Part shown: positions 1-54,565 of the stretch, one piece after another
Position numbering within the stretch: position 1 is the first letter of the stretch
Layout of the letters: each line of letters begins with the position of its first letter
Source of the DNA: a virus
Lineage: Duplodnaviria; Caudoviricetes
Length of the DNA: 54,565 bases
Reading direction: 5' to 3' (one strand)
Virus record (IMG/VR): IMGVR_UViG_3300017910_000855
Location: 1 to 54,565 of that record
Notes under the pieces: model-generated
What the model was told of the DNA's origin: nothing
The model's database searches: none
Seen by the model: the letters and a program-made list of their open reading frames with translations, nothing else
Position numbers and translations under genes: made by a program

Positions 1-72
1 GCAATTACTGATATTCAGTTCCAAAATACAGGAGAAGAAGCTAACGTAAGTATAACCCTTCAACCTGTATAA
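1..72 (+). CDS. 3' end of a gene truncated by the window edge
   Basis: Open frame AITDIQFQNTGEEANVSITLQPV* ends at TAA 70-72, immediately before the next ATG at 74. Confidence 0.5.
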   Translation, partial: AITDIQFQNTGEEANVSITLQPV

Positions 73-73
73 G

Positions 74-262
74 ATGGCAAAGAAAGCAGATATAGAAATT
101 AAAAAAAGCAACGCAGGTAAGTTTACTGCGTGGGCAAAAAAGAATATGCCGGGTAAATCGGTATGTGATGCTGCATCAGCAGTAATGAAAAGTAAAAATA
201 ATTATAAACCCAATGTAGTAAAGATGGCGAACTTCGCTAAAAACTTTGGCTGCAGTAAATAA
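74..262 (+). CDS. Small basic hypothetical protein (possible internal virion/DNA-binding)
   Basis: 62 aa, Lys-rich; the IEIKKSNAGKFTAWAK...ANFAKN pattern resembles a motif recalled from Bacteroidota/crAss-like phage proteins. Confidence 0.7.
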   Translation: MAKKADIEIKKSNAGKFTAWAKKNMPGKSVCDAASAVMKSKNNYKPNVVKMANFAKNFGCSK

Positions 263-270
263 GTAATGTT

Positions 271-477
271 ATGAAACAAGGTTACAATGACAGACTTGAT
301 GAGTCTATCGGAAACAAGCACAAGGGTTCGCATTCTCAATCTATGAAAGACAGAAGAGACGAATCAAAAGGAATGGCAAAAGCTATGACAGGTCACGCTT
401 ACAGTGGAGACCACCATATGGATAAACACTATCCATCAAGTGTAAAAGGACATCTATCTAAACTTATTAAAAAGTAA
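271..477 (+). CDS. Small hydrophilic hypothetical protein
   Basis: 68 aa ORF in a tightly packed operon; KQGYNDRLDES...RRDESKGM. Confidence 0.7.
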   Translation: MKQGYNDRLDESIGNKHKGSHSQSMKDRRDESKGMAKAMTGHAYSGDHHMDKHYPSSVKGHLSKLIKK

Positions 478-482
478 AATAG

Positions 483-623
483 ATGGGTAAGTTATTTGTG
501 AAAATAGGATTATGGATGCAAGGTATTTGGTGCAAATTCCAATGCAAATGGAATTGGATTGTATCAAAGTTAATGTTCAAGGTAGCATCTTGTCCGAATA
601 AACTATGTACTTGTAAGAAATGA
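483..623 (+). CDS. Small Cys/Trp-rich hypothetical protein (46 aa, absent from ORF track)
   Basis: MGKLFVKIGLWMQGIWCKFQCKWNWIVSKLMFKVASCPNKLCTCKK*; fills the gap; ATGA overlap with next gene. Confidence 0.65.
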   Translation: MGKLFVKIGLWMQGIWCKFQCKWNWIVSKLMFKVASCPNKLCTCKK

Positions 624-787
624 ATTGGAATGAAAAATCAAAAGGCTTTGGCGACACAGTTGCTAAGGTAACTCAAATAACAGGTATTAAGTCTGTTGTT
701 GATACAGTCGCTAAAAAAGTAGGGAAGGACTGTGGATGCGGAAAAAGACGTGATACACTAAATCGTATAATTCCCTATAAAGATTAA
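620..787 (+). CDS. Small hypothetical protein with DCGC motif (55 aa, absent from ORF track)
   Basis: MNWNEKSKGFGDTVAKVTQITGIKSVVDTVAKKVGKDCGCGKRRDTLNRIIPYKD*; ATGA-coupled, ends 2 nt before next ATG. Confidence 0.75.
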   Translation: MNWNEKSKGFGDTVAKVTQITGIKSVVDTVAKKVGKDCGCGKRRDTLNRIIPYKD

Positions 788-789
788 TT

Positions 790-1257
790 ATGGCATATCA
801 AAAGTTACAACAAACAAGAGCTATTCAGGTTATACCTGCTGATGGTGTAGTTGTTCCAAATCCGGGTGGAGAAGTTGCTTCAGGTCAAAACACCACGTTG
901 CTACAAGACCACCTTGTTGATAGTAATGCTTCGTTTACCGGAAAGGTAAATGTAGGTGCCACTGTGTATAACATTAATGGAGCTAACGCTGCTACTGTTA
1001 CTGCAGTTTCAGAAAACTCTTTAAGGTTATCTGCTGATATATTTACAGGTGCTACAGGAAAGCAGTACATCGTTTACAATATAGACAGTATTGGTCCTGT
1101 ATTATATACAGGCTCAGGTGGACAGATAGATGTTTACACTGCAGGGAATGATTTTGTATCAATCAAAAATGTTCAACCGGGTGTAGTTTTACCATTGATG
1201 GTAAAAACTGTAGAAGCAACAGGAACAACGGCAACAGGAATAATAGCACTTTGGTAA
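790..1257 (+). CDS. Probable virion structural protein (beta-rich)
   Basis: 155 aa, T/V/G/A-rich; shares an internal module with the 13111 tail ring protein. Confidence 0.65.
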   Translation: MAYQKLQQTRAIQVIPADGVVVPNPGGEVASGQNTTLLQDHLVDSNASFTGKVNVGATVYNINGANAATVTAVSENSLRLSADIFTGATGKQYIVYNIDSIGPVLYTGSGGQIDVYTAGNDFVSIKNVQPGVVLPLMVKTVEATGTTATGIIALW

Positions 1258-1328
1258 AATGGATTATGAACTTACAACAACTTTAGGAATAGAAGACATT
1301 GAAGTTGTTTACGAAATAGTAGAAAAGG

Positions 1329-1622
1329 ATGGCTCAGATAGACAAGGATACGACTTTCACTTTAACGATTAAAGACGCAGCAGGATTGGGAGTATTTTTG
1401 GTGGGCATATTGAGTGTCTACTTTACATTGAAAGCAGATATTGCATTGGCAATGGAAAGACCGGAGCCGGTTATTTCGGAACAAGAGTACCATTACAAAG
1501 ATGAGATTGTAAGAAAAACGATTATGCTTACCCAACAAGATGTTGATGGGATAAAAGATGATGTAGAAGAAATAAAAGAAACATTAAAAACACTCGAACA
1601 ACGACTCTATGAAATTCAATAA
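1329..1622 (+). CDS. Single-TM protein with C-terminal coiled coil (lysis-cassette membrane protein, possibly spanin- or holin-like)
   Basis: Hydrophobic segment AAGLGVFLVGILSVYFTL followed by a heptad-rich tail; lies upstream of the amidase. Confidence 0.55.
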   Translation: MAQIDKDTTFTLTIKDAAGLGVFLVGILSVYFTLKADIALAMERPEPVISEQEYHYKDEIVRKTIMLTQQDVDGIKDDVEEIKETLKTLEQRLYEIQ

Positions 1623-1625
1623 GTG

Positions 1626-1976
1626 ATGAAAAAGATTGCTCCTTTATTAGTTTTGTTAATAGGAACTTTATTAGTTTCTCCGGCAAAACCTATAGAGGAA
1701 CATAAACCAAGTAAAACGCATAAATTAACTGTACTTCAAATTAATGCAAAATGGAACTCTGCCAATGCAGTAGATATTGATAGGTTAAAAAACTGTAATA
1801 TCGAATGGGCATTCCTCGAAGACCAAAATCACACGGTCAGGCAAAAGTTCAAAAAGATTCCCTTTATAATTATCAAAGAATACGATGAACCATTATTAGT
1901 GTGGGAAGGTAACATTATGTTTGAACCAACAGTTACCTTAGAAGAATTACAAACACACGTAAATAATTATAAATAA
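1626..1976 (+). CDS. Exported thioredoxin-fold-like protein lacking CxxC
   Basis: Signal peptide MKKIAPLLVLLIGTLLVSPA; VLQINAKWNSAN aligns with the Trx motif VDFxAxWCxxC; KKIPFIII resembles the cis-Pro strand. Confidence 0.5.
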   Translation: MKKIAPLLVLLIGTLLVSPAKPIEEHKPSKTHKLTVLQINAKWNSANAVDIDRLKNCNIEWAFLEDQNHTVRQKFKKIPFIIIKEYDEPLLVWEGNIMFEPTVTLEELQTHVNNYK

Positions 1977-2101
1977 TGGCTAAACTGCATATCGCAAATT
2001 ACATCAAAAAGACTTACAAAAAAAGACCGGGAGTGCATTCAAAGAATGCATCGAAAGGTCAATCAGGTTATAAACAAAAATATAGAGGGCAAGGAAGATG
2101 A
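1976..2101 (+). CDS. Small highly basic peptide ending KYRGQGR (41 aa, absent from ORF track)
   Basis: MAKLHIANYIKKTYKKRPGVHSKNASKGQSGYKQKYRGQGR*; TAATG and ATGA overlaps with both neighbours. Confidence 0.75.
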   Translation: MAKLHIANYIKKTYKKRPGVHSKNASKGQSGYKQKYRGQGR

Positions 2102-2532
2102 TACCATCAGAAATAAGAAAAATTATAATACACTGTTCTGCGACAAGAGCAGGAGACGATTCCGTAAATGCTGCAGTCATTGATAAATGGCACAAAGCAA
2201 GAGGGTGGTCAGGAATAGGCTACCACTTTGTAATTCTTATAGACGGAACAATTGAAACAGGTAGAAAGATAAATGTTCGTGGAGCTCATACGAAGGGGTT
2301 GAATAGTGAATCTTGGGGTATATGTTACGTGGGTGGAGTTGAACAAGATGGCAAAACTCCAAAAGACACAAGAACTGAAAAACAAAAAGACTCTTTAGCA
2401 TACCTTTTGTACTTTCTAAAGTTACTTGCACCTGAAGCTACGATACACGGACACAGAGATTTTTCACATAAAGCGTGTCCAAGTTTCGATGCTACTGAAG
2501 AATACAAATCAGAAAATTGGAAAAAGCTATGA
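2098..2532 (+). CDS. Endolysin, N-acetylmuramoyl-L-alanine amidase (T7 lysozyme/Amidase_2 type)
   Basis: IIIHCSAT, WHKARGWSGIGYHFVI, GAHTKG, GICYVGG, IHGHRDF..KACPSF Zn-amidase motifs. Confidence 0.95.
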   Translation: MIPSEIRKIIIHCSATRAGDDSVNAAVIDKWHKARGWSGIGYHFVILIDGTIETGRKINVRGAHTKGLNSESWGICYVGGVEQDGKTPKDTRTEKQKDSLAYLLYFLKLLAPEATIHGHRDFSHKACPSFDATEEYKSENWKKL

Positions 2533-2924
2533 AAGAGATATTTAAAAAGATATTTGGACTTGATAACTTAGGTCAAAAAATTGGAGACCTTGTTGATAGA
2601 TTTGTTCAAACCAAAGAAGAAAAAGCTGAGTTTGAAAAAGAACTTACACAGATATTCATTGAAGCTGAAAAAGATATGCAACAAAACGTAACGGAGCGTT
2701 GGAAGGCTGATATGGGTTCTGATTCGTGGCTTTCTAAAAACGTAAGACCATTGGTTTTGTTGTTTCTTATTGTATCTACTATTGTGATGATATTCATAGA
2801 TGCAGGTGCTATAAAATTTAACGTACAAGAAAATTGGGTGGACTTACTTCAGATAGTTTTAATCACTGTAATTTCAGCATATTTTGGTGGAAGGTCGTTC
2901 GAAAAGATTAAAAATAAAAAATAG
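2529..2924 (+). CDS. Holin (3TM/GTA-holin-like)
   Basis: RWKADMGSDSWLSKNVRPLVL, two hydrophobic helices, AYFGGRSFEK tail; ATGA overlap with the amidase suggests start 2529. Confidence 0.8.
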   Translation: MKEIFKKIFGLDNLGQKIGDLVDRFVQTKEEKAEFEKELTQIFIEAEKDMQQNVTERWKADMGSDSWLSKNVRPLVLLFLIVSTIVMIFIDAGAIKFNVQENWVDLLQIVLITVISAYFGGRSFEKIKNKK

Positions 2925-2932
2925 TATCTTTG
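2925..2932 (+). promoter_or_regulatory. Bacteroidota-type -7 promoter element TATCTTTG
   Basis: Matches TAnnTTTG, intergenic, 20 nt before ATG 2952. Confidence 0.6.
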
Positions 2933-2951
2933 TAAAACAAAATTAAATCAA

Positions 2952-3179
2952 ATGACAAAGTTAAGTACAGAAGAGTTAGATGAACTTCAAAATTTAAACA
3001 CGGAGTTTACAAAACTTAAAATATCTCTTGGGGATTTAGAAATCCAAAAGAGTCAAATCATTTCTGAAATCGCAGCTATAAAAATTAAGTTCGGTCAGAA
3101 TGAAAAGAAGCTAATTGAAAAATATGGACAAGATTCTGTTATCAATATACAGACAGGAGAGGTCCAACAAAAAAAGTAA
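2952..3179 (+). CDS. Small coiled-coil hypothetical protein
   Basis: 75 aa helical, ends KYGQDSVINIQTGEV. Confidence 0.75.
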   Translation: MTKLSTEELDELQNLNTEFTKLKISLGDLEIQKSQIISEIAAIKIKFGQNEKKLIEKYGQDSVINIQTGEVQQKK

Positions 3180-3182
3180 AAG

Positions 3183-3800
3183 ATGTCAAAAATAAGTTCA
3201 TATCCTATTGTCACTGCTACCGAGCAAGACCTTATTATTGTAAGTGAAGTAAACGGAACACCATCTGATGTAACTAAAAACATTCAGGTTAAATCTATTA
3301 TTGATTTAGCAGGAACTGCAATTCTTACAGGGATGATAAACAACTTTGCATCTCAGGGGTCAGGTGGATATGACTATATGGAATGGACTTCAAATGTTAC
3401 TCCTGATACACAAATACCTTTGTTTAAAGTACCTTGTGATATGCAACTTCAAAAAGTTGGTTGGATTTGGTGTGGTGCTGCACCTTTGACTATTACAGGT
3501 ACAGACAATATAACTATAAGTATTGGTCAAATACCTGACGACCCACTAATGCCGGGTTCAGGTCAAGACGCAGTTATTGGAAATTATGTAGAAGACCACA
3601 AGATTGTTACTTTTGATAATACCAATGATGGCACAAGACCTTCAGGAATCAAAGACTTTACAAGTTCACAAACTGCATACAATCTCCAACAAGGAGACAA
3701 CCTTGCAGTTGTAGCAACAGAGGTAGGTACAATTATGCCTATGGATGGAGAACTTTCATTGTCTTTTTATTTTAGATTAATAAATAGTTCCGGCTACTAA
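3183..3800 (+). CDS. Probable virion/fibre-type structural protein
   Basis: N-terminus MSKISSYP...DLIIVSE...TKNIQV resembles fibre anchor segments; beta-rich C-terminal domain. Confidence 0.55.
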   Translation: MSKISSYPIVTATEQDLIIVSEVNGTPSDVTKNIQVKSIIDLAGTAILTGMINNFASQGSGGYDYMEWTSNVTPDTQIPLFKVPCDMQLQKVGWIWCGAAPLTITGTDNITISIGQIPDDPLMPGSGQDAVIGNYVEDHKIVTFDNTNDGTRPSGIKDFTSSQTAYNLQQGDNLAVVATEVGTIMPMDGELSLSFYFRLINSSGY

Positions 3801-3809
3801 TATAATGAA

Positions 3810-4037
3810 ATGGATATACGTAAAATCTCAGTTGGTCCTGATTACAAGTCAGGAGCAATGCACTACTTGATAGGACAAAGTGTTTTAAATGCAACACATA
3901 GCATTCACTTAATAAAACATTACGAAGAAACAGATTCTATAAAAATATGGATAGAAGATGAGGATGGAGTAGTAACGTGTTGGAAAGAGTTTAATTCCAA
4001 TATGCCTATATCCATTGAGTACAATATAAACTTCTAA
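3810..4037 (+). CDS. Conserved-type phage hypothetical protein
   Basis: IRKISVGPDYKSGAMHY...WKEFNSNMPISIEYN; coupled to the next gene. Confidence 0.75.
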   Translation: MDIRKISVGPDYKSGAMHYLIGQSVLNATHSIHLIKHYEETDSIKIWIEDEDGVVTCWKEFNSNMPISIEYNINF

Positions 4038-4600
4038 TGAAATCCATATATCAGTTTATAGTTAAACCTGTAGACAACAAAAGATACAACAATACTAAAA
4101 ATATAGGCGGTATTGACTTTGTTGTCAGTACATCTGAAGAAGATGTATCAGCTTCAAATCGTGAAGCAATAGTCATAGAGACTCCACTAAGTTACAACGG
4201 ACCCATATCAAAAGGCGATACATTGTTAGTACATCACAATGTGTTTAAGTTCTATAATGATATGTATGGTAGAAGACAAAGTGGAAAAAGTTTTTTTAAA
4301 GAAAACATTTTCTTTGTAGACTACGACCAATTCTTTGCATACAAAAAAGAAGACAAGTGGTACGGTTATGACAGGTATTGCTTTTTAAAACACATACCTC
4401 CAAAGGATAGCTATATATATAAACCTCTAACCAAAGAGCCACTTATGGGGAAAATTGTTATATTAAATGACACATTGAGAGAGAAAGGACTCAAAGAAGG
4501 AGATACTGTTTGCTATAAACCTGACCAAGAATATGAGTTTAGAGTAGATGACGAAATTTTATGGAGGATGTATGACCACTCAATTACATTAAAATTATGA
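4037..4600 (+). CDS. Co-chaperonin GroES-like protein (two tandem GroES-like domains)
   Basis: Two units of pattern FIVKP...IV...KGDTL/V (ISKGDTLLVHHNVF; GLKEGDTVCYKP); upstream of terminase. Confidence 0.55.
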   Translation: MKSIYQFIVKPVDNKRYNNTKNIGGIDFVVSTSEEDVSASNREAIVIETPLSYNGPISKGDTLLVHHNVFKFYNDMYGRRQSGKSFFKENIFFVDYDQFFAYKKEDKWYGYDRYCFLKHIPPKDSYIYKPLTKEPLMGKIVILNDTLREKGLKEGDTVCYKPDQEYEFRVDDEILWRMYDHSITLKL

Positions 4601-4875
4601 ATACAAAAGAAACTAAATTAAAAATAATTGAAGCAGGTCATCAGGCAGTAGAGCAACTTATAAAGGTAGCAAAAGAAAAAATAATAAAACCTGACCCTGA
4701 AGATGATTTGGCTGCAGACAGATTAAAGAACGCAGCAGCCACAAAAAAACTTGCAATCTTTGATGCTTTTGAAATACTCAAAAGGGTTGAAGAGGAAAGA
4801 GAGATTCTTGAGGGAGGCACAAGTAATTCTAAGATAGATACAAAACAAGGATTTGCAGAAAGAAGGTCTAAATAA
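4597..4875 (+). CDS. Probable terminase small subunit
   Basis: 92 aa helical protein directly upstream of TerL; ADRLKNAAATKKLAIFDAFEIL. Confidence 0.6.
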   Translation: MNTKETKLKIIEAGHQAVEQLIKVAKEKIIKPDPEDDLAADRLKNAAATKKLAIFDAFEILKRVEEEREILEGGTSNSKIDTKQGFAERRSK

Positions 4876-4876
4876 T

Positions 4877-7081
4877 ATGTACAGGGTAGTCCAAGATTGG
4901 ATACCCAAAAGTGTTGTAACCAACAAGAATAGAAATAAGTCTTGGATATATGGTTACAATAAACAGTATGATGTTATTGTTATATCAAAGACCGGAGAGA
5001 TAGGAGATGTAGTCGATATTGCATCACTTAAAATAGCTTTACCAAAAGAACCAAAAGAGTGTCTTCAAAGACACTCAGATAAAAAGAAGCAGTATTGGGA
5101 AAGACAAGAGCTACCAAAACCTTTAAATAAAATATCATCCATCTTTCAGTGGAATGAGATGCCATCTGACTTCAAGTCAAGATGGGTAGATTATATAGAA
5201 GCTGAGTTTGACAATAGAGAACTTGGTTTTTGGTTTATGAATAATGGTAAACCAACTTATATAACCGGAGCTCATTATATGTATTTGCAATGGACTAACA
5301 TTGATGTTGGTTACCCTGAATACAGAGAAGCTAATAGATTATTATATATCTTTTGGGAAGCGTGTAAAGCAGACAAAAGAAGTTTCGGAATGATATATCT
5401 AAAAATTAGACGTTCAGGATTTTCTTTTATGTCTTCTTCAGAGTGTGTGAATACAGGTACTTTAGCTAAGGATTCTCGTGTAGGTATTTTATCTAAAACA
5501 GGAGCTGATGCTAAAAAAATGTTTACTGATAAAGTTGTTCCCATCAACAGTAGACTTCCATTCTTTTTCAAACCTATAATGGATGGAATGGATAAACCTA
5601 AAACAGAGTTAGCTTACAGAGTACCTGCGTCAAAGATTACTAAAAAGAATATGTATGATGTAGAAGACGATGAGATTCAAGGACTTGATACCACGATAGA
5701 TTGGAAAAATACAGATGATAACAGTTATGATGGAGAAAAACTTTTGTTACTTGTACACGATGAAAGTGGTAAATGGTTGAAACCAAATAATATACTTAAC
5801 AATTGGCGAGTTACAAAAACTTGTTTACGTTTAGGGAGTAAGATTATTGGAAAATGTATGATGGGGTCTACCTCAAATGCATTGAGCAAAGGTGGAGATA
5901 ATTTTAAAAAACTATTTTACGATTCTGATATAACAAAACGTAATGCTAATGGTCAAACCAAAAGCGGTTTATATTCACTATTCATTCCTATGGAATGGAA
6001 TATGGAAGGATTTATTGATAGGTATGGAATGCCTGTTCTTGAAAATCCTATTGAACCCATTGAAGGAGTAGATGGAGAATACATAGACCAAAGTGCATTG
6101 AACTATTGGGAGAATGAAGTTGAGTCTTTGAAACACGACCCTGATGCATTAAACGAATACTATAGACAATTCCCACGAACTGAATCTCACGCTTTTAGAG
6201 ATGAAAGCAAACAGTCATTATTTAATTTAACTAAGATATATCAACAGATAGATTATAATGACGCAATGATTACAGAACAATATGTAACTCGTGGTTCTTT
6301 TTCGTGGAAAAATGGAATCAAAGATACACAAGTAATCTTTTCTCCGGATAAAAGAGGAAGGTTCTACATAACTTGGGTTCCAAATAAAAACTTACAAAAT
6401 AACTATTACACTAAACACGGAGTCAAGTATCCCGGAAACGAACACATAGGTGCGTTTGGATGTGACTCTTACGATATTAGTGGAACGGTTGGAGGTGTTG
6501 GCTCTAATGGAGCTTTACACGGATTGACTAAATTTAGTATGGAAGAGGCACCATCTAATGAATTTTTTTTAGAATACATTGCGAGACCTCAAACTGCTGA
6601 GATATTTTTTGAAGACGTATTGATGGCTTGTGTATTTTACGGAATGCCTATATTAATAGAGAATAACAAACCAAGATTATTATACCACTTCAAAAACAGA
6701 GGGTACAGAGGATTTGCTATGAACAGACCTGATAAGGTATTCACTAAACTATCTAAAACAGAAAAAGAGTTAGGAGGAATACCAAACTCAAGTGAAGATG
6801 TAAAACAAGCTCACGCTGCTGCGATAGAATCATATATAGAAAATTTCGTAGGTTTAAGGTCAGATGAGGATATGAGTTCAATGGCTTTCAATAGAACATT
6901 GGAAGATTGGGCAAAGTTTGATATTAGCAACAGAACTAAGTATGATGCGTCTATAAGCTCAGGTTTAGCAGTAATGGCTTGTCAAAAGCATCTATATCAG
7001 CCTGAAAGAAAAGAGTCAAGAATTATGTTTAACTTTGCAAGGTATAGTAATACAGGCAAAACAAGTCAGATAATTAGATGA
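4877..7081 (+). CDS. terL: Terminase large subunit
   Basis: Walker A-like LKIRRSGFS, Walker B LLVHDESGKW, motif III GSTSN, nuclease GCDSYD and C-terminal YDASIS; start ATG 4877 preferred. Confidence 0.9.
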   Translation: MYRVVQDWIPKSVVTNKNRNKSWIYGYNKQYDVIVISKTGEIGDVVDIASLKIALPKEPKECLQRHSDKKKQYWERQELPKPLNKISSIFQWNEMPSDFKSRWVDYIEAEFDNRELGFWFMNNGKPTYITGAHYMYLQWTNIDVGYPEYREANRLLYIFWEACKADKRSFGMIYLKIRRSGFSFMSSSECVNTGTLAKDSRVGILSKTGADAKKMFTDKVVPINSRLPFFFKPIMDGMDKPKTELAYRVPASKITKKNMYDVEDDEIQGLDTTIDWKNTDDNSYDGEKLLLLVHDESGKWLKPNNILNNWRVTKTCLRLGSKIIGKCMMGSTSNALSKGGDNFKKLFYDSDITKRNANGQTKSGLYSLFIPMEWNMEGFIDRYGMPVLENPIEPIEGVDGEYIDQSALNYWENEVESLKHDPDALNEYYRQFPRTESHAFRDESKQSLFNLTKIYQQIDYNDAMITEQYVTRGSFSWKNGIKDTQVIFSPDKRGRFYITWVPNKNLQNNYYTKHGVKYPGNEHIGAFGCDSYDISGTVGGVGSNGALHGLTKFSMEEAPSNEFFLEYIARPQTAEIFFEDVLMACVFYGMPILIENNKPRLLYHFKNRGYRGFAMNRPDKVFTKLSKTEKELGGIPNSSEDVKQAHAAAIESYIENFVGLRSDEDMSSMAFNRTLEDWAKFDISNRTKYDASISSGLAVMACQKHLYQPERKESRIMFNFARYSNTGKTSQIIR
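5059..5074 (+). repeat. 16-bp palindrome copy 1 (inside terL, read as CLQRH)
   Basis: GTGTCTTCAAAGACAC, extends to GAGTGTCTTCAAAGACACTC. Confidence 0.97.
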
Positions 7082-9513
7082 AAGATATTAAAATAAACAT
7101 TTCATCTGCAGGTTTTCCAAGTCAATTTGTGTCAGATGCAGAAAAAGCTACTGACGAGTATGGATTGATGATAGGTCAAGCTATTCAATATGAATGGTTT
7201 CGTAAAGACGGAAACGGTTGCAGATTCTATGACCAATGGCGAGAGTTTCATAGGTTAAGATTATATGCAAGAGGCGAACAATCCATAAGAAAATATAAAG
7301 ACGAATTAGCTATTGATGGCGATTTATCTTACTTAAATTTAGATTGGACTCCTGTTCCGGTAATTCCAAAGTTTGTTGATATTGTTGTCAACGGAATGGC
7401 AGACCGTTTATTCAAAGTAAAGGCATATGCACAAGATGCAATGTCTCAAGCCAAGCGTTCTAAATATCAGGATATGATAGAAGGACAGATGGCAGCAAAA
7501 GACCAATTGGAAATCATTCAAAAGAAAAGTGGGTATGACCCATTTATAATGCCTTCAGAAGAACTTCCTAAAAGTGATGAAGAGCTTTCCCTGTATATGC
7601 AGTTAAACTACAAACCTGCAATTGAGATTGCTGAAGAAGAAGCAATCAATACTATATTAGATGAGAATCATTACGTAGATTTAAGAAAAAGATTTGATTA
7701 TGACCTTACCACATTAGGGATTGGTGTAGCTAAACACGAGTTCTTAAAAGGTTCAGGGGTTGAAGTTTCATATGTTGACCCTGCAAATATCGTTTACAGT
7801 TATACTGAGGACCCTCATTTTAAAGATTGTTTCTATTGGGGAGAAGTAAAAACTCTACCGATTACAGAGCTACTTAAAATAGACCCTTCATTAACTACAT
7901 CTGACTTAGAAGAAATATCTAAGTATAGTCAATCTTGGTATGACTATTACAATGTAGCACAGTTTTATGAGAATGATATTTTCTATAGAGATACCGTAAC
8001 ACTTCTTTACTTCAATTATAAAACCACTCAAAAGATGGTTTATAAAAAGAAAGTAATGGCTACAGGCGGTAATAAAGTTATTGAGAAAGATGATAGTTTT
8101 GACCCACCGGTTGAAGTAATGGAAGAAGGTAACTTTGAAAAGTTTGAAAAAACTATTGATGTATGGTATGATGGTGTAATGGTAATGGGAACTAACATTC
8201 TTTTGAAGTGGGAACTTGCTAAGAATATGGTCAGACCAAAATCTACAAGCCAACACGCTTTACCTAATTACGTTGCAGTTGCACCAAGAATGTACAAAGG
8301 TGTGTTAGAGTCTTTAGTAAGACGTATGATTCCATTTGCGGATTTAATACAAATGACACACTTGAAGCTACAACAAGTAATTGCAAGAGTAGTTCCTGAT
8401 GGAGTTTACATTGACGCAGATGGACTGAACGAAGTTGACTTAGGAACCGGAGCTGCCTATAACCCTGAAGATGCACTAAGATTATATTTCCAAACCGGTA
8501 GTGTAATTGGTAGAAGCTATACTCAGGATGGAGATTACAATCAAGGTAAAACTCCTATTCAACAACTTACCTCAAACTCAGGTGCATCGAAAACTCAAAT
8601 GCTTATTACTAATTATAATCATTATTTGAATATGATTAGAACCGTAACAGGACTTAATGAAGCACGAGACGCAAGTACACCTGACCCTAACTCTTTAGTG
8701 GGTCTACAAAAACTTGCAGCACTAAATTCAAATGTAGCTACAAGACATATACTCGATGGTAGCTTGTATATATTTAGAAGTTTAGCAGAAGCACTTACTT
8801 ATAGAATAGCTGATATTTTAGAATATGCAGACTTCAAAGATGACTTTGCTAATAAAATTGGAAAGTATAATGTTTCATTGTTAAATGAAATAACAGACTT
8901 ATACATATATGACTTTGGTATATTCATTGAAGTAGCACCTGACGAAGAACAAAAAGCTCAACTTGAGCAAAACATTCAAATGGCATTATCTAAACAAGAT
9001 ATTAATTTAGAAGATGCTATTGACATTAGAGAAATTAAAAATCTAAAACTTGCTAATCAGTTGTTGAAATTAAAACGTCAACAAAAGCAAGATAGAGAAG
9101 AGCAGATGAAAATGCAGCAACAAGCAATGACTGCACAACAAAATCTAAAGTCTCAAGAGATGGCTGCACAATTAGCTATGAAGAAACAAGAGATGGAGCT
9201 TCAAGGTAAGATGCAGTTGAAACAAGCAGAGATTGCATTTGAAATCGAAAAGATGAATAATGAAGCTAAGTTAAAATCTCAATTGATGGCAGAAGAGTTT
9301 AATTACAATCAACAGTTGAGAAACATTTCAGAAACTGCTTTGCAACAGAGAGAGACACAAAGAGAAGAAGCAAAAGAAAAAAGAATCTCTCAACAAAACA
9401 CACAACAGTCAAAATTAATTAATCAACGTAAAAACAATTTGCCACCTCAAGTATTTGAATCAAATGAGGATAGTTTAGACGGCTTCGATTTAGCCGAGTT
9501 TTCTCCAAGATAA
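7078..9513 (+). CDS. Portal protein
   Basis: 811 aa after TerL; LDWTPVPVIPKFVDIVVNG; Gln-rich coiled-coil C-terminal barrel as in P22/crAss-type portals. Confidence 0.88.
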   Translation: MKDIKINISSAGFPSQFVSDAEKATDEYGLMIGQAIQYEWFRKDGNGCRFYDQWREFHRLRLYARGEQSIRKYKDELAIDGDLSYLNLDWTPVPVIPKFVDIVVNGMADRLFKVKAYAQDAMSQAKRSKYQDMIEGQMAAKDQLEIIQKKSGYDPFIMPSEELPKSDEELSLYMQLNYKPAIEIAEEEAINTILDENHYVDLRKRFDYDLTTLGIGVAKHEFLKGSGVEVSYVDPANIVYSYTEDPHFKDCFYWGEVKTLPITELLKIDPSLTTSDLEEISKYSQSWYDYYNVAQFYENDIFYRDTVTLLYFNYKTTQKMVYKKKVMATGGNKVIEKDDSFDPPVEVMEEGNFEKFEKTIDVWYDGVMVMGTNILLKWELAKNMVRPKSTSQHALPNYVAVAPRMYKGVLESLVRRMIPFADLIQMTHLKLQQVIARVVPDGVYIDADGLNEVDLGTGAAYNPEDALRLYFQTGSVIGRSYTQDGDYNQGKTPIQQLTSNSGASKTQMLITNYNHYLNMIRTVTGLNEARDASTPDPNSLVGLQKLAALNSNVATRHILDGSLYIFRSLAEALTYRIADILEYADFKDDFANKIGKYNVSLLNEITDLYIYDFGIFIEVAPDEEQKAQLEQNIQMALSKQDINLEDAIDIREIKNLKLANQLLKLKRQQKQDREEQMKMQQQAMTAQQNLKSQEMAAQLAMKKQEMELQGKMQLKQAEIAFEIEKMNNEAKLKSQLMAEEFNYNQQLRNISETALQQRETQREEAKEKRISQQNTQQSKLINQRKNNLPPQVFESNEDSLDGFDLAEFSPR

Positions 9514-9541
9514 CTGAATAAAATGAACAAAAATTTATTAT

Positions 9542-9549
9542 TAACTTTG
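9542..9549 (+). promoter_or_regulatory. Bacteroidota-type -7 promoter element TAACTTTG
   Basis: TAnnTTTG, intergenic before the scaffold gene. Confidence 0.6.
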
Positions 9550-9565
9550 TACAAAATTAAATCAA

Positions 9566-10699
9566 ATGGAAATTAAAGTAAGAGCAGTTGAGGGAACTGA
9601 ACAAAAATCCCAAGCAGAAATAGAAGCAAAACTATTAGAAGATGCCGAAGCTAAAAATGAGGCAACTAACGTGGAGAGAGTGGAAGTTAGCAATGAGAGT
9701 TCCACCCCCACAGAAAAGCAAGAAAGTGTACAGTCGGAAGACGAAGCACCAAAAGAAACAACTCAACCCTCAGAGTTAAAAGAGGAAGACGTTCTTTCAT
9801 TTATTAAGAATAGATACGAAAAAGAGTTTACGTCTGTAGACCAACTGTTTGACCAAAAAGAATCAAACGAGGAACTACCCGAAGATGTAAAGGCTTATTT
9901 CGAATATAAAAAGACTACAGGTAGAGGAATGGATGATTATGTAAAACTTAATCGAGATTTTTCTGCTATGGAGGAAGACCAACTTTTGTCTGAATATCTT
10001 ATTTCAAGTGGCGAAGCTACAGACTTAGAAGATGTAGATGTCCTGATGGATGACTACAGATTTGATGAAGAGCTTGACGAGGAAAAGGATATAAAGAAAA
10101 TAAAGTTGGCAAAGAAAAAAGCTATTGCTAAAGCTAAAAAGTTTTTTACGGAGCAAAAGGAAATGTATAAACAACCCCTTGAGTCAAGCACGGTTGGAGT
10201 TTCTGAGGAGCAACAAAAAGAACTTGATAGCTATAAGCAGTATTTAGCTGAGGCTAAAAGCAACCAAGAGGAGTTGCAAAGAAGAAGAGATTGGTTCGTC
10301 AATAAGACGGATGAAGTATTTCAGGATTTCAAAGGTTTTGATTTCAAGATAGGAGATACTACTTTGACTTTCAATCCGGGCGAAGCTGATAAGATTAAGA
10401 GTGCTCAATTGGATACTAATTCTTTTATAAAGAAATATGTAGACGAAAAATCAGGACTTATAAATAATATCAGTGGATACCACAAAGCGTTAGCCGTAGC
10501 AATGAATCCGGACAAATTTGCTTCGTTCTTTTATGAGCAAGGCAAAGCTGATGCAACGGAAAGTGTAACACGTAAAATGAAAAATGTCGATATGACAGAA
10601 CGTAAAGCACCGCAGTTGTCAAGCCGTAAGGATGGTTTGCAAATTAGGTCTATTTCCACACCGAGTGGAAGAGGCTTAAAGATTAAAAGTAGAAAATAG
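9566..10699 (+). CDS. Probable capsid scaffolding/assembly protein
   Basis: Acidic N-terminus, helical, located between portal and major capsid genes. Confidence 0.65.
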   Translation: MEIKVRAVEGTEQKSQAEIEAKLLEDAEAKNEATNVERVEVSNESSTPTEKQESVQSEDEAPKETTQPSELKEEDVLSFIKNRYEKEFTSVDQLFDQKESNEELPEDVKAYFEYKKTTGRGMDDYVKLNRDFSAMEEDQLLSEYLISSGEATDLEDVDVLMDDYRFDEELDEEKDIKKIKLAKKKAIAKAKKFFTEQKEMYKQPLESSTVGVSEEQQKELDSYKQYLAEAKSNQEELQRRRDWFVNKTDEVFQDFKGFDFKIGDTTLTFNPGEADKIKSAQLDTNSFIKKYVDEKSGLINNISGYHKALAVAMNPDKFASFFYEQGKADATESVTRKMKNVDMTERKAPQLSSRKDGLQIRSISTPSGRGLKIKSRK

Positions 10700-10729
10700 T
10701 AAAGTTTAAAAATTTAAAAATTAGAAATT

Positions 10730-12220
10730 ATGGCAGGTAATTTTACAGGTCCCGGTTTTGACCTTCAGCCATCGGCACAACAGGTGCCTTTGAGCACAAA
10801 CTACATCCAAAATTTCGACTTCTTGAATCAGTATCTTCCTGATACATATGAAAAAGAATTTGAAAGATATGGAAACAGAACGATTAGTTCGTTCTTGAGA
10901 TTAGTAGGAGCAGAGCTTCCTTCTAATTCAGATTTAGTAAAATGGGCAGAGCAAGGTAGGCTTCACGTGAAGTATACAGAGGTTGGTTCGGCTGCAGCAC
11001 AAGGTGCAGCAGAAGCAGTATTCCAAATTAATGACCCGGCTGCTCCGGCAAACACGGTAACTACAGGACAGAATCCATTCTCAGCACAAGGCGGTATCGC
11101 ACTTAGAGAAGGACAAACTGTTGTTGTACACCAAAATGACGGTTCAGGCGAGAACAAAGGAATCGTAACTGATGTTGACCTAACTGTTTCTCCAATCACT
11201 GCGACTGTTGCTTTTTATGAAGCAGGTGGTCTTGTGACTGCAGGTACAGGTGCAGGTAACTCAGATGTAACTATCTTTATCTATGGTTCTGAATTTAAAA
11301 AAGGAACTGTTGGAATGGATGGTTCACTTGAGTCTGATGACTTCATTTTCGAAAACTCTCCAATCATTATCAAAGATAAGTATGCAGTATCAGGTTCTGA
11401 TATGGCACAGATTGGTTGGATTGAAGTTACAACTGAAAACGGAGCAACAGGATACCTATGGTATATGAAGTCTGAGCACGAAACAAGACTACGTTTCGAT
11501 GACTATCTTGAAACTGCAATGGTAGAAGCAGTTCCTGCTGAAGCAGGTTCAGGTGCAGCTACTGCAGCGACTAACCCTAACTTTGGTAACAAAGGTTCAG
11601 AAGGTATCTTCTACACAGTTGGACAAAGAGGAAATCTTTGGACAGGTGGTGTGCCTGATGCATTAGCAGATTTCGATACTATTATCGGAAGGCTTGACGC
11701 TCAAGGTGCGATTGAAGAAAATGTTATCTTCTTGGATAGAGATTTTGGTTTTGCAATTGACGATATGTTGGCTGCTCAAAACTCTTATGGTGCAGGTGGT
11801 ACTTCTTACGGATTGTTTGACAATGACGAAGAAATGGCACTTAACTTAGGATTCTCAGGATTCCGTAGAGGATATGACTTCTATAAGACTGATTGGAAAT
11901 ATCTAAACGACCCAACAATGAGAGGTGGTTTAGCAGTTGGAGCACCCGGTGTTGGTGGTTCAGGTGCAATCAACGGTCTTCTTGTTCCTGCAGGTTCTAC
12001 ATCTGTGTATGACCAAGTTCTTGGTAAAAATGCTAAGAGACCTTATCTACACGTAAGATATAGAGCTTCAGAAACTGAAGATAGACGTTATAAGACTTGG
12101 ATTACAGGTTCTGCAGGTGGTGCAGCTACAAGTAGCTTAGATGCTATGGAAGTACACTTCCTATCAGAAAGATGTGTTTGTACAATGGGTGCAAACAACT
12201 TCGTACTGTTCGAAGACTAA
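10730..12220 (+). CDS. Major capsid protein
   Basis: 496 aa; QYLPDTYEKEFERYGNR, WAEQGRLH, GFRRGYDFYKTDWKYLND; followed by a terminator; position in head module. Confidence 0.88.
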   Translation: MAGNFTGPGFDLQPSAQQVPLSTNYIQNFDFLNQYLPDTYEKEFERYGNRTISSFLRLVGAELPSNSDLVKWAEQGRLHVKYTEVGSAAAQGAAEAVFQINDPAAPANTVTTGQNPFSAQGGIALREGQTVVVHQNDGSGENKGIVTDVDLTVSPITATVAFYEAGGLVTAGTGAGNSDVTIFIYGSEFKKGTVGMDGSLESDDFIFENSPIIIKDKYAVSGSDMAQIGWIEVTTENGATGYLWYMKSEHETRLRFDDYLETAMVEAVPAEAGSGAATAATNPNFGNKGSEGIFYTVGQRGNLWTGGVPDALADFDTIIGRLDAQGAIEENVIFLDRDFGFAIDDMLAAQNSYGAGGTSYGLFDNDEEMALNLGFSGFRRGYDFYKTDWKYLNDPTMRGGLAVGAPGVGGSGAINGLLVPAGSTSVYDQVLGKNAKRPYLHVRYRASETEDRRYKTWITGSAGGAATSSLDAMEVHFLSERCVCTMGANNFVLFED

Positions 12221-12230
12221 TATGTTTTAA

Positions 12231-12267
12231 AAGGGGGAGTGTCTTCAAAGACACTCCTACCTTTTTT
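12231..12267 (+). terminator. Intrinsic terminator after the capsid gene; its stem-loop is palindrome copy 2
   Basis: GGAGTGTCT-TCAA-AGACACTCC hairpin followed by TACCTTTTTT. Confidence 0.8.
12239..12254 (+). repeat. 16-bp palindrome copy 2 (intergenic)
   Basis: GTGTCTTCAAAGACAC. Confidence 0.97.
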
Positions 12268-12293
12268 ATTGTTTAAAATTAAATCGATTAAAA

Positions 12294-13031
12294 ATGAAAT
12301 TTGAATTAAAAGATAGAGTTTACAAACTCACAAGAGACCGAGCACCTTTATCGTGTATTATTCCTTCACGAAGCTCACGAAACGCAGCCTTGTTATACTT
12401 TGATGAGGAAAAAGGAATTAACCGTGCAATAAGATATTCCATAAACCAAAAGAGTTGTTTTGAAGATGAACAAGACGGTAATGTTGTAGTTACCCCTGTT
12501 ATCTTTGAGGATGGAATGTTACGTGTTCCAAAAAATAATCCCGTATTACAAGAATTTTTACATTACCATCCTTTGAATGGTAGAAAGTTTGTAGAGGTAG
12601 ATTATGGTAAAGACGCACAGGAAGAGGTTGACCAACTTACTGCCGAAGTAGACGCATTGGTAGAAGCTAAATCTCTAAGTATAGAACAACTTGAAAACAT
12701 AGGAAGAGTTGTGTTTACTAAAGATGTTAGTACAATGACTACATCTGAACTACGTAGAGACATCTTGGTTCTTGCAAAGAAAAATCCTGAAGCGTTTTTA
12801 AATTTAATTTCTGACCCAAAACTAAAATTACATTCTACTGTACAACAGTTTTTTGACGCAAAACTTCTTTCATACAGAAACAAAAAGCGTGATGTATATT
12901 TTAACTTGGAAGGAAATAAAAAGAAATTAACTACAATTCCGTTTGGTGCTGACTCCATTGAGTATTTAGCAGATTGGTTTCAATCCGATGACGGTGTTGA
13001 CACATTAGTTTTTTTAGAGAAACAATTGTAG
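12294..13031 (+). CDS. Hypothetical protein of the head module
   Basis: 245 aa ORF with AT-rich leader, flanked by terminators. Confidence 0.8.
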   Translation: MKFELKDRVYKLTRDRAPLSCIIPSRSSRNAALLYFDEEKGINRAIRYSINQKSCFEDEQDGNVVVTPVIFEDGMLRVPKNNPVLQEFLHYHPLNGRKFVEVDYGKDAQEEVDQLTAEVDALVEAKSLSIEQLENIGRVVFTKDVSTMTTSELRRDILVLAKKNPEAFLNLISDPKLKLHSTVQQFFDAKLLSYRNKKRDVYFNLEGNKKKLTTIPFGADSIEYLADWFQSDDGVDTLVFLEKQL

Positions 13032-13051
13032 TGAATTAGTCTATTGTCAAG

Positions 13052-13082
13052 AAGGGGGGTTTAACGACCCCTCTTTTTTTTT
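13052..13082 (+). terminator. Intrinsic terminator
   Basis: GGGGGT-TTAACG-ACCCCT hairpin followed by T9. Confidence 0.8.
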
Positions 13083-13085
13083 GTG

Positions 13086-13093
13086 TATCTTTG
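13086..13093 (+). promoter_or_regulatory. Bacteroidota-type -7 promoter element TATCTTTG
   Basis: TAnnTTTG directly after the terminator, 18 nt before ATG 13111. Confidence 0.6.
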
Positions 13094-13110
13094 TAACAAA
13101 GTATTTACAG

Positions 13111-14070
13111 ATGATAAATTCGGTTAGAAACACAGTATTGTCTATACTTAATAAAAATAATTACGGATACATTTCTCCCTCTGATTTTAATTTGTTTGCC
13201 AAACAAGCACAGTTAGATATATTTGAGGATTATTTTTATCAGTATAACTATCAGCTTAATAAAGAAAACCAAAGAGCATCAGGTACAGGATATGCTGATA
13301 TTACTAAAGGTTATGAAGAAGTGATAAACATTTTTTCAGAAACCAAGTTTCTATTGCATAATGTAAATAACAAATTTTTTACACCAAGTTTAGTCACTAC
13401 AAATGATAACTATTATCTTTTAAATAAAGTATTAGTTTACACTCGACTGCTAACTTCAGGTGTAAATACCGCAACACAATTAGGAGCTTTAGTAGATAAC
13501 AATGCCAACTTTGTGGCAGCAGGAGTACAGGTTGGAGATATAGTGGGTAACACCACAACTAATCAAACTGCTTTTGTTTCTAATGTTACTATAAGTACAC
13601 TTATATTGGTAGATGAGTTAGGAAACGCTGCAAATATATTTGCCAACTTTCCTGAAGGCTATGTAATATATGATGATAGTGTTGTTAACGAAGCGGAAAA
13701 AGTAACGCAAAGTAAAATTACAATGCTTAACAATTCTTTGTTAACTGCTCCATCTACAATGTTTCCGGCATACACTCAGCAAGAACCTAATTTAACTTTA
13801 TTTCCTGCAAGTATAAATACTATCGGTGCAGTTCTGTGTCAATACATAAGGTATCCAAATGACCCCAAGTGGACATATGTTAACCTTACAGGTGGAGAGC
13901 CTACGTTTGACCAATCGCAACCGGACTTTCAAGATTTTGAGTTAACTATATCTGATGAACCTACATTGGTATTGAAGATATTGCAGTACGCAGGTATGTC
14001 AATAAGAGAAGTATCTGCGGTGCAGTTTGCTCAGGGATTAGAACAAAAAGAAGACCAAGACGAAAAATAA
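13111..14070 (+). CDS. Tail ring/tubular (head-tail adaptor) protein
   Basis: MINSVRNTVLSILNKNNYGYISPSDFNLFAKQAQLDIF N-terminus and YIRYPNDPKW resemble crAss-like ring proteins; start moved to ATG 13111. Confidence 0.65.
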   Translation: MINSVRNTVLSILNKNNYGYISPSDFNLFAKQAQLDIFEDYFYQYNYQLNKENQRASGTGYADITKGYEEVINIFSETKFLLHNVNNKFFTPSLVTTNDNYYLLNKVLVYTRLLTSGVNTATQLGALVDNNANFVAAGVQVGDIVGNTTTNQTAFVSNVTISTLILVDELGNAANIFANFPEGYVIYDDSVVNEAEKVTQSKITMLNNSLLTAPSTMFPAYTQQEPNLTLFPASINTIGAVLCQYIRYPNDPKWTYVNLTGGEPTFDQSQPDFQDFELTISDEPTLVLKILQYAGMSIREVSAVQFAQGLEQKEDQDEK

Positions 14071-14076
14071 TAAACT

Positions 14077-15000
14077 ATGCCTTATATATCACAATATCAG
14101 TATTACGAAAATGGTGGGAATGCACCCGAAAACGAAAATTGGGGTTCTTATCAATATGTTTCGTTGTACGATATAGTTAACAACTTTATGTTGATGTATG
14201 CAGGTAATCATTCTTTAATTAACAACGAGGAAAGATATAAGGTTTTATTTCACGCAAAACGAGGAATACAAGAACTAAATTATGATGCGTTTAAAGAAAT
14301 AAAAATTTTAGAACTTACTGTATGTAACACATTAAGATATGTGCTTCCATCTGACTTTGTTAATTGGGTTAGAATATCTGTATATAAAAATGGTTTGCTC
14401 TATCCTTTGACTGAAAACATACAAACAAATTGGAGCAGTGCTTATCTACAAGATAATGACTGTAGAATTTTGTTTGACCAAGACGGAAACGCATTAAGTC
14501 CTCAGTATTCAAACATAGATATTGATAGAATAATGGGTAGCAAAAAATCCATATACCTAAACGCTAACAATCCGTTTCACGGATATGAAGGGTATTGTTG
14601 TGATGGTATGTGGTATTTTGATTATGAGATAGGTTCACGTTTTGGTTTGAACACTGAGACGGCAAACGCAAACCCTACATTCAAGATTGACAAGAAAGGC
14701 GGAGTAATAAACTTTAGTTCTGATATGGCTAATCAAAGTGTTATTCTCGAATATGTATCTGATGGAATGGAAAATGGAGACAATACAGAAATCAGTGTAA
14801 ATAAATTATTTGAGGATTACATATATGCTTATATAGAATATGCCATACTTAACTCTAAGTTAGGAGTGCAAGAATACGTCATTGCAAGAGCAAAAAAGAG
14901 ACGAGCTGCACTTTTAAGAAACGCAAAAATTAGAATGAGTAACATACATCCGGGTAGACTCTTAATGAATTTAAGAGGTCGGGATAAATGGCTAAAGTAA
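14077..15000 (+). CDS. Tail ring/structural protein
   Basis: 307 aa between adaptor and muzzle genes; FHAKRGIQELNYD, LPSDFVNWVRIS, LEYVSDG. Confidence 0.65.
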   Translation: MPYISQYQYYENGGNAPENENWGSYQYVSLYDIVNNFMLMYAGNHSLINNEERYKVLFHAKRGIQELNYDAFKEIKILELTVCNTLRYVLPSDFVNWVRISVYKNGLLYPLTENIQTNWSSAYLQDNDCRILFDQDGNALSPQYSNIDIDRIMGSKKSIYLNANNPFHGYEGYCCDGMWYFDYEIGSRFGLNTETANANPTFKIDKKGGVINFSSDMANQSVILEYVSDGMENGDNTEISVNKLFEDYIYAYIEYAILNSKLGVQEYVIARAKKRRAALLRNAKIRMSNIHPGRLLMNLRGRDKWLK

Positions 15001-15001
15001 T

Positions 15002-18000
15002 ATGGCTAACGTACAAAGAAATTTTATAAAAGGTGTAATGAATAAAAGTCTCGATGAGAGACTTTTGCCTAATGGTCAATACGTTGACGCATTAAATGTA
15101 CGTTTAGGTTCTACAGAAGACTCTGAAATAGGTTCTGTAGAAAACAGTAAAGGTAACTCTAAACTTACCTCTCTTGAATACAACGGAAATGTAGTTGGTC
15201 AAACAGGTCAAGCCAAATGTATTGGTGCTTATGAAGACGGTGCAAATGAAACTTTGTATTGGTTTGTTCACGACCCTGATTTTCAATCGAGTCCTACAAA
15301 CAAAATTGATTTAATAGTTTCTTTAAATGTACAAACAAATGTATTGACATATCACGTTATAAGCGTGGATGATGGAGGTGGTATCAATACAACTTTAAAT
15401 TTTAACGACACTTATTTAATCACAGGAGTAAATCTTGTAGATAACACACTATTGTTTTTTACTGATGATTTGAATCCTCCTCGTGTAATAAACGTAACTA
15501 AAAACTATCCCAACCCTGTAGCATTAGTAGATGGCTTTACACCTAACTCTATTCTTGTTATTAAAAAACCACCATTAAATTCTCCTAATGTAGTAGCTCA
15601 ACCCACTTCTTCTCAAAACAATTTTTTAGAAGATAGGTTTGTTTGCTTTGCTTACAGATATAAATATGCAGATGGAGAATACTCTGCAACTTCACAGTTC
15701 TCAAATCCTGCGTTTCTGCCGGGTGCATTTGATTATAGTTTTGCAACAGGATTAAATGAAGGAATGTTGAACCTTGCTAATCAAGCTACCATAGAATATA
15801 ATTCAGGAGATGACTTAGTTGTAGGTATAGATTTATTGTGGAAGGATAATGCTACCGGATTAATACGTGTAATTGAAAAGTTAGATAAAAGTGTATTAGG
15901 GTTAATCAATAACACCAACTACACCTATACTTTCAGTAATAGTAAAGTATTTACAGTTTTACCTGATAGTGAGATTTTAAGATTGTATGACAATGTTCCA
16001 CGTTTAGCACAAGCTCAAACTATTATGGGCAATAGGTTAATGTATGGAGATTATTTAGAACAATATAATTTAGTATCAAAATCAGGCTTTCCTCTCAACT
16101 TAGATTATACGGTAGAAAAAATATCTAATGATGTTGGGTTGTCTGAATTAGAAGATGAACTAACCACAGGTAACTATTTAATAAATGGTAACCAAACTGC
16201 AGACAATGCAATAATTACATTCAAAGATATAGGCTTACTTGATTTAAAAGCAGGTGCTGCTATAGACTTTACAATAGTTTTTGAGCACTTTGCTTTTACA
16301 GGTCAAGCACCTTTTCCGCAACAAACAACAGGACAGTCCGAGATAAACTTTCAATATGTTTTACCTCAAGATTTTGCAAGTGCTTTTGAACTCGCAAACA
16401 GTGTAGACTTTATTGAAAAGATTGGAACCATAACTAACATTGAGCCTGTAGCAACCGCTTGTGATGGAAGTACGTTTACAGATTTATTTAACTGTATTAT
16501 TCCTCAAACCTTAGACACTTTAGAAAAATATGAAAGCGGTATAGATGCGGTTGGAGAACCAATTAGAATTATTTCAAGTCCGGGTTCAGACGACATAGGG
16601 TTTCAGCTACCTGCAATGAGTTTTGTAGACGACCCTACCGGAGCAGCTATAACACAAACTGTATATGAATACTATAGCATAATAAGTTCACAAGGTACAT
16701 TCCAAGAATTAGGAGACCCAAAAAGTTTACATAGTAACAGAAGTTACGAGATAGGTATAATTTATATGGATGAGTTTAATCGTGCCACAACTGCATTGGT
16801 TAGCGATACTAACACCATTCACGTTCCGTGCTCTGATTCAGAATTAGCAAATTCAATTAGAGTAACTATACCTCCAACACAACAGGCTCCTGAGTGGGCA
16901 CGTAGATATAAATTCTGTATAAAAGCAAACAAAGAAAATTACTTTAATGTTTATTCTTCTTTCTTTTTTAGAGACCCTACAACTTCAGCAGATTACTTTT
17001 TATTAGAAGGTCAGAACTCTCGTAAAGTAGAAGAGGGAGATATACTTACAGTAAAAGCAGACACAAATGGACCTTTACGTAGATGTGCTAATGCAACAGT
17101 GTTAGAAAAGAAATCCCAACCTGCAGACTTTTTAGGAAATGAAGATGATGGAGCTCCACCTCTTGACCCAAGTGGTGCAATTATTCCTATACCGGCAGGA
17201 GTGTATATGAAGTTAAGAGCTAATGAGTTTTCTACTACAGTACCTGAATTACCTACAGTAAACTTTGGAGAAAAAAGTAGTAAAGGAAGTGGTTGTAGAA
17301 TTGTTCACTATCCTGTACAAATAGAAGACCCTTCCACTCCGGGTACTTATATTGATTACACTATACCGGCAGGTAGTAGAATTAGAATAGTAATTGACAA
17401 CTATAGAAGAGGTAATACAGATAAATTATTTGGTGGAGTAAGTAAAAAAATATGGTTTGTTGATGCAGACTTTACTGCTTCTCAAGATTATCCAAATTTT
17501 GTCGATTGGTTTAATGGAGACAATGTAGCATTGGCTTTACAACAACAAGGAAGTGATGAAGGAACAGGTGTTTCCGGACCAAACTACAACCCTGTACTTG
17601 ACGGAGGTTTATTGAGTTGTGAGACAGGTCGTATTTCTTGTGTGTTTGAAACTCCGGCAGCTTCAGGACAACCGCAGAATACTTTTACAGTAAAAAGCTC
17701 TAAAGGTTATTCAGGTAGTAATAAAAACGCAAGGTTAAAAGTAAGAATAGAGGTTTTAAGAAGCACTTCTTTTATTGCTTTTGAAACAGAACCTCAAGAC
17801 GCTCAACCTGATGTTTGGTTTGAAAGCTCAAAATCTTATGAAATTGCTCAAGCAAATAGTTGTGTATTTACATTCAACGCATCAGGAGCAGAAACAGGTC
17901 CTATACAGTTTGATTATACAGATTTAGCAGGACTTCCTGCATCTGTAATTTTACAACCGGGAACAAATCAAGAGGTAGTTGGAGAGTGTGGCTCTGCTTC

Positions 18001-21000
18001 TATAAACCCATCTACTCCGGCATCTCAACCAACCACAGTAATTACAAGTGCCACTCAAGCTGAAGGAACGCATCTTGGTAACGTACAAAATCAAACTACA
18101 ACAGACCCTGCAATTATAGACACCGCATTCTTTAACTGCTACTCTTTTGGTAATGGAGTTGAAAGCTATGTTATTAGAGATGCTATCGCTAAAAATGAAG
18201 TAGCTTTAGGAAACAGAGTTACATCTACATCTGCTCAAGACTATCAGGAAATTAGAAGGTTTTCAGATATTACATATAGCGGTGTATTTAATGACGAATC
18301 AAACGTCAACAAACTTAATGAGTTTAACTTAGGTTTGTTAAACTTCAAATCATTAGAAGAAACCTATGGTCCTATCTACCTTATTGATGGAAGGGAAACA
18401 GATATATTGGTTTTACAGGAAGATAAAATATCTTATGTTTTAACCGGAAAAAATTTATTATCAGATTCAACAGGAGGCGGAAGTGTATCTTCTGTACCTG
18501 AAGTATTGGGTACTCAGATAGCTCGTATAGAAGAGTATGGTATTAGCTTTCATCCTGAAAGTTATGCTAAGTGGGGAGCTAACAAGTTCTTTACAGATGC
18601 CAAAAGAGGAGCGGTTATTCAGCTCAAAGGTTCATCTGCACAAAACGAACAATTGACCGTAATATCTGAAGCAGGTATGCGTAGTTGGTTTAGGGATTTA
18701 TTTTCTTCATCTTTTAATACACAAAAATTAGGTGGGTTTGACCCATATATGAATGAATATGTATTAAGCTCAAACACTGAGTTTGTACCTGAAATTGTTG
18801 AATGTATTGATTGTGGTATATCAAGAACTGTTATAGCAACAAGTACACAAGATGTAAACTTCTGTGTAAATGTAGGTGCATTGGTTGGAGACTCAATAGT
18901 TACATATAATGTTATTGGTGCCAATCAAGATACCTTTGACATATCCGCTACGTATGACGGAACCACAGTAACTTCAGGTCCAACAGGAGTTTCAGGAAGT
19001 CTTACTGTAGTTAAAGATGATATTGCAGTTGATGAAGTAGAAATACAAGTTACCTCTACCGGTTCTACGCAATTAGAAATTACAGTCGAGTGTCCGTTTG
19101 CTCAAGAAATAACTATAATTCAAGTTTGTTACTCTCTTGATGCAGATGCCGGAGAGTTTATTCATAATGAATATAGATGGGCAGATGGAGCATTTAACTC
19201 TCCATTACAATCTGAGCAAGTAGAATTAGTGTCAGGTATAAGTAACCCACTTATTTCTCAATACTCACAAGTTACAGGACCACAAGGTGGAGGATTCATT
19301 CCGGCTGATGGTGCCACGATTAGTATAATATCCAACAGAATACCACCTATTGATGACTATGTATTTGACCCTGCAGTTGATGAGCTTAGGTATTTAAGAA
19401 CCAACACGTTCTTTGCTAACACTCCGAACGATATGGCTGCATTACTTGCTGCTTCAAACAATGCCACTCCGATTACAGGAGGACCAAATCAATTTGAAGC
19501 ACAATTTACTATGCCGTCAACTAATGACGAGTATTTGTATTTGATATACAATTATCGTAGAGCTACAGAAGTTCAATTGTGTGCAGGTACAAGTATATTC
19601 TCAGTGTGCTGCGAGTGTACTGAAGAGAATTTAATTGTAAGACAATGTCGTCAAGATTTCCCTGCGGTTAGCAATCAATATGTAATACCTCAAACTGCCG
19701 GTTTAGTTCCCGGAGTGTTTGTAACTATTGACCAAGCTGATTCAGATTGCGTGTTTGAAGTTATTACCACAACTATAGAAAGTGTAAATGCTGCGGTAAC
19801 GTCAGTAAGAAATGACATAACGGATTGTGATGAAGTTTGTCAGCAGTATATAATTACAAACAATAGCACAACAAGTACATTAGGTGCTACATATGTAGAC
19901 TGTGATGACGATGATGTTTCATTTGCATTACAACCTTTACAATCTGAAACGGTGTGTGCAAAAGTATTTAACATCACTCCCGGTCCGGGCATAGATTACT
20001 CTATAAGTCTACAGAACTGTGAATGTCAAACTCCTGAGCCACCTAATAATTTTGACGTAAGACAATGTAGATTAGATGGTGTCGTAGTAAATGAAGTTGT
20101 TTCAGGAATACCGGGTGTACAGACAGGCTCGTTTGTAACCCTTACTTCTCCGGCAGATTGTGTATATGAAGTGTTTGGCACTACAGGTCAACAACCAAGT
20201 GCAAGTATAAATCAACTATTAAACATTACATCTTGTACAGATGTATGTCAACAATACTCGGTATTTAACAATAGTCCTGACCAATCTCACGTTCTTGATT
20301 TCATAAATTGTGATGACGAAGGAGACCAAGTTACTATTGGTATCGGTCAAACAGTAGTGTTATGTATGAAGGATATTATTGGAACTCCTTCTACGGAACT
20401 TGACATAACTTTAGACAACTGTCTATGTAACCAAAACTTTTATGATGCTCAACTTTGTGAGATAAGTGCAGTCACAGATGTTCCTCTAAATGTTGACCCT
20501 CTTGTGGTGGTGGCAGACCCAACTAATCAATTAGCAATAGGATACCACGTATTTATTAATGGTTGTGCCTATGAAATACAAGCTACTTCAAGTGGTCCTG
20601 CAACCGCTACATACTCTTCGTTTAGTGCTTCATTTAATTGTAATGACGCTTGTAACACCTATGAGATAGATAATGTAACGGCATTCACGTGGACATTAAA
20701 CTATAAAGATTGTAACGGAGTTTCTCAAACTGAAAACATATCTCCGGGTACAACTATAGATAGATGTATAAGTGAATGGACAGGAGGACAACCTGCAGGA
20801 GTTGTGATTAGACATAAATCTTGTGGTTGTAATTTAGACCAAAACTTAGTTTTAAGAAAATGTAGACAAGATGGTGTAATTACAGAAGTTATTGCTCCGA
20901 ACGACACAGGTGCTATAGTTGTAGGAGATTTTGTTGTCATAGCAAGTGACCCTGATTGTCCTTATGAAGTGGTTAATGTAACTTTTGATTCTCCAAATGC

Positions 21001-24000
21001 AACAATACAAGGCTCATTAAGTATCACAGATTGTAGTGATGTTTGTCAGACTTATACATTAGAGAATACCACTAACAGTGTGAGAGCGGTAGAATACAAA
21101 GACTGTAATGGTGTAACTCAAGGTGCATCTATAGACCCATTTGGCACTCTTACTATTTGTTTAACTGAAATGGTAACAGACCCTAACATTGATTGGTTAG
21201 ATATAAATCTTGTTAGTTGTACGTGTTTAAATATAAGAGTTCAGCAGTGTAGATTAGATGGAGTTGTTGAGCAAGAGGTTTTAACTAACACTCTAAACGC
21301 AAGTGTAGGAGACTTTATATCTATTGATGCTGACCCTAATTGTGCTTGGGAAGTAATTGAACTAACTACTGATGGAGTTACAGGTCCTGATGCAGTGGCT
21401 TTACTAAACATAAACGATTGTACTGAAGTTTGTCAAACTTACACTTTAACAAATGTAGGCACAGGTATAATTTCAGTTAATTATCTTGATTGCGATAACA
21501 ATTCACAAACCATTGGTGTTGAAGTAGGAATCCCTCAAACCATCTGTGCTAAAGATATAACTAATGTACCTGACATTACGGTGGCTTTAACTGATTGTAC
21601 TTGTACAATTGTTCCAAACGAGAAATGGTTAATTCAACTTTGTTTAGACTCTGTATTATTCCCTTCAGGTGGGATAACTGCGATAATAGAAGCTCCAAGC
21701 GGTTTGCTTTCTGTAGGAGATTTTGTTTCAATACAAAACTTTAACCCTCAACCACCTCAACCAAACAATGCAGATTGTGCTTGGCAGGTTATTGGAAGTT
21801 CTGAAAGCAATCCAACTGAAACATTTAAAAACAAATTGAGTATAACTGATTGTACAGACAACTGTGTAACTTACGTAGTTACTCTCGCTCAAGGTGCTCA
21901 ACCTGTAACAATAGAATACATAGATTGTGACGGTAACACACAAACAAATACTCTTGTTAGCGGACAACCGCAAAATAACTATATGTGTTTGAAATCCGTT
22001 GTTTCTATATCAGGAGACACAAATAACATAGATGCTTCTCTTTATAATTGTGGATGTTTGTCTAAAAAACAACTTCGCCTTTGTGAGGGGGGTACAACTT
22101 CTAATCCTGTTCCAACTCAAAACTTAGTTGTGGATGACCCTACATTTGCTATTGACATAGGAGATATAGTTATCGCTAATGATGGTACGTATGAATGTAG
22201 CTATACCGCAATTGACTATGCTCCTGAATTAACCCCTGTTACAGGTACAGTTTCTTCTGTAGACAAGACAGGAGACTGTGCTGATTACTGTAGAGTATAT
22301 AGAGTGTTCGAACAATCAGGAGGAACTCAAAGTGTTACATTTAGAGATTGCTCAAATAGTTCATTGATAATAACTTTCAATTATACCAACACAGGTAGTA
22401 ATCCTCTATTTATTTGTGCAAGGGAAATAATTAATTATTCAGGAAGTCCAAGTATAAGAGTGGAGGAATGCGACTGTGACAACACGTGGTTATTACGTAT
22501 TTGTAGACCACCAAACACAGGTAATGCAACCGGCTCTCCGGATACAATTTATGGAGAAGGAGCTACAAACAACTTGAATATAACTACAGGAGACGTAGTT
22601 AATGTAGGGGGTTGTGCTTATAATGTTATAGCTCAAATGAAAGACCAAAACACCACTCCTGTTACTATAGATTCTATAGCTGCAGTATCAGATTGTGATG
22701 GTGTATGTGTTGAGATGGAAATAACTAACATATCAGGTTCAACTACTTCATCACAAAACTATGTAGACTGTAATGGTGTGACACAAAACACAGGTAGTAT
22801 TGCACCGGGCGATTCACTTACAGTCTGTATGGCAGGTGGACAAGGTGGATGGGTTCCAAGTTTGAATACATCAGTATTTTCTGCAGATGTAGTTGGGTGT
22901 TCTTGTTCAATTGTTCCTACGTATAGGGCAGAAATCGTGAATACTGCAACTTTCTATGGAGGCGGTATAGCTCCCAACAACTATACACTTAACCCTGTGG
23001 TTGATTCGTATTATGTATATGATACACAAAACCAATTAGCAATTAATGACTTTATAGATATAGGTGGTTTGATGTATGAGATAACTCAAACAGAACCTCC
23101 AATGTCTAATCCTCCACTTCCATTGCAGTTTCCACCACCTGCAGGTACATTTACTAAGTTGACAGGAGTGTCTGCATCAGATGCGTGTGCTCAGTATTTA
23201 GTAAAGTGGCTTACTTCAGGAACTTTTTCATACGTTGATTGTAACGGAAATAATGGTGGAATGAGTAGAGCTGCCGGAACTGAAGCAATAATTTGTATGA
23301 GAACCGTGAATCCATCTACTTCTGCGTCTTTTACAATAGACCTTTATGGAAGGGGAGATTGTAACACGGGCATAACGGAAATAAGACAAGCAAGTTTATG
23401 TAATCTTGGTAATCAAACTCCTGACCCTACCGCATTCCCATCAAGTATATTTAATATCCGTTTTGATAATTCATTAGGAAAATATCAAACAGGAGACCAA
23501 GTGTGGGTTGGAGATTACAAATATAATGTAGGTGGAACTACTGTAACTAACCCAACAGATTTATCTTATGTTACAGATTTCCAACCTAATAACTGTGAAA
23601 GCGGTTGTGCTACTTATAGTGTAAGAATGACAAGCGGTAGTGACTTGCTTTCTTATATAGGATGTAACGGAGACACTGAAGCTATAACAGTTACTACTAC
23701 CCCACAAACTATTTGTGCTCAATCTTTTAACTCAGCTTTCCCACCATTAATGCAGGTTACAATGACACAACCTTGTTGTGGATATGGGTATGATACAGGT
23801 ACAAATACTGCAGCAGTATGTAAAGAAATAATGGTTACACGAATCCAAAACACTTACCCTTATGGAGCCGTGTACGCAAGAGATTGTAATTTAGGTAATT
23901 TAGTTACACTTCCTATTAGTGCTCAAGGTTTCTATGACAGAAGTAAAGGATGTATATCTCAAATTACAGGTATTAATGGTTCGGTAAGAATCCAAACAAT

Positions 24001-24772
24001 AAACTGTAACTGTAAAGGATTCAGCAAAGCTGACGGAAACGCTTGTCAATATAAACTTGAAGTAACTCGAATCAACGCAGGTACTTCTTTAGCTCCCGGA
24101 TTGAGCACAACAGAAATTATGGACTCACAATGTCAAACAGGACAACCGGATGCCGGATGGAACGAGTGGCGAGTTGCGGAATTTATCCAATACAGAGACG
24201 TAGTTTGGAGTGGAGAAGAAGCATTTGAAGTAACAGGCTTTGTTGATGCAAGTACACCGACAACTAAGGACCTTACATTTTGGAATAAAGAGATAACAGT
24301 TAATGATGTATGTAATACTTATACAATTAGCAACAGCACAGGTAGTCCACAATCCTTTAGTTATATTGACTGTGGCACAAATACTGAAGTAACTGATACA
24401 ATAGGACCGATTGGAACATTCAAAGTATGTGCTAAACAATTCACATCTTTGCCAAACGGAGTGGGTGCTGAACTTTCAGATGAATGTTGTAGTGCATTTT
24501 TTGGTACAGTAGACTTGTGTAAAATGTATAGATTACGAAACCAAACCTCAAGTCCTATAACTGTAGAGTGGAAAGATTGTGACGGAAATAATCAAACCTA
24601 TACTTTTGGTCAATTTGGTCAAGTTACTGTCTGTGCGAAAGAAATTGTTGCTCTTAATGGAGCAACACAACAAATACAAAGTTGTAATGGGTGTGATGAT
24701 ACGTTGCAGGTTCAAGAGTATTATGGAAGTTGTAATAATTGTCGTCAACCTAATAGTCAACCACCGGTTTAA
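15002..24772 (+). CDS. Tail stabilisation/'muzzle' protein (P22 gp10-like N-terminal part) with a long Cys-rich repeat extension
   Basis: MNKSLDERLLPNGQYVDALNVR start, LFFTDDLNPPRVIN, RLYDNVPRLAQAQTIMGNRLMYGDY, GISFHPES..FFTDAKRGAV; about 13 Cys-rich repeats from ~19628. Confidence 0.8.
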   Translation: MANVQRNFIKGVMNKSLDERLLPNGQYVDALNVRLGSTEDSEIGSVENSKGNSKLTSLEYNGNVVGQTGQAKCIGAYEDGANETLYWFVHDPDFQSSPTNKIDLIVSLNVQTNVLTYHVISVDDGGGINTTLNFNDTYLITGVNLVDNTLLFFTDDLNPPRVINVTKNYPNPVALVDGFTPNSILVIKKPPLNSPNVVAQPTSSQNNFLEDRFVCFAYRYKYADGEYSATSQFSNPAFLPGAFDYSFATGLNEGMLNLANQATIEYNSGDDLVVGIDLLWKDNATGLIRVIEKLDKSVLGLINNTNYTYTFSNSKVFTVLPDSEILRLYDNVPRLAQAQTIMGNRLMYGDYLEQYNLVSKSGFPLNLDYTVEKISNDVGLSELEDELTTGNYLINGNQTADNAIITFKDIGLLDLKAGAAIDFTIVFEHFAFTGQAPFPQQTTGQSEINFQYVLPQDFASAFELANSVDFIEKIGTITNIEPVATACDGSTFTDLFNCIIPQTLDTLEKYESGIDAVGEPIRIISSPGSDDIGFQLPAMSFVDDPTGAAITQTVYEYYSIISSQGTFQELGDPKSLHSNRSYEIGIIYMDEFNRATTALVSDTNTIHVPCSDSELANSIRVTIPPTQQAPEWARRYKFCIKANKENYFNVYSSFFFRDPTTSADYFLLEGQNSRKVEEGDILTVKADTNGPLRRCANATVLEKKSQPADFLGNEDDGAPPLDPSGAIIPIPAGVYMKLRANEFSTTVPELPTVNFGEKSSKGSGCRIVHYPVQIEDPSTPGTYIDYTIPAGSRIRIVIDNYRRGNTDKLFGGVSKKIWFVDADFTASQDYPNFVDWFNGDNVALALQQQGSDEGTGVSGPNYNPVLDGGLLSCETGRISCVFETPAASGQPQNTFTVKSSKGYSGSNKNARLKVRIEVLRSTSFIAFETEPQDAQPDVWFESSKSYEIAQANSCVFTFNASGAETGPIQFDYTDLAGLPASVILQPGTNQEVVGECGSASINPSTPASQPTTVITSATQAEGTHLGNVQNQTTTDPAIIDTAFFNCYSFGNGVESYVIRDAIAKNEVALGNRVTSTSAQDYQEIRRFSDITYSGVFNDESNVNKLNEFNLGLLNFKSLEETYGPIYLIDGRETDILVLQEDKISYVLTGKNLLSDSTGGGSVSSVPEVLGTQIARIEEYGISFHPESYAKWGANKFFTDAKRGAVIQLKGSSAQNEQLTVISEAGMRSWFRDLFSSSFNTQKLGGFDPYMNEYVLSSNTEFVPEIVECIDCGISRTVIATSTQDVNFCVNVGALVGDSIVTYNVIGANQDTFDISATYDGTTVTSGPTGVSGSLTVVKDDIAVDEVEIQVTSTGSTQLEITVECPFAQEITIIQVCYSLDADAGEFIHNEYRWADGAFNSPLQSEQVELVSGISNPLISQYSQVTGPQGGGFIPADGATISIISNRIPPIDDYVFDPAVDELRYLRTNTFFANTPNDMAALLAASNNATPITGGPNQFEAQFTMPSTNDEYLYLIYNYRRATEVQLCAGTSIFSVCCECTEENLIVRQCRQDFPAVSNQYVIPQTAGLVPGVFVTIDQADSDCVFEVITTTIESVNAAVTSVRNDITDCDEVCQQYIITNNSTTSTLGATYVDCDDDDVSFALQPLQSETVCAKVFNITPGPGIDYSISLQNCECQTPEPPNNFDVRQCRLDGVVVNEVVSGIPGVQTGSFVTLTSPADCVYEVFGTTGQQPSASINQLLNITSCTDVCQQYSVFNNSPDQSHVLDFINCDDEGDQVTIGIGQTVVLCMKDIIGTPSTELDITLDNCLCNQNFYDAQLCEISAVTDVPLNVDPLVVVADPTNQLAIGYHVFINGCAYEIQATSSGPATATYSSFSASFNCNDACNTYEIDNVTAFTWTLNYKDCNGVSQTENISPGTTIDRCISEWTGGQPAGVVIRHKSCGCNLDQNLVLRKCRQDGVITEVIAPNDTGAIVVGDFVVIASDPDCPYEVVNVTFDSPNATIQGSLSITDCSDVCQTYTLENTTNSVRAVEYKDCNGVTQGASIDPFGTLTICLTEMVTDPNIDWLDINLVSCTCLNIRVQQCRLDGVVEQEVLTNTLNASVGDFISIDADPNCAWEVIELTTDGVTGPDAVALLNINDCTEVCQTYTLTNVGTGIISVNYLDCDNNSQTIGVEVGIPQTICAKDITNVPDITVALTDCTCTIVPNEKWLIQLCLDSVLFPSGGITAIIEAPSGLLSVGDFVSIQNFNPQPPQPNNADCAWQVIGSSESNPTETFKNKLSITDCTDNCVTYVVTLAQGAQPVTIEYIDCDGNTQTNTLVSGQPQNNYMCLKSVVSISGDTNNIDASLYNCGCLSKKQLRLCEGGTTSNPVPTQNLVVDDPTFAIDIGDIVIANDGTYECSYTAIDYAPELTPVTGTVSSVDKTGDCADYCRVYRVFEQSGGTQSVTFRDCSNSSLIITFNYTNTGSNPLFICAREIINYSGSPSIRVEECDCDNTWLLRICRPPNTGNATGSPDTIYGEGATNNLNITTGDVVNVGGCAYNVIAQMKDQNTTPVTIDSIAAVSDCDGVCVEMEITNISGSTTSSQNYVDCNGVTQNTGSIAPGDSLTVCMAGGQGGWVPSLNTSVFSADVVGCSCSIVPTYRAEIVNTATFYGGGIAPNNYTLNPVVDSYYVYDTQNQLAINDFIDIGGLMYEITQTEPPMSNPPLPLQFPPPAGTFTKLTGVSASDACAQYLVKWLTSGTFSYVDCNGNNGGMSRAAGTEAIICMRTVNPSTSASFTIDLYGRGDCNTGITEIRQASLCNLGNQTPDPTAFPSSIFNIRFDNSLGKYQTGDQVWVGDYKYNVGGTTVTNPTDLSYVTDFQPNNCESGCATYSVRMTSGSDLLSYIGCNGDTEAITVTTTPQTICAQSFNSAFPPLMQVTMTQPCCGYGYDTGTNTAAVCKEIMVTRIQNTYPYGAVYARDCNLGNLVTLPISAQGFYDRSKGCISQITGINGSVRIQTINCNCKGFSKADGNACQYKLEVTRINAGTSLAPGLSTTEIMDSQCQTGQPDAGWNEWRVAEFIQYRDVVWSGEEAFEVTGFVDASTPTTKDLTFWNKEITVNDVCNTYTISNSTGSPQSFSYIDCGTNTEVTDTIGPIGTFKVCAKQFTSLPNGVGAELSDECCSAFFGTVDLCKMYRLRNQTSSPITVEWKDCDGNNQTYTFGQFGQVTVCAKEIVALNGATQQIQSCNGCDDTLQVQEYYGSCNNCRQPNSQPPV
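19628..24772 (+). repeat. Tandem protein-level Cys-rich repeats (~125-150 aa units, about 13 copies of the core module)
   Basis: Recurrent pattern xRxC...GDFV...C.YEV...DC..VC..Y...N....Y.DC.G....I.P....IC....C.C. Confidence 0.9.
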
Positions 24773-24782
24773 AATTTAATAT

Positions 24783-25706
24783 ATGGCAGCATTTGGAAAT
24801 TATTTTATTGATTCAACAACACTTGCATTAGCAACCGCAGTGTTTACAGATAACGCATTGTCTAATCCTGCACCTGACGGATTTTATTCTCAAGGTACAG
24901 TGGTTAGAGAGCAAGTTAATGGATTATTAACTGCAGTTCAAACGTGTCCGAGTTGTACGTTCCCTTGTGGACAAGGTATATCCGCAGGTGGTGGACAAGG
25001 TATCTATGATGTAAACTTTAGTGCAGGTAACTCTACAGGTCCTGTAATTATATATTTTCAGGTAACATCTATCCCTGATGGTATAAGGATATTATACAAT
25101 AATACTTATTATAATGAGCTGACCACAACTAACTTTGGATATGCAGCATCTCAAACTGCTTCGAATTATACATACATTGGTAACACCGGTAATGATTGTG
25201 GTATTGCAGCTACACTAAACGCAGGTGGGTATCAGAACCTTAATGAATTTAATTGGAATGGTGCATCTTTTGATACTGTAGGCACAACAGGTGTGGTTAC
25301 AGGAGCAGGAACAGATGTTCAATTAACAAATGGAAATCCGGGATGGGCAACTATATATTTCCCAAAAACTCTTCAGACACCTGAAGATGCTTTGATTCAG
25401 ATATTCGGTCCTTGTAATCAAACAGGATGGGATATAGAAATAAATTGTCCTGTGCCATTGACAGGTGTTCCAACATCAGGTCTTGCACCCGGTCCTTGTT
25501 TAACAGAGAATTTACCTAACACTTACTATAACATTCCAAATAGAGGTGGTGTCGCAGGAGACCCTCAAATAAATGAGTTTTACGTAAGTGATGCTAATGG
25601 GGTTAATAAAGTTTTATCAGGTACTTATATTATTGAAGTATCAGGTGTAAGAAAAGAAATTGTAGTAGATGTAAATGGGGTAATTACAAGTGTTACTACG
25701 TGCTAA
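24783..25706 (+). CDS. Probable tail appendage/fibre-associated protein
   Basis: APDGFYS, CPSCTFPCG, beta-rich; ends VDVNGVITSVTTC; lies within the tail module. Confidence 0.6.
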   Translation: MAAFGNYFIDSTTLALATAVFTDNALSNPAPDGFYSQGTVVREQVNGLLTAVQTCPSCTFPCGQGISAGGGQGIYDVNFSAGNSTGPVIIYFQVTSIPDGIRILYNNTYYNELTTTNFGYAASQTASNYTYIGNTGNDCGIAATLNAGGYQNLNEFNWNGASFDTVGTTGVVTGAGTDVQLTNGNPGWATIYFPKTLQTPEDALIQIFGPCNQTGWDIEINCPVPLTGVPTSGLAPGPCLTENLPNTYYNIPNRGGVAGDPQINEFYVSDANGVNKVLSGTYIIEVSGVRKEIVVDVNGVITSVTTC

Positions 25707-25708
25707 AA

Positions 25709-25724
25709 GTGTCTTTAAAGACAC
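25709..25724. repeat. 16-bp palindrome copy 3 (perfectly symmetric variant, intergenic)
   Basis: GTGTCTTTAAAGACAC between stop 25706 and ATG 25739. Confidence 0.95.
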
Positions 25725-25738
25725 AAAAAATTTAAGAT

Positions 25739-26554
25739 ATGAGTCAAAATTATACATTAACATATAGCGAAACATCACAAGGGTTTCCTTCGTTTTATTC
25801 TTTTTTTCCTGATTATATGATTGGGATGAATCAGTTTTTTTATACGTTCAAAAACGGAAACTTATATAAGCATAATACCAACAATAACTATAACACTTTT
25901 TATGGAACTACTTATCCCTCTACTATAACAAGTGTATTCAATGACCAACCGTTGGAGAATAAAATTTTTAAAACTTTAAATTTAGAAGGAGATGATTCGT
26001 GGTCAGCAGAGTTAACTACTGATATACAAACCACAGGGTTTATTGATGATGATTGGTTTGAAAAAAAGGAAGCAGCTTGGTTTGCGTTTGTTAGAACTGA
26101 TGGACCAACAGGTGCTAACACCGTTGAAACCGAGTGGGAGTTACGCTCTTTAAATGGTATAGGTAGAAGTATTGCCGTTACAGGTATTCCAACTAACCCT
26201 GTAATAGATTTTGATTTAGCAATTAACATTGGAAGTATAATAAGTGTAGGAGATAATTTATATTTTTCTGTTCCACCCTATGATACCCCTCAATTCGCAG
26301 GTGTAGTTACTGATATTAATGTAAATAAAGTATTAGGATTAAATAGATTAATTGTAAACGCTACAGTACCGGGAGCAGTAGTTCCGATACCTTTGCAAGA
26401 TGCTTACTATCTGTATATTAAGAATCCTATAGCGGAATCACACGGTTTATTAGGTCACTATTGTGAGTTTAAATTAACTCTTTCTTCAACTAAAGCTATT
26501 GAGCCATCAGAGTTATTTGCGGTAGAATCAGAAGTAATGAAATCATTCCCCTAA
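25739..26554 (+). CDS. Tail protein resembling the C-terminal part of the stabilisation/muzzle protein
   Basis: TLTYSE..QGFPSFYSF.P, YTFKNGNLYKHN, FND.PLENKIFKTLNLEG, FEKKEAAWFA. Confidence 0.6.
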   Translation: MSQNYTLTYSETSQGFPSFYSFFPDYMIGMNQFFYTFKNGNLYKHNTNNNYNTFYGTTYPSTITSVFNDQPLENKIFKTLNLEGDDSWSAELTTDIQTTGFIDDDWFEKKEAAWFAFVRTDGPTGANTVETEWELRSLNGIGRSIAVTGIPTNPVIDFDLAINIGSIISVGDNLYFSVPPYDTPQFAGVVTDINVNKVLGLNRLIVNATVPGAVVPIPLQDAYYLYIKNPIAESHGLLGHYCEFKLTLSSTKAIEPSELFAVESEVMKSFP

Positions 26555-26561
26555 AAATTAC

Positions 26562-26569
26562 TATCTTTG
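26562..26569 (+). promoter_or_regulatory. Bacteroidota-type -7 promoter element TATCTTTG
   Basis: TAnnTTTG, intergenic, only 7 nt before ATG 26577 (near-leaderless if real). Confidence 0.5.
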
Positions 26570-26576
26570 TAGTTAA

Positions 26577-26990
26577 ATGGAATTAAGTATAAGACCGTTA
26601 ATAGACGGAGATTATGAAACCATTCTAAAGCAATGGTGGATAGATTGGGGATGGGAACCTCCACAGAAAGATTTCCTTCCGCAAGAAGGCACCGGTGGTT
26701 TAATGATTATGGATGGCGACACTCCGGTTTGTGCGGGTTTTATCTATACATCCAACTCAAGTGTGGCTTGGGTAGATTGGATAGTATCCAATAAAAACTA
26801 TAGAAAAAAACCTGAACGTGCTAACTCTATTAAATGGCTTATAAGTAGTTTAGAAAGTTTAGCAAAAAGAACAGGACATAAATATGTTTATGCTCTTATA
26901 AAACATAAAGCATTGATTGGTGTATATGAAAGTCTTGGCTTTACAAAAGGAGACGCTTACACTACAGAACTAATTAAAACGATTAATTAA
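26577..26990 (+). CDS. GNAT-fold acetyltransferase-like protein (positional analogue of T7 gp13)
   Basis: IRPL start, PVCAGFIY, WIVSNKNYRK, VYESLGF; precedes the internal virion proteins. Confidence 0.7.
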   Translation: MELSIRPLIDGDYETILKQWWIDWGWEPPQKDFLPQEGTGGLMIMDGDTPVCAGFIYTSNSSVAWVDWIVSNKNYRKKPERANSIKWLISSLESLAKRTGHKYVYALIKHKALIGVYESLGFTKGDAYTTELIKTIN

Positions 26991-26991
26991 T

Positions 26992-27888
26992 ATGGCAATA
27001 GCAACTACAACGGCATTAGCAATTGGAAGTTTAGCAGTCTCTGCAGGTAGTGCTGCAATGTCATTTGGTCAAGCCGGTGTTCAAAAACGTAAACAAGAAG
27101 AAGCCGAGCGTAAAGCTGCTCAAATGATGAAAGATGCTCGTGCTAAACTCGATGTAAATTATATGGAAGACCTTGATATAAACAAGGAGATATATGATAT
27201 GCAGAGAGATAAGGTTTTACAACAAACCGCAGGTCTTACCCAAGCAGGTATTGAAGGAGATGCAAGAGGTGCTGCAGCAACTGCCGGAAGAGTAGCACAA
27301 GCAGGTGCTGAAGGACAAAGAGCGGTTCGTGCTTCACAAGAACAAGAGTTGAATAAGTTGGAGCAACTAACTGCAAAAGAAGATTCTCGTCTTAGAGATA
27401 TGGGTGTTCAATTAGATTTAGGCGAACTTGCCGGAGCACAACAGGCAGCAGCCGATGCACAACGAGCTCGTGCTGCCGCTCAACAACAAGGGTTTCAATC
27501 TGCAACTTCCGCAGCGATGCAAGGAATACAATTAGCAGTTCCATTATTTAGTGGTGGAGCAGGTGCTCAAAAAGAAGCTCTAAGTAATATGGACTTTTCA
27601 GGAGAACAATTTGCAGATTTTAAAGTAGGAGACCAAAACATTGCTGATGTTAATTTTGCAGATATGAGTAGAGGAGATTTCAGACAGTTTCAAAAAAGTT
27701 TAGACCCTACTCAATCACAACTCATTTTTGGAAGCGAACAGTTTCAAACTGCTTTTGATGCAGCAAAACCTAAAGAGATAGGAAACCCATTTGGATTACA
27801 GTATGGTTCAGGAATGGCAGGAGCAAGTCAAATGGACCCTGAAATGATGAGACAGTTTATGTTATTTCAACAAATGATGAACCGATAA
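26992..27888 (+). CDS. Internal virion (ejection) protein 1
   Basis: Ala/Gln/Gly-rich helical protein with hydrophobic N-terminus, typical of podoviral ejected proteins. Confidence 0.65.
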   Translation: MAIATTTALAIGSLAVSAGSAAMSFGQAGVQKRKQEEAERKAAQMMKDARAKLDVNYMEDLDINKEIYDMQRDKVLQQTAGLTQAGIEGDARGAAATAGRVAQAGAEGQRAVRASQEQELNKLEQLTAKEDSRLRDMGVQLDLGELAGAQQAAADAQRARAAAQQQGFQSATSAAMQGIQLAVPLFSGGAGAQKEALSNMDFSGEQFADFKVGDQNIADVNFADMSRGDFRQFQKSLDPTQSQLIFGSEQFQTAFDAAKPKEIGNPFGLQYGSGMAGASQMDPEMMRQFMLFQQMMNR

Positions 27889-27891
27889 CAT

Positions 27892-29823
27892 ATGAGTACG
27901 TATTATAAATATGTCGAACGGAGTGTAGACGACCAAATAAATTGGGCAGAAGTTGGAAAGAATATGTCCGATATGCTCAAGAATGAAGCTGCTGCTCGTG
28001 AAGCAAAGAAGGCAGAAATTAATGAGGCTTCAAGGCAGTTTGGTTTAGACCTATCTAATGCACCTACAGGGGATTACGATGCAGGTAATACGTTTGCTGC
28101 AGAATATGCAAACGGAATGCAAGAGTACAGACTAATGCAAGACCGTATGTTAAAAAACGGTACATTAAGTTTGAGAGATTATGCACGTAACAGAGCAAAC
28201 TCCACAGATGGAACAACTCAAATGTTCGACCTTGCAAAAGAATACCAAGCTGAATATAGTGAAAAAATGAAGAGATGGGAAGGAGATGAGTCTTCTTTCC
28301 GTGAGGTTTGGGAAATGGAACAAGCTGAAGGTCTTGGCAATTTAAGAGACGTGGGTGGGTATATCAATCCAACTAACGGAGTTATTAGTATAGGAAAAAA
28401 AGTTGCAGGAAAAGATGGTGTAAAACGATTAAGTTCAGACCCTAATGATTTTGTAACAGTTCCTGAAATGAAAAACAGGTTAAAAGCAAAATATAATAGG
28501 TTTGATGTTCTTGCTTCAACTGAAAACGCAGCAGATTCACTTGGAGAATTTAAAAGAGATGTAGTAAAGTATGCTCAACAAGGAAGTTTGAATAGTATAT
28601 TAAGTACCATTGATGCAAAAGATGGAGATTACGGTCTTGAAGGAGAACAGTTTGCAGCTAATTACAGAGCTTGGGAAGATGACCAAGTTTCGTCAATGAT
28701 GGTAAACCCAAACGATGTATCATCTGTACTTACTGACTATAAACTTAACGGTCCAAACGGACAGAAATATAGCTTCACGTATGACAAAGAGGCTTTTGAT
28801 AATCAAGGTGCGGATGGTAATTTAATCTTTTTAGACCGTTCCGAGAACCCTGCAGGTACACCTGTATTCACTTCTAAACAAGAAACGGAAGTAAAAGAAG
28901 CATTGAAGGTAGCAATACGTTCACAAATTGATGATAAAATAGAGCGTAAGGCTGCAGGATTTACACCGTATGAACCACAAGCAAGAACCACTAAAGCAGA
29001 CAGAGATACCTCACAAGAAAACATTGTAACTGAATTTAGTAGATTATTCTATGATGATGCAGACGGTAAGAAAACTGCAGCAGATGCAATACGTGCTTAC
29101 AATCCTAATATCAAATCAATCTTACCAAGCGAAGATGGAAACTCTGTTATCTTTACAATGAATGATGGTACAACAGAAACTATTCGATTAGATGACACCA
29201 ATGAGATTGACTTCATTAAGCGTGGTGCCAACTTTGCATTGCCACAAGACAAAAAGATTGCAGACATTGATGAGGTTGTAAGACGTAGTGGTAAGTTTAA
29301 ATATGATGAAGACGGAAACTTAGTATTAAGACCTGCATCATTAAATGTCAGCTTTGATTCTCAAGGAGGACAAGTAACTACACTACCATTTAACGAAGCC
29401 TTTATCGCAAATGAAGGTAAGAAAATTAGTGGTCCAACTATCTTGAAAGATGCAGGTGCAGCAATGACAGAAGCTCAAGAAGATGAGGCATTAGCTGCAT
29501 TAAATCAAATGATTACTTCTATACCGGGTCTTAGTAAAAATAACGTAACCACTCGTGGTTTCTATGCAGGAGGTGGAAAAGGTATAAGAGTAACTATTGA
29601 TGGTAAAACTTTTGACATAGAACTTGATGACGCTACTAAAGCTCCTGAGCAATTTGAGAAAGTCAAGAAAGCTCTGTTAGACCAAGCAGTAAAAAGTCAA
29701 GCTCTTCTTTTAGATGAAAAAGGAAAAGAAGAATACGTAAGTAATTATGGTACAGTAAAACCTAACACAGGAGCACAAGGCGGAAACGTATCATCCGGTT
29801 CTGTTCCACGAAGAAACAACTAA
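27892..29823 (+). CDS. Internal virion (ejection) protein 2
   Basis: 643 aa, Cys-free, helical; lies between ejection protein 1 and the giant protein. Confidence 0.6.
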   Translation: MSTYYKYVERSVDDQINWAEVGKNMSDMLKNEAAAREAKKAEINEASRQFGLDLSNAPTGDYDAGNTFAAEYANGMQEYRLMQDRMLKNGTLSLRDYARNRANSTDGTTQMFDLAKEYQAEYSEKMKRWEGDESSFREVWEMEQAEGLGNLRDVGGYINPTNGVISIGKKVAGKDGVKRLSSDPNDFVTVPEMKNRLKAKYNRFDVLASTENAADSLGEFKRDVVKYAQQGSLNSILSTIDAKDGDYGLEGEQFAANYRAWEDDQVSSMMVNPNDVSSVLTDYKLNGPNGQKYSFTYDKEAFDNQGADGNLIFLDRSENPAGTPVFTSKQETEVKEALKVAIRSQIDDKIERKAAGFTPYEPQARTTKADRDTSQENIVTEFSRLFYDDADGKKTAADAIRAYNPNIKSILPSEDGNSVIFTMNDGTTETIRLDDTNEIDFIKRGANFALPQDKKIADIDEVVRRSGKFKYDEDGNLVLRPASLNVSFDSQGGQVTTLPFNEAFIANEGKKISGPTILKDAGAAMTEAQEDEALAALNQMITSIPGLSKNNVTTRGFYAGGGKGIRVTIDGKTFDIELDDATKAPEQFEKVKKALLDQAVKSQALLLDEKGKEEYVSNYGTVKPNTGAQGGNVSSGSVPRRNN

Positions 29824-29825
29824 TA

Positions 29826-32800
29826 ATGAACGAGGAATACTTACAGGAACTCTACAACTATTTAGGTCAGAATGACGAGAGTTTTTCTGCAGAAGTTGAT
29901 TTTGCTACATTCACTTCGGATATGCAAGACCAACAATATGCTGCTCAAATATATAATTATTTAGGTGGTCTCGATGACACATTTAAAATGGAAGTAAATG
30001 TGAATCAGTTCTTTGAAGATATAGGAGCAGTAAAAAAAAAAGACGAACCAAAACAAAGTGGGGATTTACCTTCGGAAGATGGTTCATCGGAATCAGTCGA
30101 GATTGAAGAGGTTGATTTCAACACCCTCAAAACTCCAAATCCAAATGAAGTTATAGGAAGAGACACAAGAGCTGCAGACTATGTAGACCCTATGACGATG
30201 GTAGGAATGTATCCTGACCAAAACACTCTTGATTTAGCTCGTGCACAACAAGCTGCAGATTTTAAATTTACTGCTCAACTTGTTCAACAAGATGAGCCTG
30301 AACTCACAGAGATACAAGCTCAAGAGGAAGCAGAAAGAGCAGTTAACATTGAAACTGAAACTACAGGTCGTGAAGAAGTAATTCAAACTCAAGAGTTTAA
30401 CGATGCTCTTAGCAAAACTAATGTTGAAGCTATACAAATGGAAGAGGGAGAAGCAGTTCCTTATTTCAACGATATGTATTCTCAATACGGTTTTGTTTTT
30501 AGACCAATAGGTTTAGGAGATGCAATGGAAGTTACTACTGTGTTAGCAGATGGTAGTGTGGCTAAAGAAGAGATTGACTTAGACCCTTTTACTACCAAAG
30601 GTGCAGAAACAGAATCACAAAAACTCAAAGCGTTTGTACAGAAATACGCTAAAAAACCTGAAGAAGCAAGAGAGGAAGCTGAAAGCAACTTTGCACAAGC
30701 TGCTTTGAAAGCTAAGTATTTACGAAACACTCCAAGAATAAATGCCGATGGAACTGAATCAACTGTAATGTTTCAGTCTGCGGTTATAGATGGGAAGAAT
30801 GTAGTTTACCCAACCTTGTTCCCTATCAATCCAAATTTATCAACTACCAATCCTGAGTATTGGACAGAGTTAGATGGGATGGAAGCCTATGAAGAAGCCG
30901 TAAAACGTGGAGAGGTATTTAATTTTGGAACTGCAGAAGAAGCAGATGAGTTTGCAGCAGGGTCTTGGAAAGACTATAATAGTATTGATGCAGAAGGTAA
31001 TCGTTTCTTTGATGAAAGAGGTTATGATTATTTAGAAGTTCGTAATCAATTTGATGAATATGAAAGAGCACGAGACGTTTCATTTTTTATAGAAGACAGG
31101 TTAAAAGAAGGTAGACAACAATTTGGTTTCGGAGATAAAAAAGAACTTAAAAATCTAACACCTGAAGAGCAAGAAAAGTACGGTTATCTTTATACCGAAA
31201 ACGGTCTTTTACGAGCAGATTTAGAACAAATTCTTGAAAGAGAACAAAAAATAGTTGATGAACTACAAGAGATATATACTGACGATGACCTTCAAGAAGT
31301 AAGAGAAGACTTTGATGTGTTTATTGACAAACAGTTTCAACAACTTAGTCAAGAAGCCTCGCTCAGTAATGCTTCGGCAAAGTATATACAGAATGAATTA
31401 GAAGCAAATTCTTTTGCAGAGTTTGGTGTAGGTATAGAAGAATTATATAACTACATACCTGATGATGTGGAAGGTGCACAAATGAGAGATGCTATTCTTA
31501 CTTCATATCAGGCAAGTAAGGATGTTCAACAATTAGCTGCTGATAAATATGAAGTGGGTCAAACTTTTTTAGATGGAAAGTTTGATGAAGAACTACGTGG
31601 AGAAATAGTAGAGAACTATGCAGGAATGCAGCAACAAATTACTGAAGGTCTTAACAGAGGAAAAGCAGGTAATGAAATACTAAAGATAGCTCTTGGCTTA
31701 GAAGATGTTGACGATGAGGAATCTACTGCACAAATTGCTCAACGTATTGTTGATTTTATGGAGGCATCTAACACAGGTAAAACAAGTAGAGCTATGTCTC
31801 GTTGGCATAGTGCAAGAGGTTTTAGAGAAGCGTGGGATGCGTTTAGTGATAACCCTGCAGAGTTGGCACTTAGTTTTGCAGCCAATAGTATCAGTCAAAT
31901 GCTTCCTTATGGTACTAAAATTATTGGAATATCTACAGGTTCAGGTATTGCTACAGGTGCGGGAATCGGAGCAACCGGTTTTGTCACAGGTCCGGGTGGA
32001 GTATTAACCACAGGTGGAGGTGCAATTGCAGGTGGTGCTTGGGGTTTGAGAACAGGGTTTGCTGCAACGTCACTTGCGTTAGAGTATACTAATGCGGTTA
32101 TGGAGGCAATGACCAACAATGGTTATGATGTCTTAAATTCTAATGACGTAGCTATTGCTTTGAGCGATGAAAATGTTTGGGCAGAAGGAAGAGAACGAGG
32201 ATTAAAAAGAGGTATACCTATCGCTATGGTAGATATGCTTTCATCCGGTCTTGCAGGTCGAGTATTTAAGGTAGGAAAAACTGCAAGTCGAGGAAGACGA
32301 TTAGGTGTGCAAGTTGGAGAGCGTTTAGTTTTTGACCCGATAGCAGAAGCAACAGGGGAATTGGCAGCACAAATAAATGTAGGAGATGAAATAGACTATA
32401 AAGAGATATTTGCAGAAGCCATAGGTGGTATTGGTAACAATGCACCTTTCGCAGCTTTAAATATGGCTCTTGATGTACGAGCACAAAACAACACTAACAT
32501 AGCAAATGACCTTACTACTATAGCCGGTATTAACAGAGAGGTTGGTGGGATATTCAAACCAACTCCAACTCGTGTTTCTAATTGGGCAAACAATATGGAA
32601 CGTCTTGGTCAGATAAGTAAAGAAACAAACCAAAGAATACAACTTAATTTAGGTCTCAGACAAGACGCACTAAACGTATTAGAAACTACTCAAGGCAAGG
32701 TAGATGGAGATGTATTAAACAGAACAATGGAATTGTTGGCTGCCAAGCAAGAGCTTGAGTCTACTCCAAACAGAAAGCAAGTCTTTGCATCCAAGATAAA

Positions 32801-35800
32801 AGAAATTAATACAGAACTTGCAGAGTTAGCGGAAACAAAAAAAGTAAGACCTTCTGTAAGCACGGCTACTAACCAACAAATAGAACAAGGAAATACTTTT
32901 CAGCAAGGATTCCAAACAAACGTAGCAGGTATAGGACTTGTAGAGCAAACTTCAGATACTGATATAAGAGAAACGGCACAATCAAAATATACTATCAATG
33001 GTAAATCGTTAACACGTAGAAAGTTTTTGAACAGAATTAACGATATGTCTCCCAAGCAGTTAAAGGCAGCCAACATTACCATAGATAATGATGAGCAAGT
33101 AACTGATATATTAACTGAAAAATTTGGAACAGATGCCATTCAAGAGCAAGAAACAGGAAGCGTATCTCCGAATCAACGAACCGGAGATATACAATCGTTG
33201 GAAGAAGCGGTACGGACCGTTCAGCAAGAACAAACCACAGAACCTGAGACCACTCAGGAGGGTACGGTAGTAACAGAAGAACAAACTGTAGAGGAGCAAC
33301 CTGATGTAACTCCACAACCTGCAGTAGTTCCTCAATCACTTGTAAGACCTACACGTGCAGACGTTACTGCATTTGACAACAATACAATAGATGAAGCACG
33401 ACTTGACAGAATCCTTGCAGGGATAGCTGACAAGCAAATCGCAAACAAAAAACTTACAGTATTTCAGCAGAGAGTAGCAGAAAATAATCAAGCACGTATT
33501 GATGAAATAGTGTCTTCAAAGACACTAACAGATGAGGTTGCTGATTTAGAAGCAACTCTACAAACCCCTAAAGGAAAAGTAGATTTTAAATCAGAGTCTA
33601 AGTTTGTGCCTGATACTGATGAGGTTTCGCAAATAACCAAGACCATAAACGAGTCGCAGTCCGGTAATGTCTTTACAGATTTAGAAGAAACTACAGATGA
33701 ATCAGCATCAATAAATGTAGACGAACTAAATCAACGAACGGACAATGACATCCAAAGCATTGAAGATTTATCAATTGTAAAAGGTATACCGGTGGTCTTC
33801 ACTATTTCAGACCAACTAACTACGGGTCCTGTTACAAACGAATTGACAGGTAATACCATTGATAACCTTAGAGGTGGATTAGGATTTACCGGAACTGAAG
33901 GTAATCAAAATGCAGCGTGGGCAAACACTACCGAAGCAGAAGCAGGTACTATAATTGAGAAAGCTACGCAGGTATATGAAGCTAACAAACCAACCTTTGA
34001 AGAGTTTTGGGCAGCTAATCCTGAATACAATGGACACGTTCCTATGCCTGTTGTTAAAATGGGAGAAGGTTCTATTCTTTCAAATGAAGCTACTTTCCGG
34101 GTGTTTAAAGATAATTTAAGTAAAATACCTGAAGCTAACAGAAAGAAAGCCTTAGACGAGCTTGTAAGCAATTTACAAGCACGTATAGATGCACGTCAAG
34201 CAACAATAGATAAAGGTCAAGCATCCGAGTTGACAATAAGAAACTATAAAAAAGAAGTAGCAGGACTACAAGAACTAATCAAATTGATTAATGAAAGCGA
34301 TGCTAAACTACTTGATGATGTGGTATCAACAGAGTTTATACAACAACTGTCTCTTCCTACACGTAGAAGTTTTATAGAGCGTTTGACTTTTGGTCAACCT
34401 AATAGAGCACGTACATCTAAAAAACCAAGTAAGGGTCAAAAGAAAATACCTAATATACTTATTGAAGGTATGGACACTGACGCAGTTAATCTTGTACACC
34501 TTGCTACAATTACAGACTTAATTACAGAACCTCAGCTCAAAGATGTTCCTCAACGTAGTATCATTGCGTTACAAGCAGTAGATGTTTTGAACCCTGAAGT
34601 AATTAAAAGTGTACACCCTAACTATCCGTTTGGTGTAAAAGGTAAAACAATTGGAGTTCTACAAAATCCACAATCCATTGTATCAGTATATCCTGAAGCA
34701 TATCAAAATGCTATTAGAGGTTTAGTTGCTGAAGAAGGTAAAGGTAAAGTAGTTACAGAAGGTCAAAGAAAGAGAGCTACTATAGAAGAAAGAAAATCAA
34801 TGCCAAAAGCAGGGGAACTTGCACCATCAAGTGTAGGTACTATCCTTACAGAAACTCTTGGTGTTCAAAACGGACTACCAAATACGGAGTTTATTGGAGC
34901 TATATCGCAAGGTAATGTAGACAACGCTACCAAGTTAACTGCTTTTATGAACATAGCTTTCCCTCAAACAAACATTACAACAGATAGAGCTACGTTCGAC
35001 ACAGTAATGGAGCAAGAGAACGTACAAAAATACAAGAAGGGAGACCAAATTATTTATGGTGTTACAGTTGATGGAGATATTTATATTAATCCTGATGTAC
35101 ACAATTCAGAGTCTGCACTGTTCAATACTTCGATTCACGAGATGGGTCACGTATGGACTGATTATCTACAGACTACCAAGAAAGGTAAAGCAATATACGC
35201 TAAGGGTGTCAACCTTGTAAAGCAAACACAAGAATATCAAAGACAGTTAAAGAAGTTTGATGGCAACGAAGCTAAGGCTGCTAATGAAACTATAGCCATC
35301 TTGATTGGAAACAAAGGACAAACAATAGCAGATGCATCTTTGAAGTCTAAGTTCCAACAGTGGTTGCTTGGAATGTGGAACTATATTAAGTCGCAGTTTA
35401 CACAGACTCAAGACTTAACCGCAGAACAAATACAAGACCTAACTCTTGATGAGTTTATTGGGTCCGCACTTGCAGATATATTTGCAGGTAAGCAAATCAA
35501 ATTGACTGACAGTCAATTAAAGAAAATGAAAAACCCTGAAGCTGCATTTAGTAGTGAGATGTCTATCACTGCTATTGTAGAACGAGGTAGAGAGAATGGG
35601 TTTTCTGATGCGTCTATACGAGAAGTATTAAGAGGCAGAGGTTTTGCTGCAGCAGATATTAACGAAGCTATGACTTATCAGGTAGACCTCTTCAACGAGT
35701 TACCTTCAGAGTTCAGAAGAGTTGAGGGTGGTATTCTACGTGCGGCTAAATTATTTAATGATGTCAATGTAGCATTACAAAAGTTCGCTACATCAGGCAG

Positions 35801-38800
35801 ACCTAATGTTATTGGTAGAAGAAGAGTTAAATCTTTTGCAGACATTCGTCAAAAAGCACAGGAGTTAATTCAAGACCATCCTATATATAAAGAACAAAAC
35901 GAACAAGTTCAGATGGAACTTCGTAGTGGTTTAGACAGGTCTCTTGGTTATAGAGGAAATAAAAATGTATCTCAAGAGATAGGAAAAATAAGAGAGGCAC
36001 TAAAGCAAAGAAGAGTAGGAGCAAAAAATTTAAAAGACGCACAGTTGCGTTTAAAGAATTTTATCAGAGCCAACTTACCTAAGTCTAAAAACTACAGTCA
36101 AGCACAGATAAACAGATTAATAAACACTGTAGCCAATACTAACTTAGATAACTTTCAAGCTCAAACCGAAAAGGTTTTGAAGATTGTTGAGCAGCAAAGA
36201 GCTAAGATAAAACGTGATGTTATTGCTGATATAGTTAAAACAGTAAAAGCAAAAGCACGACCAAGAAAACAATCAGGTAAGCCAAGACCGAAGGGTATTG
36301 ATGCGATAGGACAAGTAGTATTTGCTAACATTAAAACTGTAATGGATGCAGTTAGCATAACCAATCCTGAAGCAAGAGCTCAGGCATTACAAGATATTAA
36401 AGATAAGTTAGATGCGAATCGTATTGTAATTGACAACGCTATTCAGAAGCAGATAAACAATGAAGAACTGACTCTGCAGGAGGAAAGTTTGATGCAATTA
36501 CAGTTGGCTTATGACCAATTCTCTGACCTTGATACTGCATCTTTGGAGGTAGCACAAGCACTACTTGAAGATGTAAAGCAGCAAAAAGCTGAATCAATTT
36601 TGCGTTTTAACAACAGAAGACTGCAAAAAGCTGCAAGAGCCGAAGCAGTAGCAGAAGAAGCTACCAATCAAATTAAAGAAACTAATGCAGATTTATTTAA
36701 TGAAGATGGTAGTTTAAAGGATAGTAATGAGCTTAATGAAGATAGAGATGCTATTCAAAAAGACTTCACTGCTCGTGGTATTGTAAAGAAAGTGTTCTTA
36801 AAAATAAGAGACAATATATTTGGTAGAGCACAAAGCAAGATTACTAACTTTAAAAATCTACTTACGCATTTAGGTACGGTCACAAACTTTTTAGATAGAA
36901 AAAACAAAGGACTAAATATATTCCGTGACAAAGTATATCGTAAACTAAATAGAATGGAAGAGGTCGCACTTCAGAATATGAGAGTGATGCGACAAAAGGT
37001 AGATGAGATTGCAAGTGAAGCCGGGATTGAAGGTGGTTTCATAGGGGTAGAGAGTTTAGTAAACAGAGCTTTAGGTACAAGTAAAACAGGTGTGCCTAAT
37101 ACTAAAACATTAAATTTAGTTACAACTAAAACAGGTAGAAAATACAAGTCTGAGTTCAACGCAAATCAATTGCTTAGAATATATGCATTAAGTAAGAACC
37201 CTGTTCAACGTGCAAAATTAGAAGCACAAGGAATCACAGATGCGGTGTTAGCTGATATTGCTACAGACTTGGGTCCTGAACTTACTTCGTTTGCAGACAA
37301 GATGGTTGACTATCTAAGTACAGATTACTTCAATCAAACCAATTCAGTTTACAAACAAGTGAACGGAGTTAACTTAGGATTTGTAGAGAACTATTTCCCA
37401 ACTAAAACTATTGCAGCTAAAGTAGATGCTAAGATGTTGGAAGACGGAGACTTCAATGGTATCTTCTCTGCCGAAACTGCACCTGCATTTAAAGACAGGG
37501 TAGACTACGGTAGTGATGTTAATTTAAAAGAAGGAACATTTACAAATGTATTGATGAACCATATGGAAACTATGGAGCGATACAAAGCGATGGCTGCAGG
37601 TGTTCAAGAGCTGAACTCCTTCTTTAATATACCTGCAGTTAATACATTGCTTGATGTATCAGGAACTAAGACATTAGTAAAAACATTAGTTAATGCAACA
37701 GTTAATCCTCAATCGGCTGCCAAAGCAGACGGTGTGAGCAGTGGTGTATTAGAATGGTTTCAGAGAAAGTTTACTTCTTTTGCATTAGCATTCAAAGTAA
37801 TTCAAATTGCAAAACAGGCAACATCTTTTGTCAATGCATTTGAGCAATATAGTTACTTACCTAAAGACAGTAAAGTTCCAAAAGTATTACAAGGACCGCT
37901 TGACCTTATGATGTTTACTGTAGACGGTGCAGGTGTCTTGTTTGATATGGCAAAAGACCTTGTAGGTTTGGATGGAGCAATATCAAAAGCTCGTAAGATG
38001 TCAGCTCAGTTTGACCAACGTGTACGTGAAGGTTTAGAGGGAGATGTGTATGGACTTGAAACCGGTAGCCAAACATTTAAACAAGCCGGTAAAGGAACAG
38101 GTTTGTACAGAAGATTTGTGGATGGATTTAAAAGACTCTCTTCACGACCAACTATCATCGGAGATATAATGGGAGTGATGGGTTATTATATAAACTACAA
38201 ACGTAATATCGCTAATGGTATGAGTGAGGCACAGGCATTGGAGGAGTTCAATGATTACAATGCCACTCAGCAAACAAGAAGAGCAACAGAAAAAATTCCG
38301 TTACAATTGAAAGGAGACTTTGCTTCTAAAGGATTTACAATGTTTGGTAGTACATTATTCTTGCAAATAAACAAAGTAATGTCAAGTGCAACCAACATAA
38401 TGAGAGCGTTGGGTAGCGGAAAAGTTCCAAGCAAACAAGATATACGAGGATTCTATTTAAACTTTGCAGTTGCCAACATATTGTTTACAGGTATGTCAAA
38501 CATTGCACTTCTTACACGTGGAGATAGTGAAGACAGAGATGCGTTCTATCGTAAATTAAAAGATGCGATGATGGGATTGAACTTAATGTATCAGATTCCT
38601 TATTTGGGTGCAGCAATTGAGAAAGGTATAAACACATATAGAGGAGATAGAAAACCTGTTAGTGATGTTACTAATCCATTTGCATCTATTCAAAGTAAGA
38701 TACAGAAAAACTTTAGAGATAATCCTGACTCAGCATTTAAGAATACCATATTGCCTTTAATTGAAATCGCTATGGGTGCACAAGTGGACCCATTCATTGG

Positions 38801-39116
38801 GATGTTCAATGCAAGTAAAGATATACTAAAAGGAGATATGAGTTCAGAAGAGTATTACAATAATGTATACGACTTCTTAGGTATCACTCCATCATATAGA
38901 CCGGGATATGGACAGAAAGGTTCTTCAGTCAAAGGTATCATTCCACAAGGAGGTATTAAAACAAAGACAGACCTGAAGCGTTACGACCCTGAGTTGTATG
39001 AACAGGTGTATGGAGAGAGAGATAGAATTAAAAAGGAACAAAAAGAATTAAGAAAACAAGCACTTCAAGACTTGGGTTACAAAGAAGTAGGAGGTAAACT
39101 TTATCCTATTGAGTAG
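29826..39116 (+). CDS. Giant internal virion/polyvalent protein with zincin-like HExxH motif
   Basis: 3096 aa, no Cys seen; Gly-rich hydrophobic segment GIATGAGIGATG...GGAWG; SIHEMGHVW at 35136-35150. Confidence 0.75.
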   Translation: MNEEYLQELYNYLGQNDESFSAEVDFATFTSDMQDQQYAAQIYNYLGGLDDTFKMEVNVNQFFEDIGAVKKKDEPKQSGDLPSEDGSSESVEIEEVDFNTLKTPNPNEVIGRDTRAADYVDPMTMVGMYPDQNTLDLARAQQAADFKFTAQLVQQDEPELTEIQAQEEAERAVNIETETTGREEVIQTQEFNDALSKTNVEAIQMEEGEAVPYFNDMYSQYGFVFRPIGLGDAMEVTTVLADGSVAKEEIDLDPFTTKGAETESQKLKAFVQKYAKKPEEAREEAESNFAQAALKAKYLRNTPRINADGTESTVMFQSAVIDGKNVVYPTLFPINPNLSTTNPEYWTELDGMEAYEEAVKRGEVFNFGTAEEADEFAAGSWKDYNSIDAEGNRFFDERGYDYLEVRNQFDEYERARDVSFFIEDRLKEGRQQFGFGDKKELKNLTPEEQEKYGYLYTENGLLRADLEQILEREQKIVDELQEIYTDDDLQEVREDFDVFIDKQFQQLSQEASLSNASAKYIQNELEANSFAEFGVGIEELYNYIPDDVEGAQMRDAILTSYQASKDVQQLAADKYEVGQTFLDGKFDEELRGEIVENYAGMQQQITEGLNRGKAGNEILKIALGLEDVDDEESTAQIAQRIVDFMEASNTGKTSRAMSRWHSARGFREAWDAFSDNPAELALSFAANSISQMLPYGTKIIGISTGSGIATGAGIGATGFVTGPGGVLTTGGGAIAGGAWGLRTGFAATSLALEYTNAVMEAMTNNGYDVLNSNDVAIALSDENVWAEGRERGLKRGIPIAMVDMLSSGLAGRVFKVGKTASRGRRLGVQVGERLVFDPIAEATGELAAQINVGDEIDYKEIFAEAIGGIGNNAPFAALNMALDVRAQNNTNIANDLTTIAGINREVGGIFKPTPTRVSNWANNMERLGQISKETNQRIQLNLGLRQDALNVLETTQGKVDGDVLNRTMELLAAKQELESTPNRKQVFASKIKEINTELAELAETKKVRPSVSTATNQQIEQGNTFQQGFQTNVAGIGLVEQTSDTDIRETAQSKYTINGKSLTRRKFLNRINDMSPKQLKAANITIDNDEQVTDILTEKFGTDAIQEQETGSVSPNQRTGDIQSLEEAVRTVQQEQTTEPETTQEGTVVTEEQTVEEQPDVTPQPAVVPQSLVRPTRADVTAFDNNTIDEARLDRILAGIADKQIANKKLTVFQQRVAENNQARIDEIVSSKTLTDEVADLEATLQTPKGKVDFKSESKFVPDTDEVSQITKTINESQSGNVFTDLEETTDESASINVDELNQRTDNDIQSIEDLSIVKGIPVVFTISDQLTTGPVTNELTGNTIDNLRGGLGFTGTEGNQNAAWANTTEAEAGTIIEKATQVYEANKPTFEEFWAANPEYNGHVPMPVVKMGEGSILSNEATFRVFKDNLSKIPEANRKKALDELVSNLQARIDARQATIDKGQASELTIRNYKKEVAGLQELIKLINESDAKLLDDVVSTEFIQQLSLPTRRSFIERLTFGQPNRARTSKKPSKGQKKIPNILIEGMDTDAVNLVHLATITDLITEPQLKDVPQRSIIALQAVDVLNPEVIKSVHPNYPFGVKGKTIGVLQNPQSIVSVYPEAYQNAIRGLVAEEGKGKVVTEGQRKRATIEERKSMPKAGELAPSSVGTILTETLGVQNGLPNTEFIGAISQGNVDNATKLTAFMNIAFPQTNITTDRATFDTVMEQENVQKYKKGDQIIYGVTVDGDIYINPDVHNSESALFNTSIHEMGHVWTDYLQTTKKGKAIYAKGVNLVKQTQEYQRQLKKFDGNEAKAANETIAILIGNKGQTIADASLKSKFQQWLLGMWNYIKSQFTQTQDLTAEQIQDLTLDEFIGSALADIFAGKQIKLTDSQLKKMKNPEAAFSSEMSITAIVERGRENGFSDASIREVLRGRGFAAADINEAMTYQVDLFNELPSEFRRVEGGILRAAKLFNDVNVALQKFATSGRPNVIGRRRVKSFADIRQKAQELIQDHPIYKEQNEQVQMELRSGLDRSLGYRGNKNVSQEIGKIREALKQRRVGAKNLKDAQLRLKNFIRANLPKSKNYSQAQINRLINTVANTNLDNFQAQTEKVLKIVEQQRAKIKRDVIADIVKTVKAKARPRKQSGKPRPKGIDAIGQVVFANIKTVMDAVSITNPEARAQALQDIKDKLDANRIVIDNAIQKQINNEELTLQEESLMQLQLAYDQFSDLDTASLEVAQALLEDVKQQKAESILRFNNRRLQKAARAEAVAEEATNQIKETNADLFNEDGSLKDSNELNEDRDAIQKDFTARGIVKKVFLKIRDNIFGRAQSKITNFKNLLTHLGTVTNFLDRKNKGLNIFRDKVYRKLNRMEEVALQNMRVMRQKVDEIASEAGIEGGFIGVESLVNRALGTSKTGVPNTKTLNLVTTKTGRKYKSEFNANQLLRIYALSKNPVQRAKLEAQGITDAVLADIATDLGPELTSFADKMVDYLSTDYFNQTNSVYKQVNGVNLGFVENYFPTKTIAAKVDAKMLEDGDFNGIFSAETAPAFKDRVDYGSDVNLKEGTFTNVLMNHMETMERYKAMAAGVQELNSFFNIPAVNTLLDVSGTKTLVKTLVNATVNPQSAAKADGVSSGVLEWFQRKFTSFALAFKVIQIAKQATSFVNAFEQYSYLPKDSKVPKVLQGPLDLMMFTVDGAGVLFDMAKDLVGLDGAISKARKMSAQFDQRVREGLEGDVYGLETGSQTFKQAGKGTGLYRRFVDGFKRLSSRPTIIGDIMGVMGYYINYKRNIANGMSEAQALEEFNDYNATQQTRRATEKIPLQLKGDFASKGFTMFGSTLFLQINKVMSSATNIMRALGSGKVPSKQDIRGFYLNFAVANILFTGMSNIALLTRGDSEDRDAFYRKLKDAMMGLNLMYQIPYLGAAIEKGINTYRGDRKPVSDVTNPFASIQSKIQKNFRDNPDSAFKNTILPLIEIAMGAQVDPFIGMFNASKDILKGDMSSEEYYNNVYDFLGITPSYRPGYGQKGSSVKGIIPQGGIKTKTDLKRYDPELYEQVYGERDRIKKEQKELRKQALQDLGYKEVGGKLYPIE
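33510..33525 (+). repeat. 16-bp palindrome copy 4 (in giant gene, read as VSSKT)
   Basis: TAGTGTCTTCAAAGACACTA. Confidence 0.97.
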
Positions 39117-39131
39117 TGTCTTCAAAGACAC
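39116..39131 (+). repeat. 16-bp palindrome copy 5 (convergence point of the two arms)
   Basis: TAG-TGTCTTCAAAGACA-CTA, 39114-39133; both ends are the stop codons of the convergent genes. Confidence 0.97.
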
Positions 39132-39544
39132 TAATAATACTTTATGTATCTAAACTCTTTTTGTTTATCATAATACACCATTAGTTCTGTATCATTGACC
39201 GCACCCTCACGAGGTTTTCTTCCACCCCATTTAACTACTCCTTCTAAGTGCGTAGGTTTGCCGTAGATAATTCCATCATCACACGCCCATATCATTACAG
39301 GGTTTAGTCTTTTATCACAGAGCTTCACAACTTTACGAGCTGCTACCGGAAGAGGGTAAGCGTTAGATATTGTTCGGTATCTACCTTTTACTTCTGCATA
39401 AGCTATTAGCTTTCCTTTTTCATCAAAGACCCTGTAGTCTACATCGTTCGGGTCGAGCTTCTTATATGAACCATTGAAACGATTTACAAATTTTTCTATA
39501 GCTTTCTTTTCTCTTTCTAAATCTTGATTGGATTCAAATCTCAT
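39131..39544 (-). CDS. PD-(D/E)xK nuclease-like protein
   Basis: DVDY...YAEVKGR motif; start MRFESNQD at 39544 overlaps the upstream stop. Confidence 0.65.
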   Translation of the reverse strand: MRFESNQDLEREKKAIEKFVNRFNGSYKKLDPNDVDYRVFDEKGKLIAYAEVKGRYRTISNAYPLPVAARKVVKLCDKRLNPVMIWACDDGIIYGKPTHLEGVVKWGGRKPREGAVNDTELMVYYDKQKEFRYIKYY

Positions 39545-39930
39545 TTGTTGTGTATTTCCATATGACATCGTGCACACAACACTACACACTTGTCTATTTC
39601 TTTTTTGATGCTCTCTATTGCCATACCTTTTGCCGGTGCTTCTCCTATGGCAAACTCTTTATTGTCTTGTGGATGATGAAACTCTAACGCTCGTGCCGTG
39701 AAATCAGCGTGAGTTTCTTTTGAGTATCCACATTTTGCACAGGCAGAGTTTCTTTTATATTGTTTCAACCAAGCACGAATGTTTTGTCTTCGTTGAGTTT
39801 TAACTCCCTGCACACACTTCTTACATTTAGCACGTGGTATATTCACACCTGCTTTTGTGTACCTACCTGTTAAGTAGTAGTCACTTATTGGTTTGTTTTC
39901 TCCGCAACAGGTACATTTCTTATAGGTCAT
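39541..39930 (-). CDS. HNH endonuclease with Zn-binding motifs
   Basis: CTCC, CKKC, CAKCG, LEFHH...KCVVLCARCHMEIH. Confidence 0.8.
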   Translation of the reverse strand: MTYKKCTCCGENKPISDYYLTGRYTKAGVNIPRAKCKKCVQGVKTQRRQNIRAWLKQYKRNSACAKCGYSKETHADFTARALEFHHPQDNKEFAIGEAPAKGMAIESIKKEIDKCVVLCARCHMEIHNK

Positions 39931-40114
39931 CCTCCATTGAATCGTGAAGATATTTTAATTCATTCATCAATGAAAGAGTCACAGTCTTTGCTTCATCTAT
40001 TTCCCTATCAGCAAGAGCTTCGTATAAATCTGTGAGTCGCTCGTGTAATCCATCCATTAGATAGTTGATGTGTTTTATTCTTTCATTATCTATGGATGAA
40101 ACACCTCTACTCAT
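39920..40114 (-). CDS. Hypothetical protein
   Basis: 64 aa ORF overlapping both neighbours in the operon. Confidence 0.65.
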   Translation of the reverse strand: MSRGVSSIDNERIKHINYLMDGLHERLTDLYEALADREIDEAKTVTLSLMNELKYLHDSMEDDL

Positions 40115-40364
40115 TGCTCTTTACATCTCTTTCGTCATCCATTGCACCGAGAAACTGTTTCCCCATACTTGGATTTATTTTCTTAATAAGGTTATAGATT
40201 CGTCTTGAGTTTTTTCTGACCGTTTCCTTTTCGGATTTATTAGAGTCAATACCAAGATTGGTATACATAGCACAGTCAATGCGTAAAAGCTCGTCAATTT
40301 TTTGACGGTCTTTCCAAGACTTGAACTCGTAGACTTTCTCTATGTCGTCAATCTTATACACCAT
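40107..40364 (-). CDS. Hypothetical protein
   Basis: 85 aa; KIDELLRIDCAMYTNLGIDS; operon packing. Confidence 0.7.
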   Translation of the reverse strand: MVYKIDDIEKVYEFKSWKDRQKIDELLRIDCAMYTNLGIDSNKSEKETVRKNSRRIYNLIKKINPSMGKQFLGAMDDERDVKSNE

Positions 40365-40878
40365 TTAATACACTGTTTAGTTTACGCTTGAACTTGTTTA
40401 GTTTTTCTTCATTCAAGTTCCGTTCTTCGATTATGTCGTACAGATAATCATACTTTTGATAACTTTTTAGACTATCTTTCAACCGTTCTACTAACAAATT
40501 TAAACTTTTATTTTGGTTTTCCAAATCATTTATAGATACAAGTAGCTCTTGTCTTGTGGAAAACTTATGAGGAGAGTTGCTTCTTTCGTCAAAAAAAAGC
40601 TGCCTAATCAAGTAATAATCTTCACGTAACTCTTTGTCTATATCGAACAAATCCTCGAAGAGATTAAGTCCGTGCATTATAGTTGCGTGGTTTTTATTTA
40701 AACTTCTTGCGATAGCAGTGTAGCTATATCTACATTCTGTTAACAATTTGTAGTATATCATTCGTGCGTTGATATACTCTTGCTTACGTGTTTTGTTTTC
40801 TACATCTACTGAAAGATACTCTTCAATTAATTTAGTTAGAGATTTTTTTATCTTGGGTTCTACGGTTTGTCTGTGCAT
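40354..40878 (-). CDS. DnaA C-terminal (domain IV)-like HTH protein with coiled-coil tail
   Basis: TRKQEYINARMIYYKL...YSYTAIARSLNKNHATIMHG matches the DnaA domain IV pattern. Confidence 0.75.
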   Translation of the reverse strand: MHRQTVEPKIKKSLTKLIEEYLSVDVENKTRKQEYINARMIYYKLLTECRYSYTAIARSLNKNHATIMHGLNLFEDLFDIDKELREDYYLIRQLFFDERSNSPHKFSTRQELLVSINDLENQNKSLNLLVERLKDSLKSYQKYDYLYDIIEERNLNEEKLNKFKRKLNSVLNGV

Positions 40879-41203
40879 TGTATTTTGATTTAAGTATATT
40901 ATTGTCTATTACATAATCAAGGTAATCATCTACCTCAATAAGTTCGATGTCCATAAGTAGTGGTGCTTCATCAGGTTGGTTTACGTATTCTATTTCAAAG
41001 TATATGGGTGGCTCGTATGTTGTTACAACTCCGCCAATCCTCTGACTCCATCCGGATTTTTCAGGAAAAGCATCGTAAGACATCTCCACTTGCGTGGCTA
41101 TTTCGATTCCAACATTACGAGGGAACTCTTTTAGTTTCGATACAAACCAATCATCTACCTCGTAGTAATCAGTCTCCTGTGTATACCTCTGTTCGTAAGC
41201 CAT
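40832..41203 (-). CDS. Acidic hypothetical protein
   Basis: Likely start MAYEQRY at 41203. Confidence 0.6.
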   Translation of the reverse strand: MAYEQRYTQETDYYEVDDWFVSKLKEFPRNVGIEIATQVEMSYDAFPEKSGWSQRIGGVVTTYEPPIYFEIEYVNQPDEAPLLMDIELIEVDDYLDYVIDNNILKSKYNAQTNRRTQDKKISN

Positions 41204-41411
41204 ACTTTTTAAGTTCTTTAATCCTATACTCTTGTAGTTTAGAAAGTGTTCCACTTGGTTTTTTAATTTCACTAAACAATACATCCGTGTTAGGTGGTAT
41301 GGCTATCAAATCAGGTATTCCATTTTTGTTTGTCTTAACTAATTTGATTACGTAATATCCTTGACTTTCAAGTTCCTTTATCCTCTTCGTTTGTATTTGT
41401 TGTTCTGTCAA
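41169..41411 (-). CDS. VRR-NUC domain nuclease
   Basis: TEQQIQ...GYYVIKL...GIPDLIAI...FSEIKKPSGTLSKLQEYR; TTG start. Confidence 0.85.
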   Translation of the reverse strand: MTEQQIQTKRIKELESQGYYVIKLVKTNKNGIPDLIAIPPNTDVLFSEIKKPSGTLSKLQEYRIKELKKYGLRTEVYTGD

Positions 41412-41598
41412 TTTTGGTGTTGTTAATATAGTCCATTATGAATCCTGCTAATACGATTGCATTCATCCCTACTGATGCTAATATCTCGTGTAAATCTTGG
41501 TATACATTAGTCGACAAATGAATGTGACCTACTATCCAAAAAGGCATCGCAAGGTTTTGACTAATCCAAATAACAAGAAAGCTAATGAACTTTTTCAT
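41368..41598 (-). CDS. Small membrane protein
   Basis: Two hydrophobic segments. Confidence 0.6.
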   Translation of the reverse strand: MKKFISFLVIWISQNLAMPFWIVGHIHLSTNVYQDLHEILASVGMNAIVLAGFIMDYINNTKIDRTTNTNEEDKGT

Positions 41599-42834
41599 TT
41601 AATACAAAGTTAGTAAATCCCTTTTAAAGTGAGTGACCGTGTAGTCTTTCTTCTTTATCACTGCTCTGTATATATCTTTTTCTATACCGTGCTTGGAGAA
41701 TATCCAATACACTTTACTGTTGACTCTATCCTTAGTAGTCATACGGTCTCGGCTTTGCCAATAGCTTGTGGCTGAGAAGTCTATGTTGTAGTAAACGATA
41801 GCGTCTGCTTCACGTAAGCTGATTCCTTCACGACCTGAAACAATTTGTAACGCAATGTTTTTATCCGTGTTACTAAACTCTTCAAGTGTGTTACAAAGTG
41901 TGTCTTTGAAGACACTCTTCAATGCTTTGTATTCTTCCCGAAACTTGTAGAAGATGGCTATCTTTTGGTTTCCAAAGTAATCTTTAATGAACTCTGCTTT
42001 GGTTCTGTCTATTGTTATCGAGTCTCCACTTTCAAATTTTACAGTGCCTGAATAAAGCTGATGTAACTTCTGCATAAGTTTAGCAGGAGTATCTCCAAGT
42101 ATAGTGTTATCATTACCCTCTACCACTCTATCTTTTTTCAACCTTTCTGCTAACACATATGTGGTGTTATTCATTTCCACCCACATTATCTCTTCATTTA
42201 TTTCGTTTTTAAAACCGGCTTCCTTTTGCGTGAAAGATATGGTGTATGGTTTCATTTCATCAAGTATCTTTTTCATACCTCTTGAATAATCATTTACATA
42301 ATTAGAATTAATTTTTCTTTGACGAACCTGAACATACTCACGAGCGAACTTGTAAAAGGAAGTGTGTTTACTGAATGGGTTAGATGGAATACCAAACACC
42401 TGATGATACATTTGACTGTAGCTCTCAGGTGTTGGTGTTCCTGACATCAAACATAAATACGGATTGTATTTCTTGACAATGTCTTTAATATCTTTAGCTC
42501 TCTTGCTTGGCTTGGGGAACGCACCAAGTGTGTGTGCTTCGTCTACAATTAGCATATCATAAGGAAGATTATCAATCTTATGAAGCGACTCGTAGTTAAT
42601 AACAGTTATGTTATATGATGGCTTCAATAAAAGAAAGTCTGATTCAATACTGCTTATGGCTTTCTTCTTTGTAACAAACAAAACTTCTTTACATCCTAAC
42701 ACTTGTGCAATGCCAAGACTCGTTAATGTTTTTCCTGTCCTTACTTCCATAGCGAGATAAACAAATCCTTTATCTTGGATTATCTCAGTTGCTTTATCTA
42801 TTATTTCCCATTGGTACTTTCTGTACTTGAACAT
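41599..42834 (-). CDS. Superfamily 2 (SNF2-like) helicase
   Basis: YQ motif, EVRTGKT (Walker A), LIVDEAH, SGTP, GREGISL, QSRDR. Confidence 0.9.
   Translation of the reverse strand: MFKYRKYQWEIIDKATEIIQDKGFVYLAMEVRTGKTLTSLGIAQVLGCKEVLFVTKKKAISSIESDFLLLKPSYNITVINYESLHKIDNLPYDMLIVDEAHTLGAFPKPSKRAKDIKDIVKKYNPYLCLMSGTPTPESYSQMYHQVFGIPSNPFSKHTSFYKFAREYVQVRQRKINSNYVNDYSRGMKKILDEMKPYTISFTQKEAGFKNEINEEIMWVEMNNTTYVLAERLKKDRVVEGNDNTILGDTPAKLMQKLHQLYSGTVKFESGDSITIDRTKAEFIKDYFGNQKIAIFYKFREEYKALKSVFKDTLCNTLEEFSNTDKNIALQIVSGREGISLREADAIVYYNIDFSATSYWQSRDRMTTKDRVNSKVYWIFSKHGIEKDIYRAVIKKKDYTVTHFKRDLLTLY
41900..41915 (-). repeat. 16-bp palindrome copy 6 (in helicase, read as VFKDT)
   Basis: GTGTCTTTGAAGACAC on + strand. 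Confidence 0.97.
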
Positions 42835-43049
42835 CTTTCTGCAAAAATTTTAATTGAATAGTTTATATTTTCTCTTATTTGTTTGTCCTCCCTTGAGTTC
42901 CATTTGTACTCATCAACAAACCGTGCATTCTTTCCCCTGCCTATCTTCCGTTTGTATGTAGCACACATTACAGACCGCAGTACGATTAAGTTTTTTACGT
43001 GTTCACAATCACTAAATCCGTAAGTCTCTTCCAACAATTCTGCCTTCAT
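42801..43049 (-). CDS. Hypothetical protein
   Basis: 82 aa ORF in operon. Confidence 0.6.
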   Translation of the reverse strand: MKAELLEETYGFSDCEHVKNLIVLRSVMCATYKRKIGRGKNARFVDEYKWNSREDKQIRENINYSIKIFAERCSSTESTNGK

Positions 43050-43254
43050 CTATAATTTTTTTTACTATACTACATCTTTCAAAGTCTTCAACCGAAGCAA
43101 AGTAATCAAGCATATCTTCAAGTGTCTTTGAAGACACAGGTTCTTCAGGGTTGAATACAAAATATCCTTCATCACTTATTATTAGTTCCTCCAATGTTTT
43201 ATCCCCTGTAAAAACATTTAAGGTGTTAATCATTGCTCGGTTTATATCAGACAT
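43012..43254 (-). CDS. Hypothetical protein with UVR-like C-terminal motif
   Basis: LDYFASVEDFERCSIVKK. Confidence 0.65.
   Translation of the reverse strand: MSDINRAMINTLNVFTGDKTLEELIISDEGYFVFNPEEPVSSKTLEDMLDYFASVEDFERCSIVKKIIDEGRIVGRDLRI
43122..43137 (-). repeat. 16-bp palindrome copy 7 (coding, VSSKT)
   Basis: GTGTCTTTGAAGACAC on + strand. Confidence 0.97.
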
Positions 43255-45661
43255 CTAATCTATTTTGAGTTGAAACTTCATCCTCTCTTTTAATTCTCAT
43301 CCACCTTCCTGTGTTATCTCTTCCCTCTTGTGGACTTGCTCCTGATTTGAATGTAGCAAACGCAGACATCCATTTGTTAAATCTAATCCTACTGATTGTA
43401 AGTTTAGCTTTGGGTCCGTAGTCAGGATACTGCTCTATGAAATCGAGATAAGCAGAAGATAAATTTATTTTAGTATCACGCTGCAGCAATGGGTTAGATT
43501 CGCTGCCATTAATTAATCCACACCACTCAATAAAATCGTGCGAAGTTTCTGCGGATAGTTGTCTAATCTTTAGGTTCACAAACTTGCTCTCTACTAATCC
43601 TGTAACTAAATAACCTTGTAGGCATTTAATCATATAGTTATCAAACGCACACCACTCATCATCATTCCAATCTCCAAAGAATAGTTTATTAAATTCGTCA
43701 AGCGGAGTATAGTTTTTATTGTAGTGTTGATGGAGTTCAAGTTCCCACTTTCGCCTCGCAAAAGAATTACCGCTACCTTTAATTGCATAGTTGGTAGTGA
43801 TAGCTATCTTCGGAGACTTTTCAAATGGTATCTTGATTGCATCTTTGTTTTTCTTTTCAAGTGTAAGTCCTTCGGTTACTACCGAAAACAATCTTTCAAA
43901 ATCAAAATGCTTTCTCACATCATCGAACACAAGTATCTGTGTGTCTGCTGATACAAGTTGGTATGCAAATGAACGCTCAAATGTAAAAGACTTTCCGTCA
44001 ATAGTTACAACCTTTTTCATCTGTGCTAATGCGTTCATAAAGATTCCTTTCCCTGTGCCTCCTTCGGGGTTGTCTGATATTACCTCATCATTTAATATCA
44101 CTGCCGGACAGTAAGATAAATTTTTATGACCGTGCATCAAGAAACCTATCGTTGATTCCATTGACTTAACTCTATCGTCTTCCCCTTTACATATGTTGCG
44201 GATGAATTTTTTATAGTCAGTGTCTGCTTCACACATAGTAAAGTTCCTGTCTATAACGTGGTCTTTCCAAACGTAACCACCCAAGTCAATGTAATCTATC
44301 ATCGTTATTTCTTTCTTAGTTACCTTGACTGCACAGTTTCTATAATACAAATACGAAGTGTCTTTGTTATCTTCTATAAAATAAATATCTATGGTAGATA
44401 GCAACGTAAGAAACTCTTCTTTAAAAAATCTTGTGTGGTCTGCAAAATAATTGTAGATAGATAAATCATCAATCTCAATGAGATGGTTTAAGATAAAATC
44501 TTTTATGGCTTTCTCGTCAGTGTGGTCTATAAGATTGTTGGTTACCTTGACAAACACATAGTTCTTACTGCCTTCAGGACAATACTTGTAGAAACCGTTG
44601 TCTTCTAAAAACTGTTTGAATAGAACGTGTATTACTTTTATTACACCCTTCTCATTCTTACTCCAAAACTGAGTCTCTTGTGCTTCTTCGTCTATACGAG
44701 TAAGCACTGCATCTATTACTTCGCCCTCCAAGTGAGACTCTTCGAGTTGAGAGCGGAGTTCTTTTTTTGATGCACCACGTTTGAGTTTTACTTTGAGATT
44801 CTGAACACGCTCCTCATCTTCATAATACTTTGTGCCAAAGTTGACGGTGTTAGCATATGCCGAGTCTATAGTTCTGTTGATTTCATTCTCGGTAAATCCT
44901 GATGCTTGATAGTTTGATAGTATGTATCCTGCTAACGATTTGTTTATTCCAAAATCATTGAAAGCTGATGCAAGTATAAAGCAGTTGTTGTTTCTGTTAC
45001 CCTCTGTCATTGGGTATTTTTTAGTCCACCACTTTACAAGTATCTCTACTATCTTGTTCTCGTCTGTAATAGGTATGGTTGGAACATCTCTATACTGATG
45101 CTTCTCTTGATACTCACGCTCCTCAATCTTATCCCATACTGATGAGTTCTCATTCACATAAATCAGAGGGTCATAAGATTCGTAACAAACACGTGATAAA
45201 TTTTTACAAGCTACATCAAACTTATCATTGTTAAAATGTTTCTGTAAACTATTGAAGTAGTTCACGTGGTTATCTACATCTTGAGGTATCTTTACTAATA
45301 CCTTGAGACCTTTCCCACTTGGAGATATAAATACTGAATAGGTATACGGAGACTTTGTTATGTTCTCCTTGTCCACTAATAGTTCTTTGCTTTTTTCGTA
45401 GCCGTCAAAATCTAAACATATCAAACCTGAATGTTCCTGTATAGAATTGTCGTTACGTTTTGTAAAGACTCCACTAAAACAGATTGCGGGTAACTGTTTC
45501 TTTAATTCGTTACGCACATCTTTCTTCTGTTCTAATCTAATTCGCTTCACTAATTCCTTTGAAGCACCGTTCTTTATCCTTTCTACTATATGCCCTACCT
45601 CTCGGTGGAAGGGAGCATCTGTCTCTTTAATGTTTCTAAATATCGTAATCTTTGATGTCAT
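43247..45661 (-). CDS. Primase-helicase (BT4734/VirE-N-like primase domain, PriCT-like domain, P-loop helicase)
   Basis: KKQLPAICFSG, SGLICLDFD, FISPSGKGLKVLV, EGNRNNNCF, EGGTGKG, LVFDD, ITTNY. Confidence 0.85.
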   Translation of the reverse strand: MTSKITIFRNIKETDAPFHREVGHIVERIKNGASKELVKRIRLEQKKDVRNELKKQLPAICFSGVFTKRNDNSIQEHSGLICLDFDGYEKSKELLVDKENITKSPYTYSVFISPSGKGLKVLVKIPQDVDNHVNYFNSLQKHFNNDKFDVACKNLSRVCYESYDPLIYVNENSSVWDKIEEREYQEKHQYRDVPTIPITDENKIVEILVKWWTKKYPMTEGNRNNNCFILASAFNDFGINKSLAGYILSNYQASGFTENEINRTIDSAYANTVNFGTKYYEDEERVQNLKVKLKRGASKKELRSQLEESHLEGEVIDAVLTRIDEEAQETQFWSKNEKGVIKVIHVLFKQFLEDNGFYKYCPEGSKNYVFVKVTNNLIDHTDEKAIKDFILNHLIEIDDLSIYNYFADHTRFFKEEFLTLLSTIDIYFIEDNKDTSYLYYRNCAVKVTKKEITMIDYIDLGGYVWKDHVIDRNFTMCEADTDYKKFIRNICKGEDDRVKSMESTIGFLMHGHKNLSYCPAVILNDEVISDNPEGGTGKGIFMNALAQMKKVVTIDGKSFTFERSFAYQLVSADTQILVFDDVRKHFDFERLFSVVTEGLTLEKKNKDAIKIPFEKSPKIAITTNYAIKGSGNSFARRKWELELHQHYNKNYTPLDEFNKLFFGDWNDDEWCAFDNYMIKCLQGYLVTGLVESKFVNLKIRQLSAETSHDFIEWCGLINGSESNPLLQRDTKINLSSAYLDFIEQYPDYGPKAKLTISRIRFNKWMSAFATFKSGASPQEGRDNTGRWMRIKREDEVSTQNRLDV

Positions 45662-45674
45662 AAATTTAAGTTTA

Positions 45675-45800
45675 GTGTCGACTTTGTGTCGACTTTGTGT
45701 TAAGTTTCTCGCTGAGTATCAGTGAGTTGCTTACTTTGTTAACTTTTTTCTATCGTATAAGAAAAAAAAATAAAATAGAAATAAGTAATATAAATAATAA
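45675..45800. other. Candidate replication origin/regulatory region
   Basis: Tandem GTGTCGACTTT x2 plus GTGT (45675-45700), IHF-consensus match TATCAGTGAGTTG (45717-45729), very AT-rich tract 45742-45800; upstream of the primase-helicase. Confidence 0.45.
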
Positions 45801-45829
45801 ATGGTCTGTTAACTCGTCACTCATAGGTC

Positions 45830-45857
45830 AAAAAAAGGGAGAGCCGAAGCTCCCCCC
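45830..45857 (-). terminator. Intrinsic terminator after ssb
   Basis: Minus strand GGGGGAGC-TTCG-GCTCTCCC followed by T7. Confidence 0.85.
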
Positions 45858-45876
45858 TCGTTATGAATAATACAAA

Positions 45877-46155
45877 TTAAAAAGGTAAGTCTACTTCTGC
45901 CTGACTTGCTTCAGTAACTTCTGCCTTTTTGTTTTCAGGTGTCCAAGTATCAAGCTCCATATATGGATTGCCACTCTTGGCATACTTGATGTTCATATTT
46001 ATCCACCCATTCTTTTGGTGTTTCTTCATAAAAGAAACCGCCTCGTCACATTTTACCGATACTCTACCGACTACAAAGTCAGGAGCATTATCTTGTCTTT
46101 TGAATGAGAAACCATCGGCAAAGATTTTCTCTTCGTTGTTTTGCACTTGTGCCAT
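45877..46155 (-). CDS. Single-stranded DNA-binding protein (phage type)
   Basis: Short OB-like body with acidic tail ending EVDLPF; next to recombination genes. Confidence 0.7.
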   Translation of the reverse strand: MAQVQNNEEKIFADGFSFKRQDNAPDFVVGRVSVKCDEAVSFMKKHQKNGWINMNIKYAKSGNPYMELDTWTPENKKAEVTEASQAEVDLPF

Positions 46156-46157
46156 AA

Positions 46158-46322
46158 TTAATTAATTATAATGTTACGTTCCAAAAAATATATTGTTGCC
46201 TTGATTATTTGTTTTTTCTCGGCACGAGTTTCACAAGTGTTTGGAACTTCCACTACGTGGACTCGTTTATTTTTAAATAGTCGTGTCTTCAAAGACACTA
46301 TTAGGTTTTTAAATTTCCTCAT
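46158..46322 (-). CDS. Small basic hypothetical protein
   Basis: Likely start MRKFKN at 46322. Confidence 0.5.
   Translation of the reverse strand: MRKFKNLIVSLKTRLFKNKRVHVVEVPNTCETRAEKKQIIKATIYFLERNIIIN
46283..46298 (+). repeat. 16-bp palindrome copy 8 (only copy antisense to local transcription; read as VSLKT)
   Basis: GTGTCTTCAAAGACAC on + strand within the minus-strand arm. Confidence 0.97.
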
Positions 46323-47070
46323 AGAAATAGTATTGGTTAATATCTTCCGTAGGATTCTCCCCAAAAAACTTTCGGTAAATCTCTACGGCTTTCTCAACCT
46401 TCTCTTTTCCCCTGTCTAAAGACTCTTGACTTACGGTGTAAGCACCCATCATTAGACTTGTTTTATCTATAACAAGGAACATCATCGGCTTATTAAATAA
46501 AGTCGAATAGATATACGCTTGACTATCGTAATTATACTTACGAAAATTCCAACGAAAGTCATTAATGTTTCCTGTTGTTTTAAGGTCAAAGAGAAAGTCT
46601 TTCCCTACGATGTCTGCTTTTCCTTTCCAAACTTCCCCGCAAATTTCACTGATGGCGGGTACTTCGTAGGTATTTTTGTCGTCTGCAATATAGTTAAAAA
46701 AGTCGAAATTAGTTTTCATAGCTTCAACCCAACGCTCGACCTCATCTTTTTCTCTTTGCAGTAACGCAAAGTTTCTCGGTCTGTTACTGTTAGCTTGTAA
46801 CTCTGCAACATACTCCTTATACTTCTTTGTATTACGAGACGCTACGTCTATGAAATCCCACTCTTCTGCCTTAGATGGTTCTAAAAACAATTGATGGAAG
46901 TATCTACCCATTGCAAACTCTTTGGTGTCTTCACGCTTTTGTCCAAACTCTTTTGGATTTTTAAGCAAGGTTCCAATGTCTGAATTAGATAGATACTTTC
47001 TGCCTATACCGTTGTAGTATTCGTTATCATCACGTAACAATTCTACTACTTGTTTATCCTGCACTGCCAT
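46309..47070 (-). CDS. RecE/exonuclease VIII-like PD-(D/E)xK exonuclease (DUF3799-like)
   Basis: YLSNSDI, GRYFHQLFLEP, WKGKADI...DLKTT, YNYDSQAYIY. Confidence 0.85.
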   Translation of the reverse strand: MAVQDKQVVELLRDDNEYYNGIGRKYLSNSDIGTLLKNPKEFGQKREDTKEFAMGRYFHQLFLEPSKAEEWDFIDVASRNTKKYKEYVAELQANSNRPRNFALLQREKDEVERWVEAMKTNFDFFNYIADDKNTYEVPAISEICGEVWKGKADIVGKDFLFDLKTTGNINDFRWNFRKYNYDSQAYIYSTLFNKPMMFLVIDKTSLMMGAYTVSQESLDRGKEKVEKAVEIYRKFFGENPTEDINQYYFYEEI

Positions 47071-47072
47071 AA

Positions 47073-47600
47073 TTAAATGTGCTTTTTGATTTCTGCTTTC
47101 GCAAGATTAGGTATAGAATACTTTTGTTGAAGAGTCTTGACTATCTTGGTTAGACCCATAGACTTGTTAGCTACAACCCACTTCATTACTTTATCCCAAT
47201 TCTCATCTCCAATATCTAATTTGATTTTGCTTGGTGTCTTTGAAGACACTGAGTCTTGGTTGGCTATAGCATTCTTAACTTCATCTGCTGAGGCAACTGA
47301 TGTTTCGAGTCCGATACCAAAGTTTGCTAACGCTCTACCCCACGCTGAGGTCTCGCAGTTCTCTACATAAGATGTCTTATTAATAAAGGTACTTCCCTTC
47401 TCTTCCTCTGCCATTCCTGTGGCGATTACTTTTCCTTCATCGTCAGAAATTGTAGCAAGTATAAGGATTGATTTGTCTGTCTTCTCTAACACTTCTGATG
47501 TTAGTGAATAGTTTGGGTAAGTCTTTCTAAAATAGATGAGTCTCTCGTTTACTTCAACGTACTCTTTACCCTTGATGTTTACTGTTTTTAATTTAGTCAT
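47073..47600 (-). CDS. Single-strand annealing protein (Rad52/Sak-like)
   Basis: IKGKEYVEVNERL, ATGMAEE, ENCETSAWGRALANFGIG; adjacent to exonuclease and SSB. Confidence 0.75.
   Translation of the reverse strand: MTKLKTVNIKGKEYVEVNERLIYFRKTYPNYSLTSEVLEKTDKSILILATISDDEGKVIATGMAEEEKGSTFINKTSYVENCETSAWGRALANFGIGLETSVASADEVKNAIANQDSVSSKTPSKIKLDIGDENWDKVMKWVVANKSMGLTKIVKTLQQKYSIPNLAKAEIKKHI
47234..47249 (-). repeat. 16-bp palindrome copy 9 (coding linker, VSSKT)
   Basis: GTGTCTTTGAAGACAC on + strand. Confidence 0.97.
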
Positions 47601-48027
47601 TTGATATTAGATTTAATTTTGATTTTATTTTACTGTATCTCTCCAAGATATTTTGTCGAGACATTTTTAAGGATTGAATTTGTTTAGGATTCTTCCTACC
47701 ATTCATTTCCTTTTTAATTGACCGCTCAACTTTATCAAGTTTTATACGATAGTTAGACAAAGATAATTCATAGACTCCAAACCTCCAACCTTTTTGTAGA
47801 AAAACTTCAAGCAAATCAAAGTCTACAGGTTTGTACCACTCTCCACCCAATGCGGTGTTAAGTATCTTTATTTCCTTTGTCTCGTTATCTTGCATAATCT
47901 TACATCCATATAAGATTCTTGCCTGATAGCCATCGCCATCCACGTTCACAGAAAACTCATCTGTGATGGCTTGTTCCATTACATCGTCTAAGCAATACTT
48001 ATGCAAGTTCTCTGCAAATAGTGTCAT
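47593..48027 (-). CDS. Hypothetical protein
   Basis: Start uncertain; MTLFAEN at 48027 chosen to limit overlap. Confidence 0.6.
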   Translation of the reverse strand: MTLFAENLHKYCLDDVMEQAITDEFSVNVDGDGYQARILYGCKIMQDNETKEIKILNTALGGEWYKPVDFDLLEVFLQKGWRFGVYELSLSNYRIKLDKVERSIKKEMNGRKNPKQIQSLKMSRQNILERYSKIKSKLNLISND

Positions 48028-48286
48028 AGTCCATATCTTCTGATACCTTGTCAGATACCTGTTCGATTCCGTGAATGATTGATGAATGTCCAACCTTGTA
48101 TCCATAGTCTTCCATATACTCCTGTATGTATCTGATTTGCATAGGTCGGTGGTAACATAGATAGTATAACAGATGCCTTGCATCTACCAAGTCTCTACGT
48201 TTTGATTTAGTGAATATCTCTTCTTCGGTTATGTTAAATGTGTTTAACACACGTTCAAGGTATTCATTGAATACTCCTTTTTTCAT
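47999..48286 (-). CDS. Second DnaA domain IV-like HTH protein
   Basis: EEIFTKSKRRDLVDARHLLYYLC...HSSIIHGI. Confidence 0.75.
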   Translation of the reverse strand: MKKGVFNEYLERVLNTFNITEEEIFTKSKRRDLVDARHLLYYLCYHRPMQIRYIQEYMEDYGYKVGHSSIIHGIEQVSDKVSEDMDYDTICRELA

Positions 48287-48486
48287 AGCTTATTATTATT
48301 GTTGCAAAAGATTTTACCGAACGTAACAAATAAGTCGTTCAGTTCATCTATTGCAGAATTAGAATTGTGATTTTCTTTTGTGTGAAGTTCCGACATCCAT
48401 TCATTAAACTGATATGAGTCGTCTATAAATGAGTCGTGATTCTCCTGTTCACGCATCTGCGTAAACATCTCTTTTGATTTTGACAT
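48283..48486 (-). CDS. Hypothetical protein
   Basis: MSKSKEMFTQMRE; preceded by a promoter-like element. Confidence 0.65.
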   Translation of the reverse strand: MSKSKEMFTQMREQENHDSFIDDSYQFNEWMSELHTKENHNSNSAIDELNDLFVTFGKIFCNNNNKL

Positions 48487-48506
48487 AACTATAATGTTTG
48501 ATTGAG

Positions 48507-48538
48507 TAAATATAATGATTGTTTATTTATTGTGCAAA
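48507..48538 (-). promoter_or_regulatory. Putative Bacteroidota sigma-A promoter (variant -7)
   Basis: Minus strand TTTG-N20-TATATTTA. Confidence 0.5.
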
Positions 48539-48813
48539 TCTTTTTGATTCTTTCTTATCTGCACTTTCAATAAAAGCAGGTATCCAATTAAGTCAGACAC
48601 CGTGTCTTCGGTTGCGTCAGTTATTCCACGCATCTTAATACGAGAAAGTTTATCGTCTATCCTCGCACACAACCCTTCCACTGCATCCAACTTACTGAAT
48701 ATCTTTGGTGGATTGTTAGCCGTATCGCCATATGCTTTATTCTTTTCAATGAGTAGCATTACTATTTTTCGTGCCTCATCTTTTATCAGGTCAGCCGTCT
48801 TACTCATTGCCAT
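48523..48813 (-). CDS. DUF1599/nucleotide-modification-associated domain 1-like protein
   Basis: EKNKAYGD, ARIDDKLSRI, EDTVSDLIGYLLL. Confidence 0.75.
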   Translation of the reverse strand: MAMSKTADLIKDEARKIVMLLIEKNKAYGDTANNPPKIFSKLDAVEGLCARIDDKLSRIKMRGITDATEDTVSDLIGYLLLLKVQIRKNQKDLHNK

Positions 48814-49150
48814 AATATGTATTAAAGACAACCTCTTCCAACAATGGTAGTTCAGTAGACACTGCGTCTCCTGTTTCTGTAACTGTCCACCAATCTCCAT
48901 TCTTTAGCAACTGAATGTATCGGTTTCCAATGTACATCATCACTTGCGTACAGTCTTCACTAACCGTTCCTTTCTGCTCAAAGTTTTCGAAGAAATCCTT
49001 TTTGGTTATGAGTCTTCCTGTGTCTTTGAAGACACTAAGTGTTAGCGGTTCGTCTTTGTCCGCTAATTGTTGCATCCTTTGGATGTAGTTTGTGTCTGCT
49101 TTACTGCGTAACTTTTCGGCAGTAGCTTCCTTTAAATAAATTGATTTCAT
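48800..49150 (-). CDS. Hypothetical protein
   Basis: 116 aa ORF with AT-rich leader. Confidence 0.7.
   Translation of the reverse strand: MKSIYLKEATAEKLRSKADTNYIQRMQQLADKDEPLTLSVFKDTGRLITKKDFFENFEQKGTVSEDCTQVMMYIGNRYIQLLKNGDWWTVTETGDAVSTELPLLEEVVFNTYYGNE
49020..49035 (-). repeat. 16-bp palindrome copy 10 (coding, VFKDT)
   Basis: GTGTCTTTGAAGACAC on + strand. Confidence 0.97.
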
Positions 49151-49151
49151 T

Positions 49152-49370
49152 TTAATTAAATTTTATATCTAAATTTAGATTGGTTATTAATATGTGTTCA
49201 AGCTCATCGTATGTGATATTGAAAAAGTCCTGTGCTTTATCCGTATAGATATAGGAGTCGTTTACTTTATCAAAAGTCCACGTGCTTTTCCCATATCTTT
49301 CTTGGGTTATGCGACTTGCAATTTCACTAACAACAGGAATGAAGTCCTCGTTATCAATAGTGTTTTTCAT
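49152..49370 (-). CDS. Hypothetical protein
   Basis: Likely start MKNTID at 49370. Confidence 0.65.
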   Translation of the reverse strand: MKNTIDNEDFIPVVSEIASRITQERYGKSTWTFDKVNDSYIYTDKAQDFFNITYDELEHILITNLNLDIKFN

Positions 49371-49375
49371 TTGAT

Positions 49376-49624
49376 TTAATTTTCTGAAGACCATTCTTTG
49401 TGCGTCATTACCAAGCAGTCTCCTACTATTACACGACCACACATTGCTGATACTTCAAGGTTCATAGGTAAATTTTCTAAGTGTCCTTCCTCGTTTACAA
49501 GTATTACCCAATCACTTGTATACACAGGTTCTATCCACCCACCAACTGCTTTCTGCTTTGCCTCAAGACCTGCATAATCGTAGTCGTTGATGGTTCTTCC
49601 GTCTGCTTTAATTATCCGTGCCAT
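49376..49624 (-). CDS. DUF3846-like protein
   Basis: QKAVGGWIEPV, LVNEEG...LPMN, IVGDCLV. Confidence 0.75.
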   Translation of the reverse strand: MARIIKADGRTINDYDYAGLEAKQKAVGGWIEPVYTSDWVILVNEEGHLENLPMNLEVSAMCGRVIVGDCLVMTHKEWSSEN

Positions 49625-49767
49625 AACTCATCCTCCTTCATTTGTTCTTCAACGTCATCAAGGTGTGCGTTGACGGTGCGTACTACGTGCAATGGCACGT
49701 TCACTAACTTCTCAACTGTTCCGTCATCGAATTTTATTTCGATGTTCCAAGCAACTATCGTTTTCAT
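49612..49767 (-). CDS. Small hypothetical protein (51 aa, absent from ORF track)
   Basis: MKTIVAWNIEIKFDDGTVEKLVNVPLHVVRTVNAHLDDVEEQMKEDELWHG*; fills the gap with overlaps on both sides. Confidence 0.65.
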   Translation of the reverse strand: MKTIVAWNIEIKFDDGTVEKLVNVPLHVVRTVNAHLDDVEEQMKEDELWHG

Positions 49768-50048
49768 AAGTGACCTCCTATCTCTAATTTATCACAATCA
49801 AATCTCCATTCTGATTCTGATTCAGGTTCATTCATAAATGATTTGTTGTGGTCATTAGCATCATCATCTGTTCCGAAGCCATACTCGTATGTTGCTTCGT
49901 TCATTGCGTTATCTATCTTATCGACATACAAATCTTCATTATCCCATAAGTATTCGATTAACTGTGCCGAGTTTAAGTTTTCAGGCACGTCTATTTCTAC
50001 CGATGCAAATTTGTGGTAGACACTGCGTTGTTGTATTCTAACTTTCAT
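49764..50048 (-). CDS. Acidic hypothetical early protein
   Basis: Likely start MKVRIQ at 50048, downstream of a promoter. Confidence 0.7.
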   Translation of the reverse strand: MKVRIQQRSVYHKFASVEIDVPENLNSAQLIEYLWDNEDLYVDKIDNAMNEATYEYGFGTDDDANDHNKSFMNEPESESEWRFDCDKLEIGGHL

Positions 50049-50071
50049 TTGATTTAAGTTTAATGTTTGTT

Positions 50072-50103
50072 CAAAGATAGTACAAAGTTTTGAACTATCC
50101 AAA
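50072..50103 (-). promoter_or_regulatory. Bacteroidota sigma-A promoter
   Basis: Minus strand TTTG-N20-TATCTTTG, matching the -33/-7 consensus. Confidence 0.8.
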
Positions 50104-50406
50104 TTTTATATCCGTGAGTTTGACCCACCAATGTCCGTCAATGATTTTCTTATTCGCTTGACTCCACCATTGTGTCTTTGAAGACACTGACTTAGGTAGG
50201 TATCCAACTTCGATTCCTATCTTCAACCCCAACTTCAGTGCCTCATCAATCTCATCGTGCGACTCAATCAGTGAGTCGGTATCATCATCGTGAATAACGT
50301 ACAACTCGTGACCGAGCCATATCTCTTCACGTTTTTTCTCTCCCTGTTTCATTTGGTCAGTAACGTCTAACCAAACGAACCTGTCTTTAGATAAATGTAT
50401 TGCCAT
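50095..50406 (-). CDS. Hypothetical early protein
   Basis: 103 aa ORF coupled to the upstream gene. Confidence 0.7.
   Translation of the reverse strand: MAIHLSKDRFVWLDVTDQMKQGEKKREEIWLGHELYVIHDDDTDSLIESHDEIDEALKLGLKIGIEVGYLPKSVSSKTQWWSQANKKIIDGHWWVKLTDIKFG
50172..50187 (-). repeat. 16-bp palindrome copy 11 (coding, VSSKT)
   Basis: GTGTCTTTGAAGACAC on + strand. Confidence 0.97.
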
Positions 50407-50648
50407 TACTCATCCCATTTTAATTCCAACTCGTAGTCGTCTGTTGCAACTTGGTCTATCGTTTGAAAGATTTGCTCCGTAATCCAATCGTTGCTCAGTG
50501 CGTCTTTTAATACTCCCATTGCTACTTCGGAGTCGCATTTGTAATTCTGCGTCACATCTTGCAAGTGCCACAGAGAAAAGGTTTGAAACCCACGCACCTC
50601 TAACTCTTTGCGTAAGTCGTGCGTTGATACTGATTTTAAATTTTCCAT
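50406..50648 (-). CDS. Hypothetical early protein
   Basis: Likely start MENLKS at 50648; the longer ORF-track start runs into the ribozyme. Confidence 0.7.
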   Translation of the reverse strand: MENLKSVSTHDLRKELEVRGFQTFSLWHLQDVTQNYKCDSEVAMGVLKDALSNDWITEQIFQTIDQVATDDYELELKWDE

Positions 50649-50666
50649 AATGTATGATTTAAGATT

Positions 50667-50717
50667 TCTGTTTCTGTCTTTTGACTTCATCAGCACGGAC
50701 ACACATCCGTGAACAGA
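50667..50717 (-). ncRNA. Hammerhead ribozyme, type III, variant (HH-B)
   Basis: Minus strand UCUG-U-U^-CACGGA[UGUGUG]UCCGUG-CUGAUGA-AGUC[AAAA]GACA-GAAA-CAGA; core intact; GUU triplet and A-A mismatch at the base of stem II. Confidence 0.8.
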
Positions 50718-50720
50718 GCA

Positions 50721-50736
50721 GTGTCTTTGAAGACAC
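50721..50736 (-). repeat. 16-bp palindrome copy 12 (intergenic, abutting ribozyme HH-B)
   Basis: GCAGTGTCTTTGAAGACACTGC, 50718-50739. Confidence 0.97.
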
Positions 50737-50747
50737 TGCCTTGCGGT

Positions 50748-51824
50748 TTAGGAGAAACGTAGCACCTCTTCTTGCCCAAACCAAGTATCACATCCATTGC
50801 AGTGATAGTTATTGAAACCGTCAAACTCCAAGTCGTGACAACAGTCAACACAAATAGGATTGTCGTTTGGATTGTAGTCGTCAGCAGACATATCATCAAA
50901 CAAATCAACCTGTGTGCAAGGTGGTGTGTCGTCAACAAAGTCAACTGTATCAACCCAACGTCTTGTTGGTGTAACAACCCTTTGGTAGTCTTTGATATGA
51001 TTACTACCATTCCATTCCTTTTCCTCTTGTGGATTGAAGTATATCCAAGCAGTGATGGTTTTGTTCTTCATCTTGATAGGTATCTGCTTTCTGCAGTACC
51101 ATTGTGGGTGTCCTTCCAATCCGTCTAACCTACGTAGAGTATCGTCTGATACTTTGAACACGTCTACAACTACGTTGTGACCTTTCCCTTTCTTCTCAAT
51201 CAGAAATGGGATACCACGTGATACCATTGGGTACTTGTCTTTGGTCTCGCCTTTTCCAAGATGCTTTGAATTAGTTAGGTAAGTGTAGTAGTTACCAAAC
51301 CCTTTCTTTAGTGTACCATACACCGCCACAACATTGCTTTGCAATACGTTGGTTTTCGAATACCATACTCCGTCTTTCAATGTATACAAATGCTTGTTGA
51401 AGATTTGAAACGAACGAGTACGGGTATTGATTGCCACGAAACGAGCATCGAACTTTGCCAACGATTGTTTCCAAGTGTGACGAGGAGAACGACCCAACTT
51501 GATAGCCAAGTCTTCTGTGTCTGTCATATTTTTGTTGCCGTAGCCACGAACGGTGCCGTTCATCATAAGCAACTCGTCTTTGTTGTTACCGCAGACGAAT
51601 GGGTGTGTGTTTTCCTTACAGATTTTACCAACCGTTGCATACCTGAAGTGTGCAATGTATGGTCTGTCGTTGTCCAACACACCGAACTCTTTTGATTGAT
51701 GATAGCTGACCTCGAACGTGTCGAGCCATACGATTCCCAATCCGTGAGGATTGATACGTGATGAATTTTTAAGTATCTCACGTGATACTGATTTACCTTT
51801 TTGTTTGATAATAATAATACACAT
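50748..51824 (-). CDS. Class II glutamine amidotransferase fused to gamma-glutamylcyclotransferase (AIG2-like) and a C-terminal Zn ribbon
   Basis: True start M-C-I-I (Ntn nucleophile Cys2) at 51824; NPHGLG, HFRYAT, HPF, NG, TDTE; VAVYGTLKKG, LDGLEGHP.WY.R; CVDC...CNGC. Confidence 0.9.
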   Translation of the reverse strand: MCIIIIKQKGKSVSREILKNSSRINPHGLGIVWLDTFEVSYHQSKEFGVLDNDRPYIAHFRYATVGKICKENTHPFVCGNNKDELLMMNGTVRGYGNKNMTDTEDLAIKLGRSPRHTWKQSLAKFDARFVAINTRTRSFQIFNKHLYTLKDGVWYSKTNVLQSNVVAVYGTLKKGFGNYYTYLTNSKHLGKGETKDKYPMVSRGIPFLIEKKGKGHNVVVDVFKVSDDTLRRLDGLEGHPQWYCRKQIPIKMKNKTITAWIYFNPQEEKEWNGSNHIKDYQRVVTPTRRWVDTVDFVDDTPPCTQVDLFDDMSADDYNPNDNPICVDCCHDLEFDGFNNYHCNGCDTWFGQEEVLRFS

Positions 51825-51844
51825 AGTGTTTGGTTTTGTGAGCA

Positions 51845-51860
51845 GTGTCTTTGAAGACAC
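51845..51860 (-). repeat. 16-bp palindrome copy 13 (5' leader between promoter and GATase start)
   Basis: GTGTCTTTGAAGACAC on + strand. Confidence 0.97.
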
Positions 51861-51888
51861 AGAACTCTGATTTAACATTTGATTTAAA

Positions 51889-51920
51889 CAAAGATACGAC
51901 TAAATTTAGACATATCCAAA
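51889..51920 (-). promoter_or_regulatory. Bacteroidota sigma-A promoter
   Basis: Minus strand TTTG-N20-TATCTTTG; shares TTTGGATA with the 50072 promoter. Confidence 0.8.
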
Positions 51921-52082
51921 TTACCTACTGACAACTGCAGTAAATTTATTTCTGACTATCCATTTGTACGTGCCTACATTTTCATTGTAGATTTTGTCAA
52001 TGGCTTCCCATTTCGTGTGAGCAGGTACAACTTTGATTAGCTTACCTGCATACCTTACTTTAAAATATCTCATCGCTTCCAT
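51921..52082 (-). CDS. Small hypothetical protein (53 aa, absent from ORF track)
   Basis: MEAMRYFKVRYAGKLIKVVPAHTKWEAIDKIYNENVGTYKWIVRNKFTAVVSR*; TAATG coupling. Confidence 0.7.
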   Translation of the reverse strand: MEAMRYFKVRYAGKLIKVVPAHTKWEAIDKIYNENVGTYKWIVRNKFTAVVSR

Positions 52083-52249
52083 TACAATTCAAATAATTCA
52101 TCAAGCAAGTAACCTTTGGTTCTGTTGATGTAGTTAATAAAATTGTCGCAATGATTCTTGTCGTTGAACTCTTTGGTCACGACCCACTCGCCACGATTAT
52201 TTCCGTACGAGACTTGTCCTGTCTTGAAGACTAATTGAACTTTGTACAT
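52082..52249 (-). CDS. Small hypothetical early protein
   Basis: Likely start MYKVQL at 52249 after an A-rich leader; the longer ORF-track start overlaps the ribozyme. Confidence 0.7.
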   Translation of the reverse strand: MYKVQLVFKTGQVSYGNNRGEWVVTKEFNDKNHCDNFINYINRTKGYLLDELFEL

Positions 52250-52268
52250 AACTTTTAATTTAATGTTT

Positions 52269-52330
52269 GACATAGAGGTAGTGTCTTTGAAGACACCACC
52301 TTTCGGGTATTCAACCCTCATCAGTATGCC
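52269..52330 (-). ncRNA. Hammerhead ribozyme, type I (HH-C); stem III is the 16-bp palindrome
   Basis: Minus strand GGCAUA-CUGAUGA-GGGU[UGAAU]ACCC-GAAA-GGUGGUGUCU[UCAA]AGACACUACC-U-C^-UAUGUC; all three stems pair, canonical core, CUC triplet. Confidence 0.88.
52281..52296 (-). repeat. 16-bp palindrome copy 14 (inside ribozyme HH-C)
   Basis: GTGTCTTTGAAGACAC on + strand. Confidence 0.97.
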
Positions 52331-52548
52331 TATACTCGGTCTGCTTTCCAACCTTGATAGATTAGTGAAAAGATAACTCCACTAATGAACAACAAGAACA
52401 TTCCAACGAACCCTACATACACCCACTGATACCACACAAAAGTATGTTGTGATATGATGTGAATGAATAAACGTAGCACCATTGATAGAACTCCGATGGC
52501 AACGATTGTTGTTACTGACTTTTCGATTGTGTTAACTAAATTTCTCAT
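52330..52548 (-). CDS. Small two-TM membrane protein flanked by ribozymes
   Basis: Likely start MRNLVN at 52548 (72 aa); two hydrophobic helices. Confidence 0.7.
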   Translation of the reverse strand: MRNLVNTIEKSVTTIVAIGVLSMVLRLFIHIISQHTFVWYQWVYVGFVGMFLLFISGVIFSLIYQGWKADRV

Positions 52549-52575
52549 AATGTTTGATATTAAAATTATTTGTTT

Positions 52576-52626
52576 CCTGTTTCGACCTTTTGGTCTCATC
52601 AGCACAAGCACTCACTTGTGGACAGG
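52576..52626 (-). ncRNA. Hammerhead ribozyme, type III (HH-A)
   Basis: Minus strand CCUG-U-C^-CACAAG[UGAGUG]CUUGUG-CUGAUGA-GACC[AAAA]GGUC-GAAA-CAGG; fully canonical core, GUC triplet, G10.1-C11.1. Confidence 0.93.
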
Positions 52627-52647
52627 GGGAGCATTCGCTCCCTCTCA

Positions 52648-53667
52648 TTATCTCAACCCTTTGGATTGTATTTCCTCTCGGAACTTAGCGAGAGCGATGT
52701 CACTCTCGTCAACTCCACGTTTGATGTATGTACCCCAAACTTGTCGGTTACCGCTCATTGAAAGTCGGTTTGGTCTTCCGCTCCACCACTTTTCGAACCA
52801 ACCGATTGTGCTTTGCTCCACACGACCTGTCTTGACGAACTTGTGAAAGTCTTTTGCCAACTCAATGACCGCATCGGTCTTGGTCTCGTTCTTGTCGTAC
52901 ATTCCCATAAGGATTGGTCTGACTGCATTCCAAAACCCTCGTATGCTCTTGCCATTGACCCCATAGTCAAGTATTAAGTACATTAGCTCGTAACGTCTCA
53001 TCAACTGCTTTACTGACTGCACTCTGCTCGGTATACGGAACTCGATACACTCGTCAACGATTTTGCAAACAGAGTATTTTACTACTCGCTCTTGATGTCT
53101 CTCGAAACGGAACTCACTCATCATTCTTGGATTCCACTTGCAGTAGTGATTCGACAAACGATGTCTGAACACTGACAACAGGATTGATGCATATGGAGCA
53201 ACTTTGTCAGCCAACTCTTGACCTGTCAACCCCTTACAAGCAACTGTGATGTGACCACCGCAACTGCTATCGCTCGGACTGAACTCATCATTGATGATGT
53301 GCTTGGCTTCAACAAACATATTGAACACCTTTGTTCGCCACATTGACTTACCTACCAAAGGTAGAACGTGTGTGACTGCTTCATAACCGCAACTACTATC
53401 AGTCTCAAACCCACAAAATAATGGGTACTCCTTGATTGAACTCCTGTGCAACCTCGTTTTCTCGATTTCAAAACCGATAGTGAACTTGCTCTCGAACTCG
53501 TCTCCGTCTACAACAACATTGGTTCTGTCTGTAGATTGCAACCCTTTGATTTCAGATTGCTTTGCTTTGGTTCTGAAGATTGGACTTGGTTTGCTATGGT
53601 ATGATGATACACTACCACGTCTGTCTGTGTCTCTGATTTCTTCGAACCTTGTTACTAAATTATTCAT
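52648..53667 (-). CDS. Putative amidoligase (COOH-NH2 ligase, glutamine synthetase-like fold)
   Basis: TIGFEIEK, ETDSSCGYEAVT, DSSCGGHITV, IEFRIP. Confidence 0.8.
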   Translation of the reverse strand: MNNLVTRFEEIRDTDRRGSVSSYHSKPSPIFRTKAKQSEIKGLQSTDRTNVVVDGDEFESKFTIGFEIEKTRLHRSSIKEYPLFCGFETDSSCGYEAVTHVLPLVGKSMWRTKVFNMFVEAKHIINDEFSPSDSSCGGHITVACKGLTGQELADKVAPYASILLSVFRHRLSNHYCKWNPRMMSEFRFERHQERVVKYSVCKIVDECIEFRIPSRVQSVKQLMRRYELMYLILDYGVNGKSIRGFWNAVRPILMGMYDKNETKTDAVIELAKDFHKFVKTGRVEQSTIGWFEKWWSGRPNRLSMSGNRQVWGTYIKRGVDESDIALAKFREEIQSKGLR

Positions 53668-53683
53668 TGTGCTACGTGTTTTT

Positions 53684-53699
53684 GTGTCTTTGAAGACAC
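53684..53699 (-). repeat. 16-bp palindrome copy 15 (intergenic, 16 nt before amidoligase start)
   Basis: GTGTCTTTGAAGACAC on + strand. Confidence 0.97.
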
Positions 53700-53702
53700 T
53701 GA

Positions 53703-54347
53703 TTAATTATTGATTTGATTAAACCTTTCAACCATTTGGTCATTCAGTTTTGTAAACAACTCTACGATGAGGTTATCGGTGTTGTTGTCTTCACAAACTC
53801 CACTCATCTTGATACCGCTCTCGGTTAGTCTGATAGAGAAACCGCTATCGCCATTGATTCCGTCTTTCGCAAGACTGAATGTTGCAAAGGTTTTCTCTCT
53901 TGAAACTTCGGTGTCTTCGCCACTGATTTCTGCTTTCGCAAACTTCAATAGACTCTCGATACTTCTGTTAGCGTCTTCGCCATTGTTCTCTGCTTTTGTG
54001 CATTCTCTTTTGAACTTCGTAACGATTCTTTGGTTTTCTTCTTGCAGTTTACCCGCCTTGACCATTTTGTAACCGAACGACTTTTGCCAACCGAATACCC
54101 TGTTGAAAAAGACTTCTGTGTTACTCCATTCGATACCATTGTCTTCGAGCAGTGTCTTGGTCTCGCTTGACTTGAACCACTCGACTGATTGGCTAACTAA
54201 CTTCGCTAACTTTAGCGACTTGTCGAACTTCGACTTCTTTGCATCGGCAACCTCACTCTGTAGATTGAAGATTGACTGAAAGTTTACATTCGAACGTACT
54301 TCGGCAGAGGTTAAAAAGTCTGCCTCGATTTGCATTAAATTACTCAT
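53703..54347 (-). CDS. First gene of the early arm; hypothetical protein with a possible HTH-like segment
   Basis: 214 aa; helical segment WSNTEVFFNRVFGWQKSFGYKMVKAG. Confidence 0.75.
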   Translation of the reverse strand: MSNLMQIEADFLTSAEVRSNVNFQSIFNLQSEVADAKKSKFDKSLKLAKLVSQSVEWFKSSETKTLLEDNGIEWSNTEVFFNRVFGWQKSFGYKMVKAGKLQEENQRIVTKFKRECTKAENNGEDANRSIESLLKFAKAEISGEDTEVSREKTFATFSLAKDGINGDSGFSIRLTESGIKMSGVCEDNNTDNLIVELFTKLNDQMVERFNQINN

Positions 54348-54408
54348 AACTTGTTGATTTTAAATTAATTACGTTTAATTGAGGATTATTCCTCGTTCAT
54401 TACTTGTG

Positions 54409-54438
54409 TAAATATAGTCTTTTTCTGCATTCCCACAA
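54409..54438 (-). promoter_or_regulatory. Putative early promoter (variant -7)
   Basis: Minus strand TTG-N19-TATATTTA upstream of the first early gene. Confidence 0.55.
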
Positions 54439-54565
54439 GGGTTTTCTTTCATTTTTTTTCATCCTGTGTCTAATTCTCTTTTGTCTTTTGATTGTCAACA
54501 GGTTACGTCAAACGTGTTCCTTGTCTTTTGTATTGGCTCAAAAAATGTCGCTCAGGTGCTAAGGA

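Follow-up and report, generated by a model that had tools for sequence, protein, structure and literature searches.

What does a self-cleaving RNA do between two genes of a phage operon? Parts of a 2019 review (PMC6765202) describe the purpose of bacterial and phage hammerheads as still unsettled and in need of more work, and the locus presented here raises this question in a concrete form. It belongs to the viral record IMGVR_UViG_3300017910_000855, which is about 90% complete and which we analysed over its full length of 54,565 bp (referred to as the window in the following). Genes on the minus strand span the region from about 54347 down to 39131 in the list of open reading frames (ORFs), and in the gap between two of them a first-pass annotation, made from the sequence alone, had placed a small hammerhead, here called HH-A. 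Two further hammerheads, HH-B and HH-C, are encoded in the same operon; the coordinates of all three are given in Table 1, together with those of the surrounding features.

Table 1. Hammerhead ribozymes of the window and the features around them, with positions in the window
Feature	Position	Strand	Description
Upstream gene	52648..53667	-	339 aa (ORF list); stop codon 52650..52648
Hairpin abutting HH-A	52627..52642	-	GGGAGC/GCUCCC, 6-bp stem, loop GAAU; ends on the base preceding HH-A; no U tract
HH-A	52576..52626	-	Type III hammerhead, 51 nt; predicted cut between 52621 (C17) and 52620
HH-A stem III, 5' strand	52626..52622	-	CCUG + U16.1
HH-A cut-site base	52621	-	C17
HH-A stem I	52620..52615 + 52608..52603	-	CACAAG/CUUGUG, 6 bp
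HH-A loop 1	52614..52609	-	UGAGUG
HH-A core, positions 3-9	52602..52596	-	CUGAUGA
HH-A stem II	52595..52592 + 52587..52584	-	GACC/GGUC, 4 bp
HH-A loop 2	52591..52588	-	AAAA
HH-A core, positions 12-15.1	52583..52580	-	GAAA
HH-A stem III, 3' strand	52579..52576	-	CAGG (stem III = 4+1 bp)
Leader	52549..52575	-	A/U-rich, 27 nt, from HH-A end to next start codon
Downstream gene	52330..52548	-	72 aa, hydrophobic, between HH-A and HH-C; ATG at 52548
HH-C	about 52269..52330	-	Type I hammerhead; predicted cut after C52275; stem III holds the 16-nt palindrome
Palindrome hairpin adjoining HH-B	50718..50739	-	
HH-B	50667..50717	-	Type III hammerhead variant, 51 nt; GUU site; A opposite A at 10.1/11.1
Palindrome GTGTCTTCAAAGACAC, copies	5059, 12239, 25709, 33510, 39116, 46283	+	
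Palindrome GTGTCTTCAAAGACAC, copies	41900, 43122, 47234, 49020, 50172, 50721, 51845, 52281, 53684	-	

Whether HH-A is a hammerhead is, to begin with, a matter of its anatomy. It carries the hammerhead core at every position, with C3 U4 G5 A6 N7 G8 A9, G12 A13 A14, the A15.1-U16.1 pair and an H17 at the cut site (U52622 and C52621 being the bases at 16.1 and 17). The cut site is GUC, the stem II base pair G10.1-C11.1 is present (G52595, C52584), and the topology is that of type III, in which stems I and II are capped by loops and stem III is open. With its complete consensus core and three helices, HH-A thus deserves the name of a canonical type III hammerhead that the first-pass annotation had given it, and the coordinates, stems, loops and length listed there are all correct on a minus-strand reading. 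The core pattern CTGATGA-N6-30-GAAA has six matches at four places in the window, as opposed to 1.31 ± 1.07 in shuffled sequences, of which none in 100 reached six. Among these matches, only HH-A and HH-C have a closed stem II of four pairs adjoining the GAAA.

The minimum free energy (MFE) fold of the HH-A 51-mer in RNAfold is the hammerhead secondary structure (-15.8 kcal/mol, z -2.8, with 4 of 200 shuffles as good), and the 81-nt stretch that also contains the abutting hairpin reaches -28.7 (z -4.2, 0 of 200 shuffles as good). In the centroid fold of the same 81 nt, however, the core CUG pairs with CAG and stem III is not formed, and the MFE fold of the HH-B region likewise pairs the core CUG with CAG. 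Because of this alternative, thermodynamic folding alone cannot single out the active fold.

Database models, too, recover HH-A only in part. Rfam returned no hammerhead in the window at the gathering score or at a window-scale E-value, and HH-B has no hammerhead match in Rfam. A local search over 141 nt with RF00008 (Hammerhead_3) gave HH-A a score of 21.5 bits (E 0.013) with stem I unaligned, which is below the gathering cut-off of 48.5 bits; this cut-off is a classifier threshold and not a property of the RNA. Weak snoRNA-like and other Rfam matches in the window also lay below their respective cut-offs, and we took them as chance. As Rfam misses these hammerheads, phage annotation pipelines will not report them.

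The comparison with related viruses starts from the gene upstream of HH-A. Homologues of its 339-aa product are encoded on eight viral contigs, at identities of 46-95%. One of these contigs (L003) stops at the homologous gene and has no downstream sequence. Among the seven related loci that do extend further, three (L004, L005 and L006) have a type III hammerhead of HH-A geometry 32-36 nt after the homologous stop codon, and this synteny holds at a protein identity of 55-60%. In each of the three copies, two pairs of HH-A are replaced in a compensatory manner, an A-U by G-C in stem I and an A-U by U-A in stem II. The first-pass annotation had proposed to check whether substitutions at homologous loci are random or compensatory, and at L004, L005 and L006 they are compensatory. 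In L009, a hammerhead copy lies 3.1 kb downstream of the homologous gene, and the copies in L007, L008 and L010 are all of type I, at 1.6-1.8 kb in the same direction.

Beyond these loci, HH-A belongs to a large family. A scan of IMG/VR with a geometry-only pattern, comprising three loop 1 letters, CUGAUGA, GAAAC and their spacing, returned at least 120 stretches. Adding the window and its relatives brings the matches to at least 148, of which 126 pass as hammerheads and at least 109 are distinct; the latter constitute our alignment A1. Stem I is paired at all six positions in 127 of the 148 matches and at four or fewer in the other 21, a bimodal distribution that cannot stem from the search pattern. 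In A1, 95.5% of the 1635 pair cells hold a standard pair, against 64.8 ± 0.8% in shuffles (0/500), although for stems I and II this percentage is partly given by construction, because the rows were selected for stem I (at least 5/6 pairs) and for inner stem II pairing. Stem III, which was free of selection, is 94.5% paired. Changes on both sides are found in 551 cells, compared with 158 in shuffles (0/500), and the covariation score is 0.838, compared with 0.220. When the partners are slid by 1-3 columns, pairing is at 33-50% and the covariation score at 0.07-0.13. Double changes occur in 12 of the 15 pairs (all six of stem I, three of stem II and three of stem III), a count that does not discriminate, as 372 of 500 shuffles reach it as well.

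We also built a covariance model (R2) from 100 viral rows, leaving out the window, L004-L006, L009, L038:2875, L079 and L117. In the window, with filters off, the R2 score is 71.4 bits for HH-A (E 5e-20) and 69.4 bits for HH-B, and the next match, which is not a hammerhead, reaches 10.9 bits. The compensatory double changes, both in L004-L006 and across the 109 members of A1, strongly support the earlier proposal that selection acts on structure rather than on sequence. HH-A is a real, canonical and selected hammerhead. To take it for a chance match or a dead relic, one could point to the lack of an Rfam call, yet this is already contradicted by the comparative data, namely the covariation in 109 distinct sequences, the synteny over considerable protein divergence and the score from the leave-out model, and we give it a negligible probability.

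The loops follow a known pattern as well. According to the parts of Dufour et al. (2009; PMC2632901) that treat them, the motifs UNmYN in loop 1 and RNnA in loop 2 are tied to a loop-loop tertiary contact, and HH-A fits both at the sequence level, with UGAGUG in loop 1 and AAAA in loop 2. Positions 2-4 of loop 2 are A in at least 90% of A1, even though the search pattern had left them free. For loop 1, we ran a second IMG/VR scan in which both loop 1 and stem I were unconstrained, and which returned at least 126 distinct matches. Among the 126 matches listed, 110 have a stem I hairpin adjoining the core and 95 have the exact geometry of HH-A; in these 95, the inner letters of loop 1 are GUGU in 51 and GAGU in 25 (U-GUGU-R or U-GAGU-R in 76/95). 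As the unconstrained scan still returns these motifs, the conservation of loop 1 does not stem from the search pattern. The first-pass annotation had stated that fast natural hammerheads use loop 1-loop 2 contacts, with a loop 1 that starts with U and a purine-rich loop 2; the motif fit and the conservation of the loops support this, and HH-A may make such a contact.

The second type III hammerhead of the operon, HH-B, had been described as a paralogue that covaries with HH-A. Much of this holds: the two share the same 51-nt geometry, the stems and loops listed for both are right, and six pairs are changed on both sides and still paired. At 10.1/11.1, as the notation of the same description itself shows, HH-B has A opposite A, and with this and a U at position 17 it is not fully canonical. 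The HH-B copy in L004 is identical, and the one in L006 has a compensated stem I, retains the A opposite A and has a GUC site. Since its deviations are kept in relatives, we regard HH-B as a variant class and not as a decayed copy. It sits 3' of a 376-aa ORF (50748-51878, minus strand), which is a near neighbour of the 339-aa gene and contains a GGACT (gamma-glutamyl cyclotransferase-like) domain as well as weak matches to class-II glutamine amidotransferases (GATase). The third hammerhead, HH-C, starts where the stop codon of the 72-aa gene lies, and for the product of this gene profile searches found no family match. The fold of HH-C has a z of -4.55, the ribozyme matches RAGATH-1-hammerhead with 19.2 bits (E 0.27), and the stem II changes in its orthologues in L004 and L006 are fully compensated.

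Across A1, positions 10.1/11.1 take three forms, G-C in 65, U.U in 37 and A.A in 7 of the 109 sequences, and no other combination occurs. The cut-site base tracks these forms: sequences with G-C have C17 in 51 cases, A17 in 13 and U17 in one; those with U.U have A17 in 30, U17 in five and C17 in two; and those with A.A have U17 in six, C17 in one and A17 in none, the next stem II pair being always G-C in this last class. Twenty pairs of A1 sequences belong to different classes while being near-identical otherwise (at most six differences over the remaining 48 columns), and 19 of these 20 pairs also differ in the base at position 17. A similar association is found in 64 distinct type I hammerheads (loci L004-L197), where U.U comes with A17 in five of five cases, representing three unrelated designs, and G-C comes with C in 49 and with A in six cases. 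The densest array that we saw is that of L087, an IMG/VR contig of 42.9 kb, in which five hammerheads of the 51-nt family with mixed classes lie within 4.5 kb.

Tentatively, these numbers could be read as three discrete, co-adapted classes of phage hammerheads in which position 17 is matched to the first stem II pair (G-C/C17, U.U/A17 and A.A/U17). If this were true, the classes would represent either a previously undescribed structural connection of position 17 with the 10.1/11.1 layer, or graded cleavage rates, which phages would then assign junction by junction and thereby tune how the operon is cut up. The coupling itself may come from joint rate attenuation, from a contact or from lineage effects. 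Our literature search for U10.1/U11.1 yielded only the study of Perreault et al. (2011; PMC3088659), which reports natural U10.1-U11.1 variants and whose main text contains no link to position 17 and no A.A variant, while its Dataset S1 may bear on this. In the literature that we searched, the tracking of the cut-site base with the first stem II pair thus appears unreported.

A further feature of the locus is the hairpin that the first-pass annotation had noticed between the upstream stop codon and HH-A, and which is indeed present there. In the family as a whole, 66 of 109 members have a perfect stem of at least 6 bp whose last base directly precedes the ribozyme, compared with 3.2% of random positions drawn from these loci (630 of 20000). 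Under a looser rule (stem of at least 5 bp), 75 of 109 members have a hairpin, and the gap to the ribozyme is zero in 68 of these 75. By a criterion based on RNAfold, a hairpin is present in 71 of the 93 members that have a co-directional ORF ending at most 100 nt upstream, in 6 of the 16 members that do not, and at 313 of 3000 random positions; a strong hairpin at a distance of 4 nt is found in another four of these 16. With 43 of 109 members lacking a perfect abutting one, the hairpin cannot be obligatory. At the HH-A position, it is plain and GC-rich in the window and of a palindrome type in L004/L005 and L006, and judging from these sequences it is the stem that is kept, not its sequence. 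On the other side of the ribozyme, the next ATG that opens an ORF follows after 10-34 nt in 93 of 109 members. The layout of the family is a fixed one, consisting of stop codon, hairpin, 51-nt ribozyme, short A/U leader and start codon.

The palindrome GUGUC...GACAC serves as the hairpin in 36 of 109 members. The window contains 15 copies of the 16-nt near-palindrome GTGTCTTCAAAGACAC, one of them TA-centred, at a chance expectation of 0.05; the copies are oriented with transcription, and some lie inside ORFs. A role of these copies in trans-cleavage was considered and rejected, as the sequences that follow them share no substrate-like motif. We likewise rejected the idea that the hairpin at HH-A is a terminator: there is no U tract 3' of its stem, and no terminator-like (sigma-70-type) site was found on the minus strand of 50000-54565. 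The absence of such a site in this region fits a single long transcript. Several hammerheads without a hairpin (in L032, L039, L047, L049, L056, L058, L111 and L119) have promoter-like common words upstream. One set of these words contains ACCAGTAAATATT, and another is common to L109 and a cultured elemo phage (NC_055853.1 17920-17950). Ribozymes behind such promoter-like words may trim the 5' end of the primary transcript.

The role of the hairpin can be seen in two ways, which are not mutually exclusive. According to the first-pass annotation, it protects the 3' end of the released upstream mRNA; we would infer the same, and the data fit a role in folding and stacking equally well. Taken to its extreme, this second role would be the only one, and the hairpin would act as a folding insulator and a coaxial stack for a stem III of just 4-5 bp beside a long coding RNA, without protecting any 3' end. 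A gap of zero between hairpin and stem III in 68 of 75 members is what one would expect in this case. In the same vein, stem III is made up of no more than A15.1-U16.1 and four variable pairs, the outermost of which does not form in 28 of 109 members. Yet the type I copies in the same genomes, which need no such helper, also have a strong hairpin near the new end: their 5' product ends with the stem III hairpin plus two bases, resulting in the same kind of 3' end. Furthermore, hairpins are rarer where no ORF precedes the ribozyme, even if the four strong hairpins at a distance of 4 nt soften this contrast. We consider a purely structural hairpin unlikely, and a hairpin that also protects the 3' end remains our preferred reading.

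The nature of the phage and of the genes around HH-A provides the setting for this reading. Relatives of its terminase are found in podophages of Flavobacterium, Cellulophaga, Tenacibaculum and Maribacter (33-46% identity), and one spring-water genome encodes a terminase with 75% identity. RNA libraries from seawater and coral contain two 151-nt contigs that are identical to the matching part of the window, which argues for a marine phage. In the explanation that we favour, it would be a marine podophage of Flavobacteriia with HH-A in its leftward early operon. A comparison of 50300-53700 with GenBank phages gave no match at the level of DNA similarity. On the plus strand, the window contains two giant ORFs of 3256 aa (15002-24772) and 3096 aa (29826-39116); the N-terminus of the former is a crAss muzzle-protein domain (E 1.6e-12), and the latter has no match in Pfam.

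The label 'amidoligase' that the 339-aa gene had received in the first-pass annotation was not confirmed. Sequence searches against Pfam, PHROG and PDB gave no match, and in Pfam the PF12224 (Amidoligase_2) profile matched neither the protein nor six of its homologues, even at E 0.1-10. The lone support for this label comes from a language-model Atlas, as a lead whose nearest named cluster has PF12224 on 12% of its members. A structure prediction based on a seven-row alignment reached a pLDDT of 47, which is too poor for use.

We consider it probable that HH-A is a functional, cis-acting ribozyme that cuts the polycistronic RNA of the early operon into protected gene-length pieces. What the sequences show is the motif with its conservation and covariation, together with the association of ribozyme and hairpin; we infer in vivo cleavage, what becomes of the new ends and the effects on RNA stability and translation. 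Transcription of the operon would be accompanied by self-cleavage after C52621. The upstream fragment would carry the 339-aa gene and end 27 nt past its stop codon, with the hairpin and six further nucleotides that terminate in a 2',3'-cyclic phosphate. The downstream fragment would start at the first paired base of stem I, which would bear a 5'-OH, so that stems I and II would remain as a cap structure at its 5' end, followed by the A/U-rich leader of 27 nt and the 72-aa gene. The hairpin would probably act twice: before the cut by stacking on, and insulating, the very short stem III during folding, and after the cut as a 3'-terminal stem that slows 3' exonucleases. Finally, the shortness of stem III would permit the two products to part.

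The RNA libraries offer a glimpse of these transcripts. In the RNA runs, 5-13% of sampled words were present, and four runs yielded a few contigs of 151-283 nt, which contain no molecule ends, leave most of 51886-52424 uncovered and carry nothing informative over the HH-A cut site. One contig (X5, 50603-50753) runs unbroken over the HH-B cut site, so some uncut template was present there, be it RNA or contaminating DNA. Such uncut template is what one would also expect if cleavage were deliberately partial or regulated, with the ribozymes setting the expression ratio or the timing of neighbouring early genes and slower variants being placed at given junctions. Regulated or slow phage variants are raised in the discussion of Perreault et al. 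(2011; PMC3088659), and both the occurrence of the three discrete classes (G-C/C17, U.U/A17 and A.A/U17) within single genomes and the retention of the A.A class by the syntenic counterparts of HH-B in L004 and L006 would be in line with this idea. The association behind the classes could, however, partly reflect lineage, and HH-A itself is of the fully canonical, presumably fast class. On balance, we find regulated cleavage quite improbable as an explanation of the locus.

The arrangement of HH-A and HH-C, which are co-oriented and bracket the 72-aa gene, suggests yet another use, in which pairs of hammerheads excise RNA segments that are later circularised or spliced, such as the 346 nt that lie between the cuts of HH-A and HH-C. 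Ends with a 5'-OH and a cyclic phosphate are ligatable in principle. Among the few, sparse RNA-library contigs, though, there is no back-joined one, and in the parts of Perreault et al. (2011; PMC3088659) on this subject, spliced or circular products of clustered phage hammerheads were sought and none was found. We consider excision very improbable and retain the cutting of the early operon into protected gene-length pieces as the most plausible function of HH-A.

Hammerheads also exist in cultured relatives of the phage. Flavobacterium phage elemoF_6-3D has an unannotated type III variant with the core CUGAAGA (NC_055853.1 17867-17919, minus strand), which is the single model match in this genome (41.9 bits) and has no hairpin. 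It is located in the divergent intergenic gap that separates gp59 (17636..17851, minus strand) from 17997.., and gp59 begins a few bases downstream of it. In Cellulophaga phage phi19:3, an unannotated type I copy with the core CUGACGA has a stop codon inside its stem I (NC_021789.1, about 21785-21825, minus strand). No R2 match at E 0.1 or better was obtained in Cellulophaga phage phi38:1 or in Tenacibaculum phage Gundel_1, in searches whose prefilter may miss other geometries. Because cultured relatives carry hammerheads, both the capping of mRNA ends and the variant classes can be put to a direct test in a laboratory phage-host pair.

How, then, does HH-A compare with known systems? In the parts of Perreault et al. 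(2011; PLoS Comput Biol, PMC3088659) that deal with phages and prophages, several cis hammerheads are described as flanking genes, and they are proposed to turn long phage transcripts into gene-length mRNAs; clustered prophage hammerheads cleaved themselves in vitro, and one set of them did so in E. coli. Both the type of element and the way it punctuates an operon have thus been published before, and HH-A adds a member. The present operon resembles those clusters in having several cis hammerheads between its genes, with mixed topologies. It differs from them in that its hammerheads belong to marine Flavobacteriia podophages, have a rigid 51-nt geometry and abut an upstream hairpin, although the alignments of Dataset S1 may hold members of this family. 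Our literature search found no paper that links hammerheads with Flavobacterium, Cellulophaga or crAss-like phages, and Dataset S1 and Figures S6-S8 of the same study may bear on this novelty. The value of the locus, as we see it, lies in the size and regularity of the family (at least 109 distinct IMG/VR sequences), in a hairpin module that is open to testing and in the variant classes.

With the type III hammerheads of viroids, satellite RNAs and plant retrozymes (RF00008), HH-A shares the core, the connectivity of the helices and the open stem III, as well as a loop 1 of the UNmYN type and a loop 2 of the RNnA type (AAAA or GNRA). It differs from them in being encoded in the mRNA of a dsDNA phage and not in a replicating circular RNA, and in its score with their model (21.5 compared with the required 48.5 bits). 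In the early genes of phage T7, it is a host protein enzyme, RNase III, that cuts between the cistrons, which leaves the upstream mRNA with a 3'-terminal stem. HH-A resembles these sites in the 3' stem on the upstream mRNA, while its RNA is predicted to cut itself and to leave 5'-OH and cyclic phosphate ends.
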